A model generated the notes under the pieces. That model was given only the letters and a program-made list of their open reading frames with translations. It did no database searches and had not been told where the DNA came from. Shown here piece after piece: positions 1 to 64,000 of a stretch of DNA of 64,000 nt. The position numbers and the translations under genes are program-made. The stretch's first letter is position 1. Every line of letters begins with the position of its first letter. Source of the stretch: Promethearchaeati archaeon SRVP18_Atabeyarchaeia-1 (GTDB taxonomy: Archaea; Asgardarchaeota; Atabeyarchaeia; Atabeyarchaeales; Atabeyarchaeaceae); the NCBI GenBank assembly GCA_037308085.1, contig CP147779.1, positions 1,952,001-2,016,000 of the forward strand, read 5' to 3'.

Positions 1-537
1 CCTCCTGACAGTAAACTCCACCCTAACCGCTTTGAATAGTAATGTCTGCGTCAAGCCCAGATTATAGTATCTTATTAAAGCGCCATCGTCCACGGGATAG
101 AATTGCCTAAGCTTGAGGTTCTCATCGAAGTCAGACCACAGTGACTTTTCAAGATCTTGAGTTGTGGTTCCGAGCTCCTTGGCCGCCCTACCCATAATCT
201 CAGCCCTTTTCTCTCGGCTTGTGGGAAGGCCGAGATTGGCGGCCAGAGTGAAGACCAGCCTCCTTGCCGGTCTCGGGTCAACTGGGCTGCTCGCCTCGAA
301 GACGCATCTCCGCATCAGGAGGGTTCCTAGCCCTCGTATCAGCCTGTAATCATAGTGGCCTTCGTTTTCTAGTTTTTCCAGCTCCCCGTATATCTCTTCC
401 TTGTTTTGTCCTATCGCATTCTCAAATGTCCCCGAAAGTCTTCTGGCAAGGTTGAGAGTCTCATGCGTGAGAGGAGCGTATCTCGGTCTTATCTTGCCCC
501 TCACGAACGTCGTGATCAAGAGATTATTGGGGAGCAT
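1..537 (-). CDS. bax1: DUF790/Bax1-family endonuclease, partial (3' end runs off window)
   Basis: Not in the ORF track. Manual translation from ATG 537 gives MLPNNLLITTFVRGKIRPRY...DYRLIRGLGTLLMRRCVF...LWSDFDEN...LIRYYNLGLTQTLLFKA, open to position 1. It overlaps the xpb stop, the typical archaeal xpb-bax1 pair. Confidence 0.85.
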   Translation of the reverse strand, partial: MLPNNLLITTFVRGKIRPRYAPLTHETLNLARRLSGTFENAIGQNKEEIYGELEKLENEGHYDYRLIRGLGTLLMRRCVFEASSPVDPRPARRLVFTLAANLGLPTSREKRAEIMGRAAKELGTTTQDLEKSLWSDFDENLKLRQFYPVDDGALIRYYNLGLTQTLLFKAVRVEFTVRR

Positions 538-1891
538 CGTGCTTCTCCTCCACCAAATTCCTCTTCCTTCTCCAGCTCATCCACGTCTCAGAGGTCTTCT
601 TTGAGACGACCTCTATCAGTTTGGCCTTCTTCCCTTCCCTTTTTCTGAGGATTCTTCCCAGGCGTTGAATGAACTCTCTTGAGGAGCCCGTTCCGCTCAG
701 GATGACGGCCCTCGTGGCGTCGGGGACATCGACTCCTTCGTCCAGGACTCTTGACGTGACTACTGCTTTGTATTTGCCTTCCCTAAAAGTGTCAAGTATC
801 TCCGTCCTTTCGTCCTTCGGAGTCAAGTACGTGATACATGGGACCAGGAATTCGGCGGAGATCATGTGGACCAGCTTATTGTGGGCAGTGAACACTATTG
901 TGGGCTCGTTAGGATTCCTGGACAGGATTTCTCGGAGAGCAGAGATCTTTGACTTCGAGTTAAGGGCTATTCCAAGAGCTCTATTCCTCGCTATGAGGGC
1001 TTTCCTTGCGCTTGGATCCTTGTTGGTCATCATGATGAACCTCGTGAAGTCGGTCGGTGAACTCATAGGTATGCCCTTCAGCTCCACGTAATCCCTGAAG
1101 ACCTTGTAGAGTCTTTGATACTCAGCCTCCTCTTCAGGCGCCAGGTCGACGGAAACTTTTTCAGTCTCGAATGGAGAAAGGTGTGTCCCCACGAGATCGC
1201 GCACACCTAATTCGAATACCTTCCCCCCGACGAGACGAGGAAGATCCGTATGCAACCCATCTTCCCGCTCGTAAGTTGCAGTTAATCCAAGCCTGCAGGG
1301 ACAGGCGAACACCTCAGCAATGTGGGAGTAACCAGTACTGGGCAAATGGTGCACCTCATCAAAAATAACCAGGCCAAACCTGTTCCCCAGTTCCTCCCCC
1401 CTGATATAGGCAGAGTCGTACGTCGATACAGTCAAGGCTTCTAGCCTATATTCTCCTCCTCCGTAAACGCCAACCTGCACAGCGAACTCCTTCTCCAGAT
1501 ACCTGCGCCATTGCTCCACGAGATCCAAAGTTGGAACAACGACTATCGTCGGCGTGTCAAGGTGCGCTATTGCTGCAACGCCAATCGCAGTCTTTCCCGC
1601 CCCTGTAGGCAGCACTATGACTCCTCTTGCCCCAACCTTAAGCCAAGCGTCTAGGGCATCCCTCTGGTAGGATCTCAGCTCGAGCTTACACTCAAGGTGC
1701 GGACACGGTAAAAGGTCCATGACCTTGTCAACGTAAGGTATCCGACTTCTCTTCAGATATTCGGCTATGTCAGCATAATCCACAGCCAGCGCCTTAGAAG
1801 AGTGAGAACGTGGATCGAACGTGGATTTAGGAACCCTATAATCACCGCTCACAACAATGATGCCTCTATCATACTGCAGATTCACGGCCAA
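524..1891 (-). CDS. xpb: XPB/Rad25-like SF2 DNA helicase
   Basis: LRSYQ, LPTGAGKT, FDEVHH, LGLTAT, LDEGVDVP, QRLGRILR motifs. Start placed at TTG 1891 behind a GGGTGAG SD; the ORF-track extension to 2110 is probably non-coding. Confidence 0.9.
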   Translation of the reverse strand: MAVNLQYDRGIIVVSGDYRVPKSTFDPRSHSSKALAVDYADIAEYLKRSRIPYVDKVMDLLPCPHLECKLELRSYQRDALDAWLKVGARGVIVLPTGAGKTAIGVAAIAHLDTPTIVVVPTLDLVEQWRRYLEKEFAVQVGVYGGGEYRLEALTVSTYDSAYIRGEELGNRFGLVIFDEVHHLPSTGYSHIAEVFACPCRLGLTATYEREDGLHTDLPRLVGGKVFELGVRDLVGTHLSPFETEKVSVDLAPEEEAEYQRLYKVFRDYVELKGIPMSSPTDFTRFIMMTNKDPSARKALIARNRALGIALNSKSKISALREILSRNPNEPTIVFTAHNKLVHMISAEFLVPCITYLTPKDERTEILDTFREGKYKAVVTSRVLDEGVDVPDATRAVILSGTGSSREFIQRLGRILRKREGKKAKLIEVVSKKTSETWMSWRRKRNLVEEKHDAPQ

Positions 1892-2272
1892 CTCGTGCTC
1901 ACCCAATCCGACAATCCAAAACGCTTGCCCGACTGTGCATCCCGGCGGCGTGCGCCTCAAGTGAAACCTAAGAAGTTCGGCAGTACTTAAGCGTTCCATT
2001 TGAAACGCCGACCCGAATAGTTCGCTGACGCGGCCTTCCGCATTCCGCGGTATACCTCTTCGGAGCAAGCGTGAGTCCCGCTGGGAAATGGGCGAATGTG
2101 GAGTGCTCAAAGACCCTTTCTTCTGCTTCCTTCGAGGGTACTTCCGATGGCTGGCTTTGTCTCAGGTAGCCTATCCTTTGGGGCGAGACAGGAGAGGCGC
2201 GCTATCAGGTTTTTAAGGAGGCGGATAGCTAGAAGTAATGACAGAAGGGAACAGAATAGATTGGTGGAGCAA

Positions 2273-2770
2273 ATGGATCGAGAGCAAATTCTCGCACAGC
2301 TCCGAGAAAATGGGCCAAGGCTTAACCGGGAATATGGCGTTTCGCTGATAGTCCTATTCGGGTCAGTAGCATCAGGTTACTCAGCCAAGGGAATGAACCT
2401 ATCAAGCGATATCGACATAGCGATCTACTTGTCAGCTGGCAAACAAGATGGGCGAAGGAGTGACAGACTCGGTTCCAAACTTGATGACTACCTATTCGAT
2501 GCACATTTGTTGCTCATAGGGGAGTTCACAGACCTTCTTCGCACAGACTCGGTTGACGTTGTCTTGATAAACGAGTCCCCTGCTGCGCTCAAATATGAGA
2601 TCTTCACCAAGGGCATCCTTGCATACCAGGGAAACGAGACAGAGTACGAAGACCAGTATCTAGCCGCGACCGAGGAATACTATGACCTTATGCCGATGCT
2701 TCAGGACAAGCTCAAGGAAGCCCAGGAATACCTGTCAGAAGGACGAAGCGGAGGAACCCCAACTTGGTGA
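2273..2770 (+). CDS. mntA: MntA-type minimal nucleotidyltransferase antitoxin
   Basis: LFGS...SDIDIA and VDVV motifs; overlaps the downstream DUF86 gene. Confidence 0.85.
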   Translation: MDREQILAQLRENGPRLNREYGVSLIVLFGSVASGYSAKGMNLSSDIDIAIYLSAGKQDGRRSDRLGSKLDDYLFDAHLLLIGEFTDLLRTDSVDVVLINESPAALKYEIFTKGILAYQGNETEYEDQYLAATEEYYDLMPMLQDKLKEAQEYLSEGRSGGTPTW

Positions 2771-3192
2771 GCAATCCATCTGTTGAAGAACGAACCAAGC
2801 TCGTCGCCGATTACCTTCGCAAGCTGGAGTTAATCGCCAACAAGAGCCAAACCGAGTTCCTCGGTGATCCATTCATTTCAGACGCCGCGGAGAGAAACCT
2901 GCAGCTCACAATCGAGGCGGTAGCTGATTTAGGCAACTTCATAATTAGGAGAAAGGGTTTTGAAACTCCGCAATCCTATCAAGACATCTTTAGAATCCTA
3001 TGCGAGAACGGTGTTGTTCCGATATCAATGAAAGAAAACCTTGTGCAAATGGCAAGATTCAGAAACCTTCTCGTTCATGGATACGCGAGAATAGACAAGA
3101 GGAGAATATACACCATCACTAAGACCAATCTCAATCAGCTGAAGGATGTTGCATCGAGGCTGAGCCAAACCGCCATGGCGCTTAACAAGTGA
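2764..3192 (+). CDS. hepT: HepT/DUF86 HEPN RNase toxin
   Basis: RX4H motif followed by Tyr (FRNLLVHGY); AAERNLQLTIEA helix. Confidence 0.9.
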   Translation: MVSNPSVEERTKLVADYLRKLELIANKSQTEFLGDPFISDAAERNLQLTIEAVADLGNFIIRRKGFETPQSYQDIFRILCENGVVPISMKENLVQMARFRNLLVHGYARIDKRRIYTITKTNLNQLKDVASRLSQTAMALNK

Positions 3193-3325
3193 CCTTGTCA
3201 TGTAACCTCTTCCCACGGCTTGCCAGTGGGCCTTCCGTTTCGTTCGCCCTGTGTTCGCGCGTCGTTGCGCTACTCCTCTGAATTTTAGGGGCTGACAGAG
3301 GGAACAGCGGGCCACTGTTCGTGCT

Positions 3326-3796
3326 TCATGAAGATTCCTCGCATGGAGACCCCTCAACTTGTTGAGGGGAGGAAATGCGATCCTTTCTTGGTCTCCCAAC
3401 AGTCCGCTGCCTTTGCTCCTGAACGTAGCGCCTGACGGTATCCTCGGAGACATATCCGACCGTACCGATGTAGTAGCTGGGACTCCAGATGTGGCCATGC
3501 TGGAACATCGTGCGCAGTGCCGAGTGCCTCTCGAAAAGAACCTTGGCTGTCGTACCCTTCAAGACCTTCACTATTCCGGTAGGAGACTCACTTGGTGGTG
3601 CCTCGATGAAGAGGTGAATATGGTCCGGCATCACCTCCATGGACTTTATGCTCCATTCGCGGGCCTCAGCTATTGAGCATAATGAGGTTCGCAAGGTTCT
3701 CAGCACGGACCCGGGCAGACTCTTCCTGTACTTAGGGCACCACACAATGTGGTAGGCGACCTCCCAGACGGCGGATGTGCCTCGGTGCACCTGCAC
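3326..3796 (-). CDS. tnpA: IS200-family Y1 HUH transposase
   Basis: YHIVWCPKYR, DHIHL (HUH), WSPSYY, RYVQEQ motifs; GTG start behind GGAGG. Confidence 0.92.
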   Translation of the reverse strand: MQVHRGTSAVWEVAYHIVWCPKYRKSLPGSVLRTLRTSLCSIAEAREWSIKSMEVMPDHIHLFIEAPPSESPTGIVKVLKGTTAKVLFERHSALRTMFQHGHIWSPSYYIGTVGYVSEDTVRRYVQEQRQRTVGRPRKDRISSPQQVEGSPCEESS

Positions 3797-3849
3797 GTTA
3801 CCATACCTCCGCAAGAGAAATATATACCATATGGTATATATATCCCTTT

Positions 3850-4875
3850 ATGCTGCGAACCATCACCGTCAAGCTGGAAGATAACCAAGCCGTTACGAAC
3901 ACCGTTAGATGTTTCAACGAGTGCTGCAACTTCTTTCGCAGGGTCGGCTTTGACAGCAAGACATACTCGAAGTGGGTGCTTCAGGCGCTGGGCTACAGGG
4001 AAGCAAGGAGAAGGTGGCCTTGCCTTCAGTCGTCACTCGTTCAAGGGGCGCGCGACTGCGCTTGTGATATGCTGAGGCACGAGGAGCTTAGGGGACTCCC
4101 GTTCAAGAAGCCTTGGTCAAGTGCACGCTTCAATCAGCGGACATTCAAGGCATACCTGGACAGTGCTTGTCTATCACTCGCAACAGTCAATGGCCGACAG
4201 AGGATACCCATTAGGATCCCTGAATACTTCCTAGTCTACTCTGGTGGCGGAATCGTGTCCCTTCGCATTAGGCTAAGTAAGGGTGCACTCTGCGCAGATC
4301 TCGTGATCGAGCTGCCCGCTGCTGCTATTCCGAATAAGGTACGGAACGGACCACCCGTGGTGCTTGGCGTTGATAGAGGAATAACTAATGCTGCAGTCTC
4401 CTCCAACGGAGCATTCTTCAATTCAAGGGCGATCAGAAGGGTTCGTGGCAGGTATGCGTATCTGCGTGGGAGGTTGCAGGCCGCAGGCACCCGCTCGGCG
4501 AGGCGCCACCTCAGGCGACTGTCGGGGCGGGAGAGACGGTTCCAAGCCGACACCAACCACTGCATCGCTAAGCAGATTGCCGCCATGGACTACGATGTCC
4601 TGGCGCTCGAGGAGTTGGGGATAAGGAGAAGGAAGCCACAGGGGCCAAGGTTCAACCGGATGCTCGGGGGCTGGGCATACGCTAAACTCGGAGCCTTCCT
4701 CAAGTACAAATGTGAGGATAAGGGGAAGAGAGTTGTGCTCGTTCCGCCTGAGAACACCAGCCGCACATGCTCTCGTTGTGGAGCGTTCGGAAGGCGGCAT
4801 GGCAGCACGTTCAGTTGCCCGTCGTGTGGCATTGTCCTGAACGCTGACTTGAACGCTGCGCGAAACATCGCCTAG
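3850..4875 (+). CDS. tnpB: TnpB RNA-guided nuclease (341 aa, catalytic triad intact)
   Basis: GVDRG, ALEEL, CSRCG..CPSCG zinc finger, NADLNAARNI. Confidence 0.92.
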   Translation: MLRTITVKLEDNQAVTNTVRCFNECCNFFRRVGFDSKTYSKWVLQALGYREARRRWPCLQSSLVQGARDCACDMLRHEELRGLPFKKPWSSARFNQRTFKAYLDSACLSLATVNGRQRIPIRIPEYFLVYSGGGIVSLRIRLSKGALCADLVIELPAAAIPNKVRNGPPVVLGVDRGITNAAVSSNGAFFNSRAIRRVRGRYAYLRGRLQAAGTRSARRHLRRLSGRERRFQADTNHCIAKQIAAMDYDVLALEELGIRRRKPQGPRFNRMLGGWAYAKLGAFLKYKCEDKGKRVVLVPPENTSRTCSRCGAFGRRHGSTFSCPSCGIVLNADLNAARNIA

Positions 4876-5002
4876 CGGGGCATAACCCTGCTGAGCTGGC
4901 TGACCGTCAACCAGCCAATCGTAGCGGGCGATGATGCGAAACATGCGGGAACGGTCGCAGAGTCCAGCTGCAAGCCCCCTGTTTCAACAGGGGGTAGTTG
5001 AC
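4860..5002 (+). ncRNA. Predicted TnpB omegaRNA scaffold (guide would be the flank from 5003)
   Basis: Hairpin TGGCTG-accGTCAAc-CAGCCA whose loop is complementary to the terminal TTGAC; terminal hairpin at the IS right end. The 5' boundary is approximate. Confidence 0.6.
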
Positions 5003-5119
5003 TTATGAAGGAGCGTCCTCAATAGTAGTACCACTTGAGTATCCTGCTCCATGTAGCGCAGGCGGTGGTCGGAGACGTCTAGGCTTCAGGGAATACCAGA
5101 GAGAAAGAATCGGAGAAAA

Positions 5120-5437
5120 GTGACACTAGAATCAGCTCTAATCTTGATTGTAAAGCAACTGCGAGAAATGGGCGCTTTGAGAATCATTCTCTTCGGGTCA
5201 CTCGCGACCGGCGAAGTTGACGTTAACAGCGACATAGATATTCTTGTGGTTATGCCCGAAACCAAGAACGGGAAGGAATGGTCGAGACTCGTCTACGACT
5301 GTGTTGAAAGAGGCGCCGCCTCAGATATCGTCGTCTTCAACAGAAAAGAGTTTGAGACGGAACTTCTAATTAACAGCTTTCTAAGACGGATAATAGACAC
5401 GGGTAGGGTTGTCTATGAAAAGGCCAGCCAAAGATGA
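5120..5437 (+). CDS. Minimal nucleotidyltransferase (MNT)
   Basis: ILFGSLATG...SDIDILVV. Confidence 0.88.
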   Translation: MTLESALILIVKQLREMGALRIILFGSLATGEVDVNSDIDILVVMPETKNGKEWSRLVYDCVERGAASDIVVFNRKEFETELLINSFLRRIIDTGRVVYEKASQR

Positions 5438-5831
5438 ATCCATAAGATGGCTCACACAGGCGGAAGACGAATTCGTGGACGCCGATGATCTTAGGAAAAG
5501 GGGAAGATTCTACCTTGCTCTATTCCACTTCCAACAAGCTGCTGAGAAAGCTGTGAAGGCGTACCTCTACCTGAAGACGAAGTCAATCGAAGTCTTCTAC
5601 ACAGAGTCCTTGGACGACCTTCTCAAGATGGCTGTCGAGGCAGACAAGAGCTTCGCCAGAATTGAGCAGGCAAAGAAGCTGGACAGGTACTACTTCCCCA
5701 CCCGCTACCCAAGTGGACTACCGGGAGGAGTTCCCTCAAGATACTTCGATGATCCAAAGGAAGCGGAGGAAGCGATGCTACTCGCCAAAGAGGTTATTGA
5801 CCTCGTCAAGAAAGAGTTAAAGGAGAGATAG
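5415..5831 (+). CDS. HEPN domain protein (MNT partner)
   Basis: WLTQAEDEF, FHFQQAAEKAVKA, YYFPTRYP; the usual THxL reads TESL here. Confidence 0.88.
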   Translation: MKRPAKDESIRWLTQAEDEFVDADDLRKRGRFYLALFHFQQAAEKAVKAYLYLKTKSIEVFYTESLDDLLKMAVEADKSFARIEQAKKLDRYYFPTRYPSGLPGGVPSRYFDDPKEAEEAMLLAKEVIDLVKKELKER

Positions 5832-6002
5832 GGCCAGATTTTTGCCGTATGCCTCTTCATGTAGCATCAAGCAAGGTTGGCTATCACCGCGGGGGGGTTG
5901 TATCGAATTGACTTGGAGCGGCCTGCGCTTCGACGGTTGCGCGAATGTCACGCCAAGCTACATGAGAGCTGAGCCAAGTCCACACGTGGCTTTCCGATTT
6001 CC

Positions 6003-6545
6003 CTATTTGCCTGCCTTCCGGACCATTTTCATGACTTCTCTCATGAATGCGGGCAGGTCGCCGGGATACCTTGACGTTACCAGGTTGCCGTCGACGACGA
6101 CCTCTCTGTCCTCGTAGATTCCTCCAGCCTGCTTGATCTCGTCCGGCACCTTGTCTCCCCAGAAACTGGTGGCGTGTCTCCCCTTGATCACCCCAGCTGA
6201 AATAAGCGTGTACGGGCCGTGGCAGATTGCTCCGACAGGTTTGTCTGCTTCAAAGAATGCTTTTGCCACGCTTCTTGCTTTGGGGCTATTCCTCACTGTG
6301 GTCGGCGCTCCCTTTGGCGTTCCTCCCGGCAAAATTAGTAGGTCATAGTCTTTGGGATCAACTTCCTCAAAGGTCTTCTCTACCTTCAGCTGGTAGCCGT
6401 GCTCGCCACTTATGACACCCTTCCCGGGCGCTGCTACGTGAACTTGTGCTCCCTCCTCGAGCAGACGGTAGTAGGGGTAGAAGACTTCCATATCCTCAAA
6501 TTCGTCTGCGGTGAGAATTACGGCCGTTATCTTTTTTCCTACCAT
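6003..6545 (-). CDS. pfpI: PfpI/DJ-1 family protease/deglycase
   Basis: FEDME, LPGG, AICHGP, VVVDGNLVTSR motifs. Confidence 0.92.
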   Translation of the reverse strand: MVGKKITAVILTADEFEDMEVFYPYYRLLEEGAQVHVAAPGKGVISGEHGYQLKVEKTFEEVDPKDYDLLILPGGTPKGAPTTVRNSPKARSVAKAFFEADKPVGAICHGPYTLISAGVIKGRHATSFWGDKVPDEIKQAGGIYEDREVVVDGNLVTSRYPGDLPAFMREVMKMVRKAGK

Positions 6546-6699
6546 ACTCTCCGGTCGCCTCCATCAAGCTCAGTCAGGACCTTGCACACCTTTGGCTTCA
6601 TGACGGGGATTTCCATCCTTATTGCATACAACGCCAGTGCACATAGGTACACGATGTAACATGAACGTGACCAATGCCGTATGAGGCTTTCTATTCTTT

Positions 6700-8045
6700 G
6701 TCAGTTACCCACTGCTGAAGCTTGTGGGCTTGCAACTCGGGGTTGTCTGGCGCGGCCTTTCAAACCCTTCACCTTGCCAAACGCGCCTACTGACGGAGGC
6801 GCTCCCCTCAGGAAACTGGCCCATCTTGTAGGTGCTGGATGTGTCTTGCGTTTGGGCCGCCCTGAGGGCGATGTTGAGGCTCGCAGCGCGGTCACGGTTC
6901 GCCTCATAGCCACACGCTCTACACTTGAAGTAGGAGTACCCACGCCAGTTCGCCTTACTCGTGTACGCACAGTAGGGGCACATCTGAGACGTGTACCTGG
7001 GATCAATCTCAACCAGCAGCACTCCCTGTCTCTCAGCTATGTGTCTGAGGGCGTGTCTGAGGAAGCCGTAGGGGGTGCGGTTCACCTTCCTGCGGCTCGC
7101 TGCGCTCCACTCGCCCCGCCTCTTCCTGAGGTGGCTCAGCTTCTCGATGGCGATGCTAGCGCCGCGTGCTTCTGCCTGCTGCACGATCTGGTTGGCGACG
7201 AGCCAGATGCTCGTCCGCGTATAGTTCCTCTGCCTCTTGCCAAGGCGCTTAAGCTTTAGCCCGGCCTTGCTCCTCGACGAGGTGTCCCTGAGCTGCTGGA
7301 GTGCTGCACGCCTCTTCTCGAAGTTGAACTGCCTTGTGGAGACTTCCTCCCCATAGTAGGTCTGCTTCAGGACGCCAACGCCTGGACCTACTGTGGAGGT
7401 GGCGATCCTGGGGCTGTTCACATCCACCCCCAGCCAGTTGCGCCTCACCTGAGACGCGGGCATCTCCTTAGAGAGGGCGGCGAGGAACCTCAATCCCCTC
7501 TTCATAATGATGCTGGTCAGCTTCCAGCCTTGGGAGAGGTGTGCTTGGAGGCGCTGGTAGGCGCCATCCCTGCTGAGCGGCAGGCCTATCCTCTCGGCGC
7601 TTGTCCTCAGAGCGAGGACAGGGTTTCCTCTCTTGGTCTGCTTGAAGCTGAAGAGGCGCGAGTCGAAGCGGACGATGCACCCCTCCACGCCCCTGCTCGC
7701 GGTCTTCCTTATGCTCCACGCGTGGCTTGTTGCCTCAATCACGAGTTGGGATGCTATATTGTGCTCCGCCCTGAGCCTCGCGTAGGTCTTTCTGTGGAGC
7801 TGGCCTCTGCTCTTGGCGCCGCCAAGGCTGCAGAGCACACCCCTCACCATCTCCAAGTACGTGGCATACGTCTTCCTGAGGATTCTTCTCTTCTTCCCCG
7901 TTGGTTCCAAGAGGTTTAGAGGCAGGCACTTATTCATAGTATCCCTAGAGGATGTTAGGGTGCAAGGTATTTAAGGCGCCCAACCGGCATGCCGCTGCGA
8001 TTCCTCCCACCCCTGAAGGACGTGGGCTTCCTAACAACGACTACT
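6700..8045 (-). mobile_element. IS1341-like tnpB-only element
   Basis: On the minus strand it begins after TTCAC with a left hairpin CCCACGTCCTTCAGGGGTGGG and ends GCAAGCCCACAAGCTTCAGCAGTGGGTAACTGAC. Confidence 0.8.
6705..7937 (-). CDS. tnpB: TnpB RNA-guided nuclease (triad intact)
   Basis: GVDVN, AIEKL, CPYC..CRACG, NRDRAAS. Confidence 0.9.
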   Translation of the reverse strand: MNKCLPLNLLEPTGKKRRILRKTYATYLEMVRGVLCSLGGAKSRGQLHRKTYARLRAEHNIASQLVIEATSHAWSIRKTASRGVEGCIVRFDSRLFSFKQTKRGNPVLALRTSAERIGLPLSRDGAYQRLQAHLSQGWKLTSIIMKRGLRFLAALSKEMPASQVRRNWLGVDVNSPRIATSTVGPGVGVLKQTYYGEEVSTRQFNFEKRRAALQQLRDTSSRSKAGLKLKRLGKRQRNYTRTSIWLVANQIVQQAEARGASIAIEKLSHLRKRRGEWSAASRRKVNRTPYGFLRHALRHIAERQGVLLVEIDPRYTSQMCPYCAYTSKANWRGYSYFKCRACGYEANRDRAASLNIALRAAQTQDTSSTYKMGQFPEGSASVSRRVWQGEGFERPRQTTPSCKPTSFSSG

Positions 8046-8099
8046 GTGAAGTATTGATCTAGGCATCATACTCCGTTGCACTCGGAATACTTTCAAGGC

Positions 8100-10058
8100 T
8101 CAGTGGGTTTGAGCGGTTTCGCTTTCGAGATATTTCCTGTTATATTCTATTACCCTGCTCGTTTTCTCCCCCGACAATTCGTACAATTCGTAGAAAATTC
8201 GATTCACTTCTACTGCTAACTCCCCGATTTTCGAGGGCTTTTGAATTTCCTCGACTAGCTTACATACATTCTCAACTGTCTCTCTTCGTTCGTCTGGGAC
8301 AGGTATGACGGATAGGAAGCTTGGCAGAAAATGGAAATAGCCATCTCCGATCTGAATCCCTTTCCAGATGATGGCGTAGACAAACGAGAAAACATCGGAG
8401 TTAAGGAGACCAGTATAGTAATAGGTTCTCTTTACTCCTTCTTCTCTGCTTTTGACGAATGCAATTGGGAATACGTCCTTTGTCACCCACTCTCCGCTCT
8501 CGTCACAGTAGGCCAACATTCTCTTCGCGTGCTGGCAGAATATTATCTTGGTCCTCTTGAATATCGAAATTGGCGGCAGCGGGTTCCCGAGCTTTCCTAG
8601 GGTAGCATTGTCGTAGTTTATGTAATAGCCAACCCACTCAACCTTGTAGGCGCCAATCTCATTCTTGTGAGCATGGCTTTTGCCGCCGAGATACTTGAAT
8701 TTGTTGTTGCCAGTGATGGTTTCTGAAACGTATTGCTCGCGCATTCCCTTAGAGTGAAATGATACAGTAGTCCGGAACTGCAGAAACTCACCCAACCTAT
8801 GATTGAACCGCTCAAGTATTTGGAAGAATATTTCTTTGTCCAATCCGTTTTCAAAGCAGTAGAAAGGCAACGTTCCCCCAAGAACTCTATATTTGTCTTG
8901 CTCGACATTTACGAACTGGTATTTGTCATGTTCGAAATCATCCTTGCTCTCGATATTACAGACGACCCGACTATACCCGGTCGGCTTTTCCTTTTTCACC
9001 GTGAATAGAATTGGGTATACATCTGTTCCCTCAAAGTAGCCTAGGTTGGAGATGTCACAGATCTCAACTATCTTGTGCCCGTCAAGTATCTTTTTTCTGG
9101 TGCTGTATGCGTAATTGGCAACGAGAAACTTGTCTGGAAGTACGAAACCCAGGTAACCGCCATTGTTGAGTATCTGCAATCCCAGATCAATGAAGCATAC
9201 GTAAATGTCAAACGCACCTTTGGCGATATTTGGGAAATTTCGTCTGCACAGGAGCTTGTCTTTCTTCGGTAGCCTTTTCGCTTCGACGTAGGGTGGATTG
9301 CCAATAACGAGATCGAATTTGCGGGTCCGCAGTGGATTCTCCTCGCTTTGCAGAGTCAGAGCGTTCATGCAAAAGACGTTGAAGGAGATGGACAGATTCT
9401 TCTCTTTGCCCACTGACCTTATCCATATTGGAGAAGTTGACACAAGCAAATTCAACCTTGTCAAACTGCAGGCAAACTCATCTACATCAATTCCGTATAT
9501 CTGGTTCCTTATTTTTTCAAGAAGCCCCTTCGCCCCTAAGTTACCTGTTTTTTCAAGTATCCTCTTAACGCTTGCAGAAAGGAAGACGCCTGCCCCGCAG
9601 GCCAGATCGACTATTTTCGCGTCTTTTGCCGCTACTCCGAATTCCACGGAATCCAATATGTGTTTGACGAGTGTAGGAGGCGTATAGAACCTGCCTAGTA
9701 CCTTCTTGAGCTCTGTATTGATCAGTTTCTCATAAACTGATGACACGATATCAATGCTCTCGGTGCCGCTATATTCGTGCAGGTGCGCCTCAAGCATTTC
9801 GGGATGAGAATCTGCCAGTGCCTTAAAATGTGACTTCGTTCCTATTTGAGACTCTATTAGGCAATCTATCTGCTTCATGAACTTCTTGCCAACTTTGCCA
9901 GCAAGATAAGCCCTAACTATATGAGCATAGAAGACGACAATTGCCTCTTCCGCCGCCAAGCCATATTCACTTCTGATCGAGTTTATTGACGCTACTATAC
10001 CTGCGCTCTCCAAGCCTTTGGTCCCGCCGCGGGTTTCTGTCTTTTGTTCCAGCGTCAT
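8100..10058 (-). CDS. Orphan N6-adenine DNA methyltransferase (TaqI/Eco57I-like, gamma class) with C-terminal TRD
   Basis: GRFYTP, VDLACGAGVF, YGIDVD, IGNPPY motifs; TaqI_C-like C-terminus; no nuclease domain recognised. Confidence 0.88.
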   Translation of the reverse strand: MTLEQKTETRGGTKGLESAGIVASINSIRSEYGLAAEEAIVVFYAHIVRAYLAGKVGKKFMKQIDCLIESQIGTKSHFKALADSHPEMLEAHLHEYSGTESIDIVSSVYEKLINTELKKVLGRFYTPPTLVKHILDSVEFGVAAKDAKIVDLACGAGVFLSASVKRILEKTGNLGAKGLLEKIRNQIYGIDVDEFACSLTRLNLLVSTSPIWIRSVGKEKNLSISFNVFCMNALTLQSEENPLRTRKFDLVIGNPPYVEAKRLPKKDKLLCRRNFPNIAKGAFDIYVCFIDLGLQILNNGGYLGFVLPDKFLVANYAYSTRKKILDGHKIVEICDISNLGYFEGTDVYPILFTVKKEKPTGYSRVVCNIESKDDFEHDKYQFVNVEQDKYRVLGGTLPFYCFENGLDKEIFFQILERFNHRLGEFLQFRTTVSFHSKGMREQYVSETITGNNKFKYLGGKSHAHKNEIGAYKVEWVGYYINYDNATLGKLGNPLPPISIFKRTKIIFCQHAKRMLAYCDESGEWVTKDVFPIAFVKSREEGVKRTYYYTGLLNSDVFSFVYAIIWKGIQIGDGYFHFLPSFLSVIPVPDERRETVENVCKLVEEIQKPSKIGELAVEVNRIFYELYELSGEKTSRVIEYNRKYLESETAQTH

Positions 10059-10157
10059 AGCTTGGCACGCCCGAGTCTCGATTGGATTCCATGGATGCGT
10101 CTCTCTATTTACCCGTTTGCCACGTCCTCAAACTTGTCTGCAGCTAGGATAACTGCT

Positions 10158-10500
10158 GTGAGCTACCAACCCCTTGAAGGGTGTTGGCTTCCGAGCTTGC
10201 AGGCTACTGTTTCTCTTGCCTGTTCATCCTCGGTTTGTTGGGCTGGCTCATCTGCAGCCCTTCGACCCGCGGCTTTAGCCAAATAAGGCAGGCCGATGTT
10301 CAATGCAGCGTTGTAGTCAGCGTTGAAAGTCATGCTACAATGACGGCCGAAGAGGGTTGATTGATTCATGCGAAGAGTGTGTCTTGAGCGACATTTCCCG
10401 CATGTCTTGGATGTCCACCGTTCATCAACCACAGCTGTCGACAGTCCTCTCTCCGCGGGTTTCTTGCTCAATCCCCTTCTAACTTGGATCCAAGTGGGGC
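10158..10500 (-). pseudogene. tnpB: tnpB 3' remnant with IS right end/omegaRNA
   Basis: VDERWTSKTCGKC...FNADYNAALNI; right end AAGCCAACACCCTTCAAGGGGTTGGTAGCTCAC. Confidence 0.8.
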
Positions 10501-10698
10501 GACAAAAAACCACATCACCGATTGCACGCACATCGTGTAAACAGTTATGGTGCTTCGCACCCTTAAAAGAACGATGAAAAAGAGAGCTTTGGTTGGTTGA
10601 GCGACCACAAAAAGTTTTTCATGGCAAAAAGTGGGAAAAGTCAGGTAATTAGTCGGTAGCGTAGTCGAAGAATTTAGGCTTCGTTCCTAGAACTTCTG

Positions 10699-12618
10699 TC
10701 AACTAAGTAGTATTGAAAGTATCTCTTTTAGTGGGGCGGTTGCCACGCAAACATAGGAGTCTGCCGCACCATAATAGAGGTAAACTGTATTACCGCTTAT
10801 TGTATTACCGCTTACTACGGCACCGCATGGGAAAACTACGTTTCTAACGTAGCCCTCCTTTTCATAGCTTGCAACTGGTTCTAGGAGTGCGCTTGGCGTT
10901 CTTGCGATAATGTTTTCTGGGTTTTCTAAATCTAATAGGATGGCGCCAACCCTATACGTGTTATCGTGTGAAACGCCATGGTAGAAAACGAGCCAACCTG
11001 AGGACGTTTTTATTGGAGGCCCTGCGAGGCCTACTTTCTTCCCATCCCACATCCCTATTCTTGGCCCCAAAAGTTCAAAGTTTAACAGCTTGTCAGGTTC
11101 CACATAGTCGAGAGAATGAATGTAGTCGTAGACAATGTTTACGCTTCCTGCTCTATGGATAAACATGTACTTGCCGCCAATTTTCTCGGGGATTATGCAA
11201 GCATCTTTATCGTCTGTATTTGGGGGTGAGATTACTCGGGGCGTAGACCATTTCCACTCTCGATTAAGAAAATCCTTTACATTTATGGATGTGAGGGCAA
11301 CCTTTGGTGGATTCACGTTGTCGTAGGCTGTATAAAACATGTGAATCTTATCGTCTATCCTCACGACGCGTGGGTCTTCACATCCTGAGTGGCCTGGGGT
11401 CTGCTTAGACTCAAAATCTTCGCGCGGAACGTATATGGGCCCATCTAGCCGCTCATCAATTTTGAAGCCATCTTTGCTAACTGCAAGACCGATTGTTGAT
11501 GTTTTATCGCGTGATAGGGCCCTGTAAAGGATGTATATTTCCCCCTCGAGCTCTATGACGGCGGGGTTGAGAGTTGCTACGCTCTCCCAGTCATGTCCAG
11601 GGTTAGGCTTTATGATTGGGTTGTGGGGCCATCTGTTAAAAACAGGTCTCGTTTTCCATTTCAGGATTTCAGTTATCTCCCTCAATTTGATCGTCGCGAG
11701 GCAACAAGTCATATCCGCTGCGCCATAGAAAAGTTTTACATCCTCCCCCTCTAAAATCGCTGATGTGGGAAAAACAACTCTTGGCACATGCCCATACCAT
11801 TCATAAAACTCTTCAGCAACCAGTAATGGGGAATCTGTCTTAGCGATGACCTTCTTTGGGTTATCTGAATCTAGTAGCAAAGCCTCCACACCGAAGACTC
11901 TATTTTCAGGATTAGGAGAGAAATAGTTTTGGATGTAAGAGTAGACGGCCAGCCAGCCCCCAGCCACCTTGACTGGTGGCGCACCAACCTCTATGTTATC
12001 TTGAGCCTCTCTTCTAGGGTCGGGGGTCAATACATGGTCCTTCAATTCCTTGTACCACTTCCCCATCTCGTCGTACCATAATGCAGGTTCATCTCCAAGC
12101 TGTGCGATTCCTATGTAGGTGGGAGGCCTATCCGTATTAACCGTTAAAACTGCTGTAAGCTTTCCACCAATTCTTTCAGGGAAAAGCGCCATAGCCTTCG
12201 CGTTGAAGGGTGTTACTAAATACTTCCCCTCAATCTTTTCTAGATCTCTGCTTACCGCCACCCCCACCCTTATACCTTCCGCGGCTGGGGGATGCGTAGA
12301 TATGGCGGTGTAAAAAATGTAGTATTGTCCATCAATATAGGTTACTCTTGGGTCTTCACATCCAAATTTCTCCCATTCCTCAATAGGAGAGATGAATCTT
12401 TCCCTATCGTGGAAAAGCAGTGCGTCTTTGCTTTTCGCTATGCCTATCGAACTGAAGCTTGTCCCCTGTTTCTTTAAAAGGTCAGAGGAAGAGACAGCAC
12501 GGTAAAGCATGTAATAGAATTTCTTCCTCTTGACTACACAAGGATTAAAAACGGCGAACGCTTCCCACGCATGCTCCCTGATGGGATACAAGATAGGATT
12601 ATGACTACACCTTCCCAT
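10699..12618 (-). CDS. Tandem two-domain GH130-family glycoside phosphorylase/hydrolase
   Basis: Two repeats of NPI...F/LNP...YRA...GCEDPRV...VVFP...YGAAD. Confidence 0.88.
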   Translation of the reverse strand: MGRCSHNPILYPIREHAWEAFAVFNPCVVKRKKFYYMLYRAVSSSDLLKKQGTSFSSIGIAKSKDALLFHDRERFISPIEEWEKFGCEDPRVTYIDGQYYIFYTAISTHPPAAEGIRVGVAVSRDLEKIEGKYLVTPFNAKAMALFPERIGGKLTAVLTVNTDRPPTYIGIAQLGDEPALWYDEMGKWYKELKDHVLTPDPRREAQDNIEVGAPPVKVAGGWLAVYSYIQNYFSPNPENRVFGVEALLLDSDNPKKVIAKTDSPLLVAEEFYEWYGHVPRVVFPTSAILEGEDVKLFYGAADMTCCLATIKLREITEILKWKTRPVFNRWPHNPIIKPNPGHDWESVATLNPAVIELEGEIYILYRALSRDKTSTIGLAVSKDGFKIDERLDGPIYVPREDFESKQTPGHSGCEDPRVVRIDDKIHMFYTAYDNVNPPKVALTSINVKDFLNREWKWSTPRVISPPNTDDKDACIIPEKIGGKYMFIHRAGSVNIVYDYIHSLDYVEPDKLLNFELLGPRIGMWDGKKVGLAGPPIKTSSGWLVFYHGVSHDNTYRVGAILLDLENPENIIARTPSALLEPVASYEKEGYVRNVVFPCGAVVSGNTISGNTVYLYYGAADSYVCVATAPLKEILSILLS

Positions 12619-12755
12619 CTCTTAAGACAACCTCCTACCCCGTCAATTACTTGCTCTTATGTTTCTAAGCTTTTCTGTTGTTATCCTGGCAGTTCGCCTG
12701 GCGCCGCCTGTCATAGGATTTTTTGTTCTAGCGCATGCGCAAACTTACGCAGGAT

Positions 12756-13900
12756 CTGACATACTCCCACGGCTAAAGCCTGTGGGGTTCTGAGGCCGTT
12801 GTCGTCCGCAACGTTGCCTCTTGGGGCGTATCAGTGCTGCCCTCCGGCATATCTCTGTCTATGCCGGATTGAGAGACACCTATCTGGCGCAACGCCGCTA
12901 TGTTGAACGACGCGTTGACGTCTGCGTTCTCAACGTGCCCGCATGATGGGCACTTGAAGTGCTTGCCGTTCCTGTGGCCCATGTGACCGCACCTTGAACA
13001 CGTCTGAGACGTGTAGGCTGGTTCAACATAGGCAACGGCTACTCCTCGCAGCTTGGCCTTATACTCCACAAATCTCTGCAGCTGGTAGAAGGACCAACTG
13101 TTCAAGGAATACCTGAACGACTTAGCATGCCTACGGCTTCCGCGGATGCCCTCCAGCCGTTCGAGCTTAATGCCTCTGCCAAGTGATGCAGCTAGGTCAA
13201 CAATCTTCCTGCTAACCTTGTGATTGAGGTCTCTGACGATCCGGCTCTCTCTATTCTTGATCCGCTTAAGCGCTTTGTACCTTCCCCGCTTCTGAAGCTT
13301 CCGCCGGATGTTCATATACTTCCTATGGACATGCTGAGCCCGTTTTCCGAGCTTCCACACCTTGCCCGTCCCGGGATCAGATGCCACAGCAACGTGGCCG
13401 GTGGTGTTGAGGTCAACGCCTACATATCCGCTCGGCTCTACGGGTTCCTCTTCCTTAATGGAGATGGAGACGTAGGCGTACTCGCTGTCTACCTCCACCT
13501 GGCCGATCTTCTCAAAGCTGGGGAAGTGCTGGCATGCCAAGGCGAGCTTCAGGCAGGGGATGGTTATGGTCTGCTTCTCCTTGTCCGCCTTGATGCCTTG
13601 CCCTGGCACGGTGAGGTTGACGTTCCTGATCTTCCTGATTTTCTGGTTTTTGCCGTATTTTCTTAGTATCTGGTTTGCTATGCTGGACTTGAGGCCTATG
13701 TGCTTGACGTCCTTTGAGGAGAAGGTTCGGTGCCTGACCGCGAAGTCTGCTACCTGCCTCGCTTTCCCCAGTCCCTCGGAGAAGTCTCTGCCATGCTTGA
13801 CCTTGTAGGTTAGCAGCATACTCCCATCTAAGGCTTGGCCATATTTATATTCGCCATTCATCCCACCCCTAAAGGGCGTGGGCTTTCTGGCTGCTCTCTT
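12756..13900 (-). mobile_element. IS1341-like tnpB-only element inserted between the divergent GH130 genes
   Basis: Minus strand: TTTAC|AAGAGAGCAGCCAGAAAGCCCACGCCCTTTAGGGGTGGG left end; right end CCCACAGGCTTTAGCCGTGGGAGTATGTCAG. Confidence 0.8.
12773..13819 (-). CDS. tnpB: TnpB RNA-guided nuclease (348 aa, triad intact)
   Basis: GVDLN, KLERL, CSRCG..CPSCG, NADVNA. Start at ATG 13819 (MLLTYK), inside the IS left end. Confidence 0.9.
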   Translation of the reverse strand: MLLTYKVKHGRDFSEGLGKARQVADFAVRHRTFSSKDVKHIGLKSSIANQILRKYGKNQKIRKIRNVNLTVPGQGIKADKEKQTITIPCLKLALACQHFPSFEKIGQVEVDSEYAYVSISIKEEEPVEPSGYVGVDLNTTGHVAVASDPGTGKVWKLGKRAQHVHRKYMNIRRKLQKRGRYKALKRIKNRESRIVRDLNHKVSRKIVDLAASLGRGIKLERLEGIRGSRRHAKSFRYSLNSWSFYQLQRFVEYKAKLRGVAVAYVEPAYTSQTCSRCGHMGHRNGKHFKCPSCGHVENADVNASFNIAALRQIGVSQSGIDRDMPEGSTDTPQEATLRTTTASEPHRL

Positions 13901-14088
13901 GTAAACGGCGTGATGCTTCGCATCCTTAAAAGAACTCATGAAAACGCGGAGGTTTGCCACATCGTGGTAAACCTCTAATGAACCCAAAAGATGTCTGCAT
14001 AGTTGTTACGTGGCGCCAAAAAGACTTGGAGTTTCATGGTCTGAATGGTCAAAAATAGTTAAAAGGCGCGCGCACCTTCTTAGGAACA

Positions 14089-15174
14089 GTGGTTTTGGAA
14101 ACCATGTTGGTTAAGTTCTCTGATAATCCGATAATTGCTCCCAGCGAAGACCAGTATTGGGAGAGGTATCAAACCTTTAATTCAGGAGCTATTCTGTTGG
14201 ATGATAAAATCCATCTGGTCTATAGGGCTATTGGTGTTGACGGGATTTCTCGGTTTGGATACGCTGTTTCTAGTGATGGGTTTAGGGTAGATGAAAGACT
14301 CCCGCATCCTATCTATGAGCGAAGGGGTTGCTCGCTTTCCGCGTACCTATCTGCTTCTGGCGGAGGTTTTGGCGGTTGTGAAGACCCGAGACTGGTAAAG
14401 ATTGAAGAGTTAAACAGTATTTACGCGACGTATAATGCTTTCGGCGAAGGATTGAGGGTGGGGATAACCTCTATTCGTGTGGATGACTTCCTCGACAGAA
14501 AATGGAGCTGGAAAGAAGAAAGATTGATCTCTCCACCGGGAGAAGTCAGCAAGAACTTTGCAATCTTCCCAGAGAAGGTCAAAGGGAAATATGCAATCCT
14601 GCAAAGCATATCCCCGAACATTTCAATCACATACCTAGATAGTCTTGACCTTGAAGAAGGGAAGTACATAAGAAGTTGGCATGAAGATGGACTTCCCCCT
14701 GCTGAAGGGGGATGGGAAACATCAGTAAAAAGCCCCGGACCGCCACCATTAAAGACAGAGAGGGGCTGGCTCCTCTTTTACCACGGAGTGGATGAAGGGA
14801 AGTATAAAATAGGTGCCACGCTTTTAGACCTTAAGAACCCGGAAAATGTGCTGTGTACATCAAAGCAGCCAGTTATCGAACCAGACCAAGAATATGAGAA
14901 CAGCGGATTCAAACCAGGAATAGTCTACACCTGTGGTGCTGTAATAAAGGATAAAACACTCCTCGTGTACTATGGTGGAGCCGATACCTGCACGTGCGTA
15001 GCCTACGCATGGCTCGATGAATTTTTAGACGCATTAGAAGAAAAAGGAAAACCGAAACTTGAACCTCCAGCAATCGAAGGGCATGAACTCATTAAAAAGG
15101 AAAAGCAGAAAATTGAGGCCCCAGCAAAGAAAGGACATAGATTCTTTAGAAGAAAAAGGAAAGCCGAAAATTGA
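14089..15174 (+). CDS. GH130-family glycoside phosphorylase/hydrolase
   Basis: NPII, TFNSGA, GCEDPRL, IVYTCG, YYGGAD. Confidence 0.88.
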   Translation: MVLETMLVKFSDNPIIAPSEDQYWERYQTFNSGAILLDDKIHLVYRAIGVDGISRFGYAVSSDGFRVDERLPHPIYERRGCSLSAYLSASGGGFGGCEDPRLVKIEELNSIYATYNAFGEGLRVGITSIRVDDFLDRKWSWKEERLISPPGEVSKNFAIFPEKVKGKYAILQSISPNISITYLDSLDLEEGKYIRSWHEDGLPPAEGGWETSVKSPGPPPLKTERGWLLFYHGVDEGKYKIGATLLDLKNPENVLCTSKQPVIEPDQEYENSGFKPGIVYTCGAVIKDKTLLVYYGGADTCTCVAYAWLDEFLDALEEKGKPKLEPPAIEGHELIKKEKQKIEAPAKKGHRFFRRKRKAEN

Positions 15175-15200
15175 GGCTCCAGCAATCGGAGGACACGATG
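15052..15200 (+). repeat. Three degenerate ~55-bp tandem repeats at the GH130 3' end
   Basis: Units encode KLEPPAIEGH / KIEAPAKKGH / KIEAPAIGGH; the third is out of frame and overlaps the stop. Confidence 0.6.
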
Positions 15201-15370
15201 ACCACGCTGGGATAGCAGAAGAATCCGAGCATTGAAGCCATGACTACTAGGAAGCGTGTTCACCATTCAATCCATGTTTTGCACAGAAACAAAGGTTGCT
15301 CGTAGAAAAGCGGCGCATTGTTAAGCAATCTGACTTGACGGACGGACGGTTGGTATGAATTGTGATGAGC

Positions 15371-15859
15371 TCATTCTTGTTTGTAGGATGACCCTCTTAT
15401 CTTCCCTAGAAAGACATTCAACTTTCTGTAATAACCCTTCGTGCCGATCTCTCCCTTCTTTAGGTCTAAGATTGCTGCCGGCGCCTTCCTAGTGAGGGAT
15501 TCCATCGCGCCAAAGACCTTCGACGCCTCAGAACTCGCCTTCGTACAGAAAAACGCAACCTTCCGGATGGTTCTCCCGTGCTTAACCAAGAAAGCCCGCA
15601 CAGGACTAGACAGGCGCCCCGCCCACACAGGCGTCCCGACAATAACAATATCAAAATGCTTCATCTTAGCTGCAACTGGGTTAATTTTAGCAGGCTTCTG
15701 TCGGTAAGCCTGATACCCCGATCGCATAAACCCAAAGAAACCCTTGCGGCCTTTGGGTTCCGTGATTTCCTCGATTTCACAGTGCAATCGATCTGCAATA
15801 GCTTGCGCGACCCTGCGGGTAGTTCCATCCCGTGAAAAGAATACTACAAGTGCATTCAC
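15371..15859 (-). CDS. Flavodoxin-like protein
   Basis: VFFSRDGTT, VGTPVWAG, AFFCT. Confidence 0.85.
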   Translation of the reverse strand: MNALVVFFSRDGTTRRVAQAIADRLHCEIEEITEPKGRKGFFGFMRSGYQAYRQKPAKINPVAAKMKHFDIVIVGTPVWAGRLSSPVRAFLVKHGRTIRKVAFFCTKASSEASKVFGAMESLTRKAPAAILDLKKGEIGTKGYYRKLNVFLGKIRGSSYKQE

Positions 15860-15944
15860 GATGAATCACTGGCAAACACTATTCACGTCTTCCTATATGA
15901 GAATTCACATGAGACTTTTGTTAACCTGCATCACAAAACCCGAT

Positions 15945-16489
15945 TCACGTCGATCGAATCTTCTTGTCGGGGATACTGTAGGTGTTGCCGTACTGCTTCA
16001 GGGGGATTGACCTGACTTCGCTCTTGAATCTAAGCCTGCCCGCCTTGTGTCCGTTTGCCTTGAGGTTGGCTAGTCCCTTCATGTTGTCGAGGGTTCGGGT
16101 GATTATGCTCTGCTTCATCTGTGAGGATAGGTGGGATATTCTGCGTGTCTCGAAGTGGTCTTTGACCTTGACTGGGACCTCCTGTATCTCCTTGTAGTCA
16201 AGCGCAGCTGCGCCGCCCCGGGATATGAGGAAGTTGTATAGCCACTTGGCTTCCAGGAAGAGCAGCGCAAAATGCTCCCTCGTGGCGCGGCTTAGGTGTG
16301 AGTGGTCGAGCTTCACATGGTACGCCTTGCAGGCTTGGCTCCTCCGCTTCTCCCGGGTGGCCCTCAGGGAGGCTCTGATGGTCTCGCTCTTCAGCATACC
16401 TCTCTCCACGTACCAACCAGGTACGTGCCTCAATATAAGTGCACCATTCATCCCACCCCAAAAGGGCATGGGCATTCTGGCTCGACTTG
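15945..16489 (-). pseudogene. tnpB: Truncated IS element: left end plus tnpB 5' fragment
   Basis: TTTAC|CAAGTCGAGCCAGAATGCCCATGCCCTTTTGGGGTGGG left end. ORF from ATG 16397 has TnpB N-terminal features (EAKWLYN, GRLRFKS) but no RuvC or zinc finger. Confidence 0.75.
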
Positions 16490-16590
16490 GTAAAAGGACG
16501 TTGGAACCTTTAGGTAACCACCAGTGATAACCATAAGTAACTGGGGCACCTGACTGTTGACACTCTTGCTCGCGCTATGCTGAGCGCTCG

Positions 16591-16935
16591 TTACGATCCT
16601 ATTTCCTCAAGCTTGTCTATGAACTTGCTGTACCAGCAGTTGAACTCTTCGTTGGACGCGACATGTAGTTCTATGGGTGCGTCTATAGTAGAGTAGATCT
16701 TTGCTTCGACCTCATATACTTGGTCCCGAGTCACACCATCAACTACGATGAGAATATCTATGTCGCTCATCGCTGTCTGTCTGCCCTTTGTGACTGAGCC
16801 AAACACGTAAACTCTGGAGCCTGTCAAGAACGTGTCTACGATGCGCTTAACCTTCCGCGCCACTTCCTTATAATTCTTGATCTGGTTCAATGCCTTGGTT
16901 CCTGATTCCACGAGCAGCTCAAATCCTTTCGACAA
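16591..16935 (-). CDS. Minimal nucleotidyltransferase (MNT)
   Basis: VFGSVTKG...SDIDILI. Confidence 0.88.
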   Translation of the reverse strand: MSKGFELLVESGTKALNQIKNYKEVARKVKRIVDTFLTGSRVYVFGSVTKGRQTAMSDIDILIVVDGVTRDQVYEVEAKIYSTIDAPIELHVASNEEFNCWYSKFIDKLEEIGS

Positions 16936-17305
16936 TGGGTTTGAACACCTCTTTCACGAATTTCAGCATGCTCTTGACTTCGCTCCCCTCGTAGCGTCTG
17001 GGCAAATACCTGGCGCCAATGTACGCGTCCTCAACCTTAGTTAGATACAGCATGTTTTCGGAGTCGTCTAGGAAGTCTTTGAGCGCTGGTGCGATCACCG
17101 TAAGTTCACGCAAAAGTCTTATGACCGAGTGGATCATAGGATAGGTGCCGGCCTTGATTAGCAGCTTATACTTAAGCATAAGCTGGCAGTATTGCTCAAT
17201 GTTGAAAGCAGCCAAGTCTAGGACACCTTCTCCGACCAGCTTCTCGGCATTCTTCAAAAAAGCTTCAGCCCTTTCCTTGAAGAGCTCAGCATCTTCAAAA
17301 GACAT
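16919..17305 (-). CDS. HEPN domain protein
   Basis: AAFNIEQYCQL, IHSV, AYIGARY; overlaps the MNT gene. Confidence 0.88.
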   Translation of the reverse strand: MSFEDAELFKERAEAFLKNAEKLVGEGVLDLAAFNIEQYCQLMLKYKLLIKAGTYPMIHSVIRLLRELTVIAPALKDFLDDSENMLYLTKVEDAYIGARYLPRRYEGSEVKSMLKFVKEVFKPIVERI

Positions 17306-17453
17306 GGCAATTACGACCTATCAGAATTCTCAACATTCCACGCTAGCGCCATACTTGCTTATCTATTCTATCCATTCCAACGACACATTTCGCCTCTCTA
17401 AACAGTTCCAGTCAATGTGGGTTTACATAGGTATATGTCATACAAGTTTACGT

Positions 17454-18049
17454 ATGCCTGAAAGACTTTACACTCCAAGAGAAACCTGTATTCTCCTAGG
17501 CGTGCATCCTAGGACAGTTCAGAAGTGGGACAAAGAGGGGAAAATAAGGGTTGCCAGGACACCGGGTAGAAGAAGAAGGATACCAGAATCAGAGATAAGG
17601 ACGCTACAAGGCGAAACGGGATCAGGGTCTCGATCGGGTACGCTAGGGTGTCGTCACGAGATCAGTCGGACGACCTGGAACACGGGGTAGAGTATACAAA
17701 GTCTAAAGGCGCAAGCAAAGCGATAAGGGACATGGACAGCAGGCCCAATGAGAAGAGGAGAGGCTACACAAAACTAGGAAAAGTGCTTTCTAACGAGGTG
17801 GGGAAGGTCACAGTGACACACGCAGACAGGCTCACAAGATTCGGATTCGAAACATTAGAGCAGGTGTTTCAAGCACATGGCGCCGAAATCGATGTGCTGA
17901 ACGAGGCTAACCTGAAGACGCCGCAACAGGAACTGGTGGAAGCCCTTATTGCGATAATATCGTGCTTCTCAGGCAAACCCTAGGGTCTCAGGAGCCGCAA
18001 GTACAAGGAGGTTGTTGAAAGCGCTAAGAACCTATTCACTCAGTCATAA
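17454..18049 (+). pseudogene. tnpA: IS607 serine-recombinase transposase, disrupted
   Basis: MerR-like HTH (LLGVHPRTVQKWDKEGKI...TPGRRRR), then a frameshift near 17620 into GYARVSS...DRLTRFGF; premature TAG at 17981-17983. Confidence 0.85.
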
Positions 18050-19286
18050 CCAAGGCGAAGCACTCAGCGGCCTAATGGCTGCCTACAATAACATTCTCAA
18101 CGCCATGCTGCAGTGCACCTGGAGGACGACAGAGTGGAGGAAGCACCAGATCAAGGGCAAGAAGCAGCACAGGCTCTACCCTATCTACAGGAAGGACAAC
18201 GCCTTCAGACGGGAGTTGAGAGACAGGTGCCTGGAAGAGTGGTGCTATGCCGCGCACTGGGTTGACTCCGCCTTGAAGACCGCCTTCAGCATCATGGCTT
18301 CCTGGAAGAGGAACTATGACAAGGGTGAGAGGAAGCGGACGTGCCCACATGCGGGGAGGCTCTTCCTGCGGGCCAAGCAGACCCTCCTCAAGCTTGAAGG
18401 CGAGAAGCTGAGGGTCACCATGAAGCCGCATGAGTTCGTTTACATCGACTTGTCCAGGCGCTACTTCAAGCTGCCTGACAGCGTGTCCTCCGCGGGCATA
18501 GGTGAACCCATCATCACGCGCGACAGGATACACTTGCCCATCCATGTTCCAGAAGAGCAGGAGAAGAGGCTGGCTGAGAGGGTGGCGTGGGACTCGAATA
18601 TGCTTAGCATGGATGGGTACAGCCCTGAGACTGGCTGGGTGAAGATTGATACGAGGAGGCTCGCCTCCGTCCACATTTCGTCCTTCGAGAAGAGGCGCAG
18701 CGTGCAGAGGAAGGCCTCCAAGTCGAAGCGAGCGAAGAGAACTCTCACAAAATACCGGAGGAGGGAGAGGCACCGCGCCAGGAAGCACCAGGTGGAAATA
18801 GCGAGAGTGATGCGATCCCTATCAGACGAAAACGGCTTCGAGGAGCTGCGCAAGGAGAGGCTCTACTCCAAGTCGAGGGTGTGGAACAGGCGGGTGGCGA
18901 GGACGGACTGGCGCGGAATAAGGAGGCTCGCAGGAGGCGTTGAGGTGCCTCCGCAGTTCACTTCGAAGACGTGCTCCAGATGCGGGTGCGTAAACAAAGA
19001 CCTAAGAGGAGGAGTAGCGGTCTTCGAGTGCAAGAACTGTGGGCTGCGGATTGATAGGCAGCTCAACGCAGCCATCAACCTCTACCTGAGGATGGAGGGC
19101 GTTCCCCACGAGGAGAAGCGGTGGGATGCAAGCATCCTGCCTTCCTTAGTGGGTGGGTACGCCCTGACGGGGGCGGAGCGGAGGGGTGCCGATGAACTCG
19201 TGAGGCGCCTACATGATGCGGTGAAGCCCCAGATCTACGTGGCATACGACAGGTACGCTGACGCATACCTACCTACGCCTACATAG
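18012..19286 (+). CDS. tnpB: IS607-associated TnpB (RuvC-III DRQ variant)
   Basis: AWDSN, GFEEL, CSRCG..CKNCG, IDRQLNAAIN. Confidence 0.85.
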   Translation: MLKALRTYSLSHNQGEALSGLMAAYNNILNAMLQCTWRTTEWRKHQIKGKKQHRLYPIYRKDNAFRRELRDRCLEEWCYAAHWVDSALKTAFSIMASWKRNYDKGERKRTCPHAGRLFLRAKQTLLKLEGEKLRVTMKPHEFVYIDLSRRYFKLPDSVSSAGIGEPIITRDRIHLPIHVPEEQEKRLAERVAWDSNMLSMDGYSPETGWVKIDTRRLASVHISSFEKRRSVQRKASKSKRAKRTLTKYRRRERHRARKHQVEIARVMRSLSDENGFEELRKERLYSKSRVWNRRVARTDWRGIRRLAGGVEVPPQFTSKTCSRCGCVNKDLRGGVAVFECKNCGLRIDRQLNAAINLYLRMEGVPHEEKRWDASILPSLVGGYALTGAERRGADELVRRLHDAVKPQIYVAYDRYADAYLPTPT

Positions 19287-19514
19287 GTTGAAACCCGTGT
19301 TTTACTATTGAGGCCTGAAATCTTGCGTCTCAATTACTCTGAATCCCCCAGCGCCAAAGGGCCGAGATTTTTAGAGTGGTGAGCCTCGACCGCAGCATGA
19401 AACCAAAAGAGGATAGATCCTTTAGAAGACCTGAACACACTTTCATCTTCATGTTTCTTCTGTCGTCCTCACATTCTTATCCTCGTTCAAGTATTGGCGC
19501 CTCTAGAAAAGTGA

Positions 19515-20270
19515 GACAAGGTATTAAGCTCTGGGGGATCTTTGATGCTCCCCACACTAGAGTACGGGGCGTTCTAGCCGCGACTCTTGTAGCGTCGGGG
19601 TGCTTGGTAGGCCTGGGTACTTCGGGCTCTTCGCCAATGAGCCGGTCGTAGCGCTTCGCGAGACTCCGCTTATGGGTGTGGCGGATGTTGGCTGCAAGCC
19701 ATTCAGCTCGTTGGGTGGCGGTTGACTGAATGAACCGAAAGTCAAGTATGAGGGGGAGGTAGTCCCTAGTAGCGGGGGGACTCGTAGCTGAAGCCGACTG
19801 GGCCAAGAGTTTTCGTGGTGGCAGCGCTCATTTTGATAGCCGCTGGGGGCATCGCCACCTATTACTTGCTCCCCAGACCTCCACGTGTATCGTCAATCAT
19901 TGTAGTGAGCTACCAACGCCTTGAAGGGTGTTGGCTTCTTGGTTCATGGACCGAGCTTGCCTCGGCGTGTCGGGCACTGTTCGGGCACCTCGGGGGCGCT
20001 GGGGTAGCGGCTTCGATCTCCGCAGGCGTAGATTCGGCACGCACCGTACCTATGCCGAGACAGGTACATCTTTATGTATTTAAACCCGCCATTCATCCCA
20101 CCCCTGAAGGGCGTGGGCATTCTGGCCCACGTTTGTAAAGTCAGTCAGTTTTGACGGTGCTGCCCACGGAAACGACTGGGCTGAGGGCATGGCATATGAC
20201 GAGACGAACCACCTGCTACTCGTCTCTGGATGCATCACAGTTGCAGGTCAAGGCAAGGGCATCTTCCTCT
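19515..20270 (+). pseudogene. Diverged duplicate of 22620-23145 (promoter, leader and 5' end of the secreted-protein gene), interrupted and truncated
   Basis: Colinear DNA similarity; the protein LIAAGGIATYYLLPRPPRV...KSVSFDG..GNDWA matches the 22891 gene. Confidence 0.85.
19905..20134 (-). mobile_element. 230-bp non-autonomous IS200/IS605 mini-element (left end, TATA, omegaRNA-like scaffold, right end; no ORF)
   Basis: Left end resembles those at 13900 and 16489; right end is nearly identical to 10158-10195. Removing it restores ATT GTA GTA AAG TCA (IVVKS), matching NVVKS in the paralogue. Confidence 0.88.
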
Positions 20271-20337
20271 AGGTAAGATGGCCATAGGTGTGCATATCTA
20301 CCCCTCCTCGCGCACTTCTGCTCGAGGATTAAGACTG

Positions 20338-22539
20338 CTACGGGGACACCTCAACCCATATTGGCCCCGCATATGCGGTTCGACCATTATCTCCAACTAC
20401 CCGTAGCAGGTAAAAGTCTGCTCCAGAAGTGTTTAGCGTGTTTGCATCTATTGGGTTGTCGCTGTAGCCGTTTATGTAGTATTTTCCATCCACCTGAACG
20501 CAGTTCCCCACGCCGTAAGATGTTCCCGTAATGGGAGTAGCGTCAATTAGCGTTACGTTTGCCAAAGGTGTACTTATTGGGATTCGGACTAGGAGGTTGC
20601 CGTTTTTGAAGATCTCGACATTAGCCCCCCAGTCAGGCACCCAGTTAGGCGTTACTGATGCTGCTTGAGGGCGCTTATTAGCTGCAGGTGCCCCATCCTG
20701 CGCAATCACGACGCTTATCTGTCGTGCGGTCGAGGCGTTAGCCACTTTCAGCGTGGAGCCATCACCGACGCGCGTCCCATTGATCGTGAAACTGATGAAA
20801 GGTCGCCCATAGTCGGAGGAAGCGAAGATCCTCTGGTTCTCCAATCCAGTGAAGACTGAATCTCGCGTGAGGTTCAACGCGTACACCGCCGTTATCCCGC
20901 TAGGGTAGGGCATGCCGCCGCGAATATTCCAAGTCGTCCAAGGCCGCTGGTGACCAATATAGGCGTTTGTGTGGCTCAGTGAGTGGCCTGGGTGACCGTC
21001 ATGGTTATCGCCTGAGGCGTACACCGTCATTCTGTACCCCATCTTGAAGGCGTCCATGACGCAGCTCCCAGGAGTGTACGCGGGTGGCGGATCGACGCAG
21101 CCCCTGTAGTTAAGGGGATCGCGCTGCTCAAAGAGGCACTCGCCGTGAACAGATGTGACTTCCACGATCTTCACGTACTTCGGATTAATGTAAGTCCAAT
21201 CCTCCATATACTCCTCCTCTGTTGTGTGATGAGGCATCGCTAGCGCCTGGCAGCCAGTGGCATTAGTGAAGGCATCGAGAACGTTCCAAAGATCCTGAGT
21301 TGTAGGCAAAGTCATGTAGGAGATGACTGGATTCCTTGGCAAACTGTTACCACTGAATAAGCAGACGTAATGTCCTGTGCTCGTCTGGGTCCACTCAACC
21401 CCTTGGAGCGCAACGAAGCTACCAGGATCGTAGACCAAGTTGGTCACCCACTCGGAGTGATCCATAGCCCCAACCAGAGCCCCAAACCCAAGATTCATGA
21501 CCTCCCCGTGATCCGTCAGAGCACAATAATCAAGGCAAGCAACGTACCTCGCATAATAGTAGTTGTGTTCCGCCGATCCGCTTCCGTCGGAGAGCTCTGA
21601 GTGGCTGTGGATGTCGCCCCAATAGATCATTGGATCCGCACTTGAAAGGTTCTCGACGATAATAGGGTTGCTCCAATACGTGTTCTGTGTAACAGAGTCA
21701 TTGACCAATAGATAATGAATGCCTGGAGTATCTATCCTCGCAGTGAAGACATGGAGCCCGTTATCTCTTCCATCGCGGATCTCATAGGCCATGTCGCTGC
21801 CAAAATCCTGCCCAGTAAAGGTGTAGGCGCTCGGCAAGCCTGCATTGACCGAAGAGAGCAGCTCGAATGTCGTAAGATTATACGACGTCACCGAGAACTG
21901 AACTGTGCCCTTGTAGACCGCACTCAGGCGCTCATATGGATCCCATGCCTCAACTGCCACACTAAAATTCGAACCAGAGTTTACTGTTGTGGGCGCATGA
22001 ATCCACAGCAGCCGAGGATCATTGTCAAAGGCTACTCCGAGGTCCACGCTCACACTGCACCAGAGAATCGTCGGAACGAGGACGAGTAAAATCGCAAGGG
22101 AAACCTTTGCATACTTCGGCATCCGTTTAGTGAATCCATCGTACTGCACTAACCACGTTGACCTACGGGTCCTCTTTCTGCTCCGGATCCTCCACACCGC
22201 GAACACAACTGCATATGCAATCATAGTGCCTGGTCCAATGGCGATGGAGAAATACGACGTCGAATAACTGGGACCCCCAAATACGCTGAGGGTATTGAGA
22301 TACGACATAGTATTCAAGATCAAGGTACTTACGCCAGAGGTCCAAGCCAAGACAAGCCCATGGAACCTCCACGCGGAATTCCTAAAGAGAACAAAGTAAA
22401 GGATACCTATTACCAACCCGATGAAGCTGAAGAAGAAAGAAGCCGTCCAATATACACCAAAGACAAAGACCACTAGGCGGAGTACCCTCAACGCGCTTCT
22501 TGAGAAATGATAACTGTGTCTTGGCGGGCGGGTTGCCAA
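20338..22539 (-). CDS. Membrane-anchored PHP-like (CehA/McbA/DUF3604-type) metallohydrolase
   Basis: N-terminal TM helices; WGDIHSHSELSDG, LTDH, PHH, GDNHDGHPG metal ligands. Confidence 0.78.
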   Translation of the reverse strand: MATRPPRHSYHFSRSALRVLRLVVFVFGVYWTASFFFSFIGLVIGILYFVLFRNSAWRFHGLVLAWTSGVSTLILNTMSYLNTLSVFGGPSYSTSYFSIAIGPGTMIAYAVVFAVWRIRSRKRTRRSTWLVQYDGFTKRMPKYAKVSLAILLVLVPTILWCSVSVDLGVAFDNDPRLLWIHAPTTVNSGSNFSVAVEAWDPYERLSAVYKGTVQFSVTSYNLTTFELLSSVNAGLPSAYTFTGQDFGSDMAYEIRDGRDNGLHVFTARIDTPGIHYLLVNDSVTQNTYWSNPIIVENLSSADPMIYWGDIHSHSELSDGSGSAEHNYYYARYVACLDYCALTDHGEVMNLGFGALVGAMDHSEWVTNLVYDPGSFVALQGVEWTQTSTGHYVCLFSGNSLPRNPVISYMTLPTTQDLWNVLDAFTNATGCQALAMPHHTTEEEYMEDWTYINPKYVKIVEVTSVHGECLFEQRDPLNYRGCVDPPPAYTPGSCVMDAFKMGYRMTVYASGDNHDGHPGHSLSHTNAYIGHQRPWTTWNIRGGMPYPSGITAVYALNLTRDSVFTGLENQRIFASSDYGRPFISFTINGTRVGDGSTLKVANASTARQISVVIAQDGAPAANKRPQAASVTPNWVPDWGANVEIFKNGNLLVRIPISTPLANVTLIDATPITGTSYGVGNCVQVDGKYYINGYSDNPIDANTLNTSGADFYLLRVVGDNGRTAYAGPIWVEVSP

Positions 22540-22619
22540 GGATTACAGACTCCAATCTCACCAGGTCCTGTAACTTGGCTTCTCTCTCGGTCCTTACTAT
22601 TAATCCTTTCGAAAAGAGA

Positions 22620-22890
22620 AACAAGGTATTAAGCTCGCGCATATTTGATGCTCCCCGCACTAAGGTGCGAGGCCTTCTCGCCGCGATTCTTGTAACATCA
22701 GAGTGCTTGGCAGGTCTGGGCACCTCAGGCTCTTCGTCAATGAGCCAATCGTAGCGCCAGACGAAGCTTCGCTTACGGGCGCAGCGGAGGTTTACTCAAA
22801 GCCATCCAGCTCATCGGGTGGTACTTGGCTAAATGAACCGAAAGCCAGATATGAGCGGGAGGTAATCCCTAGTAGCGGGGGGACTCGCAG
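22620..22890 (+). ncRNA. Structured omegaRNA-like leader behind a TATA box (second copy at 19515-19787)
   Basis: GGCTC-ttcGTCAAt-GAGCC-AATCGTAGCG resembles the omegaRNA at ~4900; terminal hairpin followed by TTGGC/TTGAC; covarying stems between the two copies. Confidence 0.55.
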
Positions 22891-24114
22891 CTGAAACCGG
22901 CTGGGCTAAGAGTTGTCGCGGTGGCAGCACTCATTTTTATAGTCGCTGGGGGCATCGCTACCTATTACTTGCTCCCCAGGCCTCCGCGGGTACCGTTAGT
23001 CAATGTGGTCAAGTCTATCAGTTTTGACGGTGGTGCCGGGGGAAACGACTGGGCTGTGGGCATGTTCTACGACGAGACGAACCACCTGCTGTTCGTCTCC
23101 GGGTGCATCACGGTTCCGGGTCAAGGGAAGGACATCTTCCTCGCTAAGTATGACGAGGACCTCAATCAGATCAAGAACACAACCTTCCAAGGCGCAGGGC
23201 AAAATGACGATGTTGGATATGTCCTGACGCTTGGAGATCCCGGGATGCTATATGTCATCGGATACGTCAACGTAACGAATCATAGGAATGACATCTGGAT
23301 CGCCAAATACAATTATGACCTGGTAGTCCAGAAGTATACGCTGATCGACGGCAAAGCACACGGGACTGATGATGGCTACGGAATAATCTACCGCGCCGGG
23401 TATCTCTACGTCGCAGGCACTGTGACGGAGCCTGATGGAGGCTACAACCTCTTCGTCGCCAAGTATGACACAGATCTAAACCAGATCAAGAATTATACAT
23501 TCAATGGCGCCGGAGACGGCACGGATAAGGCCAGGTTCCTCACCTTCGGCCCAGACGGTACCCTCTACGTGAGTGGATCCATCTGCCAACCCGATACAGG
23601 GGTCGACATCTGGCTCGGTCATTTCACAACGGATCTTGATCTGCTCGATGAGGCCGTAGTCCCTGGACCTATGCCTGGCGCTGAAGACAAAGGCTTCGGG
23701 CTTGCCTTCGACTCGCTGGGGAACCTTTACACCGTAGGCATGAAAACAGAGTCTGGTCAAGGAACCAACTTATGGCTAGGGAAATTCGACTCGGATCTGA
23801 ATCTCCTGGACAACGTCACCTTCGACGGGCCGGCTCACGGAGAAGACGTCGCCTATGACTTTGTCATGCTAAGCGACAACGTCCTGCTAGTAGCCGGAGT
23901 CTACAGCGAGACGCTAGGGGGGCCAAACGCATACCTTGCCGAATACACGAGTGACTTCCGCATAATCACATCCTACACCAAGGATGGCTCGGCGCATGAC
24001 TACGACGTTGCCTACGGCCCTATATGGGGACCCGGCGGCGACATCTACGTGTCCGGATTCTTGACTGAGGTTTCTGAAGGGCAGAACGGATGGCTTACAC
24101 GGATAAGAGTGTAG
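22891..24114 (+). CDS. Secreted/membrane-anchored beta-propeller repeat protein
   Basis: Signal anchor (M)KPAGLRVVAVAALIFIVAGG; repeated ~50-aa DIF/WxAKYD units. Start at SD-led CTG 22891 or GTG 22921. Confidence 0.72.
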   Translation: MKPAGLRVVAVAALIFIVAGGIATYYLLPRPPRVPLVNVVKSISFDGGAGGNDWAVGMFYDETNHLLFVSGCITVPGQGKDIFLAKYDEDLNQIKNTTFQGAGQNDDVGYVLTLGDPGMLYVIGYVNVTNHRNDIWIAKYNYDLVVQKYTLIDGKAHGTDDGYGIIYRAGYLYVAGTVTEPDGGYNLFVAKYDTDLNQIKNYTFNGAGDGTDKARFLTFGPDGTLYVSGSICQPDTGVDIWLGHFTTDLDLLDEAVVPGPMPGAEDKGFGLAFDSLGNLYTVGMKTESGQGTNLWLGKFDSDLNLLDNVTFDGPAHGEDVAYDFVMLSDNVLLVAGVYSETLGGPNAYLAEYTSDFRIITSYTKDGSAHDYDVAYGPIWGPGGDIYVSGFLTEVSEGQNGWLTRIRV

Positions 24115-24415
24115 ACGGACCCGCTTGTCGTACTGCTGAGAAGGAAATATGCACATTCGCACTCGCAATAAGCGTCCCATAGTGATCTCGCATCGTTGCG
24201 ATAGATGTCTACGCGATATTTCCCAATAGTATAATTTCGTGCGACTGTCGCAAAACTCTTCGGACTAACCGGGGTGATTGCGGCAAGGTATAAATGCCAT
24301 CGCAAACTTACGTGTTTTTCACGCGGAAGTCAGTCGGATTTCAGACGACTCAAAGGAGGGGGCTACATAAGTAGATCCCTACCAAAAGAGTTGTTCCGCA
24401 CTGGGGGGACCCGTA

Positions 24416-27202
24416 ATGACTAATGATGGAACTGTTTCGAAGAGGTTGTCATCATATGATTTCTCGAATGTGACCAGCAGTATTCTCAATCTTCCCCCTG
24501 TTCTGTCTGAAGACCAGGGAGAAGCCGCGCTGTCGAAGTCCAGATACACTAGAGTAATCGCGGGCGCAGGGGCTGGAAAAACAGAAACGTTGGCTAGACG
24601 GATAGCCTGCCTACTCTTGGTAGAAGGAGTCGAACCGAGACGCGTCGTTGCCTTCACTTTCACCGAGAAAGCCGCCCGGAGCATGAAAAGTCGAATCTAT
24701 CACACGGTGGAGAAACTCGCTGGGTCCGGGGCCACTGCAAATCTCGGCGAAATGTATATTGGAACGATCCACGGGTATGCCAAACGAATACTAGAAGATC
24801 ACTTCGGATATGGTAACTATGGCGTTCTGGACGAGGGCAAAGAAGTTGCATTCCTCATGAGGCATGGATGGAACATACATTCACACCTATACGCAGGTAA
24901 CTATGCGGAGAGTTGTCGGATTTTCCTGCGAACGGTAAACATGGTCTGGGACGAGATGCTTGACGAAGGGCAAGTTGAGCAAAGAGCGCCGCCTTTCTTC
25001 AGGAGGATGAAGCGCTATGAGGATCTACTCAAGGTCCACAGACAGCTCACTTTTGGCAGAATGATCCATGAAGCGGTATTGAACCTGAGAAGCAACCCAG
25101 ACAAACTTGGACATGTTAGGCATGTCATCATAGACGAATACCAAGACATAAACAGAGCCCAATGGGAACTCATAAACCTGGTAGGTCAAAACAGTTCAGT
25201 ATTCATTGTGGGAGACCCAAGGCAGAGCATCTATCAGTGGAGAGGATCTGATGAGGAGTTCTTTGAGAAATTCGCTAAGGATTTCCCAAAGGTGAAAACC
25301 GTAACTCTCACGGAAAATCGAAGGAGCGCCAAGAGAATCGTGAGGAACGCCAATTGCTTTGCAGATAGTTTTGAGAAAAGAGCATATGAACATATGGAGC
25401 CAACAAGAAAGGATGACGGGTTCATCGGATTAGCGAGCCTTGAGACCCCTGACGACGAGGCGAAATGGATTGCAGACCAGATAGAGGACTTGATAAAGAA
25501 AAAAAGCCTGAAGTTCTCAGACATAGGTGTTCTGACGAGAAGCGTCAGCACCTCAGCAGGGCCGCTTATTCACGAACTAAAGAAGCGGAAAGTGCCCTAC
25601 ATCGTGGGGGGCAAGGTCGGTCTCTTCAAAAGAGATGAAGCACGCGCGCTTGGGATGATTTTCTCTTGGTTCTGGGAGGACGGGTTTTGGACTGACGATC
25701 CATACAGAAGAGATGAGAGCATATCTGGAAATGCGCTTTTGAGTGCAGCGCTGAAGTGCTGGGATTCCGCGCATCAGCATGGACACCCCACCAGCGCAGA
25801 AATCAAGTTGAGACGAATCAAAGGAGATCTGAACTCTGAGAAGTCCTTCTACCGAAACTTCACCAAGATCTACTATGACATCCTCAACGCGCTTGGATAT
25901 GAAAAGTTGGATTACGCGAACACAAATGATGCAACCGTCATGGCAAATCTTGGTCGATTTAACGTTCTACTGACAGACTATGAATTCGCAAATCGGATCG
26001 GGGGAAGAAGACCTGAATGGGCTCACGACCTGAAAGGGCTATTCTGGTTCATCAACAGCTACGCTCTACTCGCTTATGAGGAACAGCCTTCGGATGACAT
26101 ACGGGGAGTGGATGCAGTCCAAATCATGACTATTCACCAAGCGAAAGGTCTTGAGTGGCCGATAGTCTTCTTGTTTGCGAACGTAACGAGGAGATTCCCA
26201 CCCAGCCGCATGGGAAGACCTCAGGAGTGGTGTGACGTACCGAGAGAAATGTTTGATGCGAAGAGGTATGAGGGCGGTCTCGAAGATGAAAGAAGGCTCT
26301 TTTACGTTGCAGTAACGAGATCAAAAGATGCCCTAGTAATCAGCCACTTCAGGAGAATAAGCAACAACATAAGCAGAAGCATGCTCATCGACAGTCTCGA
26401 CAAGGACGCCCTGACGGAACTAAGTGACAAACAGAGACTCCCTGAACTTGCCATTCACGCAAATTCACAGCCAGACGAAATCCAGACTTTCACCGCTGAA
26501 GAGGTCATCACTTTCAGCATATGCCCGCACATGTACCTCTTAAGAGATATCTGGGGATACCAACCAGAACTCAGGCAGGCAATAGGATTCGGTAATGGTC
26601 TCCATTATTGCCTCCGAAGAGCAGGCGAACTTATCAAGAACGAAGGCTACAGCCCAATAGAAGCAGCTGAAAAAGCAGTCAAGGAAGACTTTCATATGCC
26701 TTTCGTCGGAGGCGAAGTACTCGAAAACTTTAGAAAAAGCGCGGGAAAGATGCTCCGCAGATTCGCAGAGAAATACGGCGACGATCTCAAGCGGATCGAG
26801 GAAGTAGAATACAGAATCGAGTATCCAATAAAGAGCCCTACAAATGCAGCGACGATTATGGGCAAGGTGGATGTGATTCTGAGAGATGGGGGTTCCATGG
26901 AGGTTAGAGACTACAAGACCTCCGCGAAAGTTAGGACATCCGAAGAGATCTCTACTCAGGTCACCTTATACGCCGCTGGTCTCAAGAGCGTGGGCAGACC
27001 TGTAACAAGCGGATCTGTTGCCTACCTAAAGGAAGGAGACGTGAAGACGGTTGATGTTAGCGACCCTGCCCTAAGTAACGCAAAGGGGGAGGCTGGCAGG
27101 ACCATTGAGAGCATCATGAAGCGGCAATTCGCGCCTGCTCCCGGAAAGAACTGCAGTCGATGCGATCAAGCCCCAATATGCAGATGGCGGTCTAGTCACT
27201 AA
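24416..27202 (+). CDS. UvrD/PcrA-like SF1 helicase fused to PD-(D/E)XK nuclease with putative Fe-S Cys (AddA/AdnAB-like)
   Basis: AGAGAGKT, IDEYQD, GDPRQSIY, TIHQAKGLE, ERRLFYVAVTR; C-terminal CPH...GKVD...DYKT...CSRCDQAPIC. Confidence 0.92.
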   Translation: MTNDGTVSKRLSSYDFSNVTSSILNLPPVLSEDQGEAALSKSRYTRVIAGAGAGKTETLARRIACLLLVEGVEPRRVVAFTFTEKAARSMKSRIYHTVEKLAGSGATANLGEMYIGTIHGYAKRILEDHFGYGNYGVLDEGKEVAFLMRHGWNIHSHLYAGNYAESCRIFLRTVNMVWDEMLDEGQVEQRAPPFFRRMKRYEDLLKVHRQLTFGRMIHEAVLNLRSNPDKLGHVRHVIIDEYQDINRAQWELINLVGQNSSVFIVGDPRQSIYQWRGSDEEFFEKFAKDFPKVKTVTLTENRRSAKRIVRNANCFADSFEKRAYEHMEPTRKDDGFIGLASLETPDDEAKWIADQIEDLIKKKSLKFSDIGVLTRSVSTSAGPLIHELKKRKVPYIVGGKVGLFKRDEARALGMIFSWFWEDGFWTDDPYRRDESISGNALLSAALKCWDSAHQHGHPTSAEIKLRRIKGDLNSEKSFYRNFTKIYYDILNALGYEKLDYANTNDATVMANLGRFNVLLTDYEFANRIGGRRPEWAHDLKGLFWFINSYALLAYEEQPSDDIRGVDAVQIMTIHQAKGLEWPIVFLFANVTRRFPPSRMGRPQEWCDVPREMFDAKRYEGGLEDERRLFYVAVTRSKDALVISHFRRISNNISRSMLIDSLDKDALTELSDKQRLPELAIHANSQPDEIQTFTAEEVITFSICPHMYLLRDIWGYQPELRQAIGFGNGLHYCLRRAGELIKNEGYSPIEAAEKAVKEDFHMPFVGGEVLENFRKSAGKMLRRFAEKYGDDLKRIEEVEYRIEYPIKSPTNAATIMGKVDVILRDGGSMEVRDYKTSAKVRTSEEISTQVTLYAAGLKSVGRPVTSGSVAYLKEGDVKTVDVSDPALSNAKGEAGRTIESIMKRQFAPAPGKNCSRCDQAPICRWRSSH

Positions 27203-27266
27203 GCAAAGAACGAGGCAGTTGTAGTCGAAGTCGAGAGTTCAACCAAAAAGACCAGAGAGTGGAGAT

Positions 27267-27659
27267 ATGACTGAGTCAGCGATTGAGAGGCTAAGACTGG
27301 ACATTATTTCAGCGCTTGGTGGGTGCTGTGTCAAGTGTGGCTTTCATGATCCAAGAGCACTCCAAATCGATCACATTAATGGTGGCGGCAGAAGAGAATA
27401 CTTACGCTTCGGGGGCAGTTCACACAGATACTTGAAGCACATAAGAGATCAGATTGAAAAAGGTTCCAAGAAATATCAGATCTTATGCGCCAACGACAAT
27501 ATGATCAAGCGAGAAGTGAACAAAAAATGTGAAGGCGCGGGTCGTAGAGCTTCAGCAACTCGCAAGCGCAATCTCGAGAGGCACAGAGATGCAGGTCTAA
27601 AAGCGGCAGACACAAGAATACGCAACCTGGAGAGAACTGGAGAACAAAATGAGGCATAG
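27267..27659 (+). CDS. Small HNH-like endonuclease
   Basis: CVKCG...LQIDHING...ILCANDN; basic repeated C-terminal tail. Confidence 0.7.
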   Translation: MTESAIERLRLDIISALGGCCVKCGFHDPRALQIDHINGGGRREYLRFGGSSHRYLKHIRDQIEKGSKKYQILCANDNMIKREVNKKCEGAGRRASATRKRNLERHRDAGLKAADTRIRNLERTGEQNEA

Positions 27660-27867
27660 GAGCATCATGAAACTGAAAGCTGAGCTGTTAACGTTATGGC
27701 CTTATTACATTAATTCTTTATGCCAGAAGATGATGAAGGTGAGTCCATGAATGTAAAACTCTCAACCAGAAGCGGGCTCATGAGAAATTCGGGCGGGCGT
27801 CAACGATACTCTTCCGAGAATCAACATAATCCTGCGCGTATGTAATAGGTTGTCAGATGGATGTTGC

Positions 27868-28770
27868 CTATCTGGGCTTGCGGATATTCTTCACCTTGTC
27901 TTGAAGCCCAGCTCTCAAATGCTTTGCGTCATCCCTAAGAATCGTCTCGAAGTTTGCTTTGTCTCCGAAGAGTGAGGATTGATCAATATTCAGTTTTTTC
28001 TTAACTACGTCCAGAAGTTCCAGGTCAATCTCGTATCCTACGCATCTTCTGCCCAGTTCGAGGGCCACCTTCAAGGTCGTTCCCGAGCCCATAAAGGGGT
28101 CCAAAACAACCTCGTTCTTGTAGGAGAAGAGTTTGATTAACCTACGCGGGATCTCGTCTGGGTAAGCTGCTATCCCCTTCTCCAATCGGTTGCTGATGGG
28201 GAGCACATTCGTGATATTCCAGACGCTCAGATACCACTTGCCTTTCTGATAGGCCTCGAGATCGATCTTCGATTCCTCCTTGGCCTCGCTTGGGATCTTA
28301 TCGTAGTCGAAGTCTCCATTCTGGAAGATAAGAATCGACTCTTGGAGGTTGTCCGGGTAGTAATACATGGGATAAGGATGCTGCAGCAAGACCCCGCTTC
28401 TTCTGCTTATCCTGATATAGCCTTCAGGCTTAACCCAAGTAATCCTGTCTCTATACTTAAATCCCTCTTCGACGAATATCTTTGTTATGTCCGCAACCAC
28501 GGGGAACTTCTTGCCATCTATCAACGTATCGTCAACAACGAAAGCACCAATTCTCCCCTCAGCAAGCACCCTCTCAAGTTCCTCGGCCATTTTGCGGATA
28601 ATGCCCAGAAACTCGTCGTAGCTCTTGAAGAGGTCGGGGTAGTCAAAGGGAGCATTGAAGTAAGGCGGAGAAGTGACAACTAGATGTACGCTCTTGTCTT
28701 CTAGTTCCTGCATGTTTTGGCAGTCGCCAAAGACTATCTTGTTTATCCATTTGCCAGCCATTCCAGACAT
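27868..28770 (-). CDS. Beta-class DNA methyltransferase (SPPY; probably N4-cytosine)
   Basis: VVTSPPY precedes VLDPFMGSGTT. Confidence 0.9.
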   Translation of the reverse strand: MSGMAGKWINKIVFGDCQNMQELEDKSVHLVVTSPPYFNAPFDYPDLFKSYDEFLGIIRKMAEELERVLAEGRIGAFVVDDTLIDGKKFPVVADITKIFVEEGFKYRDRITWVKPEGYIRISRRSGVLLQHPYPMYYYPDNLQESILIFQNGDFDYDKIPSEAKEESKIDLEAYQKGKWYLSVWNITNVLPISNRLEKGIAAYPDEIPRRLIKLFSYKNEVVLDPFMGSGTTLKVALELGRRCVGYEIDLELLDVVKKKLNIDQSSLFGDKANFETILRDDAKHLRAGLQDKVKNIRKPR

Positions 28771-28934
28771 TCTCTCCTCTCAGCTAACCGTCATGGTGAT
28801 GGACATTACATTGTGATTATTAGCTTTGTAGGCTTTTAACTTTCCATCTAGGGCCGTCTGGCGTCAAAATCGCGTAATCATGCAGGAAAAATACTGCATC
28901 TGTCTGGGCAGCAGGTCCGCGAAGGTCCGAATCG

Positions 28935-29873
28935 CTATGGCGTCGAGTAGACTTCTACGACGGCGCGACCGACCGTAGTGAAGGTTCTGGCCGGAACCAC
29001 AAAATAGTTCTCGTACCTGTCATCCACTAGTACTATTCCTTTCGCCTTGCTCGGTTTCCCGCGGAGGCTGGTGGTCATCTTTTCTTGGGCGATCTTCAAC
29101 GCAATCTGTGGTCTTCGCACTTCGAACCCTTGTTGAGCAGTTGTATGGATGAAGCCAAGCTTCAGGATTGGGTTCATCTTCTCAAGATACGGAGGCTGAT
29201 TCCTGAACATAAGAGATGGAATCGTACCGGCAACACCGTTTGACAGCAGGAAGTCCCGTGCATAGACGAATTCCCCTATACTGAATTTGTACGAGTTAAT
29301 GGGAACCCTGACGTAGAACATCTGCTCTCTCTGTGCCTGCTTTGACTCACTCAGGAAGGGGATGCCTTCGAAGTCCTTTTCTGGCAGAGAAAGGACATTC
29401 CCCAATCGGGAAAGCAAATCTCTGCAGTCGCCTATGGCAAAGACAGGAATGCACCAGTTTGAGTAGAGCCTGCCAAATGCAGCCATTGTCGAATACTCAA
29501 GATGATATTGCTCCTGACCATCGACTTGAGGGCAAATCCGGAACTCGAGACTGTCATCATCTATCAAAGAAACCTTCACACGAGGCTTCTCTGATACTAT
29601 TATAGGTTCCGTCTCTCTATCAGTGGCCTGCCATCCGAGCGCTTCAACCGTCTTTCCAAAGTAGCGGGGGCTGATCACATACTTCCTTCTTCTCTCCTGT
29701 TCTCTGGTAGTGCTCTCGCAGTTATCGGAATAGATTATCGGCATTGTTTTCCTTTCAAAGCCACCCTTTCCGAAGCCCATTTCCTTGAGATGAGTATAAA
29801 GATCATCATCCCAAGCGAAGTATATCTGAAGCGTGTCCAAAACATAGGAACCGATATGAACTGAAGCCATCAA
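28935..29873 (-). CDS. Hypothetical protein upstream of the MTase (possible cognate restriction/effector protein)
   Basis: 312-aa ORF with GGAGG SD, co-oriented with the MTase; no motif recognised. Confidence 0.7.
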   Translation of the reverse strand: MMASVHIGSYVLDTLQIYFAWDDDLYTHLKEMGFGKGGFERKTMPIIYSDNCESTTREQERRRKYVISPRYFGKTVEALGWQATDRETEPIIVSEKPRVKVSLIDDDSLEFRICPQVDGQEQYHLEYSTMAAFGRLYSNWCIPVFAIGDCRDLLSRLGNVLSLPEKDFEGIPFLSESKQAQREQMFYVRVPINSYKFSIGEFVYARDFLLSNGVAGTIPSLMFRNQPPYLEKMNPILKLGFIHTTAQQGFEVRRPQIALKIAQEKMTTSLRGKPSKAKGIVLVDDRYENYFVVPARTFTTVGRAVVEVYSTP

Positions 29874-30086
29874 CCATCATCCTCCGATCCTGGACTCCGC
29901 CAGACAATGAAGGAGATAAAAGCTATAGTTCTTTCGCATGCGCCTGCGTCCCTGAATTATCCGAACTCAGTGACCCAGAATAAGGCATGAGGACCTCTTT
30001 CTAAGCTCTCGCAGATTTGGGAATATCGCAAATACCCCGCAAAGTATAAAATCGGCAACATGCATCTAGTGGCTGGGGACACGACC

Positions 30087-31121
30087 ATGGTTGGGGAGAT
30101 TGGAGATCTAAACCGACTTGTACTGCATCCTTCTTTCAACGAGACTATCGATGAGATAAATAAGCTTGGCATCTGCATACCGAGTCATCCGATCGCGGAA
30201 GAGATGGATTTTAACTCATACCTATTTCCTCCCCAAAACGGCAAGCTAGTCACGAATATTGAAGAGCCAAGAAGCTTCGACCTGGACGCAGGAGGAGGAC
30301 AGGATCTGCTGAAGGAAGGGATTCCGATCTGTGCATATGATGAGTCAATGAGTAAGTTCTCCAGCTTGGAGGGAACCGCTTTTGTTGTGTCTCATTCACT
30401 GGTGATCCACCGGAAAGATGACTACGTCCCATCTTGCTACCTTACGCTCAACTTCTATACTCGCTCAAAGACCTTTACGGAGAACTCAAAACTTCTAAAA
30501 TACTCTGACAATCCGGAGCAGAGCTCTAAACTCGACTATGTTAGAGACAGAACAGAATTGCTGCTAAGAAGTGCGCCAAGCAATTCGATAGTGTTTATCG
30601 ATGGCGTCCTAATCGGGGGACAGCTTAGCAGTTACACCATCAGAATGAACGAGGAGCTGCTCAGAAGGAACATAATTCCTATCTTCTTCGTAAAGAACAG
30701 TGCAAGCAATCTGGTCACCGATCACATTGATGGACTTGTGGGAAGATACAATTCTGATATGCACTGGGCATATACGTCGCTGAAGCCTGGGCAGAGGACA
30801 AGCTTCTTCCAGTACCAGGATGCGAGGAATACTGCCAATGCAAAGCTATTCTGTTATCTCAAGGCTTTCGAGATTAGTCCGCAGAGAGTCGAGTTCCACG
30901 TAAGTACCTTTAAGAAGTATGGAAAAAAGATGAGTGCTCTCATGGACCTGGCATACTATCTCATGCTTGTTCAGGGTGACCTATCCAATCCGCAAATAAG
31001 GCCAATTGCGGTTGCGGAGAAGTATGCTAGGGAAACCCTGAGGTTAGTCGACCTTGACAAACTAATGAGGAGACTGGGAATAACATCTACCGTAAATCAA
31101 GAAAGGTTTGGATGGAGTTAA
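30087..31121 (+). CDS. nurA: NurA-like (RNase H fold) nuclease
   Basis: CAYDES, FIDG, FVKNS, and C-terminal RPIAVAEKYA (canonical ..L..AH..A has E for H). Confidence 0.72.
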   Translation: MVGEIGDLNRLVLHPSFNETIDEINKLGICIPSHPIAEEMDFNSYLFPPQNGKLVTNIEEPRSFDLDAGGGQDLLKEGIPICAYDESMSKFSSLEGTAFVVSHSLVIHRKDDYVPSCYLTLNFYTRSKTFTENSKLLKYSDNPEQSSKLDYVRDRTELLLRSAPSNSIVFIDGVLIGGQLSSYTIRMNEELLRRNIIPIFFVKNSASNLVTDHIDGLVGRYNSDMHWAYTSLKPGQRTSFFQYQDARNTANAKLFCYLKAFEISPQRVEFHVSTFKKYGKKMSALMDLAYYLMLVQGDLSNPQIRPIAVAEKYARETLRLVDLDKLMRRLGITSTVNQERFGWS

Positions 31122-31123
31122 GA

Positions 31124-32686
31124 ATGTCATGGATTGTAATAACTGAAGACAAAGGCAAGATTATGCTTGTCTCCAAGAGCAATCAGGATGACGCGGTCAA
31201 GGGGATACTGCACAGGGGATCATATCTAACCGTTGAAGATGGAGAAAAGAAATTCATCCTGAGGGTTGAGGACAGTTCTCAATTCAACCCATACTCGCCT
31301 TCCCCCATGGTAGTTGACATGGATCTGTCCCCACTCCTGCAAGATCAGAAATGTCAAAATGTAGTCTATGCGACCAAGATAGTAGAACATCCAGATCGTG
31401 ACGACGGAAGAAGCAGTTTCATAAGGCCGCAATTGCTGGCAAGAGTATCCAATCAGTCCGAAATCGACGCCGCCTTCGGTAACAATGAAGGAATTCCTGT
31501 CTTCCCAGCGACGACATTGGCAAGAAGCTGCAAACATCTGCGCGACGACAAAGGTAAACTCGTTCAAGTGAAGATACCGGAGGACGTGTTCTTCTACCAG
31601 ATGCTAGTGACAGGGAGTACGGGCTCAGGCAAGACAGTTGCAATGAAATACATGGCACAGTACTTTGTGGAAGAACTGAAACTGAACGGACGCGGGCCCG
31701 GAGCAGTACTTGCAGTGAACGTGAAAGAAGAGGACATGCTAACCATGGATAGGCCCAGTGAGTCTGGTAGCTCAGAAGTTATGAACGAATGGTCCGATCT
31801 TCATGTCAGTCCCCACGGAGTTGAGACTTTTAGAACCTATTATCCTGGCAACTTGACTCCGCGATACTCGAAGGCAGTTGACCTCGGTAAGTGTGAGAAG
31901 ATAACTCTTGAGACAGATCACATTGATCCCGAAACTCTTACCGGATTGATACAGAACATTACTGAATTGGGTGCCGATCAGCTACCCGCGATCTTTAGAT
32001 ATTGGAAGGAGAAAATCATGAAGCGCGGTGAGAAGCTGGGTGACTTCATCCGCTACTTCGCAGACCCAAACAAGAACAGGGACTACACTGCACTGAACAG
32101 TCGTGGCGAAGAACTACCCATAAGAATGCATCCTGGAACCTTTCAGAGTGTTCTGAATGCTCTGTCTAACGCAGCAGAGTACTTCGATGTCCGGGACGCA
32201 AAAGAACTGAACGCCAAAGATATCCTCGAGCCTGGCAAGATGTCGGTGATTGACGTAACTGCTAAGCATGGATTCGGATTCGGCGCAGTTCTCTTGAGAG
32301 ACCTGCTTGACAAGATCTTCGAAGCAAAAAGTCGCAGAGAAACCGAGGTCCCAGCCCTGATAATCATCGACGAGGTGCACGAATTCTACGGATCTGCGAG
32401 AAGCCGCGAAGCCTTGTATACCTTGGACGCCATCTGCAGAAAGGGTCGCAGCCTGGAAATTGGTGTGATATTTGCTTCCCAGAACCCAGAGGACATGCCA
32501 AAAGGTATCGTCAATGTTGTGAACACGAAAATCGGTTTCAAGTCAGATTCTCTTCGGGGAATCGATCCTGAGGCATTGAAGCCTGGCTACGGGATCGCAA
32601 AAGTTCACGGCTTGAGTCAGCTGAATTTCGTGAAGTTTCCACTGTCTTTGGGTGGTGTAAGTGATGGAAGAAGAGCGAATAGATGA
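31124..32686 (+). CDS. herA: HerA/FtsK-family ATPase with N-terminal HAS-barrel-like domain
   Basis: VTGSTGSGKT, IIIDEVH, RKGRS (Arg finger), ASQNP. Confidence 0.85.
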   Translation: MSWIVITEDKGKIMLVSKSNQDDAVKGILHRGSYLTVEDGEKKFILRVEDSSQFNPYSPSPMVVDMDLSPLLQDQKCQNVVYATKIVEHPDRDDGRSSFIRPQLLARVSNQSEIDAAFGNNEGIPVFPATTLARSCKHLRDDKGKLVQVKIPEDVFFYQMLVTGSTGSGKTVAMKYMAQYFVEELKLNGRGPGAVLAVNVKEEDMLTMDRPSESGSSEVMNEWSDLHVSPHGVETFRTYYPGNLTPRYSKAVDLGKCEKITLETDHIDPETLTGLIQNITELGADQLPAIFRYWKEKIMKRGEKLGDFIRYFADPNKNRDYTALNSRGEELPIRMHPGTFQSVLNALSNAAEYFDVRDAKELNAKDILEPGKMSVIDVTAKHGFGFGAVLLRDLLDKIFEAKSRRETEVPALIIIDEVHEFYGSARSREALYTLDAICRKGRSLEIGVIFASQNPEDMPKGIVNVVNTKIGFKSDSLRGIDPEALKPGYGIAKVHGLSQLNFVKFPLSLGGVSDGRRANR

Positions 32687-32792
32687 GGACATGGAAACCC
32701 TCCTGAAGAAACTCCTAACTGAGAAGGAATTCGAGGTTCTGAGAGACATTGTTCGGTCTCGCGGCGATTTCAAAGTTGAGGAGGGGGAGTAG
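32664..32792 (+). CDS. 42-aa acidic micropeptide between HerA and the SMC-like ATPase
   Basis: MEEERIDEDMETLLKKLLTEKEFEVLRDIVRSRGDFKVEEGE*; GGTGGTG SD; overlaps the herA stop. Confidence 0.6.
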   Translation: MEEERIDEDMETLLKKLLTEKEFEVLRDIVRSRGDFKVEEGE

Positions 32793-34856
32793 ACGTTTCA
32801 GATCAAGTACACGTACCAAAAAGGTGGCCCGCAATATTCGTGCGCATACCCAAACATCAAAGACTACCACAATAACATATTCATAGTCAAGGGAAGGAAC
32901 GATCAAGGAAAAAGCACTCTGATGCAGATGGTTGCCTTAGGTCTATATGGTCTAGACTCAGATGACATTGACAGCACACTCAAAGACAAGATGCGACGAC
33001 TCATATCGAGTGACACTGATATGTGTGAATTCGAATTCATAATCCAGAGTAGAGATGGCAACACCAGATTGGAGTCTAGCCTAAAGGATCATAAGATCTC
33101 GTTGTCTGAAAACGGCAAGGTGAAACCTCCGACCTACGTTCAAGATCACTTCAAAATACTTTTCGATGTCCCCGAAGAACCAACAAAGAAACTGATCTCT
33201 GCTTTAAGGTCAATAGATTATCACTTGGGCCAGTACGAGCTCTACGTTCAAAGATACAGAGGATGTATCAAGGAATCCCTCGACAAGATCGATGACTACG
33301 TGGATAAGGAGAACAGGCTTCAAGAGGAAGCGCAAGCGCTTGCCCTTAAGAACACTGAGCTTGGGAATCTTCAGAAAAGACTGGAAAGCGTGCAGGAAGA
33401 CTATTCTAAGATGGAGAAGGCATATGTGGTGGGCCTGCATAAGAGACTTTTCTACGATTTAACGGAGTTGGACAATCAGAAAGGGGAGCTAAACAAGCGC
33501 ATAAAACAGCTAAAGGAAGCTGGAGCCGGTGGAGGCAACAGGAAGTATGTCGAACGTTTGAAGATGTTTGGCGAGGTGCTGTCGACCCTTAAGCACTCGG
33601 TCAATACTTCGTCGTCTATCAATGATTTTCAGGATGAGGATGATAAAAAGCGCAACCTGTCCGTGGCCAAGGAAATCAATGACGTCTTTATGCCAAGAAA
33701 GATCAGCGATGAAAAGCAGAAGGGATGGAGGACTTTCTACGTTGACACCCTTAGAACCTTGGAGTCCAACCCATTGCAGAAGAAGAAGATGCCTGAGGAG
33801 GAACAGATAGAGCTGCTAGATCGGTTAATAGAGCTGCTCAAGGACTTTGTCAATATGAGCACAGAAATACCAGGAACTAACGGCAAGAATGTTAACGAGT
33901 TCTTGAAGGAGCTCGAATCAAGCAGGGGAAAATCGAAAAGCAGGATATCAGAGAAAGTCAGTCTGAATGAAGCGATAAAAGCCTGCAAGGAGATAATCGC
34001 AAACCTTGATACGTTTGCTGAAGTGACAGCGCAGATACCAAAAGAAGTTGCTGGAGAGGATGACCTTGATCAAGCCGATGAGGATCTTAAGAACGCAAAG
34101 AGAAAGTACGATAATAAGCTGAAGGAGTTCACCAACCTTCTTGGGCAGTATAATGCCATCCCGGAAAGAGAGAAGGTCGACCTACTGTCGACCAAAGAGC
34201 TTAGTGTTCATGATTACGAAAGCAAGAGAAAAGAGAAAACTGACCTGGATAGCAAGGTCAGGAACTGTCTCATAACTATAGAAAGCAAAAGGCAACTTGT
34301 TAATGATCTTTCAAAATCCAAGAAGCCTTCTGGCAGCCTCGACAAAGAAAAGCTAAAATCTGCATATGCTGCAACTGACGAGATTATGCGGAAAATCCAC
34401 TTGTGGAAGGACTACATAAGTTCGTTGGATCTTGAAAAGATGAGTTTCAAGAAGAGCCCTGATCTCGAAGCAGTCAAATTCTATGGCGCCCTTGGCGACT
34501 ACTTCGCCGATGTTCTAAAGGTCGTGTACTTCGAGAACAGGGGGTGGAATGTGCGGCAAATAGACTTCATGAATCGCCGTTACATTGTTGAAGCTAGAAG
34601 CCCGATAAGTTTCATCGATATCGGGACTGGGCACACTGCCCTAAACGCTCTACTAGCGAGAATGAAACAGGATTATGGCGGAAAGAAAAAGATCCTTCTC
34701 TTCGATGAGATAGGAATAATGGACGCTGGTAACATGGGCAGGCTACTGGAAGAAATAGGGAGACAGGTCAAAAGCAATGAAGTTCTATTCGCGTTGCTGA
34801 GTCAGGTCGATAATGAGCTCAACAGGCCGGAATTAGTACCTGTTAAACTCGAGTAG
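32793..34856 (+). CDS. SMC/Rad50-like ABC ATPase with long coiled coil (inferred ACG start)
   Basis: Walker A GRNDQGKST lies in frame upstream of the first ATG (32922). Signature-like IGTGH and Walker B LLFDEIG near the C-terminus; coiled-coil middle; no CxxC hook seen. Confidence 0.8.
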   Translation, partial: TFQIKYTYQKGGPQYSCAYPNIKDYHNNIFIVKGRNDQGKSTLMQMVALGLYGLDSDDIDSTLKDKMRRLISSDTDMCEFEFIIQSRDGNTRLESSLKDHKISLSENGKVKPPTYVQDHFKILFDVPEEPTKKLISALRSIDYHLGQYELYVQRYRGCIKESLDKIDDYVDKENRLQEEAQALALKNTELGNLQKRLESVQEDYSKMEKAYVVGLHKRLFYDLTELDNQKGELNKRIKQLKEAGAGGGNRKYVERLKMFGEVLSTLKHSVNTSSSINDFQDEDDKKRNLSVAKEINDVFMPRKISDEKQKGWRTFYVDTLRTLESNPLQKKKMPEEEQIELLDRLIELLKDFVNMSTEIPGTNGKNVNEFLKELESSRGKSKSRISEKVSLNEAIKACKEIIANLDTFAEVTAQIPKEVAGEDDLDQADEDLKNAKRKYDNKLKEFTNLLGQYNAIPEREKVDLLSTKELSVHDYESKRKEKTDLDSKVRNCLITIESKRQLVNDLSKSKKPSGSLDKEKLKSAYAATDEIMRKIHLWKDYISSLDLEKMSFKKSPDLEAVKFYGALGDYFADVLKVVYFENRGWNVRQIDFMNRRYIVEARSPISFIDIGTGHTALNALLARMKQDYGGKKKILLFDEIGIMDAGNMGRLLEEIGRQVKSNEVLFALLSQVDNELNRPELVPVKLE

Positions 34857-35762
34857 GTGATAACCATGAACGATTCAGGCATTTTGAGCGCGAATCAGAC
34901 CAGGGTGCTCGGGAAGTTGGTCTACAAAGGGAAAAACAGACCCAAGTCTAATCGTAAACTTGCCATTGGTCTGATCAAGAAAAAAAAGAAGAACCAGCAA
35001 GATTTCTACAAGTCTCTCTCCTTCCGTCAGAACGAAGCTAATCTACCCCAACATGAAATCGAAGAACTAGTAGCTAAGAACCTATTGAAGTTCATAAGCA
35101 GGAAAGACAAGCTACTCACGGTTACCTTGAAAGCGATGCTAGTTCTCGACTACGGAATCACAGACCTCTCGGGCAATATGGACGAGATGCTGAATGATTT
35201 TAACGAGGTCTTCTTCGAAGGAGTCATCAAGCTCTCCGATGAACCGCTAGAGGCCAGAGAGAAGGCGATTATATTGGGGCTGCTTGGCTTGGGGACAGTA
35301 TCAGAACAGTATTCTCTAAAGCCGGACAAAGAGAATCAAGAGGAACTCGGAAAATGCATTGATGACTTTGCCGTGAGCTTCATCAAGGAACTTGGCCCTG
35401 AATATGATGATGGAACCATCAAAGACCTGTGGCCGGGGGACGTAGTCGGCGAGGAGCCTGTGCTCGCACGTATGCGGAGAACAGATACTGTACAGGCCCG
35501 CACTGAAGGGGTATATAGGAAGAAGGAGGGCAGGCACTACCTGGACATACTGGCAGACGAGAAAATAGACGAGGCCAAACTGACATACCTATTTGAGAGG
35601 TTTTTCGACAAGAGACCCCTATCCTTTGAGGAAAAGAAGAAACTTGTCAAGGCCCTGGACGGCATCCAGGAACACGCGATTAGGCTAATCAGGAGCAACC
35701 CCCCATTCGATATGCTAGAGATTAGAAGACAGATCAGGCGCATCATAGAAAGTAAGCTCTGA
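34857..35762 (+). CDS. Hypothetical protein, possible N-terminal winged helix; last gene of the NurA-HerA-SMC operon
   Basis: Abuts the SMC stop; EIEELVAKNLL...LTVTLKA wHTH-like pattern. Confidence 0.7.
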   Translation: MITMNDSGILSANQTRVLGKLVYKGKNRPKSNRKLAIGLIKKKKKNQQDFYKSLSFRQNEANLPQHEIEELVAKNLLKFISRKDKLLTVTLKAMLVLDYGITDLSGNMDEMLNDFNEVFFEGVIKLSDEPLEAREKAIILGLLGLGTVSEQYSLKPDKENQEELGKCIDDFAVSFIKELGPEYDDGTIKDLWPGDVVGEEPVLARMRRTDTVQARTEGVYRKKEGRHYLDILADEKIDEAKLTYLFERFFDKRPLSFEEKKKLVKALDGIQEHAIRLIRSNPPFDMLEIRRQIRRIIESKL

Positions 35763-35872
35763 AAGGTTTCTACGATGATTACCACAACGTCTGCCTAGAT
35801 GAATATCTAGTTTGAAAAGCAAAGCTGGACTGATTCCAAGGATAGTGGTCCGGGCAAAGGTGATAGCGACGG

Positions 35873-36358
35873 ATGAGTGAAGCATCTACTGAAAAAACCA
35901 AGATCAGCTCGTCCGAGTTGCTGACGGCATTCATAATAGTCATCATGCTCTTGGGGCTTACCACGTATGAGGTCGCCAGAGCGAATTCAGCTATGGCTGA
36001 ACTGAGCGGCTTCATTAGCGCTGCAATTCTCGTAGTTGCTGGAATCATTCCACTAATTGGCGACATTTATCGCCGCCCATATATCTATTTCCTGATTTTG
36101 CCTGGTCCATATGTTGGCTCGTGGTGTCTGTCATGGAATTTTTGGTCTTTGTTCGAAATCTCTCCATTCTTAGCGGGAGTCTTAGCATCGGCTATCTCGT
36201 TGAGCCTGATTACTTCCGTTCATAGATTTTCGCGCAGACGAGGCTCCGTCAGCTCCGCCTTTGCATTCTCGGGCAAAGACGAGATTAAGCTGTCAAGCGT
36301 CCTCTTATTGTTCACGGGGTTATTTGCATTGGGAGAAGCTCGGAGGCTTAACACTTGA
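35873..36358 (+). CDS. Hypothetical integral membrane protein
   Basis: About five hydrophobic segments. Confidence 0.65.
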   Translation: MSEASTEKTKISSSELLTAFIIVIMLLGLTTYEVARANSAMAELSGFISAAILVVAGIIPLIGDIYRRPYIYFLILPGPYVGSWCLSWNFWSLFEISPFLAGVLASAISLSLITSVHRFSRRRGSVSSAFAFSGKDEIKLSSVLLLFTGLFALGEARRLNT

Positions 36359-36390
36359 GGTGGCCGCGCAGACAGAATTTTGACATCAGG

Positions 36391-36418
36391 ATTGCGTATA
36401 AGTCGGTTTTTGTGAGGG
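36391..36418 (+). other. dif-like Xer recombination site 1
   Basis: ATTGCGTATAA-GTCGGT-TTTTGTGAGGG (11-6-11). Confidence 0.65.
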
Positions 36419-36660
36419 ATCATCGTAACTCCCTGGAAGACAGATTTACGCCATTCATACGCTCCAGAAATTGCGCTAGTAAGTAGAGATTGTTCCCTCA
36501 GAGGGATCCAACTTGAATGGGTCCTCGAAGTACTCCACTGGAGTCTTTCCAGTCGACAGTTTGTGAGTTGCCGTTTTTGGGTAAGTTTTAAAAGGTTCAG
36601 AAAACCTCATAATATACGATTATCATCTTGGTTTTGGCGTTCCGTTTGTGGGGTGTGAGT

Positions 36661-38103
36661 ATGGTTTCGGGTCTTGTTATTGCGAAGGGCGAGACTGAGC
36701 TGGCTCTGCTGCCTTCGATGGCTAACAGGCATGGTCTGGTTGCAGGAGCCACGGGAACTGGAAAGACGGTGACCCTGCAGAAGATTGCTGAGAAGTTGAG
36801 TGGTATAGGAGTTCCAGTCTTCATGGCTGATGTAAAGGGAGACCTTTCAGGGATCAGCCAGGCAGGCGGCAGTAATCCGAAAGTTGAGGACAGGATAAAG
36901 ACTCTGCAAATCAAGGGTTTCACGTACGAGAGTTATCCTGTTGTTTTCTGGGACGTGTTTGGGCAGAGCGGCCATCCGATAAGGACCACAATAAGCGAAA
37001 TGGGGCCGCTGCTCATTAGCAGACTGCTGGGCCTCAATGATGTTCAGGAAGGCGTGCTCGCGACCGTCTTCAAGATTGCTGATGATAACGGATTGTTGCT
37101 CCTCGACTTGAAAGACCTCAGGTCTATGCTGCAAAATGTCGGGGACAATGCCAAGGTTTACACTACACAGTATGGGAACATTCCAACGGCAACCGTAGGC
37201 ACAATCCAGAGAGGGTTGCTTGAGCTTGAGCAGCAGGGCGGGGACAAGTTCTTCGGAGAGCCTGCTTTCGGTATAAACGATTTGATAAGGGTTGAGAACG
37301 GGAAAGGCGTTGTGAACGTACTGGCAGCAGACAAGCTCATAACCTCTCCAAAGGTCTACTCGACCTTCCTCCTCTATCTGCTGTCAGAGCTTTTCGAGCA
37401 GCTGCCGGAAATAGGAGATGTGGAAAAGCCAAAGCTTGTCTTCTTTTTTGATGAGGCGCACCTGCTTTTCAATGACGCGCCGAAGGCCCTGATTGAAAAA
37501 GTACAGCAGGTTGCCAGACTCATCAGGTCAAAGGGGGTTGGCGTCTACTTCATAAGCCAGAACCCCATGGACGTGCCTGAAATCGTTCTGGGGCAGTTGG
37601 GAAACAGGGTGCAGCACGCGCTCAGGGCATTCACGCCAATTGACCAGAAAGCGGTCTCTTCTGCAGCAAAGACCTTCCGGCCTAACCCGAAGATAAAGAT
37701 TGAGCAGGCAATCACTGAACTGGGTGTTGGGGAAGCGCTTGTCTCCTTCCTCGATGAGAAGGGCCAGCCAGGAATTGTCCAAAGGGCATTTGTTATCCCG
37801 CCAGGGAGTAGGATAGGCCCGATTACGCCGCAGGAGAGATCTGCCATCACTTCAAGGTCTGCTATGGCTGGGAAATACGAAAAGGCAATTGACAGGGAAT
37901 CCGCTTATGAGGTGCTACAGAGAAAGGCCCAGCAGGCTGCCCAGCAGGCTGCGAAGCCCGCAGCAAAGGCCGCTCCAAAAGGAAGGCAACAAAAGAGCGT
38001 TATGGATGCCGTGACCAAGAGCTTCGCTACCAGCGCGAGCCGGCAGGTTGGGAACCAGATAGTCCGAGGGCTACTTGGCTCCATTTTTGGGAAGAAGAGA
38101 TAA
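36661..38103 (+). CDS. DUF853/YjgR-family HerA-like ATPase
   Basis: [52 protein letters not shown]. Confidence 0.92.
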
Positions 38104-38115
38104 TCCATAGGATCT

Positions 38116-38159
38116 GGGGCAAGGAGACACCCGTCTTCAAACCGGGTAGGAATTGCCCC
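38116..38159 (+). mobile_element. Solo IS605-type left-end hairpin (possibly acting as a terminator)
   Basis: GGGGCAAGGAGACACCCGTCTTCAAACCGGGTAGGAATTGCCCC parallels the left end at 3338-3380. Confidence 0.55.
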
Positions 38160-38330
38160 ACTCTCTCCGCGGATTTCCTAATCTCCGGAGATGACTTGCA
38201 TGTTTGCCGTCGCTTTTCCCGATCCAGAAAGACGTAGATGGGTCTAAGCTTCTTCTCGGTTCTCATGCACCAGTCCGATTTTCCTTCAAGGCTTCTCAGG
38301 TCATCGGCTTTTGCGTGGCTGGTAGCCGAG

Positions 38331-38358
38331 GATACGTATAAGTCGGCTTTTGTGCGGT
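38331..38358 (+). other. dif-like Xer recombination site 2
   Basis: GATACGTATAA-GTCGGC-TTTTGTGCGGT. Confidence 0.65.
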
Positions 38359-38532
38359 ACTCCCTGCATTTCAGAGTTGGCGTGCATCACCGAAAGTTCG
38401 GTCGAGAAAGCCAAACCAGACATCAAGGCACTGCAAAGGAGCGGCGCCGACTCGAGACGTAGCACGCGTCAGCCATTGCATCTTGAAAAAAGAAGTTGCA
38501 GCCGAGGGTATTGGCCCCCAGCTCTGAATTCT

Positions 38533-39966
38533 TCAGCCTTTGCGTTTCCGGATCAGCAATGCAGCGACTCCCATCGTTGCAAACCCAGCGACAAACCCGA
38601 CAGCGAGGCCGTAGATCGTTATGACTACTGGAACTCCAGCCGTTCCCGGAACATACGTGCTGTTGAACAGCTCTCCGATCTGTCCGCTTCGATATTCAGT
38701 GAACCAGACATGATATGGATTGCCTGACTGGATATCTATAGACAGAGGCAGCGCTTGTGCAGTCGGAACTGTGTATAGGAGGATCGTTCCGGTGAATGTC
38801 GGCGATGGTCCGGGCTGAATTACTCCTATGTGGTTGTAGAGCGGCTCTGTAAACCACGCGTAGCCATCGGCGCTGGCGGCTATGTCCCACGGTCTAGCTG
38901 GCGGCGGAACATAGCCTACTGCCGTCACGGTGGTCGGAATACTCCATACAACAAAAGGATCGCCTGTAACATTGAGTGGACCAGCGAACGCAGTGGGCGC
39001 TACTGCAGCGAACTGGATGGTAATATTCAGTGTCTTAGGATTCAAAGTCGCAGGTTCTAGTGGTAGAGTTGCCGTAGTCATCGATATGCTATAGGAGGAC
39101 TTGTTTGCGCTGCCGGCAAGCTGCTCATCGACCAGTGAGCTGAGCGGCTGAGTAACCCAAACATTATCTGCTGTATCGACATCCAAATCCCATGTATACC
39201 CTGGTTTAGTCAAAGGATAACTCAGAGCACTCGGCGCTAGAGGTAAGGGTATCTCATAGAGTCTGTCATACATGATATCTGTTATGAAGAGGCAGGTTCC
39301 GTTAGTCGTTATCCTCGTCGGGAAAGCAGCCGAAGAGCCCGTTGGCAACTTCATTGTATACATGAAAAGTGCACCAGTGGCCGGCACCAATTGGTAGAAT
39401 TGTGTTCTGTTGATGCCTGTAAACCAGACACTCCCTGACTGCAGAACAAGGTCTAGCGGCTTTACGTTAAGGTTCACCAAGCTGTAGTCAACCAGCTGGC
39501 CTGTGACCCAATTCAAGCTGCTGATCATAAAGCTCGTCGGGTTAGTGAACCATACCACTTTTTGCGTCTCATTTACTTTGATGTAGAGTGGAGATCGTTT
39601 CAAACCAGTATCAGGGAGTACCCATTCCTTAGCGGTCGTCGAAGTCTGGGTATCCGTGGTCGCGGGAGTCAATTGGTAGACGACGTCCCTTGCGATGTCG
39701 GTCACCCAGCTATAACCATTGGAGTCGTAGGCAATACCGAAAGGCGTGCGGGCAGGGCCAAGGTATGCTATAGTAGTAAGCGGTATAGCCGGCAGAAGAT
39801 ATTCCCGAATCAGCGTGGTCAGGGGAGGATCCGGGGACCGCTGCACTGATGGCATCTGTGTCACACTTGCACCAGGAACACTAGTTGTCGCTGACTGCGG
39901 CAATACGAAGATGCTGATAGATAGGAGAAGAACAAGCATTACGCAGAAAGAATTCCTCGTTGACAT
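38533..39966 (-). CDS. Secreted Vgb-like beta-propeller protein with C-terminal TM anchor
   Basis: Signal peptide; repeated PxxI...VWFT units; C-terminal TM helix followed by RKRKG. Confidence 0.8.
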   Translation of the reverse strand: MSTRNSFCVMLVLLLSISIFVLPQSATTSVPGASVTQMPSVQRSPDPPLTTLIREYLLPAIPLTTIAYLGPARTPFGIAYDSNGYSWVTDIARDVVYQLTPATTDTQTSTTAKEWVLPDTGLKRSPLYIKVNETQKVVWFTNPTSFMISSLNWVTGQLVDYSLVNLNVKPLDLVLQSGSVWFTGINRTQFYQLVPATGALFMYTMKLPTGSSAAFPTRITTNGTCLFITDIMYDRLYEIPLPLAPSALSYPLTKPGYTWDLDVDTADNVWVTQPLSSLVDEQLAGSANKSSYSISMTTATLPLEPATLNPKTLNITIQFAAVAPTAFAGPLNVTGDPFVVWSIPTTVTAVGYVPPPARPWDIAASADGYAWFTEPLYNHIGVIQPGPSPTFTGTILLYTVPTAQALPLSIDIQSGNPYHVWFTEYRSGQIGELFNSTYVPGTAGVPVVITIYGLAVGFVAGFATMGVAALLIRKRKG

Positions 39967-40393
39967 CTCCCACGTTTCACTCCTTGCTCCCTCAGTTTCT
40001 TTACAGATAGTCCGTATATATGATCAATACTAGTATATATCCACCCTCCCCCCCGGGCGGAAGTGTTAAGTGAAGGATGAGCAGAGTTTCAAGGTCTTCA
40101 AAGAACTCAGGAAGACCCCGCACGTTGTTCTCAGAGACGAGGAGAGAAAGCTAGTCGACATACTGAGTAAGGAACTGAGGCTTAATCGACTTTCGGTGTA
40201 GTTTGCTTGGTGCATCAGATCCAGTCCGAGATTAGATTCATGCGTGATCGTAAGAGGGTCCTCTCGTGAGAAATTACACATTTCGAAAATACAGCGGCCA
40301 ACGCGGATCTTCGCATCCACTGTCAAAATAGCTAGCATTGCGGACCCTCAAGGCATCTTTATATCCCATTTTTCTGCCGAACTTGAGACGTAC

Positions 40394-40421
40394 ACTGCAT
40401 ATAACTCGGCTTATGTGAAGC
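40394..40421 (+). other. dif-like Xer recombination site 3
   Basis: ACTGCATATAA-CTCGGC-TTATGTGAAGC. Confidence 0.72.
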
Positions 40422-40564
40422 CAACCCCGCTATTCCAAGCCTGCTTAGCATTAGGGTGACAGCTTGCGAACACACTCATTACTGTCATATCAGATTGATT
40501 ATCCGGATGCGTCGTCGGCCTGCATGGTATAGCTTAGCGCGCGAAAACGAAAGAGGCGGGTTTG

Positions 40565-43081
40565 TTAGAGGCTTCCGAATTCCGCGCGGGCTATTATGTC
40601 GTCCTGTATTGGCTTCCCGAGATCTGTGAAGTAGGCGCAGTAGCCGGATACTCTTACCACCAGGTCTCTGTATTTTTCTGGGTTTTTCTGGGCGTCTCTC
40701 AAGGTTTGGCTGTCCACGACATTTAACTGGACTTGGCTTCCCCCCAATTTGAAGTATGCTCTGATCAGACTGGCCACCTTCTGTCTCCTCTCCTCATCTC
40801 TGAGTAGCATGGGAAGCATTTTGATGTTCAGTGAGCAGCCGTTAGCGATTTTTGTATGTTCAATCTTTGAGCACGATTTTAGTATGGCTGTTGGTCCGTT
40901 TTTTTCAGCTCCGTTACTTGGGGACAGGCTGTTTGATGTTGTTTCTCCAGCTTTTCTTCCGTTGGGTGTTGCTCCAAGTAGGTTCCCGTCTAGGACGTGA
41001 AGTCCATATGAGAAGAATGAGGCTCTGTAGGGTCCTCCTCTCCAAGCCTTTTTACTTGTTACCATGTCGCAGAATGTTCCCGCGATTTCTCTGGCTATCC
41101 AATCGGCGTAATCGTCGTCGTTTCCGTATTTTGGAGCCCTGTTTATTAGTATCTGACGCAGCCTTTCCCTCTTCTCTCCTCTAAAATTGTTTTCTAGTGC
41201 GTCTATCAATTCACTCATGGTTACGGTTTTGTCGTCGAAAACCACTTTTCTTATTGCAGCTAGGGAATCAACTGTTGTGCCTAATCCGCGTCCACTTATA
41301 GAGTTAAAATTGTACCTCGCTCCTCCACTGGTCATATCCATGGCGTTTTCCACGCAGCCCTCAAGCGTGGCTGAGATGTAAGGATTAGGAAACATCTTGT
41401 CGTAGACCTCGTCCTTAATCTCCACCAGCTGAGATATGACGTCGACGCTGTGCTGAAGCTGTTTCTTGAAGGCATCCATTACCTCTTCGAATGTTCTGAA
41501 TTCCCTCGGATCCCCGGTGTCTGCTCCGGTTCTGCGTCCGAGCATTCTGATCATTCCGTTGGTGAGCATCATTTCCAGAATACCCACCAGCGATATGTCG
41601 TTTCCGCTGGTGCACCCGAAGGTGTTTCCGGCGCTTGTAGGCTCCACGCATCCGATTACCGCGTAGTCCCAAGCGTCCCCAAATCCTGTTCCATTATTGA
41701 TCAGGGCGGGGATGGTAACATCGTCGTTGTATAGCGCGGGTCCCGAGGTCACGCTGTAGACTTCGGCGATTTTTCGAAGCCACTCCTCGCTGGACTTGCT
41801 TGAAACACGTACAGAGAAGGTGTTGGTGAGATTCTTCATGTTTTTACAAGCATCCATCCACACGTAGGAGAGCTCGTTAGTGGCATCCTCCCCATCTCTA
41901 CCGACTCCCCCAATGGTTAGGGCGTCCTCGTCGGCACCGAGTTCTGAGGCGGTGTGCTTTCCGAAGCTGGGAAGAAGGAGCAGATTGTAGCTGAACTTGA
42001 TTAAAAGCTCTTCCACAAGCTCCAAAGCCTGTTCGCGGGTGATTTTTCCATTTTCGATATCCTTCTTGTAGTAGGGGTAAAGATACTGGTCAACCCGACC
42101 CACGGCTCCAATTAAACCCACACCATAACTTATTGAAGCCATGACTTGGGTGAACCATAGGAACTGGCAAGCTTCGTAGAAGTTTCGAGGTGGATTGCAG
42201 GGAACCCATCTACAGTTTTCAGCCATCTGGAGCAGTTCGGCTTTCCTCTGAGGATTATCTTCTTTCAACGCCATTTCTTCAGCCAACGATGCGAAGCGTT
42301 GACCAAACATTTTTGCGGCGTCGCAGCAGATCATTACGGCATCGAGGAACTTCTTTTTTTCAGAGCCCACGACGGTTTTCTTTATCTCCCGCGCCTTTTC
42401 TTTCACTCCCTTGAACCCTGTTTTGATTACGTTGTTGATACCGATAACCAAATGGCCCTGAACATCAAAAACATTCATCACCAAGTTTGGATTATTAAGC
42501 GTCACCTCATTCAAGCTACTAGATATGTAGCGTAGTCTTCCCCCGGCGTATAACTTCATGATTTTCCACATGTTTTTGAAGCCGAAGTTCTTCAGTCTCC
42601 TCAAGTTGGCTCCAGGGCCGAGGCTGATTCTGAAGTGTAGTCCTCTCTCCTTCATGATCTTGGTTCGGTGGTCCCTTACCGTTTTGCCCTTCCAGTACTT
42701 GAGCGTCTTCCCCAGTTCTTTCTCTTCCTCTCCTGATATGTGGTAGGGGTGGTCCTTCCTATTTTTGAGGTTTTTAAGGTCTGTTCTTAGGACGTAGTTT
42801 AGTTCGCCGCGCTCTATTGGAATAATAGTTGCTACCAGCTTGCTGGAACGGTTTCCCACTATTTGTTCTTCGGGAAGTATGTAGATGGTCATTTTTTGTA
42901 GAGTGTTTTCCAGAGCCTTCGCGGCTCGGATGGCTGGGTGCATACCCTCTGTTTCCTTGTAGGATTCGGTGTAGTACCGGGCGCGCTCTATGCATATTTC
43001 ATAGGGTGCTTCCAGAATCTTTCTTCTATAGATTTGTGTTCTGGAAGGACTGGAGGTTTGGGTTTCCGTAACTTGGACCGT
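40565..43081 (-). CDS. Glycyl radical enzyme (PFL2/dehydratase-like, single-Cys GCVEP); inferred ACG start
   Basis: IGCVEP and VRVSGY motifs. The conserved N-terminus RRKILEAPYEICIERARYYTESYKETEG is in frame upstream of the first ATG (42943). Confidence 0.88.
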   Translation of the reverse strand, partial: TVQVTETQTSSPSRTQIYRRKILEAPYEICIERARYYTESYKETEGMHPAIRAAKALENTLQKMTIYILPEEQIVGNRSSKLVATIIPIERGELNYVLRTDLKNLKNRKDHPYHISGEEEKELGKTLKYWKGKTVRDHRTKIMKERGLHFRISLGPGANLRRLKNFGFKNMWKIMKLYAGGRLRYISSSLNEVTLNNPNLVMNVFDVQGHLVIGINNVIKTGFKGVKEKAREIKKTVVGSEKKKFLDAVMICCDAAKMFGQRFASLAEEMALKEDNPQRKAELLQMAENCRWVPCNPPRNFYEACQFLWFTQVMASISYGVGLIGAVGRVDQYLYPYYKKDIENGKITREQALELVEELLIKFSYNLLLLPSFGKHTASELGADEDALTIGGVGRDGEDATNELSYVWMDACKNMKNLTNTFSVRVSSKSSEEWLRKIAEVYSVTSGPALYNDDVTIPALINNGTGFGDAWDYAVIGCVEPTSAGNTFGCTSGNDISLVGILEMMLTNGMIRMLGRRTGADTGDPREFRTFEEVMDAFKKQLQHSVDVISQLVEIKDEVYDKMFPNPYISATLEGCVENAMDMTSGGARYNFNSISGRGLGTTVDSLAAIRKVVFDDKTVTMSELIDALENNFRGEKRERLRQILINRAPKYGNDDDYADWIAREIAGTFCDMVTSKKAWRGGPYRASFFSYGLHVLDGNLLGATPNGRKAGETTSNSLSPSNGAEKNGPTAILKSCSKIEHTKIANGCSLNIKMLPMLLRDEERRQKVASLIRAYFKLGGSQVQLNVVDSQTLRDAQKNPEKYRDLVVRVSGYCAYFTDLGKPIQDDIIARAEFGSL

Positions 43082-43243
43082 TTTTGATCTCCCCTTGAAC
43101 CTCTTAGGTTAACAACATCGTTTAAGAATATTAGCTTTTGTTTATGCAAAAGCCATGCCCAGTGGGGGTCAACCAACCATTAGAGTTTTCAGAAGAGATA
43201 GCGGGATTTTTTCGAAGAGAAACGTTCAGCAGAGAGGAGATTT

Positions 43244-43391
43244 ATGGGTAAAGAGATTTCTTGGAAAAATAAACTCGTTTTCGGTGATTGTCAGAATATG
43301 CAGGAATTGGAAGATAGTAGCGTTCATTTGGTGGTTGCTTCTCCATATTCTAACGCTCCTTTTGATTATCCGGACCTTTTTGAGAGTTATG
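43244..43391 (+). pseudogene. 5' remnant of an MTase paralogous to 27868-28770, truncated at an IS junction
   Basis: WKNKLVFGDCQNMQELEDSSVHLVVAS-PYSNAPFDYPDLFESY matches WINKIVFGDCQNMQELEDKSVHLVVTSPPYFNAPFDYPDLFKSY. Confidence 0.85.
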
Positions 43392-44841
43392 GAAAGGGTT
43401 CGGAACTGTTCGGATGGACTGTATAAATACGTGTAATCACATGTAAGACAATATGGAAGGAGAACTACGGGATGGAGAGCTTCACCCGGGCAGCCTGCGG
43501 ATCCTGGCGGTCGCACGTGAAGAGGCAGCCACCCACCGGGGGCACCACAGGTGGAAGGCGAGGGAAGGAGAAAAGAGAACCATCACGGTCGGATACGAGC
43601 CCTCCGCAGCAACACTCAGATACCTTGAGGACATGAGGGACGCGCTGACGGGCGCTGTCGCCCACGCATACGCCCTTGCCAAGACTGGTGGCCTGCTCCC
43701 GAGCCCAGTGGCGCTGAGGAGGAGGGTGAAGCCCTGGTTCGACGCCCACTACGACTACGCGAGGCACCACGTCAACCCTGTGTGCAGGACTGCTGTATCA
43801 CTGCTCAGGTCGTACAGGAAGAGGCACCACGAGCTCGCAATGCCCCGGGTCAGGAGGCTAGCCATGAGGATCGACTCCGAACTCTTCCGCGTCCTGGAGA
43901 AAGATGATGGAACCGTGACTGTGAGGGTGACGCTGAAGCCCTTCACCTACGAGACCATCACCTTCACTCCAAGCCACAGGAAGTGGAGCGAGTACAGCAG
44001 GGGAGCAGTGAGCGAACTACTGCTGACTGACAGGAGGCTCTGCGTAACCTTCATCGTGGGGCCTGATGGCGACGGCGGAAAGCCTCTCGGCGGGAGACTC
44101 GCAGGCTCAGACCTCAACTTCCGAAGCATAGACTCCACAGCGTTCAGAGGTGGCAAGCTGGAGCCACCCTGCACTGAGCCTCTCAACAAGATAGTGCAGG
44201 TTCAGAACGATTTCTCAAGGAGGCGAAGGAGACTCCAGCTACACATCAGGAACCCAGAGAAGAGAGCAGCGAAGCTCGCTGAGACAGGGGGCAGGCAGAG
44301 GAACAGGGTCCGGGACGAGCTCCACAAGCTCTCAACCAGGATCATCGGGGAGAACCCTGGCACCTCATTCATCTTCGAGGACTTGAGGAACATCCGGGGA
44401 AAGGGGGAAAGGAAGAGGAAGAAGGCGAGCAGGAAGCTGAGGACGTACCTGAGCCGATGGCCCTACAGGATGTTCCAGAGCATGGTCGAGTACAAGAGCC
44501 GATGCAGGACGATTTACGTGAGCCCGAGGGGGACCTCCACGGAGTGTCCCGTCTGCGGTGGAAAGTTAGAGCACCCAGCTTGGGCCATATCGAGATGCAA
44601 AACCTGTGGCGTGGACTACCAGCGGGATAGGCTCGCCTCGCTGGCGATACTCCGCCGTGGTCTGCGCCTTTGCCGCTACCCGTTTACGGTGAGTGCGGGC
44701 GCCTCTTGGCAGCAGATGAGGGATGAATACCTGTACGCCCCCGGAGAGCCGAGGCCGGGAGAACAGGCTGGACCAGATGCCGCCAACGCTCCGAATAGAA
44801 ACGCGGAAAACTTCCATGGTTTTCCACATTTCTAGAAACGG
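43391..44841 (+). mobile_element. IS607-derived tnpB-only element
   Basis: GG at both junctions (TAT|GGAAAG and GAAACGG); truncated genes on both flanks; vestigial TnpA HTH at the ORF start. Confidence 0.6.
43453..44835 (+). CDS. tnpB: TnpB nuclease (triad intact) with N-terminal degenerate IS607-TnpA-like HTH
   Basis: GSDLN, FIFEDL, CPVCG..CKTCG, QRDRLAS. Confidence 0.85.
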   Translation: MEGELRDGELHPGSLRILAVAREEAATHRGHHRWKAREGEKRTITVGYEPSAATLRYLEDMRDALTGAVAHAYALAKTGGLLPSPVALRRRVKPWFDAHYDYARHHVNPVCRTAVSLLRSYRKRHHELAMPRVRRLAMRIDSELFRVLEKDDGTVTVRVTLKPFTYETITFTPSHRKWSEYSRGAVSELLLTDRRLCVTFIVGPDGDGGKPLGGRLAGSDLNFRSIDSTAFRGGKLEPPCTEPLNKIVQVQNDFSRRRRRLQLHIRNPEKRAAKLAETGGRQRNRVRDELHKLSTRIIGENPGTSFIFEDLRNIRGKGERKRKKASRKLRTYLSRWPYRMFQSMVEYKSRCRTIYVSPRGTSTECPVCGGKLEHPAWAISRCKTCGVDYQRDRLASLAILRRGLRLCRYPFTVSAGASWQQMRDEYLYAPGEPRPGEQAGPDAANAPNRNAENFHGFPHF

Positions 44842-45065
44842 TTGATCACGTCGTTGTTTCTTGTCCTATCGGAGGTAATGTTGAATGGATCTACAGCGAA
44901 GTCAACACGGGGACAGTAGAGATTTCTAGTGACTATGTCTTTTGAGTTCTTAGCGATACTCCATTCAGGAACCACATTGTTGTTCCCGAAGATGCGATCC
45001 AGGGACCTCAGGATCTCGCTATATTCGCTAACGTCAGGTTGCACCAAACCAGAGAGATTGGTCAT
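44842..45065 (-). pseudogene. 5' fragment of an unknown (possibly nuclease-like) gene cut by the IS right end
   Basis: MTNLSG...VVPEW...YCPRVDFAV reading runs into the IS end. Confidence 0.45.
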
Positions 45066-45162
45066 GGTGGAGCAGGCATAGCCTTTCAGACATATTAGTA
45101 CTCTTGTTGCTAAAGGATTGGAGGACGCTTATGCGCGTTATTTGTTTAGAGCTTTTGCTTTG

Positions 45163-45190
45163 CCTTCGAATAAGTCGGCTTATGTGAAGC
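45163..45190 (+). other. dif-like Xer recombination site 4
   Basis: CCTTCGAATAA-GTCGGC-TTATGTGAAGC. Confidence 0.72.
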
Positions 45191-45364
45191 CGTACGAGAG
45201 GCTCGTCTAGGGGTGACGAAGCCAGAAGCTTGACAAGATGGCGTACCTCAATGTGTGGCTGAGATTCGTGTCTTCTTAAGCTACAGATACCAAGAAAAAC
45301 TTAAATGCAATCATAATAGCTTCCTATCCAAGCTGCCTCAGCCAGGAGAGGGGATGTAGCGAGT

Positions 45365-46174
45365 TTGGTTCTCGGCTTGATTGACTGGATCGCAGTTAAT
45401 TGGCTCGCCATTATCGGTCTTGTATCCACTTTTCTTTTCGGACTTCTTGCAGTAGTGTTTTACTATAGGAGTAAGAAGAATAAATCTCCATCCTACGCTA
45501 TTCGTAGCACAAATCTCGTGAGAGATCTGATCAGCAAATTCGAACACCTAGAAGTTCGGTACCGACGCCAGCGACTGGCGAACATGACTGTGACAAAGAT
45601 CGTGTTCTGGAATGCTGGCCGCGATACAATTCAAAGGGGAGACATCGCGTCAGCAGAGCCTGTGGCAATATACGCGCGTGAGCGTGTCAAGATACTTGAC
45701 GCGAGAATAGTTCAATCTGTTGAGCCAGCAAACAAATTCGGTCTCGCCGTGACTGAAAACCATTCCCTTGTCAGAATCGGATTTGAGTACATTGACAAGG
45801 GCCAAGGAATAGTTCTGCAGACACTTCACACGGGACAGTCAAGTCAAGATATTGATGTCCGCGGAAAGATAAAGGGAGCCGGGGGCCTGGTCAGAAGGCG
45901 CGTCCAGCGTCCTCCAGATCTCTCCTCCATACCCTTTTTTGGCAAACGATTGTCAGCGAAGCAACGGCGATACGTTACGGCGATAGTTTTCTCACTGATT
46001 CCTGTTGTCCTGGTACCTCTTGGATATTTCTCGTGGCTCCCCACTGAATTGGATTTTCGTTTCTACTTTTTTGTAGCCTTCTTCGGCGTATTTACGATCT
46101 TGTGTTGGTCGATAGCCCTCTCTACCTTGAGAAAAAGGTTACCTGATAAACTGGAAGTCTTCTGGGAAGACTGA
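45365..46174 (+). CDS. Hypothetical membrane protein (one N-terminal and two C-terminal TM helices)
   Basis: Hydrophobicity pattern; FWNAG beta-sandwich-like middle. Confidence 0.7.
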   Translation: MVLGLIDWIAVNWLAIIGLVSTFLFGLLAVVFYYRSKKNKSPSYAIRSTNLVRDLISKFEHLEVRYRRQRLANMTVTKIVFWNAGRDTIQRGDIASAEPVAIYARERVKILDARIVQSVEPANKFGLAVTENHSLVRIGFEYIDKGQGIVLQTLHTGQSSQDIDVRGKIKGAGGLVRRRVQRPPDLSSIPFFGKRLSAKQRRYVTAIVFSLIPVVLVPLGYFSWLPTELDFRFYFFVAFFGVFTILCWSIALSTLRKRLPDKLEVFWED

Positions 46175-46639
46175 TATTACCTGGAGTTCATGCTGATATG
46201 ATCTGGATGTGACCGTCTTCTCAGCGAACTAATGACAGTGCATAATTCCGCAAGCCTTCATTCTCGTGGCGAAACAAGCAACAACTGATCTATCGTATTC
46301 CAAGCTCATCTAAGAGGACAAGTGACTGATACCTGGGTACGTGCGATCAATGCATAGGAAGAGAAGTCAAACCACCTTTTCCAAGACCTATTCCGTCATA
46401 TCATGGGACATTTCCATAATCGCATGTTTATCGATGGTGTGCACGCAAGTCAGCCTGTGAGTATTCCCGCGCGGTACTGGGTAAAAGTGAAGATCCTCCA
46501 ACCAGTCCGCGGAAGAACGCTGGGGCGAATGAGACTTCACGCGATACACGTGAACCATCAGACCACTCCAACGATCAATCTCAGGAATTCGTTAACAAAC
46601 ATTTTTGGATCTTGGAAGCTATTCGGTTCAACCTATACT

Positions 46640-47119
46640 TCAACTGTCTCTACCATAATGCCTTTCCAGAAAGTAAGCAAGGAACCAAGCACTGAAGTAG
46701 ATGAGGGCGGCATAATCATACTTGTTCTCCGGAGGAAATGCCTGTGGCAAAATCAGATAGAGAGGCCAGACTATAATATAGAAAACCGCGAGGGGGGTCC
46801 CCGCGATTGCCAGTGTCCTTAAGCCCGAGTGAACCACGAAATGCGAGAACCCACAATTTCTAGTCCACGTTGCTTTCAATATTCCCCTGTACTGTGAGTT
46901 AAGATAATCAAAAATGATGCAGAATGAAAAGAAAACGAATGCCGCGACTGGGATGATTGACACTATCTGACCCCATGGCGGATAATATACATGAGATGGT
47001 AGGAACTCTGCATTGAGCCTACTAAACATCAGAGTGAAGAATACCCCAAATACGGTCACTATCAATACTGGTTCATAGTCTGTCGGATCTTTTTCCTTTG
47101 CCTTGTGATTTGCGGGCAT
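46640..47119 (-). CDS. Hypothetical multi-pass membrane protein
   Basis: Four hydrophobic segments. Confidence 0.6.
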   Translation of the reverse strand: MPANHKAKEKDPTDYEPVLIVTVFGVFFTLMFSRLNAEFLPSHVYYPPWGQIVSIIPVAAFVFFSFCIIFDYLNSQYRGILKATWTRNCGFSHFVVHSGLRTLAIAGTPLAVFYIIVWPLYLILPQAFPPENKYDYAALIYFSAWFLAYFLERHYGRDS

Positions 47120-47318
47120 ACCGTTACCCCCTATTACCCTTCTCCTCACCGAGTGCAGTTTAACCTAACTCCCTTATAAGTTTGTGGTGAATTGTCAAAT
47201 CTATTAGACATGGCGCTAAGGAAGAAGCTAGAGGTTGGGGAGCAGGGGAGAAGAGCAGAGGGAATTTGGCTGACTTGGACTTTGAGATATAGCAGTAAGT
47301 CATTTGAAATGTAGATTG

Positions 47319-47346
47319 GTTTCACCTTATTCGGCTTAAGTGAGTC
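47319..47346 (+). other. dif-like Xer recombination site 5
   Basis: GTTTCACCTTA-TTCGGC-TTAAGTGAGTC. Confidence 0.55.
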
Positions 47347-47479
47347 AGTTGAGCCACAGGTGGAGAGTCGAAGACAGTTACCCAGGCTACAGGAATCACT
47401 TTCCTAGCTGATGATCGTGTACAAAGTCTGTTCCGCATCCCGGCTATTGGCTACATTTATAATTGATCTTCTACGTAAT

Positions 47480-48724
47480 ATGTTCGGGATGATGGCTGTG
47501 CGAATTGACAAGGAAAGTTCCTCATTGGAATCTGCGGTCAAACCATTGCTTGAGGCTGCTGTTGCCGAACAATGGAAAGATGTGTTGAGTATCTTGTACC
47601 TCAACGGCTCTGTTATTGCACTGTCTGAGGATCTGCAGATGTTCTGTTTGGTGAGTGCTAGCGGACCGTACCAGGATATCGATCGCTCAATGGACATCTT
47701 GAAAGGTAAATCGGAAGTCGAACTTGTCCCTGTTTTTAAGGAATTCTTCAGTATGCTCTTGCCGAGGATCATGGTCATTCTACGGAAAGAAGAAGTCGCC
47801 TTGGCAAACAAGGAAGAAAAACAGCAAATGTTAGCAATGATGCTTATGGCTGAATTCCAGGGAGAACAGCGGACATATCAAAGAGATATTTCTCGAATTA
47901 TCGTCCAGGGCGCGTCATCACTTTCGGGTTCCATAGCCGTTGGGGTCGCAAAAACACTTCTAGAGATGAGGGACAGGCACATACATTCTGCTCTTGATGA
48001 GGAAGATTATGAGTTGATGATAGAGGGTTTGAGAAGGCTGAATATCATCGAGTCTGCCCTGCAGGTAAGCTTGTGTCCTGAGTGTGCCAATTACCAATTT
48101 ACTGTCTCAAGATACCCCTCGTTGGTCGAGGTTTGTCCGAGGTGTGGTTCCGAATGGGTCACTCTCACGCTTTATAGCCTTCAGCCTCCCTACAGCCTGA
48201 CGAAGGCTGACAATTCGGATCTTCCACTCTTCATTTCAGCCTACCTCAAACACAAGATAGGTATAGCAGCACCGACAGAGATGGTCAAGATCCTGCCCAA
48301 GGCCGTCATAAAGACAAATGAAGACAAAACGATTGAGGTTGATGTATACCTGCCGGACTACGATGCAGGGATAGAATGCAAAGTGTACGAGGATGCTTTT
48401 GCCCCTATGACCCAATCAAGGCTGGGCACCATTGTGGGTCATCTCATACCACAAATTAAGAGGTACACAAGCATAGGAATAAAGACTGTGATAGTCGTCA
48501 CGAACTTGGATGAGGGATCGCTGGGCAAGCTGAAAAGTGGTCTGCAGGACAGGCTGGCGAATGAAGATCCGAAGCCCACGGTCGAGGTTCTGCCGGGAGA
48601 GATCAACACTTTGCTCAATTGGCTAAATCAGCGGTCTTCGGCAATAGCTAAACAGATTCAAGATTCCTTAAACAAGGCACTTACGGATAGCATTCAAGGA
48701 AAACATCCATTGGATGAAAAGTGA
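47480..48724 (+). CDS. Zn-ribbon plus PD-(D/E)XK restriction-like nuclease
   Basis: CPEC...CPRCG; EVDVY...GIECK; QIKRY. Confidence 0.7.
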   Translation: MFGMMAVRIDKESSSLESAVKPLLEAAVAEQWKDVLSILYLNGSVIALSEDLQMFCLVSASGPYQDIDRSMDILKGKSEVELVPVFKEFFSMLLPRIMVILRKEEVALANKEEKQQMLAMMLMAEFQGEQRTYQRDISRIIVQGASSLSGSIAVGVAKTLLEMRDRHIHSALDEEDYELMIEGLRRLNIIESALQVSLCPECANYQFTVSRYPSLVEVCPRCGSEWVTLTLYSLQPPYSLTKADNSDLPLFISAYLKHKIGIAAPTEMVKILPKAVIKTNEDKTIEVDVYLPDYDAGIECKVYEDAFAPMTQSRLGTIVGHLIPQIKRYTSIGIKTVIVVTNLDEGSLGKLKSGLQDRLANEDPKPTVEVLPGEINTLLNWLNQRSSAIAKQIQDSLNKALTDSIQGKHPLDEK

Positions 48725-48809
48725 GCGAGGCCTTAGCGCTGCAAAGCGCAGTACGAAATTTGGGCCCCTTATCGAATTGCCACTAAATCGACACCGTCCA
48801 CGCATTATC

Positions 48810-49388
48810 CTAGTCGATGTCTAGTTGAGAGTATTCATTTGCCCTTCTGGTACCTATTACGAAGACACTCTTGGTACTCTTATTGAGGACGAGATAGGCG
48901 ATCTCAGGATTCTCGTAGACTAGTTCTACTACCTCGTCGACTTCCTTTCCGCTTATGACAAGCCCAACCAAGCAACTCATAAATCCGTCCGAAAAGGATC
49001 CCCATCTATAATAAAGGCTGGACTTCGCGACGAGTCTCGGTCCACTGATAGCTCTCGATGGACGTTCGAACATGCAATGGAACAAGGCGACTTCTTGCAG
49101 ACGAATATCAGTAAAGTCAGGAAAGCAATAGAAACCCCATCTCAGTCGAGATAGGAGTGTCTGCTGATTGACATCTATATCATACTCCCAGGGCGGTCCC
49201 TCATTTCGTGGCCTCTTGAATTGCAGACCAAGGATTTTGTTATTTACGGCGATAATCCTATCTATGGGCAACTTTTTCTCCTTTACTTGCCCTATTGAAT
49301 ACACCCTAACCCTCCATCCGATTCTTCGGAAGTAGTCGGCGATGCCAATCAGGATCCAGTCGGCATAATTGTCCTCCGTGGGAATCAT
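48810..49388 (-). CDS. PD-(D/E)XK-like nuclease (QFK variant)
   Basis: TED...EKKLPID...GLQFKRP. Confidence 0.6.
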   Translation of the reverse strand: MIPTEDNYADWILIGIADYFRRIGWRVRVYSIGQVKEKKLPIDRIIAVNNKILGLQFKRPRNEGPPWEYDIDVNQQTLLSRLRWGFYCFPDFTDIRLQEVALFHCMFERPSRAISGPRLVAKSSLYYRWGSFSDGFMSCLVGLVISGKEVDEVVELVYENPEIAYLVLNKSTKSVFVIGTRRANEYSQLDID

Positions 49389-49494
49389 ATCCGAATGCCT
49401 CCTTGGAAATCACTTCGGATTTCCTGCAATAGTTTGGATCACGCCATCTGCTGCCACCCGTTTCTCCTAGAAGCTACTTCATTAGATCCGGGTC

Positions 49495-50454
49495 TCACTT
49501 TTTCACTAGTCTGATCAGTTCCTCCTTCGTCAAGATCTTGTCATACCTTTCCTTGACTCTGTCCCTGCTCATTATTCCAAATCTGACTTGGTTCAGGAAG
49601 TCTTGGAAGTCAGGGTTCATCGTCGCAAGCTTATTGATCATGTCCCAGTCCAGGTACTCCTTATGCTTTGCAGGGTACACGATTTCAGAGGAGTCTGGGT
49701 CTTCTACATCCAATTTTATGACTCCAATCCCAAATGACGTCGACAGTCTTTTGAGGTTGCTTTGAAAGTCTTCATCAGTGGAGATCTCGGAAGCCACAAG
49801 ATAACCTTCATTTGCCCAAGATGAGTTTGACACTGTCTGGAAGAAGTATTCCCTCAGATTAGAGAAGTCTAGCTCGCGCTTTATCTCGAATGAATATAGC
49901 TTCACCGGAATGTTTCCTGTTTCTTTGCTGAACTCGAGTACCTCCCTTTTCCACTCCTCAAGCGGGAACCAGCAGCCAACCATGTCAGGATGAACCCATT
50001 CTCCAAACTCCTTCTTGTCTGACTTGGTGTGTTCGATTGTTTTTGTGTAAGCTCTAAGATAGTAGAACGCGAAGTATGCCAGTAAAGGATGTAGGTCCTT
50101 TTCTAGGTAGGTGAGCCTTTTTGGCGGCAGGGCTGATCTCATAGTATGCTCTTCGATGAGCTTCTCCAACTCGTCAGCGTCCTTCACAAGGGATCTGAGG
50201 TAGAACCTTGTTGGCCCTGAGCCCACTTTGACGAACGGACTATCCTCCCTGTCTCTGATACTGACATAGATCTTGGCTTCAATTGTCCTCCAAGGAGTCT
50301 TCCCCTGGGAACCTACGTTCTTGTCGTATCCTTTGCTTTTCGCCAGCTCCCAGATTTCTTCTGGGGATAAGGGTTTCTTCTCCTCTTCTACAACCTTCTT
50401 TGCTAACTCAGTGAAAGTCCACTTATCCAAGGCTTCCCTCCTCCAGGCAGTCAT
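49495..50454 (-). CDS. HARE-HTH plus restriction-endonuclease-fold protein (COG2958/HrgA-like)
   Basis: GKTPWRTI (HARE-HTH); EKDLHP, WVHPDMVG, SFEIK, FFQTVSNSSWANEGYLV. Confidence 0.85.
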   Translation of the reverse strand: MTAWRREALDKWTFTELAKKVVEEEKKPLSPEEIWELAKSKGYDKNVGSQGKTPWRTIEAKIYVSIRDREDSPFVKVGSGPTRFYLRSLVKDADELEKLIEEHTMRSALPPKRLTYLEKDLHPLLAYFAFYYLRAYTKTIEHTKSDKKEFGEWVHPDMVGCWFPLEEWKREVLEFSKETGNIPVKLYSFEIKRELDFSNLREYFFQTVSNSSWANEGYLVASEISTDEDFQSNLKRLSTSFGIGVIKLDVEDPDSSEIVYPAKHKEYLDWDMINKLATMNPDFQDFLNQVRFGIMSRDRVKERYDKILTKEELIRLVKK

Positions 50455-50505
50455 AGGTCTTCAAGGTAGCTTGTATGCATGACTCACTATAAGAATCTTG
50501 AGAGC

Positions 50506-51135
50506 CTACCGCCTCCGCCTCTGATAAAGTATCGATTTCTCCCAGTCATTTCCGTACATCATTCTCAACTCTTCCTGATTTTTCGTCCACAAGCTCTCAA
50601 AGTGAGATATTGACTCTTTGAATGCCTCAGGAGAGAACTTTCTAATTGTGTGCGTGGAATTCCCAAGCGCGTCACGCTTCAAGTCGGCTCCTATATCGAT
50701 GAAGAATGATTCTTTGGAACCTATCCATCGCTCATGGACCTTATTTATCTTTGAGATTTCGAAGTGTGGTCTGTCCCTAGCACATGTTTCCGCGTTTCTG
50801 AGGCATTTGTTGAGGTCCTTTATGGCAGAAGTAATAATACGTATTCCAGAGGATTTCGGTATTGAGTCTAAATAGCCAAAAGTTGTCTTGTCGATAAAGT
50901 CCAGCTCGGCAATCACGTCCCCAGAAAGCTGTTCAAACCACTTTTCGATGCTGTTCTCTGCCTTGTTTTTCTGACCTTTGTTGATTATGGATTCATCCCC
51001 CAAGGTTACATTCGGGTTTGCCGTGGGCTGCTTTAGCTCTTGAATTCTTTGCATTATCCTGCCTTCCATTTCCCGCAGGTATGCCAGAACAGAATCTCTG
51101 CCAAGTGCCTTTGACGGCAGCTCCGCTTCGCTCAA
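50506..51135 (-). CDS. Hypothetical protein, possible PLD-like nuclease (HER motif)
   Basis: LDFID...IRIIT...VHERWI...IGADL...FESLW resembles HDR-type PLD folds; 4-bp overlap with the upstream gene. Confidence 0.5.
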   Translation of the reverse strand: MSEAELPSKALGRDSVLAYLREMEGRIMQRIQELKQPTANPNVTLGDESIINKGQKNKAENSIEKWFEQLSGDVIAELDFIDKTTFGYLDSIPKSSGIRIITSAIKDLNKCLRNAETCARDRPHFEISKINKVHERWIGSKESFFIDIGADLKRDALGNSTHTIRKFSPEAFKESISHFESLWTKNQEELRMMYGNDWEKSILYQRRRR

Positions 51136-52307
51136 CGTGAATTGCCCCTCCCGCTTGAATAGTGAACGAGAGCATCGCGCAACCGCCTGATCTCGTCCAC
51201 AGTTTTCTTTAGTGCTTCTGCATCGCTCTGTTCACCTATGGGAATTTTGTAGTCAGTCGCATCCTCGATCGGAAACAGAATTGGAACAGGCATCTCTCGT
51301 ACAGCAAAGAGATTGACATGCATGATCGTTGCTCCATGTGCCAGTTCTCCAAGTTGTCTTCGAAACACCTTATTCAGCGTGTCACTCCGCAGATAGTCGA
51401 AAAGGAACCCTGAACCAACCTCCTTTGATTTTATTACAAAGAAGTTATTTGAGGCAACTGCTGGAACATCCTCTTTTTTCACGGCCACCATTTTCTCAAA
51501 ATCAAAAATGTTTTGTAGCAGTATATCTCCTGGAGCCAAGATACTCTTTGGATTCTTTTCTGCCAGTGCTCGAGATACGAATACCGGCGCCTTCTGAATT
51601 CTCCCGTCTTTGATGTCGCGGGGTCTTATGAACCTGTACTCGCCTTTATCTGACAGATCGGTTGACGAGTAGTGGGCACCCGTGAAAACGTCGGCAAGAT
51701 CCTTCAGTTTCATTGACCAAGCTCCGTAGGAATACGTTGGCTTCTGCAGGCCAAGGTGTCTGAGAACACTCGGACTCGTGAGGAAGGGGTTAGTGGCGCT
51801 CAGACCTATGATCGCTGATCGCAGACCATCAATCATCTTCCAGTCTTTCTCGGTCAGCATGTGACATTCATCAAGGAAGACCACGTCAAAGAAATCAGGT
51901 GGCAGAGATGATGCCAATTTATGAAGATCACTGGGCAACGCCAAAAGGATTTGCATGCCAACGTGGCTCTCTTGCAGAGTGCTTCTTGCAGATCTTGCCA
52001 GGACAGTCACTCTGACACTCTGAAGCGAGCGTTTCGAGAACAACATGGAGAACTGGTCCAAGATCTCGTTTCTTGGCGCAACTAACAGGGCATGCTTGAT
52101 CTTCTGTTCCCCGAACAATCCCTCTAGTGCCTCAACAACGATTACCGAACGTCCTAACCCTGCGGCAATTGACAGGAGAATCTTTTCCTTCGAGATTGAT
52201 GCCTTCCTAACAACGTCTATGCAGAATTTCTGAAACCAAAAGAGCGTGATGCTTGCCAAGGTGTGCCGCCCCCTCACATGCGCAATCAACAATGAGTCTT
52301 CAGTCAT
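51132..52307 (-). CDS. Fusion of a degenerate SF2 (ResIII-like) RecA1 domain and one HsdS-like target recognition domain
   Basis: IAAGLGRS, LDECH, LSAT, then KLKDLADV...GDILL...FLFDYLRS...GATIMH..MPVP. Confidence 0.7.
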   Translation of the reverse strand: MTEDSLLIAHVRGRHTLASITLFWFQKFCIDVVRKASISKEKILLSIAAGLGRSVIVVEALEGLFGEQKIKHALLVAPRNEILDQFSMLFSKRSLQSVRVTVLARSARSTLQESHVGMQILLALPSDLHKLASSLPPDFFDVVFLDECHMLTEKDWKMIDGLRSAIIGLSATNPFLTSPSVLRHLGLQKPTYSYGAWSMKLKDLADVFTGAHYSSTDLSDKGEYRFIRPRDIKDGRIQKAPVFVSRALAEKNPKSILAPGDILLQNIFDFEKMVAVKKEDVPAVASNNFFVIKSKEVGSGFLFDYLRSDTLNKVFRRQLGELAHGATIMHVNLFAVREMPVPILFPIEDATDYKIPIGEQSDAEALKKTVDEIRRLRDALVHYSSGRGNSR

Positions 52308-52369
52308 GGAAATATAAAGGTTTGTTCCCTTTGGTTCGCAGATCGCGGCTGAACAACATCCTCGGCAGC

Positions 52370-52909
52370 CTAATGTCTTGCGTCAAGGAACCGCAGAATT
52401 TCTCCCACAATCGCGTCGAGATGGTCTGGATCTCTTATCTCGGTAATCACAGCCTTACCAGATGCAAAAAGCAGAACGGTAATCTCTGGTAGTTCAGCCA
52501 ACTTGCAGATCGCCCCGGGGAACTGCTCAGGCTCATAGACAACCTCACCAGACTTCTTGGCGAGCTCATTCAGATCCAGAGTCCTCCCGAAATCCACGGT
52601 CGCGACAGCATTCCTAACCCTCATACTAATAGGAACGAACTTGGCTAGGCCTGCTTCAGCGAGGATATGTATTGCTGACTCCAGATCGCTAGTCGCTTCC
52701 CTACTGCTTCTGGTTCCAACGCTGATCATCTTGCCGCTGGAAAAGATTGTTACTCTACCCTTCATGGCTGGAGCCTTCAGATACGCTACGCGCCCTCCAT
52801 AGTACATGTCATCGTGTAGGCCGTACTTCAGATCGCCAATCTTATCCAGATCCACATTCTGCTTCAATTCGGCTGTAGCAACTACATTGACAAGATTCGC
52901 TTCGACCAT
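52370..52909 (-). CDS. tbp: TATA-box binding protein (divergent copy)
   Basis: Two repeats: NVVAT...IFSSGKMISVG and NAVAT...YEPEQFPG...LFASGKAVIT. Confidence 0.9.
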   Translation of the reverse strand: MVEANLVNVVATAELKQNVDLDKIGDLKYGLHDDMYYGGRVAYLKAPAMKGRVTIFSSGKMISVGTRSSREATSDLESAIHILAEAGLAKFVPISMRVRNAVATVDFGRTLDLNELAKKSGEVVYEPEQFPGAICKLAELPEITVLLFASGKAVITEIRDPDHLDAIVGEILRFLDARH

Positions 52910-52951
52910 ACGGCTTAGATCTCCTGAGTTTGAACGTGCGTAATGGTACTG

Positions 52952-53284
52952 TTAAGGGTTCAGAAGGGGTACTGAGAGGGCATCTTCGTGTTCGGCCAAG
53001 AGTCTCTTTCCGTCGTCGAACCTTGGGTAGATTGTCTCCACGATCTTCCAGTAGCTTTTCCCGTGCTTCTTGCTGATGGTGTGCGCTACTTCATGGGCAA
53101 TTACGTACTTGAGGGCGTTCTTCGGCAAGACGATTGCGTTGAGCTTCACTGGAACGCTTCTCCCGACAAGCTTGGCTATCCGCCCTTTCTTGCCGTCTAT
53201 TCTCTCAACAATATTGAGGCCCAAGGTTCCGCAGGCCTCAACTTTACTATGTTGGGTTAGATACATCTGATTATGGGCGCCCAA
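52952..53284 (-). pseudogene. YgjP/DUF45 (M48) metalloprotease C-terminal remnant
   Basis: YVIAHEVAH...KHGKSYW; N-terminal two thirds missing. Confidence 0.7.
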
Positions 53285-53521
53285 GGCTCCCCAAAGAAGG
53301 TACTCATACCTATGAAACCCCAGCCTTGGTCACAGACATCCTCTATTCGAAAGTTCTATAGCTACCACCTTGGGCGCCTAATAACTTCGCAACTATTTGG
53401 CGCAAGACCCTGATTTTGGAGGCTGGACGACACTAGGGATAAATCCTGTTTCTGAACATGTATCTAGACGGAAAGCCGCAGCGGCGAAAATGTTGGCAGA
53501 GCGGTCTGCTGGTGAAAGGAT

Positions 53522-54403
53522 ATGGTTGAGCCGATTGCATATGATCATGTTTGGCAGAAGTTCGAGATAGAAATCTACAGGCTGGTCAAACAGAGTTTGA
53601 CAGGTAAATTCAAGGTAGACTGGCATTATGAGCTGGAAATGCCTACGCCAAACGGAATTGAGAAGTCGACACCAGATGTTCTTGCTTTAATACAGTGTCT
53701 AGGATGCGAGGACACAAAAGATTATTACCCGTGCCTGATTCCAGCCATCATTTTCGATGCTCACTGCGCTTTCAGAACTGAGGGAAAGTTCTTTGAGGAG
53801 AAGAATAAGCAGATGAAGAAGTACTCGCGGATATGTGACTCGATTCTCATAATGCCACAGGGATATGAACAAATGCCGTACTGCAAAAGCAAAGGTGGTG
53901 AGTACCACATAATCAGCAAACATTACTTATCTTTGCTCTTAGAATCTATCATGAGTGAGGCAAAGATAGGAAGGGAGGAAGATGTCTGTGGTGAGAGACC
54001 GACGTTTGACTCCACGAACGTTTATAGGCACTTCGAGCTCTCCATTCGCAAAAGAATCGACAGATGCCCAGCATGCAATTCGGAAGTCTTCCCGATCTCC
54101 TTGATATACTGCTCGAACAATAATGAATTCCTTCACCCAGACTTCCTAGACTATGAAGAAGTGAGGAATGGTGTGGTGATGCCCACGCACTGTGAATGCA
54201 AAGGCTGTGATGCTCATGAAATGCTTGATCAAAACTACGAAAACTGCGACTACTCAACCGTAGAGAGCAAGTACCAATGTAGAGAATGTGGCGCAGTTAT
54301 TGACTCTGACGTTCAAAGCATCATACAGAATTTCAGTCCGAGCCAAATTGATGAGATAGAGGATTTCCCTTATTATGAGGAACTGCACAAGAAGCACCAT
54401 TGA
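53522..54403 (+). CDS. Mrr-like nuclease fold with Cys-rich Zn-finger C-terminus
   Basis: FE...PD...FDAH...QMKKY; multiple CxxC. Confidence 0.6.
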   Translation: MVEPIAYDHVWQKFEIEIYRLVKQSLTGKFKVDWHYELEMPTPNGIEKSTPDVLALIQCLGCEDTKDYYPCLIPAIIFDAHCAFRTEGKFFEEKNKQMKKYSRICDSILIMPQGYEQMPYCKSKGGEYHIISKHYLSLLLESIMSEAKIGREEDVCGERPTFDSTNVYRHFELSIRKRIDRCPACNSEVFPISLIYCSNNNEFLHPDFLDYEEVRNGVVMPTHCECKGCDAHEMLDQNYENCDYSTVESKYQCRECGAVIDSDVQSIIQNFSPSQIDEIEDFPYYEELHKKHH

Positions 54404-54625
54404 AGGACCTCTTCGTGGTCGCGCATCCTAGGTTTTCGCATTTTCGTTCTTCATCAGACCCTTTCATGATTCGATAGGAAGATCGAGCACCAAGCTTCCA
54501 GTGATGGGCATATTCCCAGAGCGAACCTTCACGGATGACTTGAGGGTGAGGGGATCAGCCATGATGCAATTCAAGATTAGACCGGATTCGTTCTGTGCGG
54601 ATAGAGTGGGTGCCCAGCGTCTCTG

Positions 54626-55970
54626 TCAGAGGCAGACGCTATTCTCCTGTGTATCGCTGTGAGATCCTCTGGAGGGCAGCTTCTTCTGAAAATCGTATAC
54701 CGTAACTAGGTAGTTTGGAGAAACCATCTTAGCAAGTCTCTCGCTTGTTCTCGGTTCAGTGTATCTGTCTAGAGCTTGGAAACCGAGTGCTGCAAGGATT
54801 CCTACGCCCGGCAGCGCAGATGCAAGCCCACCAATGAGTCCTATGAGCGCAGATACTCCATACGATATGAAGCCTCTCTTGTGGCTGATATTCCTCGCAT
54901 CTCTCCAGATGCTATCAAGGATAGTCGATAACTCATGGCTGTTCTTCTCGACTACGTCAATTCTCCTTCCTTTTACCCCGCTAGGGAGTGCTTCTGTAAC
55001 TCTAAGCAACTGGTGGTCTTCATAGTCTTGTATCATTCTGCAGCAACTCTCGAAGGTCGTTGGATAGTGAATCACTTTGTTTAACACGAATCTGCCTATC
55101 TCATACACACTATCATCCGGTGTCCTCAAGTGATGTCTACCCAGGGTCCTTCGCATACCAGCCAGGAATTCTAGCCTGTAGTTGACGGTCAGTTTAAGTG
55201 GATCGACCGCTGGATAGTACAGACACCCAACAGCGACAAGCAAATCTAGCGCGTGGGTCGGATCATCAACGATCGCTTCTGTTACTTCTTCGATCAGTTT
55301 CTTGCTTCCGAACGACTTGGCTAGACTGTAGTATACGCGGTAATTGTGGATGATTCTGTCGGGTGGATACCATTTGGCTTGCTCCGAGCGCTCTATTTCC
55401 TGCTGAAATCCCAGGCCTGCCAATGTGTCGAATTCAGCCTGCCAATGTGTCGAATTCAGTGAAGTATTGCTTGACTCGCTTGGGTTTGAGGAGTACAGCG
55501 AATGAAGTAGGGGCGATTGGAGGCTTCAGCTCTTCAAAAAGGGGTCTGAGAAATTCAAGACTCTGATATCTTGTTGGCCGTTGAGTAAGAACAAACTGCA
55601 GTCTACCCGTTTGTTTGACGAAATCAATCAGTCTGTCAAGATCCTTGGATGTAAAGCCCGTTTCGCGATAAAGGTTGTCAAAACTCCTCCTGTCATTAGT
55701 TGGCTCTAATTGAATGACTGTTGAACCGTAGAAGGGGATGACACCCCACATTGAGAGACCGATGTTAATCCCTGCCAAGTGCTCCCTTGCATTTATGAAT
55801 CTCGCTAAGGGCGGGTATCTCTCAATCATACCTTTCTTGGCTTTTACCAAGAATCTGTCTAACTCTTCCTTCTCTCTATTGTCATAATCCAGGAGGAAAT
55901 CGTTGAATTCATTCATTTCATTCACCAAATGCTCTCGTTGATTTGTCCTTGCTATCGGTAACTGCCTCAA
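54626..55970 (-). pseudogene. Single ~440-aa hypothetical gene split by a 22-bp tandem duplication
   Basis: GCCTGCCAATGTGTCGAATTCA occurs twice (55415-55458); removing one copy joins ...FTEFDTLAG|LGFQQE. Confidence 0.8.
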
Positions 55971-56268
55971 CTATGATTCAAAGCAGACTGATATCTTTGC
56001 ATCATCTGCGACTTGGACGGGCATTATTCAAGCCCTTCCAGCCTCCTCTCCGATCTGGTGTTGCGACTTGCGTTCCATTTGCACGTCACAGATTGAGAAC
56101 CGCGTTAATCTTAATAAAGTGTTTCAAGATATGTCACTCCAGACTGCATAAAGGGAGGGTCTAAGCGCGTCAAGATAAGAGACGGCTAAAGGATCAGTTA
56201 TGGCCAGCATTTGAGCGAATAAAGCGACTATGTTTTGTTCAGTAAGAACTTGCCTGAGGTAGATCAAA

Positions 56269-58938
56269 GTGGCAGGGATTGATGAGGACACGACTCGAAG
56301 AGAACTGGTCGAAAGAGCGCTACGAGATGCAAGATGGCCAGTCCTGGACTACTCTGGGAGCAAGAGTTACCGTACCGCCGCCGTGAGAGAGTATGAGACC
56401 GCACACGGACCAGCCGATTATATCCTGTTCTATGAGAGCGAAGCTCTTGCAGCGGTAGAGGCGAAGCGACTTGGTCTGGGCCCTCAAAATGTACTATCTC
56501 AGGCTAAGAGGTACGCAAAAGGCTATCAAGGAGGAAGTTTCGTTTTTGGTGAATTCCATCTCCCATTCATCTATTCCACCAACGGAATAAAGTTCTGGTT
56601 CCAAGATCTGAGACAAGAGACATCACGGTCACGTGAGATCTCAAAGTTCCACACCCCACTTGCGCTCAAAGAAATGCTCAATAATGACAGCACAGCTGCA
56701 GCCGAGTGGCTTCAACAGAACCCCAACGACAATCCGTTCCTGAGACCCTACCAGCGAGAATCAATAGCGGCAATCGAGTACGCCGTCCGAATGGGAAAAC
56801 GGAAGATGCTACTTGCGATGGCCACAGGAACAGGGAAGACCTTCGTGGCAGTGTCACTGATCTATAGGCTACTCAAGTCGGGCTTCGCCAAGAGAATCCT
56901 GTTCCTTGTTGACAGGCGTGCACTTGCCGCACAGGCTGTCGGTGCGTTTGCAGCCTTTGAGCCTGAGCCGGGTCTGAAGTTCGACCGTATCTACGAAGTC
57001 TACAGCCAGAGATTCAGAAGAGAAGATCTGCTCGAAGAGTCAAGTAAGTTCGATATTAATGTCATCCCTAATGAGTACCTGACTGATCCAAAGCCACATC
57101 ACTCTTTTGTCTACATCTGCACAATACAGAGGATGATGATTAACCTGTTTGGGAAAGCTTCAGTCTTCGAGCAGACCTCAGGTGAGCTCGAGGACGAGAG
57201 CGACGCGGACATCCTCCCCGTACCCATTCACGCGTTTGACTTCATAGTCGCCGATGAATGCCACAGAGGCTACACCTCAACCGAGGAAGGCAAGTGGCGA
57301 GAGGTTCTCGAGCACTTTGATGCCATCAAAATCGGTCTAACAGCTACGCCAGCTGCGCACACGACGGCCTACTTCGAAGACATAGTCTACAGGTACGACT
57401 ACGAGAGAGCCGTCCGCGAAGGCTATCTCGTCGACTACGACGCTATAGATATCAAGTCAGACATCACGATGAAGGGTCTCTTCCTGAAAGAAGGCGAAGA
57501 AATAACTTACATAGACAGAACGTCGGGTGTATCATCGTATGATGTGTTGGAGGACGAGCGCACGTTCGAGACGAACGAATTAGAGCAAAAAGCAGCAGCA
57601 CCCGACAGAAACCGGAGAATAGTAAAAGAGGTCGCCACGTACATAAGAAAGCAGGAGGAGGAACTGGGGCGCTTCCCAAAGACCCTGGTTTTTGCAGTCA
57701 ACGACCTGCCACACGTTTCCCATGCTGACCAACTGGTCAATATACTCAGAGACGAATTCGGCAGGGGAGATGCATTCGTCGAGAAGATCACCGGGAGCCC
57801 AACCGTCGACAGACCATTACAGAGAATACGAGAATTCAGAAATAGACCGCTCCCCGCGGTAGCAGTAACCGTCGACATGCTGACGACGGGAGTCGACATA
57901 CCCAAACTCGAAAACCTGGTATTCCTTCGACCAGTCAAATCGCGTATCCTGTTCACGCAGATGCTTGGACGGGGCACAAGGAAGTGCCAAGACATCAATA
58001 AGACCCACTTCACCGTATATGACTGCTTCGATGGGACGCTGCTCGAATACTTCAGAAGAGCAACCGAGTTCACGGCAGACCCCCCAACCAAACCCACACG
58101 GGCCTGGCGTGAAATCATCGACAGCATATATGGAAACAAGGACCGACAATACAATGCCAAGGTCCTCATTAGGAGGCTCAGGAGGATTGAAAAAGACGTC
58201 TCGGCGGAAGGCAGGGAGATGTTCGCAAAGTTTATTCCGGATGGCGATGTCGGAAGCTTCGCGCAATCGCTTCCCGAACGACTCCAGACTGATTGGACTA
58301 ATACAATGCTGATGCTAAGAAACCCCGAATTTCAGAACCTGCTGGAGGACTATCCGCGGGCCGACAAAACATTCGTTGTCGCTCAAATGGCTCAAGACAC
58401 GGTGACTTCGGAATACATGTTCAGAACCAACGATGGAAAAGCACTGAAACCAGAGGACTACCTCATAGCATTCGAGAGATTTGTCAAAGAGAATCCCGAC
58501 CACATCGAAGCTCTAAGGCTTTTGCTCAACAAACCAAAGGATTTCGGGACTCGCGAGCTGAGCGACCTCAGAAAGAAGCTTGAGGCTCGACCCGAGCACT
58601 TCACAGAGGAAAACTTACGCAAAGCATATCATAACGAACTTGCAGACGTAATATCAATCATCCGACACGCGGCAGCGGGCGAGCCACTCCTAACAGCAGA
58701 GGAACGAGTGGATCGAGCAATCGCAAAGATCAAGGGCAACAAGAAATTCAACCCAGAACAAGAGAAGTGGCTTGAATTAGTTCGAAACCACTCAATCAGA
58801 GAACTACTCTTGGAGGAGCGAGACTTCAATCTGCTACCGTTCTCCAGACATGGAGGGTGGTACAAGGCAAACGCTGTATTTCAGGGTGAACTGATTGCGC
58901 TTATCCATGAGATCAATGCACAGGTGATAACTGCATGA
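56269..58938 (+). CDS. hsdR: Type I restriction subunit R (EcoEI-like)
   Basis: PADY...VEAK, MATGTGKT, DECHR, LTATP, QMLGRGTR. Confidence 0.93.
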   Translation: MAGIDEDTTRRELVERALRDARWPVLDYSGSKSYRTAAVREYETAHGPADYILFYESEALAAVEAKRLGLGPQNVLSQAKRYAKGYQGGSFVFGEFHLPFIYSTNGIKFWFQDLRQETSRSREISKFHTPLALKEMLNNDSTAAAEWLQQNPNDNPFLRPYQRESIAAIEYAVRMGKRKMLLAMATGTGKTFVAVSLIYRLLKSGFAKRILFLVDRRALAAQAVGAFAAFEPEPGLKFDRIYEVYSQRFRREDLLEESSKFDINVIPNEYLTDPKPHHSFVYICTIQRMMINLFGKASVFEQTSGELEDESDADILPVPIHAFDFIVADECHRGYTSTEEGKWREVLEHFDAIKIGLTATPAAHTTAYFEDIVYRYDYERAVREGYLVDYDAIDIKSDITMKGLFLKEGEEITYIDRTSGVSSYDVLEDERTFETNELEQKAAAPDRNRRIVKEVATYIRKQEEELGRFPKTLVFAVNDLPHVSHADQLVNILRDEFGRGDAFVEKITGSPTVDRPLQRIREFRNRPLPAVAVTVDMLTTGVDIPKLENLVFLRPVKSRILFTQMLGRGTRKCQDINKTHFTVYDCFDGTLLEYFRRATEFTADPPTKPTRAWREIIDSIYGNKDRQYNAKVLIRRLRRIEKDVSAEGREMFAKFIPDGDVGSFAQSLPERLQTDWTNTMLMLRNPEFQNLLEDYPRADKTFVVAQMAQDTVTSEYMFRTNDGKALKPEDYLIAFERFVKENPDHIEALRLLLNKPKDFGTRELSDLRKKLEARPEHFTEENLRKAYHNELADVISIIRHAAAGEPLLTAEERVDRAIAKIKGNKKFNPEQEKWLELVRNHSIRELLLEERDFNLLPFSRHGGWYKANAVFQGELIALIHEINAQVITA

Positions 58939-60347
58939 GCGAAGTCGTGACGAAACTATGGGGATTCTGCAACACCCTAAGGCACGACGGCATAGGATAC
59001 GGCGACTACATCGAACAGCTAACATACCTGCTCTTCCTGAAACTCGCCGGAGAGAAAGGAGTAAAACTCCCAGGAGGCTGCACATGGAAAGACCTCAGAG
59101 CAAAATCAGGATCAGAACTACTCGACGCCTATATCGAAATTCTGCGCACCCTCTCAAGACAGAAGGGGATGCTCAAAGACATTTTTTCCGGCTCATTGTC
59201 AAAATTCCGAGAACCAGTGAACCTCAAACGCTTAATCGGACTCATAGATGAAACACAATGGACCGCGCTAGATGTCGATATCAAGGCACAGGCGTACGAA
59301 GGGCTCCTCCAGAAATATGCCTCTGAAGAAAAGGGAGCTGGACAGTATTTCACCCCTCGAGAAGCTATAAGGTGTGTGATTCGTTGCATAAGGCCAGATA
59401 TCATGGAAAAACCAGACTTCTCAATACATGATCCCGCCTTGGGCACTGCGGGTTTCCTGATCGGCGCGTATGAATGGATGATGGCTGAGACAAAGGAGGG
59501 AGCCCAACTTAGCAGGGAGGAACGGGAGCGTCTGCAGAAACATACATTCTCTGGATGCGAAATAGTCCAAGATACTCGTAGACTGGGACTCATGAACCTT
59601 TATCTGCATGAAATCGAAGCAGACATCTACTATGGAGACGCTCTAGCTGAAGGCCCCCACCTGTCAAAACGACACGATTGCATAATGACGAACCCACCAT
59701 TCGGGACAAAGGGTGCAGGAGAAATCCCCGTCCGTGAAGATTTCACGGTCAAGACGTCGAACAAGCAAATTAACTTTCTTCAGCATGTCATCATATCTCT
59801 GAAGCCTGGCGGGAGGGCGGCGATTGTGCTGCCAGATAACGTCCTTTTTGAGGAACATGCCGGTAGGCAAGTGAGAAAGCTTCTTCTGGCTGATTGTGAA
59901 CTCCACACAATTCTTAGACTGCCGATAGGCACGTTCACACCCTATTCATCGGGCGTCAAAGCTAACATCTTGTTCTTCCGCAAAGGCTCACCTACAAAAG
60001 AGATCTGGATCTACGACCTTCGAACCAATACTGAAAAGGTAACGATACGACATTCGCTGACCGCGAACTACTTCATGGATTTTGAAGCATGCTACAGCAT
60101 GAATCCGCGTAAGGAAACTGAAAGGTTCAAGCGATTCAGAGTCGAAGACATAATCAATCGGAACTATAGTCTTGACATTTCATGGCTGAGAGATGCGACT
60201 TCTGAGGATCCAACGAATCTTCCTGATCCTGAAGACTTGATTGGCGAAGCTTTAACGACTCTTCAAGTAGCTGTGGACGCTCTGACAGAACTGACCGCTA
60301 ATCTTGGTAGGAATAGTGCTAAGAACAAGGTCGAAAGAAATGGATGA
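58935..60347 (+). CDS. hsdM: Type I methyltransferase subunit M
   Basis: GQYFTPR, DPALGTAGFL, TNPPF. Confidence 0.94.
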   Translation: MSEVVTKLWGFCNTLRHDGIGYGDYIEQLTYLLFLKLAGEKGVKLPGGCTWKDLRAKSGSELLDAYIEILRTLSRQKGMLKDIFSGSLSKFREPVNLKRLIGLIDETQWTALDVDIKAQAYEGLLQKYASEEKGAGQYFTPREAIRCVIRCIRPDIMEKPDFSIHDPALGTAGFLIGAYEWMMAETKEGAQLSREERERLQKHTFSGCEIVQDTRRLGLMNLYLHEIEADIYYGDALAEGPHLSKRHDCIMTNPPFGTKGAGEIPVREDFTVKTSNKQINFLQHVIISLKPGGRAAIVLPDNVLFEEHAGRQVRKLLLADCELHTILRLPIGTFTPYSSGVKANILFFRKGSPTKEIWIYDLRTNTEKVTIRHSLTANYFMDFEACYSMNPRKETERFKRFRVEDIINRNYSLDISWLRDATSEDPTNLPDPEDLIGEALTTLQVAVDALTELTANLGRNSAKNKVERNG

Positions 60348-61836
60348 GATATCGGAGAGATTAACGGACGAGAAAAGCGGCTCAGTTGACTTGCCCAAAG
60401 GCTGGATTAGAGTTTCTTTGGGAGACTATGTTTTCATTGCAGCCAGAATCGGATGGAGAGGTTTGAAGAAGAGTGAATACCTAAAAGAAGGACCACTATT
60501 CCTGGCGGTCAAGGACATTCGAGAGGACGGAACAATAGACTGGGATGGTATCACAGACCATCTAAATGATTTCAGATATTCTGAGTCCCCGGAAATACAG
60601 TTGAAAGATCATGATGTACTTGTCACAAAGGATGGAACGATCGGGAAAATAGGTTTCCTAGAAAGCGTTCCCTCCAAGGCAACAGTGAATTCCTCCATTC
60701 TGGTTGTGCGACCTTGTCTAGGGATTTTGCCAAAATTCCTGTTCTACTATTTTAGGGGTCCAGAATTTCAGGATATAGTTGAAGAAAAGGTTACCGGCAC
60801 TGCAGTGCCACACTTGTTCCAACACGACATTAAGAGATTTCAGCTAAATGTACCTCCCTTCGTTGAGCAAAAACGAATAGTCGCCAAAATCGAAGAACTC
60901 TTCCAAGAACTCCGTTCATCGGAACAGGGAGTCTGCAAAGCTATGCTTCTGGTGAAGCGATTCCACCAGTGGGTTTTCGAAGCGGCAGTTGTTGGAGAAC
61001 TTACGGCGGAGTGGAGGGAAGCTCATAAGAGTGACTCTGAATCAGCATCAGTTCTTCTCGAGAAGATAAGGGAGAATCTGAAAAGTGGTCTCGGCTCAAG
61101 GCGCGCGGAAAAGCCTCTAAGAGAAATAGAGTTACCTCGGCTCCCGGAATGTTGGGCATGGACGACAGTAGGTGACATTTCAGAGATGGCTCAGTATGGA
61201 TATACCTCAAGTTCCAGCTCAGACCCCATTGGACCGAAGATGCTCAGAATAACGGATATCCAACACGATACTGTAGACTGGAGAGCTGTGCCATACTGCA
61301 GGATAGCAGATCAAGAGAAGCGGAAATTCCTGCTAGGCGAGGGGGATCTTGTTTTTGCGAGAACTGGGGCAACGGTCGGAAAGAGTTATCTCATTAAAGG
61401 CGAAATACCCGAGGCCATCTTCGCTTCGTACCTTATCAGAGTCGTAATTTCCCGTCTCATTAACAAGGAATTTGTCTACTATTTCTTCCATTCCGATATG
61501 TACTGGTCGCAGATACGAGCGAGGCAAGTAGGGACCGGTCAACCCAATGTGAATTCCCGGATGTTATCAGAAATAAACCTGCCCTTGCCGCCGCTTCCCG
61601 AGCAGCAGGAGGTGGTGCAGATGGTCAAAAGCTACCTGTCAATGGTCCAAGAAATTGAGAGGAACATTGGTCTCGCCCTTCAACACATAGAGAAAGCACG
61701 GAAAAGCATCCTGAAGAGTGCGTTTGAAGGCGGACTGGTTCCCCGTGACCCAAGTGATGAACCGGCTTCGATTCTATTGGAACGAATGAAGGCTAAACGT
61801 GCAGCCAGCAAAAAGAGGGATATTTCCTCGAAATGA
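60340..61836 (+). CDS. hsdS: Type I specificity subunit S
   Basis: LPKGW, two TRDs, PPFVEQKRIV / PPLPEQQEVV, AFEG..VP.DP.DEPA. Confidence 0.93.
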   Translation: MDEISERLTDEKSGSVDLPKGWIRVSLGDYVFIAARIGWRGLKKSEYLKEGPLFLAVKDIREDGTIDWDGITDHLNDFRYSESPEIQLKDHDVLVTKDGTIGKIGFLESVPSKATVNSSILVVRPCLGILPKFLFYYFRGPEFQDIVEEKVTGTAVPHLFQHDIKRFQLNVPPFVEQKRIVAKIEELFQELRSSEQGVCKAMLLVKRFHQWVFEAAVVGELTAEWREAHKSDSESASVLLEKIRENLKSGLGSRRAEKPLREIELPRLPECWAWTTVGDISEMAQYGYTSSSSSDPIGPKMLRITDIQHDTVDWRAVPYCRIADQEKRKFLLGEGDLVFARTGATVGKSYLIKGEIPEAIFASYLIRVVISRLINKEFVYYFFHSDMYWSQIRARQVGTGQPNVNSRMLSEINLPLPPLPEQQEVVQMVKSYLSMVQEIERNIGLALQHIEKARKSILKSAFEGGLVPRDPSDEPASILLERMKAKRAASKKRDISSK

Positions 61837-62381
61837 GGGCGGCAGCCTTATGAAGAGACTAAGAGGAAAGACAGGCAGAACGCACAAGCCTATGAGGCAA
61901 GCGGTATTGTTTGAAATGAGGCACACTCTCGACAAGTCGATTTGCCCCAGACAAACTTGGTGGTTGGAGTGCTGTCGAACAGAGGCTACGCAAGATTGCT
62001 AGAATGCCTTACTGGGATTAGGATGTCTTCGCCAGCGTCGGTATTTTATCGGTTGCACCTTTTCTGTCTCGGATCTTAGGGGCAATGGAGCTCTCTCGAA
62101 TAACTACTTCTGATTAACGAAGGCTACCGTCTTTAGGACTAGGGGAAAACTGGAATCTCAGCGCAGATGTTCCAAGCTATCCTCAGTACATGATTTGCTT
62201 GGAACAGATAATCGCTGGGTGTGTATGCGCTTTCCAAAGGCGGGTGAACTGCAATTCGGATCATTATCAAATCGTCAATGGAGCGAATTCACTCGAGGAC
62301 CATGCCTAATTATTGTGGTGATGATAGGGGTCTTTTTAATCCTTGAGGGTTACTCCCTGATGGTAGCTGGGATCTAGATGG

Positions 62382-62861
62382 TTGAAAGGAAAGGTGGATG
62401 TAGCCTTGCTCACAGAAGAAGAGAACGAGTGGCAAGTAGCCGACGATTTGAAGGAAGCCCGAATGAAGCGGTGGCAGGAGTGGTCTCGAGCCCACAAGAA
62501 GGAACGAAGCGAGTACAGCAAAGTCCAGAATATGAGGCAGCGTGATGAGGTTCATGAATGGCTTGGTGGCAGTTGTTTTGTCTGTGGCTCCAGAAATGCA
62601 TTGGAGATTCATCATCTGCGCGACAGACATGGAACGGCTAGCCGGGTCTTCTCAATCTCGGAGGCGAGAAGGAATCCTAGAGGGCTTGTGTTGCTGTGTT
62701 TCAAACACCACAAGGTTATCCACGCAGGCAATCTCAAGTCCTACAGACTGCTCAAATGGCTCTTCGAAGTGGCCAGAGCATCTTCATACCGCATGAACCT
62801 GCGCGAGCTGCTACCAAAGCAAATCGGAAAGCGAAGTCGCACACAGGTCTTCAGTACTTGA
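62382..62861 (+). CDS. HNH endonuclease
   Basis: CFVCGSRNALEIHH...LLCFKHHKVIH. Confidence 0.7.
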   Translation: MKGKVDVALLTEEENEWQVADDLKEARMKRWQEWSRAHKKERSEYSKVQNMRQRDEVHEWLGGSCFVCGSRNALEIHHLRDRHGTASRVFSISEARRNPRGLVLLCFKHHKVIHAGNLKSYRLLKWLFEVARASSYRMNLRELLPKQIGKRSRTQVFST

Positions 62862-63080
62862 AATCCACCAAGGAAGCCAGCTCTTTCCCCGAATGCTTCC
62901 GCGCCTGGAGTGTCCCACCCTCGAAGACGTCTACCCAGCGATCGCCTATTTAAATAGCCTAACAGCTATTCAACCCTGCCCGACCGAAGCTTCCAGAAAT
63001 CGCAACGCATTTGTCTTCTTCATGATGCGTGGAATGCCCCCAAGTGCATATCGTATAATGCCTCCAATACCGTCTACGTC

Positions 63081-63953
63081 TCATGTTCTGATCAGGCCTA
63101 GGCGTGCCAGTTCTTCTTCGGTGTCTCGCATGTCTATTGCCTCGTATATTGCAGTTGTGTCTCGGTTCTTGTGGTGTAGTAAGTTCTGCAGGTATTCCGT
63201 TCTGACGTTTCTGCGTCTCATGGCGACAGCGAATGTGTGTCTCAACATGTGTGGTGAGATCCTCTTGGTTATCCCGCCTTTTCTGGCAACCCTTTCTACG
63301 GTGTATTGAAGCCCTCTCCTTGAGAGGTGGATAAGGAGATCGTCGCTTTCGAGTCGTTGCTCTTGGACATGGCGTCTGATGAGTTTCGCCGCGTCTTCGT
63401 CAATAAGGGCGGGGACAATGATGTAGGGGCGTACGGCACCTCGCTTCAGCCTAACATTAAGATGACTGGTTTCGAGGTCGATATCTTTCACCTTCAGACT
63501 GAGAAGTTCTCCCATTCGCATTCCTGTGCTTACGAGCAGGTTGACAATGAGCTTTTCTCTGGGACTTGAAGCTGCGCTTAGGAACCTTTCTTTCTCTTCC
63601 TCGGTCAGGTAGATTGGGTTTCGGGGCGGCCTTGCCATCCTGGCGGTTCTGGGCATGGGGCTCCCGGTGATTCTGCCGCTGTCAACCATGTACTGAAAGA
63701 AGGATGAGAGGCATGCTCTCGTGGCGATTATTGATGATCTCCTGTACGCGTGCTTGTGGACTCTGTCGCCGCTCGGCTTGCTGAGGTATTCTATGAAGGC
63801 TGCCAGGTCCTGCCTTGTGATCTTCTTGATGTTCCTGTCGTCTGCGAGGAAACGCCGGAACATTCCCAGGGTGTATCCGTATTGTTTGGGTGTTAGGTCG
63901 GAGGTGTCTCTGAGCTTGAGCTGACCTAGGAAGGCTTCAATTTCCTGGTTCAT
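63081..63953 (-). CDS. Xer-family tyrosine recombinase/integrase
   Basis: SAM-like N-domain; TGMRMGE, K, HMLRHTFA, LLHH, TTAIY; catalytic residues intact. Confidence 0.92.
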   Translation of the reverse strand: MNQEIEAFLGQLKLRDTSDLTPKQYGYTLGMFRRFLADDRNIKKITRQDLAAFIEYLSKPSGDRVHKHAYRRSSIIATRACLSSFFQYMVDSGRITGSPMPRTARMARPPRNPIYLTEEEKERFLSAASSPREKLIVNLLVSTGMRMGELLSLKVKDIDLETSHLNVRLKRGAVRPYIIVPALIDEDAAKLIRRHVQEQRLESDDLLIHLSRRGLQYTVERVARKGGITKRISPHMLRHTFAVAMRRRNVRTEYLQNLLHHKNRDTTAIYEAIDMRDTEEELARLGLIRT

Positions 63954-63976
63954 GGGTCTGCAACCCCGTTATTTTT

Positions 63977-64000
63977 GCTTCGCAAAAACTGTATTATGTG
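63977..64000 (+). other. dif-like site immediately upstream of the recombinase (truncated by window edge)
   Basis: GCTTCGCAAAA-ACTGTA-TTATGTG... Confidence 0.6.

Follow-up and report, generated by a model that had tools for sequence, protein, structure and literature searches.

In a 64,000-nucleotide stretch of the genome of Promethearchaeati archaeon SRVP18_Atabeyarchaeia-1 (the window, to whose first letter positions refer) we found a rare, horizontally acquired cassette of five coupled genes that, judged from its sequence, is probably an anti-invader system without prior description, assembled from DNA-repair parts. The genes span positions 30060–35762 and encode a NurA-like nuclease, a HerA-like ATPase, a 42-aa acidic peptide, a Rad50/SMC-fold ATPase without a hook and a 301-aa winged-helix protein. 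For these parts we document identity and fold, tight coupling and co-inheritance, and for the cassette its rarity, its location on an island and its linkage to methylases and restriction-modification (R-M) genes. The first-pass annotation of the region had described five tightly coupled genes, each of which is present, and had interpreted them as a sensor and a NurA-HerA degradation machine accompanied by a methyltransferase (MTase). This interpretation is supported in part: the conserved unit and the MTase link held, the description of a neighboring 312-aa protein as unknown did not.

The first gene (30060–31121, plus strand) encodes a divergent NurA-like nuclease of 353 aa. Its assignment is suggested by a modest score against Pfam NurA (PF09376; 8.9e-7, 29.1 bits), which lies above the curated cut-off of 21 bits; the same model matches 7 of 9 members of the NurA-like family, at best with 3.6e-12. 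The family alignment shows the invariant acidic motifs AYDES and IDGPLIGG and also preserves VKNS and NSDxHW. D94/E95 and D181 are invariant in this sequence alignment and fall within NurA-like motifs. Identity to the genome's other NurA is only 21%; comparing the NurA-like profile with the genome's own NurA by hhalign gave a probability of 4%, and a sequence search with the profile for solved NurA structures retrieved none. Reading the sequence of the divergent intergenic region (29874–30059) we noticed a TATA-like box, GTATAAAA, at about 30045–30052. Since this box is too near to the ATG at 30060, the nurA-like gene may start at ATG 30087 instead, giving a protein of 344 aa. This second ATG coincides with homologue starts in alignment A3.

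The ATG of the second gene (31112–32686, plus strand) precedes the nurA-like TAA, the two genes overlapping by 10 nt. It encodes a HerA/FtsK-family hexameric ATPase of 524 aa with the Walker A motif GSTGSGKT and the Walker B motif LIIIDE. The protein matches Pfam HerA_C (2.9e-7, 30 bits versus a cut-off of 22) and several PADLOC and NCBIfam HerA models, including PADLOC HerA ‘type III coevolved’ at 7.9e-16. Between loci, identity of the HerA-like proteins ranges from 40 to 67%. The cassette proteins have kept the signatures of NurA and HerA, along with the putative catalytic motifs.

The 3’ end of herA shares 23 nt with the open reading frame of the acidic micro-protein (32664–32792, plus strand), which runs from ATG 32664 to a TAG ending at 32792. 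The 42-aa product has a pI of 4.5 and is probably helical. The frame is kept in 22 loci together with the motif E-x-LLKKL-x(4)-[ED]-[LF]-x-[IVL]-L, at 40–51% identity between our peptide and those of other loci (tblastn), and in all 22 its stop codon abuts or overlaps the ATPase start. The peptide gene is translationally coupled to both adjacent genes.

For the fourth gene (32793–34856, plus strand, 687 codons), homologue alignment, AlphaFold and Foldseek agree on a coiled-coil ABC ATPase of Rad50/SMC fold. The motifs GRNDQGKST, IGTGH and ILLFDE are present and no CxxC zinc hook occurs in its 687 residues, as expected from the earlier description of a hookless protein of about 690 aa. In place of CxxC the apex carries a conserved IPGTxGK at residues 359–365. 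The AlphaFold model (pLDDT 85) retrieved Rad50 as the top Foldseek match (6.8e-11); next, with values of about 1e-6, came MukB, Smc5/6 and Lamassu LmuB. The family comprises 530 representatives at 50% clustering.

The start of this gene is unusual. Homologues of 684–697 aa begin with MF-x-I-x-Y exactly at codon 32793, the position of an ATG or TTG in 22 other loci; in the window the frame opens with ACG, immediately after the TAG of the peptide gene. No canonical start was found ahead of Walker A in this copy: the first ATG (32922) lies past the P-loop, and the NCBI annotation starts the gene at ATA 32877. The copy may therefore be weakly expressed or dead. It is conceivable, though doubtful, that the window's cassette is decaying and that an ATG-to-ACG change removed the ATPase start, leaving a truncated product without a P-loop or none at all. 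Decay has occurred at other loci: nurA is split in L016, and the MTase is fragmented in L017. Read-through from the peptide gene would be unlikely because TAG is the commonest stop and PylS is absent. Against decay, neither frameshift nor stop interrupts the 43 codons that separate ACG from the first ATG, and these codons keep every family-invariant residue (Y6, G12, Y15, P20, I29, G34, N36, D37, G39, K40 and T42). As in the other loci, a GGAGG-like Shine-Dalgarno motif lies ahead of the ACG, the gene is coupled to the peptide stop, the family habitually starts at a weak TTG, and NCBI annotates the gene as intact.

The fifth gene (34857–35762, plus strand) begins with a GTG abutting the ATPase stop and was found in all loci long enough to reach it. 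AlphaFold (pLDDT 87) and VIA-align describe its 301-aa product as an N-terminal winged helix followed by a conserved C-terminal region: residues 1–105 match MarR-type winged helices with a Z of 5.8, while Foldseek returned no match to the model below E 0.2. G198, E199, R208, T216, Y228 and F250 are invariant.

Conservation of the neighborhood had been put forward as a check on the first reading, and the gene order proved to be shared by about 30 loci from Asgard archaea, Bathyarchaeia, Thermoplasmatota, Methanosarcinales and one proteobacterial MAG; the archaeal carriers come from five lineages. The sequences of the four large genes co-vary and all split into the same two clades, indicating that the cassette evolves as one unit. 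It is accessory and patchy and lies on a strain-specific island: among 400 genomes from its own phylum it was detected in 2, and likewise in 2 of 401 of a Bathyarchaeia-class sample (about 0.5%). It was not found in same-genus and same-family genomes, where 22.9–38.5 kb of the window had no DNA match either. Nor is it the housekeeping set. The separate canonical cluster whose existence the first-pass annotation wanted confirmed, herA-mre11-rad50, lies at C1:347.4–353.0 kb, and the genome holds two further nurA-herA pairs; the cassette proteins are only 21–25% identical to these NurA, HerA and Rad50 counterparts. Searches of IMG/VR viral contigs and plasmid records, in which only short patterns and a single distant member of the family served as queries, did not reveal the cassette, so that one common hallmark of defence genes is lost.

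Head-to-head with the cassette lie two genes on the minus strand. One (27868–28770) encodes a beta-class DNA MTase of the N6_N4 family (Pfam N6_N4_Mtase PF01555, 1e-42; PADLOC MTase_II, 5.7e-74), in which SPPY at residue 34 precedes FMGSG at 226, confirming the SPPY methyltransferase recognized at first sight. The other (28935–29873) encodes the 312-aa protein, which matched nothing in Pfam and NCBIfam; it is a probable type II restriction endonuclease according to PADLOC REase_II (PDLC03542, 9.5e-9, residues 6–210). By profile match the two form an ordinary type II R-M pair, the MTase being its modification half. Beside clade-B cassettes we found MTases 73% (L035) and 64% (L038) identical to that of the window, in L038 together with a 67%-identical homologue of the 312-aa protein that also adjoins the cassette. 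The window's R-M pair is thus 64–73% identical to clade-B-linked pairs whose core proteins share only 22–44%.

The MTase association proposed in the first-pass annotation extends well beyond this locus: among loci with enough flank, 15 of 16 have a DNA MTase within about 4 kb of the cassette, compared to a base rate of about 5% (MTase loci number about 9 in the 2.8-Mb genome). These MTases fall into four subfamilies, each found beside both cassette clades. Several have recognisable nuclease partners next to them (REase_II, PD-Lambda-5_A or a nicking endonuclease), and in seven loci a D12 methylase is located directly upstream with no recognisable endonuclease.

NurA-HerA and Rad50-type ATPases work on DNA ends. 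The reading we prefer, to which we give about equal belief and doubt, is that of a mobile anti-invader cassette degrading DNA from its ends alongside the adjoining R-M module. The MTase would mark host DNA, and double-strand ends on unmodified DNA would be supplied by cutting, for which the 312-aa protein is the partner endonuclease here, or by an incoming linear element whose ends are free. The LmuB/Rad50-like ATPase without a hook would form a complex with the 42-aa protein and the winged-helix partner that recognizes and clamps these ends, and this complex would then recruit or license a HerA hexamer and a NurA dimer, which would translocate on the DNA and digest both strands. We infer end sensing from homology to Rad50 and Lamassu LmuB; end-dependent processive degradation is suggested by the archaeal HerA-NurA homologues, and homology likewise underlies the roles as subunits proposed for the winged-helix protein and the peptide, as well as the putative role in defence itself. 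In the seven D12-methylase loci the ‘cutter’ of this model is missing, as no endonuclease is recognisable there. More tentatively, the cassette might represent a new archaeal immunity class: after restriction, a NurA-HerA shredder would be licensed by an end sensor derived from Rad50, which acts with a winged-helix partner and an obligatory 42-aa subunit, and translational coupling to a weak TTG/ACG start would set the dose of the sensor. If true, NurA-HerA cassettes would fill in archaea the role in post-restriction DNA destruction that RecBCD has in bacteria.

As had been supposed from the sequence, no named system matched the cassette in PADLOC v2, Pfam, NCBIfam or the literature searched; the archaeal Mre11-Rad50-HerA-NurA machine, the Thermus tdtA operon, MADS and Lamassu come nearest. 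The LmuA-LmuB-LmuC system (Lamassu; DdmABC in Vibrio cholerae) likewise has a short SMC/Rad50-derived ATPase without a hook and of similar size, an HTH-type DNA-binding partner and a nuclease effector, and LmuB binds DNA ends together with its HTH-type partner LmuC (PMC12663957). Foldseek matches of our ATPase to LmuB structures (9hqx, 9hqu, 9uxh; about 1e-6) are weaker than to Rad50, and PADLOC LmuB is reached at only 4.7e-4, over the coiled coil; distant family members reach 4.8e-13 against LmuB HMMs. None of the cassette proteins matches PADLOC LmuA or contains the LmuA C-terminal domain; the effector is instead a separate pair of NurA and HerA motor. The PADLOC LmuC model gave no match either, LmuC being too diverse for sequence tests (PMC12663957). 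The 301-aa partner follows the ATPase gene rather than preceding it, the 42-aa protein holding the LmuC position, and the methylase linkage is a feature of the cassette and not of Lamassu.

A further reading, which we consider unlikely, takes the cassette as a self-contained restriction-like system whose core discriminates methylated from unmethylated DNA and needs only an MTase, the neighboring restriction enzymes being incidental. Such a system would resemble type I/III R-M, BREX, DISARM or MADS, the last of which unites an m6A MTase with ATPase-nuclease modules (PMC13662399). In L009, L011–L013, L032 and L034 an MTase gene in the same orientation immediately precedes the cassette, without a recognisable partner endonuclease, and MTases of subfamily D12-1 are 51–55% identical across both cassette clades, exceeding the conservation of the core proteins. 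However, the winged-helix protein and the ATPase are only 22–27% identical where the MTases share 53–73%, which is hard to fit to a sequence-specific methyl reader: variation in the core genes does not track MTase type, arguing against sequence-specific methylation reading by the sensor itself. No known methyl-reading domain was found in any core protein (Pfam, PADLOC, NCBIfam), and enzymes of the NurA-HerA and Rad50 types act at ends. MADS (mad1–mad8, Pseudomonas aeruginosa) resembles the cassette in being multi-gene and methylase-linked with ATPase-nuclease modules. Of its mandatory genes mad6, mad7 and mad8 (bioRxiv 10.1101/2023.03.30.534895), the PADLOC models of the first two have no cassette match; the HerA-like protein matches mad8 at 6e-16, but this model also matches unrelated ABC ATPases, so that we regard the match as a generic P-loop match. 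The only other mad model to match was mad2, weakly, with the MTase (7.1e-13, against 5.7e-74 for MTase_II). The OLD/Toprim module and the kinase of MADS are absent from the cassette.

It is highly improbable that the cassette is a spare module for double-strand-break repair or recombination, an Mre11-less variant of herA-mre11-rad50-nurA on a mobile island with methylases nearby through shared variable regions. Each of its three enzymatic parts has an archaeal end-resection homologue encoded together in that operon (NurA nuclease, HerA hexameric translocase, Rad50-fold ATPase), and Rad50 is the top Foldseek match. In contrast to the operon, the cassette has no zinc hook, a coiled coil of about 430 residues, and no Metallophos-domain gene in any locus (the genome's Mre11 is encoded elsewhere), and it adds a winged-helix protein and a micro-protein. 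The operon is vertically inherited, whereas the cassette is rare in two large samples, horizontally spread and linked to methylases far above the base rate, in a genome that already carries herA-mre11-rad50 and two nurA-herA pairs of very low identity to it.

We give very little credence to a DNA-mobilisation module that cuts and pumps host DNA for cell-to-cell donation or uptake as in Thermus thermophilus ICETh1, where the tdtA (‘DNA secretion system’) operon of a mobile element joins an R-M enzyme, a NurA-like nuclease and HerA/FtsK-type TdtA, all three required for DNA donation, with a methylase (PMC7767461): by description the cassette locus combines the same functions, on a horizontally acquired island where a DUF853/HerA_C ATPase gene adjoins it, but TdtA is described as a membrane protein whereas hydrophobic segments are absent from the HerA-like protein (its highest Kyte-Doolittle mean over 19 residues is 1.18), no conserved conjugation, integrase or pilus genes lie beside the cassette, and the Rad50-like ATPase, the peptide and the winged-helix partner have no counterpart in the Thermus operon.

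Systems with DndD / CxC-type ABC ATPases (Dnd, PbeABCD) share with the cassette a coiled-coil ABC ATPase whose insert measures about 400 residues, a small DNA-binding partner and modification-linked defence loci (PMC10853773), and one distant member of the ATPase family matches PbeC at 1.9e-6. The cassette differs in that it lacks sulfur-modification genes, a DndE-type RHH partner and any CxC or zinc-hook motif, and NCBIfam DndD models gave no cassette match at E 0.01 or below.

Upstream of the MTase gene we located the UvrD-nuclease and HNH genes that had been reported as flanks, namely a UvrD/PD-(D/E)XK fusion (24416–27202) and a 130-aa HNH-like ORF (27267–27659); the gene after the cassette (35873–36358) apparently encodes a membrane protein and not an HNH protein. 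In other loci the flanks contain SIR2, Schlafen-type helicase and ParB-ASCH genes.

Between 30060 and 35762 of the window five plus-strand genes form a chain with zero free intergenic space. The nurA-like gene (30060-31121) overlaps the ATG of the herA-like gene (31112-32686) by 10 nt, and the latter overlaps the ATG of a 42-codon peptide ORF (32664-32792) by 23 nt. Directly after the TAG of the peptide ORF the frame of a coiled-coil ABC ATPase opens (32793-34856), and the TAG that closes this frame abuts the GTG start of a gene with 301 codons (34857-35762). Around 30045 there is a TATA-like box, and its position suggests that the real start of the nurA-like gene is possibly its second ATG at 30087. 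The source genome is closed and comprises 2.81 Mb.

The NurA-like protein scores 29.1 bits against a Pfam NurA cut-off of 21, which is also passed by seven of nine relatives (best 3.6e-12), and the family's acidic motifs, AYDES and IDGPLIGG, do not vary. When its profile was compared with the genome's single NurA sequence by hhalign, no informative match was obtained. The HerA-like protein has intact Walker motifs and matches the HerA models of Pfam, PADLOC and NCBIfam; a sequence check detected no membrane segment. The ATPase carries the motifs GRNDQGKST, IGTGH and ILLFDE, a coiled coil of about 430 residues and IPGTxGK as a conserved apex motif. Its AlphaFold model (pLDDT 85) is most similar in structure to Rad50 (7zr1, 6.8e-11), followed at about 1e-6 by MukB, Smc5/6 and three Lamassu LmuB structures. 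As the first-pass annotation had proposed, the operon is devoid of Mre11 and the ATPase of a zinc hook (no CxxC). The 301-aa protein (AlphaFold pLDDT 87) begins with a MarR-type winged helix (residues 1-105, Z 5.8), beyond which sequence and structure searches returned no match; G198, E199, R208, T216, Y228 and F250 are invariant. With this model Foldseek returned no hit under E 0.2; the ESM Atlas yielded Crp/Fnr-type leads only, all of them sub-threshold, and the ATPase and winged-helix profiles found only coiled-coil noise among PDB sequences. The MukF/MukE rows in Foldseek were too weak to point to a kleisin.

The ATPase frame opens with an unusual codon. Fourteen homologues of 684-697 aa begin with MF-x-I-x-Y exactly at the window's ACG (32793), and the first ATG/GTG/TTG of the frame, at 32922, is located behind the P-loop. 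The NCBI record uses an ATA at 32877 (659 aa) and would lose 28 conserved N-terminal residues. Across the loci carrying relatives of the cassette the start codon is ATG in about 9 and TTG in about 13 cases, and ACG in the window alone. Every locus has a GGAGG-like motif ahead of the ATPase start and a peptide stop within 5 nt of this start or overlapping it, the family norm being a TTG start coupled to the peptide's stop. Most likely the window's ATPase is made by coupled re-initiation on a weak codon. Recent inactivation of the window's copy, the only one with ACG, is the less likely alternative. Every invariant residue upstream of the first ATG is intact in this copy. Since TAG is the commonest stop of the genome and PylS was not found in it, read-through into the ATPase is unlikely. 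A pyrrolysine-based fusion of peptide and ATPase was rejected on these grounds, and it is also contradicted by the different frames of the two ORFs at most loci.

Scans of genome and metagenome contigs yielded 31 loci, from Thermoplasmatota, an uncultured archaeon, Methanosarcinaceae, Methanoperedens, Bathyarchaeia, Jordarchaeum and a proteobacterial MAG. Checking the conservation of the gene neighbourhood across genomes, we found the order NurA-like, HerA-like, peptide, ATPase, winged-helix protein to be constant wherever the contig reaches. According to pairwise identities all four large proteins fall into the identical two clades, clade A with the window and loci L008, L009 and L011-L013, and clade B with L014 and L030-L040. 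From this shared split we conclude that the genes of the cassette evolve together. In clade B the winged-helix gene is immediately followed by a sixth gene, coding for about 300 aa, which is missing from the window's clade and was seen in L015, L019, L031, L032, L034-L036, L038 and L039 (e.g. L034:12891-13796). Its product shows a weak match (2e-4 to 7e-4) to zf-PARP, a zinc finger that senses DNA breaks. Clustered at 50%, the ATPase family amounts to 530 representatives out of 1.84 billion, among them a subgroup of about 705 aa. The cassette itself is rare, being found in 2 out of 400 genomes from its phylum and in 2 out of 401 from a Bathyarchaeia-class sample. It was not found in a same-genus (94% complete) or a same-family (closed) genome, nor did queries with short patterns and one distant family member match it on viral contigs of IMG/VR or on plasmids of PLSDB. 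Altogether the cassette is real, conserved and horizontally spread. At some loci there are hints of decay: the nurA-like gene is split over two frames (L016:5884-6940), a D12 methylase is fragmented beside a second winged-helix paralogue (L017:12779-14365), or a stop interrupts the ATPase frame (L025:480-1962).

Divergent from the cassette are a beta-class SPPY methyltransferase (27868-28770, minus strand) and a 312-aa protein (28935-29873, minus strand). The latter had been listed as unknown; instead it is REase-like, matching a type II REase model at 9.5e-9, and has a homologue of 67% identity beside the cassette of L038. At L035 the REase is another, clearly recognised one (1.4e-93), and at L012 a nicking endonuclease is encoded nearby. 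These two proteins are not conserved as orthologues at all loci. At 15 of the 16 loci whose upstream flank extends for at least 2.5 kb, however, a DNA methyltransferase is encoded no more than about 4 kb away from the cassette, against a base rate near 5% (about 9 methyltransferase loci in the genome's 2.8 Mb). We distinguished four methyltransferase subfamilies, each found with both clades: D12-1 in L011 and L012 (A) and L030, L032 and L034 (B; 51-55% between clades), D12-2, together with a PD-Lambda-5_A protein, in L008 (A) and L014 (B; 44%), N6_N4-1 in the window (A) and L035 and L038 (B; 73% and 64%), and N6_N4-2 in L008 and L009 (A) and L039 (B; 41-44%). This recurrent exchange between two clades represents a clean natural experiment on modification-effector matching. 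No co-variation between the core proteins and methyltransferase type was seen, which we take as evidence against the core reading methylation sequence-specifically. In the distant loci L008 (1888-4142) and L014 (3174-5494) the PD-Lambda-5_A homologue (3.8e-190) and its partner, the D12 methylase, adjoin the cassette, so that at these two loci the methylase comes from a defence pair that already has a name.

Apart from the restriction-modification pair, PADLOC v2 yielded matches to generic HerA models only. As first suspected, the cassette matched no named system there, and no description of this gene set was found in the literature searched. Membership in MADS was rejected: mad8 was the sole mandatory gene matched, mad6 and mad7 being absent, and its match in the HerA-like protein is unspecific because the mad8 model also matches ABC ATPases. 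A DndD/PbeC identity of the ATPase was likewise dismissed, with no NCBIfam or PADLOC match, and DndE is not present in the cassette. Lamassu LmuB structures resemble the ATPase, but LmuA is absent. The cassette belongs among the SMC/Rad50-type, methylation-linked defence systems, its defence role being putative.

NurA-HerA loads at DNA ends and degrades processively, and Rad50 recognises DNA ends. Lamassu LmuB recognises DNA ends together with an HTH-type partner (PMC12663957). These properties are the reason why we favour, as predicted function, an end-sensing NurA-HerA shredder working with a modification module, a reading to which we give roughly even chances. The modification module would mark self DNA, and ends would be supplied by its endonuclease or by the invader's own termini; a complex of ATPase, peptide and winged-helix protein would sense these ends, and NurA-HerA would shred the DNA. 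Confidence in this predicted function is limited by the orphan-methyltransferase loci, which lack a cutter: at seven loci a D12-1 methyltransferase lies directly upstream without a recognisable nuclease. That the whole is a self-contained restriction-modification-like system is unlikely. We consider a spare repair module more improbable still. A separate canonical Rad50 cluster was confirmed, as herA-mre11-rad50 is located at C1:347.4-353.0 kb, and the cassette is not the housekeeping set. Further nurA-herA pairs lie at about 778-781 kb and 2102-2105 kb, and the cassette's HerA and NurA share only 21-25% identity with the genome's other copies. The pair at C1:2102100-2106300 (L007 5159-9258, minus strand; 398 and 629 aa), the third in the genome, is preceded by a 337-aa gene without Pfam match and may be another accessory NurA-HerA module. 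A module resembling the Thermus tdtA operon, which acts in DNA donation (PMC7767461), is the least probable reading and hardly to be expected.

If the end-sensing shredder is correct, archaea including Asgard lineages would possess an unnamed immune system in which a whole DNA-end-resection toolkit (Rad50-like ATPase, NurA nuclease, HerA motor) has been turned into a weapon. Lamassu has a proposed origin from SbcCD, which such reuse would parallel. It would also show a route from restriction breaks or viral ends to complete invader destruction without RecBCD. Two entries would join the list of SMC-type partners, one a conserved micro-protein and the other a new family of winged-helix proteins. 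The cassette is compact (about 5.7 kb plus methylase) and therefore lends itself to direct testing in a heterologous host.

The cassette lies on a strain-specific island (22900-38500) with several nuclease and helicase genes. These roughly 15.6 kb have no counterpart at the DNA level in the same-genus or the same-family genome, whereas both flanks (20.3-22.6 kb and 38.6-39.9 kb) do match. A UvrD-nuclease and an HNH gene had been described as flanking the cluster; a UvrD-nuclease and an HNH-like ORF both lie upstream, on the same island. Within 24416-27659 we found a stand-alone 928-aa fusion of a UvrD-type helicase and a PD-(D/E)XK/Cas4-like nuclease, matching PADLOC GajB and DRT-helicase models at 1e-50 to 1e-60, followed by a 130-aa HNH-like ORF with a basic tail (RxRNLER, repeated twice). 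The downstream ORF at 35873-36358 was rejected as an HNH gene, having no HNH signature and a membrane-embedded look. The cassette is followed, 0.9 kb further downstream, by the gene of a DUF853/HerA_C ATPase (36628-38103; Pfam 733 bits), which is not conserved beside it at other loci. Three TnpB-family genes are present in the window (12773-13987, 18012-19286 and 43453-44835), which would fit with the surroundings of the island being highly mobile.

Follow-up and report, generated by a model that had tools for sequence, protein, structure and literature searches.

Dif (pdif) modules of Acinetobacter are moved by XerC/XerD, with dif-like sites found also on chromosomes, and their mobility was first inferred from comparative genomics (PMC6449649, PMC12907356, PMC13141974). 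IMEX arrays at bacterial dif, such as CTX, TLC and RS1 at V. cholerae dif1 and the gonococcal genetic island, have grown by Xer-mediated integration of one insert after another (PMC5357621, PMC4246890). For archaeal chromosome resolution by XerA, dif has been described as a single-copy site; T. acidophilum is reported to have two sites bound by XerA, and S. solfataricus two dif copies (PMC2958812, PMC3646895, PMC8371274). Integrons, including archaeal integrons and CALINs (PMC9668308), combine a tyrosine recombinase with a row of accessory units between recombination sites of one polarity.

The locus described here is on the closed chromosome (2,808,651 bp) of an Asgard archaeon, Promethearchaeati archaeon SRVP18_Atabeyarchaeia-1. 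The window, namely the whole stretch of DNA that was analysed, has 64,000 nucleotides (positions 1,952,001 to 2,016,000 of contig CP147779.1) and contains five directly repeated dif-like sites with an NTCGGY spacer (class-1), as well as a XerA-like recombinase gene with a dif-like site of another spacer, TACAGT, at its promoter (class-2) (Table 1). The array of class-1 sites looks like Xer-run gene capture, and no publication describing such a Xer-site array in Archaea was found in the literature searched. Interest in this array stems from the open question of how bacterial and other foreign genes enter Asgard archaea, the nearest relatives that eukaryotes are known to have.

Table 1. Positions of the features within the window
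Feature	Position	Strand	Remarks
Class-1 dif-like site 1	36391..36418	+	Spacer GTCGGT; intergenic
Class-1 dif-like site 2	38331..38358	+	Spacer GTCGGC
Class-1 dif-like site 3	40394..40421	+	Spacer CTCGGC; top PWM score among the five
Class-1 dif-like site 4	45163..45190	+	Spacer GTCGGC
Class-1 dif-like site 5	47319..47346	+	Spacer TTCGGC; most degenerate left arm
Module A cargo, bacterial-type DUF853/HerA_C ATPase	36628..38103	+	Pfam HerA_C, E 1.5e-220
Module B cargo, Vgb_lyase-like beta-propeller protein	38533..39966	-	Domain search
Module C cargo, glycyl radical enzyme	40565..42943	-	PFL-like and Gly_radical domains
TnpB (IS605 OrfB/Cas12f-like) element	43395..44848	+	Intact, inserted in module C; multicopy in genome
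Module D, two or three ORFs	45365..47149		No Pfam family match
HARE-HTH protein	49495..50454		In island
XerA-like tyrosine recombinase, 290 aa	63081..63953	-	Pfam Phage_integrase and SAM_1
Class-2 dif-like site	63977..64000	-	Extends to 64004 beyond window edge; spacer TACAGT; between TATA-like box and xerA start codon
Hypervariable island, about 40 kb	22600..63000		Between conserved DUF3604 gene (20338-22539) and xerA; contains array

Judged by layout, the nearest analogues of the array are bacterial dif modules and IMEX arrays. With pdif modules it has in common blocks of one to few genes between 28-bp Xer-type sites of 11-6-11 geometry, self-contained genes of unrelated functions in either direction, and a host Xer enzyme as the presumed catalyst. 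However, pdif sites alternate in inverted order (C/D then D/C) and use two recombinases, while all sites here are direct and one XerA-like enzyme is present; pdif modules are on plasmids, whereas this array is on an archaeal chromosome and no module was seen in two contexts. The likeness to IMEX arrays is in the direct repeats of dif or degenerate sites that flank integrase-less inserts. As phages or large islands, IMEXs have genes for replication or transfer and occupy a single chromosomal dif, in contrast to the blocks of 2-5 kb with one to few genes seen here; furthermore, a circular form is not known for the present blocks, and the site that better qualifies as dif is another, conserved one whose spacer differs. 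With archaeal XerA/dif the locus shares a XerA-like enzyme, 28-bp sites, 11-bp inverted arms and a 6-bp spacer, and one site is adjacent to xerA, as in species with a xerA/dif module. Those descriptions contain no five-copy direct array bounding accessory genes, and the enzyme here scores under the NCBIfam XerA cut-off.

The original prediction called the array integron-like without attC hairpins. Integrons and the present array would both be platforms for importing genes across lineages, and both combine a tyrosine recombinase with accessory units between sites of one polarity. Identity with an integron was rejected, as the recombinase lacks the IntI-specific domain (TIGR02249, 87.7 bits against a cut-off of 265, with the match split into two stretches), is of XerA size, and has XerA (5HXY and 4A8E) as its best PDB matches. 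Sites of the attC type exceed 28 bp by tens of bases, have the structure of imperfect hairpins and recombine as folded single strands. The array sites were rejected as attC since they are simple double-strand core sites of 28 bp without an Rfam match, and because in four of the five 88-nt windows around them the predicted folding does not exceed that of shuffled sequence (z +1.0 to -1.4); for site 4 the value was z -2.45, a stability that 6 of 200 shuffles also reached. An integron layout was also rejected, because the array is not attI-proximal, is 16 kb from the recombinase gene on its 3' side, and contains genes pointing both ways with their own 200-bp upstream regions. The absence of hairpins has thus been borne out, and "integron-like" is kept as a loose analogy only.

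Letters and positions of the five sites were exactly as predicted, namely 28-bp intergenic sites of 11-6-11 geometry in one orientation. Their arms are imperfect inverted repeats with ATAA/TTAT inner ends, and the dyad covers 4 to 8 of 11 positions (8/11 in both site 3 and site 4), compared with 9/11 in the class-1 site at 2,014,532 of the sister genome (G002). All five are in gaps between genes on the ORF map, and sites 1-3 are intergenic also by independent gene calls on Logan contigs; by rough estimate, such non-coding position is unlikely by chance alone. Over the roughly 11 kb of the array the polarity is uniform, whichever way neighbouring genes point, distances to gene starts and stops are not fixed, and conservation is confined to the 28 bp. 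The NTCGGY spacer is non-palindromic and conserved among class-1 sites, and therefore fits a strand-exchange core, unlike a symmetric operator. The assignment of the array sites as dif-type rather than as promoters, terminators or known RNAs is supported.

The distribution of the motif was analysed by several searches. Pattern WTAANTCGGYTTWWGTG with at most one mismatch gave four matches in the window against 0.00 expected from 100 shuffles, and the looser 16-mer with at most two mismatches gave six, including site 5, against 0.62 expected. The exact 16-mer occurs four times in the genome, always in the array, and the half composed of spacer and right arm, TCGGYTTWWGTG, occurs six times, all on the + strand, at the five array sites and a solo site at 2,232,171. 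A PWM gave 28-38 bits for the five sites, on which it had itself been trained, and 1-3 matches of at least 16 bits per strand in shuffled genomes. When the spacer was ignored, every match of at least 20 bits was at 1.988-2.039 Mb or at 2.232 Mb. The full class-1 motif is thus confined to the 11-kb array within the closed genome, and the class is not single copy per replicon (five clustered and one solo). The intergenic clustering proposed for a genome-wide PWM scan was therefore seen, and the spread at a fixed promoter distance, named beforehand as the opposing case, was not.

The recombinase is the only Xer-sized one in the genome, being the sole 290-aa match among four PF00589 matches, and five homologues show no variation in the columns for catalytic R, K, H, R, H and Y. 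The class-2 site at its promoter has TGCACATAA-type arms in common with the array sites and an unrelated spacer. It was found between the TATA box and the start codon of xerA in all four family members examined, 12-24 bp from the start codon in the present genome and G002 and just upstream of the gene in two further members (G001 and L044); orthologous sites upstream of xerA were seen in G001, G002 and three JGI contigs. It is single-copy, position-conserved and a near-perfect palindrome.

Class-1 sites recur in these relatives in the same hypervariable island and with the same orientation, but in varying number: two in G002, 9.6 kb apart in the syntenic island; one in L044, 4 kb downstream of xerA; and one in G001, close to a contig end. 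Wherever orientation could be judged (the present genome, G002 and L044), they are opposite in strand to xerA. Gene content around them is unrelated between genomes, and a solo site far from the island is present in G002 (1,804,738) as well as in the present genome. G002 has a second array, with three direct dif-like sites of three different spacers in a 10.3-kb segment specific to it, which replaces 1.9 kb of the present genome between syntenic core genes; its first site is 114 bp past the last syntenic gene, where synteny breaks.

Each of the four inter-site intervals (1.9-4.7 kb) is one self-contained gene block. Domain searches agreed with the predicted cargo of a DUF853 ATPase, a Vgb-like protein and a glycyl radical enzyme, unrelated and in either orientation, and module C also contains an intact TnpB element. 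The module D ORFs, two membrane proteins in the original prediction, are without a Pfam family match. The DUF853 protein is 64-69% identical to bacterial proteins, and its gene is 87% nucleotide-identical to an unrelated ENA contig without dif-like sites. For the module B gene, a homologue of 72% nucleotide identity is present in G001, with no dif-like sites near it. For the glycyl radical enzyme gene, nucleotide identity to Freyarchaeia is 87-88%; it is present in four of five genomes of that genus and was not found in G001 or G002. Pfam domain search found no recombinase or integrase gene in any module, and replication or virion genes are absent from the modules. On sequence similarity, the view that the array sites bound horizontally acquired genes is supported, two of the cargo genes being of foreign origin and recently acquired from other microbes.

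We give about even chances to the reading that the neighbouring XerA-like recombinase uses the array sites as substrates for recombination, and that these make up a second dif-type class, of accessory nature. XerA binding, strand exchange, circle integration and present-day mobility of the blocks are what we infer in the following scheme. A pair of XerA monomers would sit on the arms (11 bp each), cleave where these meet the 6-bp spacer, and carry out strand exchange with a partner site whose NTCGGY spacer matches. A circle with one class-1 site would integrate at a resident site and become flanked by two direct copies, repeated rounds would give four stacked, self-contained blocks of one to few genes each, and crossing-over between any pair of direct copies would free the intervening blocks as a circle. 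For the class-2 site, the likely role is that of the native xerA-dif module or of an autoregulatory operator, if not both; with its unrelated spacer it would be unable to cross with the array, despite common arms.

More broadly, and tentatively, since we regard it as somewhat doubtful, Atabeyarchaeia may have a two-tier Xer system, with a xerA-dif module of one spacer for the chromosome and a second spacer class, bound by the same enzyme, as a hairpin-free capture platform that stacks and releases blocks of one to few genes from other archaeal classes and bacteria. If true, this would be an archaeal counterpart of dif modules and integrons with a single recombinase and direct repeats, and Xer-mediated module traffic, documented only in bacteria in the literature searched, would extend to Archaea. 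A Xer-based capture site would be a concrete entry route for single foreign genes, apart from viruses, ICEs, aloposons and classical integrons, and would challenge the textbook picture of archaeal dif as a single-copy housekeeping site. A 28-bp site and one 290-aa enzyme could also serve as a genetic tool for these uncultured lineages.

Module movement was searched for in G001, G002, L044 and metagenome contigs. No module was found in two contexts, which is weak evidence because the sample is small, and the genomes and contigs compared showed neither an empty site nor a circle junction. The predicted gain or loss of modules with a breakpoint inside the 6-bp core was not seen in G001 and G002, both too divergent to show one, and IMG/VR, INPHARED and PLSDB yielded no plasmid or virus with a class-1 site. 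Stacking by Xer-mediated integration, as originally proposed, stands in part: dif-type sites, arms common to the xerA site, recurrence in relatives, foreign cargo and the second G002 array argue for it, while the missing core breakpoint, the cargo relatives without sites, the three different spacers of the second G002 array and the equal variability of island parts free of such sites argue against it. Archaeal XerA works without FtsK in vitro (PMC2958812, PMC5357621), and thus an array of five direct repeats, if active, would be expected to collapse in the absence of some restraint on activity; several array-site arms are degenerate. Near-identical Logan contigs keep the reference arrangement. 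One Logan contig, 100% identical over positions 30013-40430, ends 9 bp past site 3.

If class-1 were the true chromosomal dif, the array would be a stack of Xer-exploiting elements like the IMEXs at V. cholerae dif1, and the xerA-promoter site a mere operator. Class-1 arms and geometry resemble canonical dif, and about 17 of 22 arm positions in a G002 copy match what we take to be the E. coli dif sequence. The array (1.99 Mb) is on the right shoulder of a plateau of the cumulative GC and AT skews at 1.35-2.15 Mb (Orc1/Cdc6 genes are at 0.64 and 0.68 Mb), the modules have no integrase, and several sites pair one good arm with one degenerate arm, like attL/attR hybrids. This reading is nevertheless unlikely in our judgement, because the distant solo sites show that the class is not a unique locus, its flanks are not conserved between genomes, the modules are small and free of replication or virion genes, and it is class-2 that has the features expected of a xerA-dif module (PMC5357621, PMC11840125). 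XerA might instead bind the array sites without recombining them, in an architectural or regulatory role comparable to the SMC-unloading, XerD-binding XDS of Bacillus or euryarchaeal dif-associated domain boundaries. Xer-binding sites are known to occur in clusters with roles other than recombination (work cited in PMC11840125), several arms are degenerate, and inert sites would explain a stable direct-repeat array more easily. However, the asymmetric spacer and uniform polarity conserved across genomes would be needless for binding, and the sites differ in number and position between relatives and are in accessory DNA that differs between species, which makes a binding-only role quite improbable.

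That the motif serves some other DNA-binding protein as operator, or is what remains of a different repeat, with coincidental likeness to dif, is highly improbable: its dyad symmetry would suit a dimeric regulator and HTH proteins such as the HARE-HTH protein are encoded in the island, but the polarity is single whatever the gene direction, spacing to starts and stops is not fixed, nothing is conserved outside the 28 bp, the motif is missing elsewhere in the genome, so that there is no dispersed regulon, the same arms are at the xerA promoter in four genomes, and there is no association with the other TnpB copies of the genome. The sites could also be genuine old Xer sites among blocks that came by homologous recombination, illegitimate insertion or IS activity, the array being a fossil without capture function. 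Homology of two cargo genes to close relatives in other organisms, which have no dif-like sites, ends about 20-140 bp from the ORF ends and not at the sites, a TnpB element is within module C, and variability is just as high elsewhere in the 40-kb island, where class-1 sites are lacking. Against this stand the single self-contained block per interval, with sites exactly in the gaps, and the independent arrays in G002, and we assign it a rather low probability.

For the preferred reading, in which the array sites are recombined by the XerA-like enzyme, the nature of that enzyme is also of concern. It may be an element-borne integrase rather than a housekeeping enzyme, because its score with the best NCBIfam model, recomb_XerA_Arch, is 183 bits, under the cut-off of 220, its identity among family members is 67-68%, and it is duplicated in L044. 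In favour of the preferred reading, two class-2 sites in that genome, whose arms resemble hybrid junctions, bracket a 4.4-kb block with the second xer paralogue and toxin-antitoxin genes.

The five 28-bp sites of the array (two 11-bp arms around a 6-bp spacer NTCGGY, here called class 1) were re-read and found identical to the sequences originally quoted, all five on the + strand, and their coordinates are listed with those of other features in the table. Within the window, a degenerate 17-mer with at most one mismatch gave 4 matches (0.00 expected) and a 16-mer with at most two mismatches gave 6 (0.62 expected), site 5 among them. In the host chromosome, which is closed (2,808,651 bp, GC 49.6%), and of which the window covers positions 1,952,001-2,016,000, the exact 16-mer occurs four times, always in the array, and the half composed of spacer and right arm occurs six times, always on the + strand, namely once in each array site and once at a further, solo site. 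A position weight matrix (PWM) scored the five sites at 28-38 bits, with 1-3 matches of at least 16 bits per strand in shuffled genomes; because this matrix was built from the five sites themselves, a fairer test is given by a PWM of the arms only, blind to the spacer; all of its matches of at least 20 bits fall at 1.988-2.039 Mb and 2.232 Mb of the chromosome. Strong matches are clustered, as expected in the original prediction, and all five sites are intergenic in the ORF map and, for sites 1-3, in independent gene calls. All keep one polarity whichever way the neighbouring genes point. The solo site has a degenerate left arm and lies between divergent genes; a further pair of dif-like arms, around a third spacer (AGAAGG), appears to lie within a predicted ORF.

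Coordinates of dif-like sites and associated features (window positions unless marked otherwise)
Feature	Sequence	Coordinates	Remark
Array site 1	window	36391 (start)	class 1
Array site 2	window	38331 (start)	class 1
Array site 3	window	40394 (start)	class 1
Array site 4	window	45163 (start)	class 1
Array site 5	window	47319 (start)	class 1
Solo site	window genome	2,232,171-2,232,198 (genome)	class 1
Arm pair with third spacer	window genome	2,038,599-2,038,626 (genome)	
DUF853/HerA_C gene	window	36649-38109 (region)	
Glycyl radical enzyme gene	window	40544-43390 (region)	
TnpB element	window	43395-44848	
xerA	window	63081-63953	- strand
Class-2 site	window genome	63977-64004	between TATA-like box and xerA start codon; beyond window edge at 64000
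Class-2 site	Atabeyarchaeia-2	2,039,652-2,039,679	orthologous position
Class-2 site	JGI contig L044	9950-9977	upstream of xerA
Class-2 site	L041	1530-1557	upstream of xerA
Block between class-2 sites	JGI contig L044	5512-9977	
Second array, site 1	Atabeyarchaeia-2	1,804,738	direct, intergenic
Second array, site 2	Atabeyarchaeia-2	1,809,637	direct, intergenic
Second array, site 3	Atabeyarchaeia-2	1,813,702	direct, intergenic
Genome-specific segment	Atabeyarchaeia-2	1,804,597-1,814,930	L107/L108
Defence-like cluster	window	24416-35762	left of array
hsdR, hsdM, hsdS operon	window	56269-61836	between array and xerA
Three tandem paralogues	window genome	2,017,394-2,019,946 (genome)	window 65394-67946, past window end

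Several other identities of the sites were considered and rejected. They are not IS200/605 ends, because the TnpB copy ends 315 bp before site 4 and other copies lack the motif; they are unrelated to promoter-like or terminator-like sites, match no Rfam family and show no conservation outside the 28 bp. No extended hairpin was found, in line with the lack of attC hairpins in the original prediction: around four of the five sites, 88-nt windows show no more stable folding than shuffles, and only that of site 4 reaches a z of -2.45. The description integron-like fits only as a loose analogy, in that blocks lie between directly repeated sites; an integron proper is excluded on the criteria set out by Ghaly et al. 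(PMC9668308), and the recombinase scores just 88 of 265 bits with the integron-integrase model, in a match of two pieces.

Among the four PF00589 matches in the genome, xerA is the only gene of Xer size (290 aa). The closest solved structures to its product are XerA of Thermoplasma acidophilum and Pyrococcus abyssi, the top NCBIfam model is recomb_XerA_Arch (183 bits, under the cut-off of 220), and five homologues show no variation in the columns that align with the catalytic R, K, H, R, H and Y. A dif-like site of a second class, found once in the window genome, lies at the xerA promoter; its arms match those of the array and its spacer differs, being TACAGT on the strand of xerA. The counterpart in the related Candidatus Atabeyarchaeum deiterrae Atabeyarchaeia-2 (CP147780.1) is a near-perfect palindrome (arm dyad 10/11, spacer TACATC). 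Class-2 sites are also present in the related genome G001 and three JGI contigs, and in all family members examined the site is between the TATA box and the xerA start. It is a candidate native dif, autoregulatory operator, or both. Recombinase genes adjoining their own site, as xerA does here, are known for xerS-difSL and some archaeal xerA/dif modules (PMC5357621), and such an arrangement has been proposed for haloarchaea too (PMC11840125).

The cargo described originally (a DUF853/HerA_C ATPase, a Vgb_lyase-like protein, a glycyl radical enzyme with TnpB, and ORFs without family hits) was recovered. The glycyl radical enzyme gene has 87-88% nucleotide identity to Freyarchaeia genomes, and since four of the five genomes in that genus have it and searches of G001 and Atabeyarchaeia-2 did not find it, it probably moved from Freyarchaeia into the window genome. 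In comparison with a complete Freyarchaeia genome, about 3.1 kb is missing here between this gene and a 160-bp homologous piece. The enzyme may be an orphan, as no gene for an activating enzyme was seen in its module; the exact protein was found in one run only. The DUF853/HerA_C gene is bacterial in type: its product has 64-69% amino-acid identity to homologues from Betaproteobacteria, Chloroflexi and other groups, and the gene itself is 87% identical in nucleotides to ENA contig k141_4376830. Homology of both genes to their relatives stops at distances of about 20-140 bp from the ends of the ORFs, and no dif-like sites were seen beside these relatives. Both genes are clearly imports. The TnpB element is intact, TnpB-only, IS605-type and multicopy, with at least six further genome copies at 75-78% identity, and Logan assemblies break there.

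The array is situated in an island between a DUF3604 gene and xerA, whose products have 87% and 67% amino-acid identity, respectively, between the window genome and Atabeyarchaeia-2. The content between them, about 40 kb here and 31 kb in Atabeyarchaeia-2, is unrelated, and synteny returns 2-6 kb past xerA. The Atabeyarchaeia-2 island has two class-1 sites, 9.6 kb apart and on the same strand as here, enclosing an operon of ORFan genes to whose nature PHROGs and Pfam searches gave no clue. One class-1 site each was found in L044, a JGI contig of a relative (4 kb downstream of xerA, strand opposite xerA), and in G001 (0.8 kb from a contig end). In 397 other genomes of the phylum, the 17-mer gave four single matches, near chance, and the possibility that the motif is widespread in Asgard archaea was therefore rejected. 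Synteny breaks at the sites, as foreseen in the original prediction, are approached most nearly by a second array in Atabeyarchaeia-2. It lies in a genome-specific 10.3-kb segment that stands for 1.9 kb of the window genome and is flanked by collinear core genes, the first site being 114 bp past the last syntenic gene, and one of its modules codes for a WD40-Roc GTPase-TIR protein of 879 aa. This array does sit at a break, but its three spacers are mutually different. Contig L044 has a pair of class-2 sites spaced 4.4 kb apart. Between them lie a second xer paralogue, with 75% identity to the xerA beside it, and HEPN/nucleotidyltransferase, PIN and TumE toxin-antitoxin genes. The arms of these sites look like hybrid junctions, and the block resembles a small, self-encoded integrative unit that entered at the xerA-proximal site.

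We give roughly even chances to the reading that the array represents an accessory class of XerA sites, at which site-specific integration has stacked imported blocks, each holding one to a few genes. The nearest functional counterparts of the array would then be bacterial dif modules and IMEX arrays, and it would be separate from the xerA-proximal dif/operator site. The main new argument for regarding the array sites as XerA sites is that their arms are common to the class-2 site, and this counts against the rival reading of the sites as an unrelated operator. The unrelated spacers would prevent recombination between the two classes. Another rival is that elements were stacked at the true chromosomal dif. 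Replication geometry gives an ambiguous picture: cumulative skews plateau at 1.35-2.15 Mb, and the array is on the right shoulder of this plateau. Position 1,381,367, close to the GC-skew maximum, was considered as a chromosomal dif and dropped because its 15 bits are at noise level. No archaeal description of such an array was found in the literature searched, in agreement with the original statement, and reviews describe archaeal dif as single copy.

The remaining rivals are that the sites are inert XerA-binding sites or that the array is a fossil. Exact-protein look-ups and near-identical Logan and other assemblies gave the reference order only and no rearranged array. Logan contig SRR29366204_478881, 100% identical over window 30013-40430 (10.4 kb), ends 9 bp past site 3; this end is no more than suggestive, as a deletion between sites 3 and 4 would be expected to branch at a different point. 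An extrachromosomal partner site was not found in IMG/VR, INPHARED or PLSDB: BLAST of the site against the latter two gave matches at E of about 1-9 only, and the IMG/VR matches were ascribed to chance, being one virus-like contig of about 73 kb repeated across samples, which has the motif inside an ORF and also carries a gene for a poxvirus-type peptidase. A scan of genome contigs gave seven matches outside the family, estimated to be no more than chance, several of which resemble ordinary single dif sites (bacteria, a Bathyarchaeia MAG). Putative circle sites rebuilt from neighbouring arms had dyad symmetry not clearly above that of the chromosomal sites by manual count. From read mapping, Valentin-Alvarado et al. 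(PMC11529989) reported 14 integrated elements of 1.3-40 kb in Atabeyarchaeia-1; of the 18 elements that they give for both complete genomes together, ten exist as circles too. Xer and dif are not mentioned there.

Other genes near the array include a type I restriction-modification operon, with a non-orthologous one (28-31% identity) in the same relative place in Atabeyarchaeia-2. The defence-like cluster encodes a UvrD/PD-(D/E)XK helicase-nuclease, an N6/N4 DNA methylase, NurA-HerA, and unknowns of 644 aa and 301 aa. Just beyond xerA, three tandem paralogues are 57-77% identical to one Atabeyarchaeia-2 protein, and two Logan contigs share a start point there.
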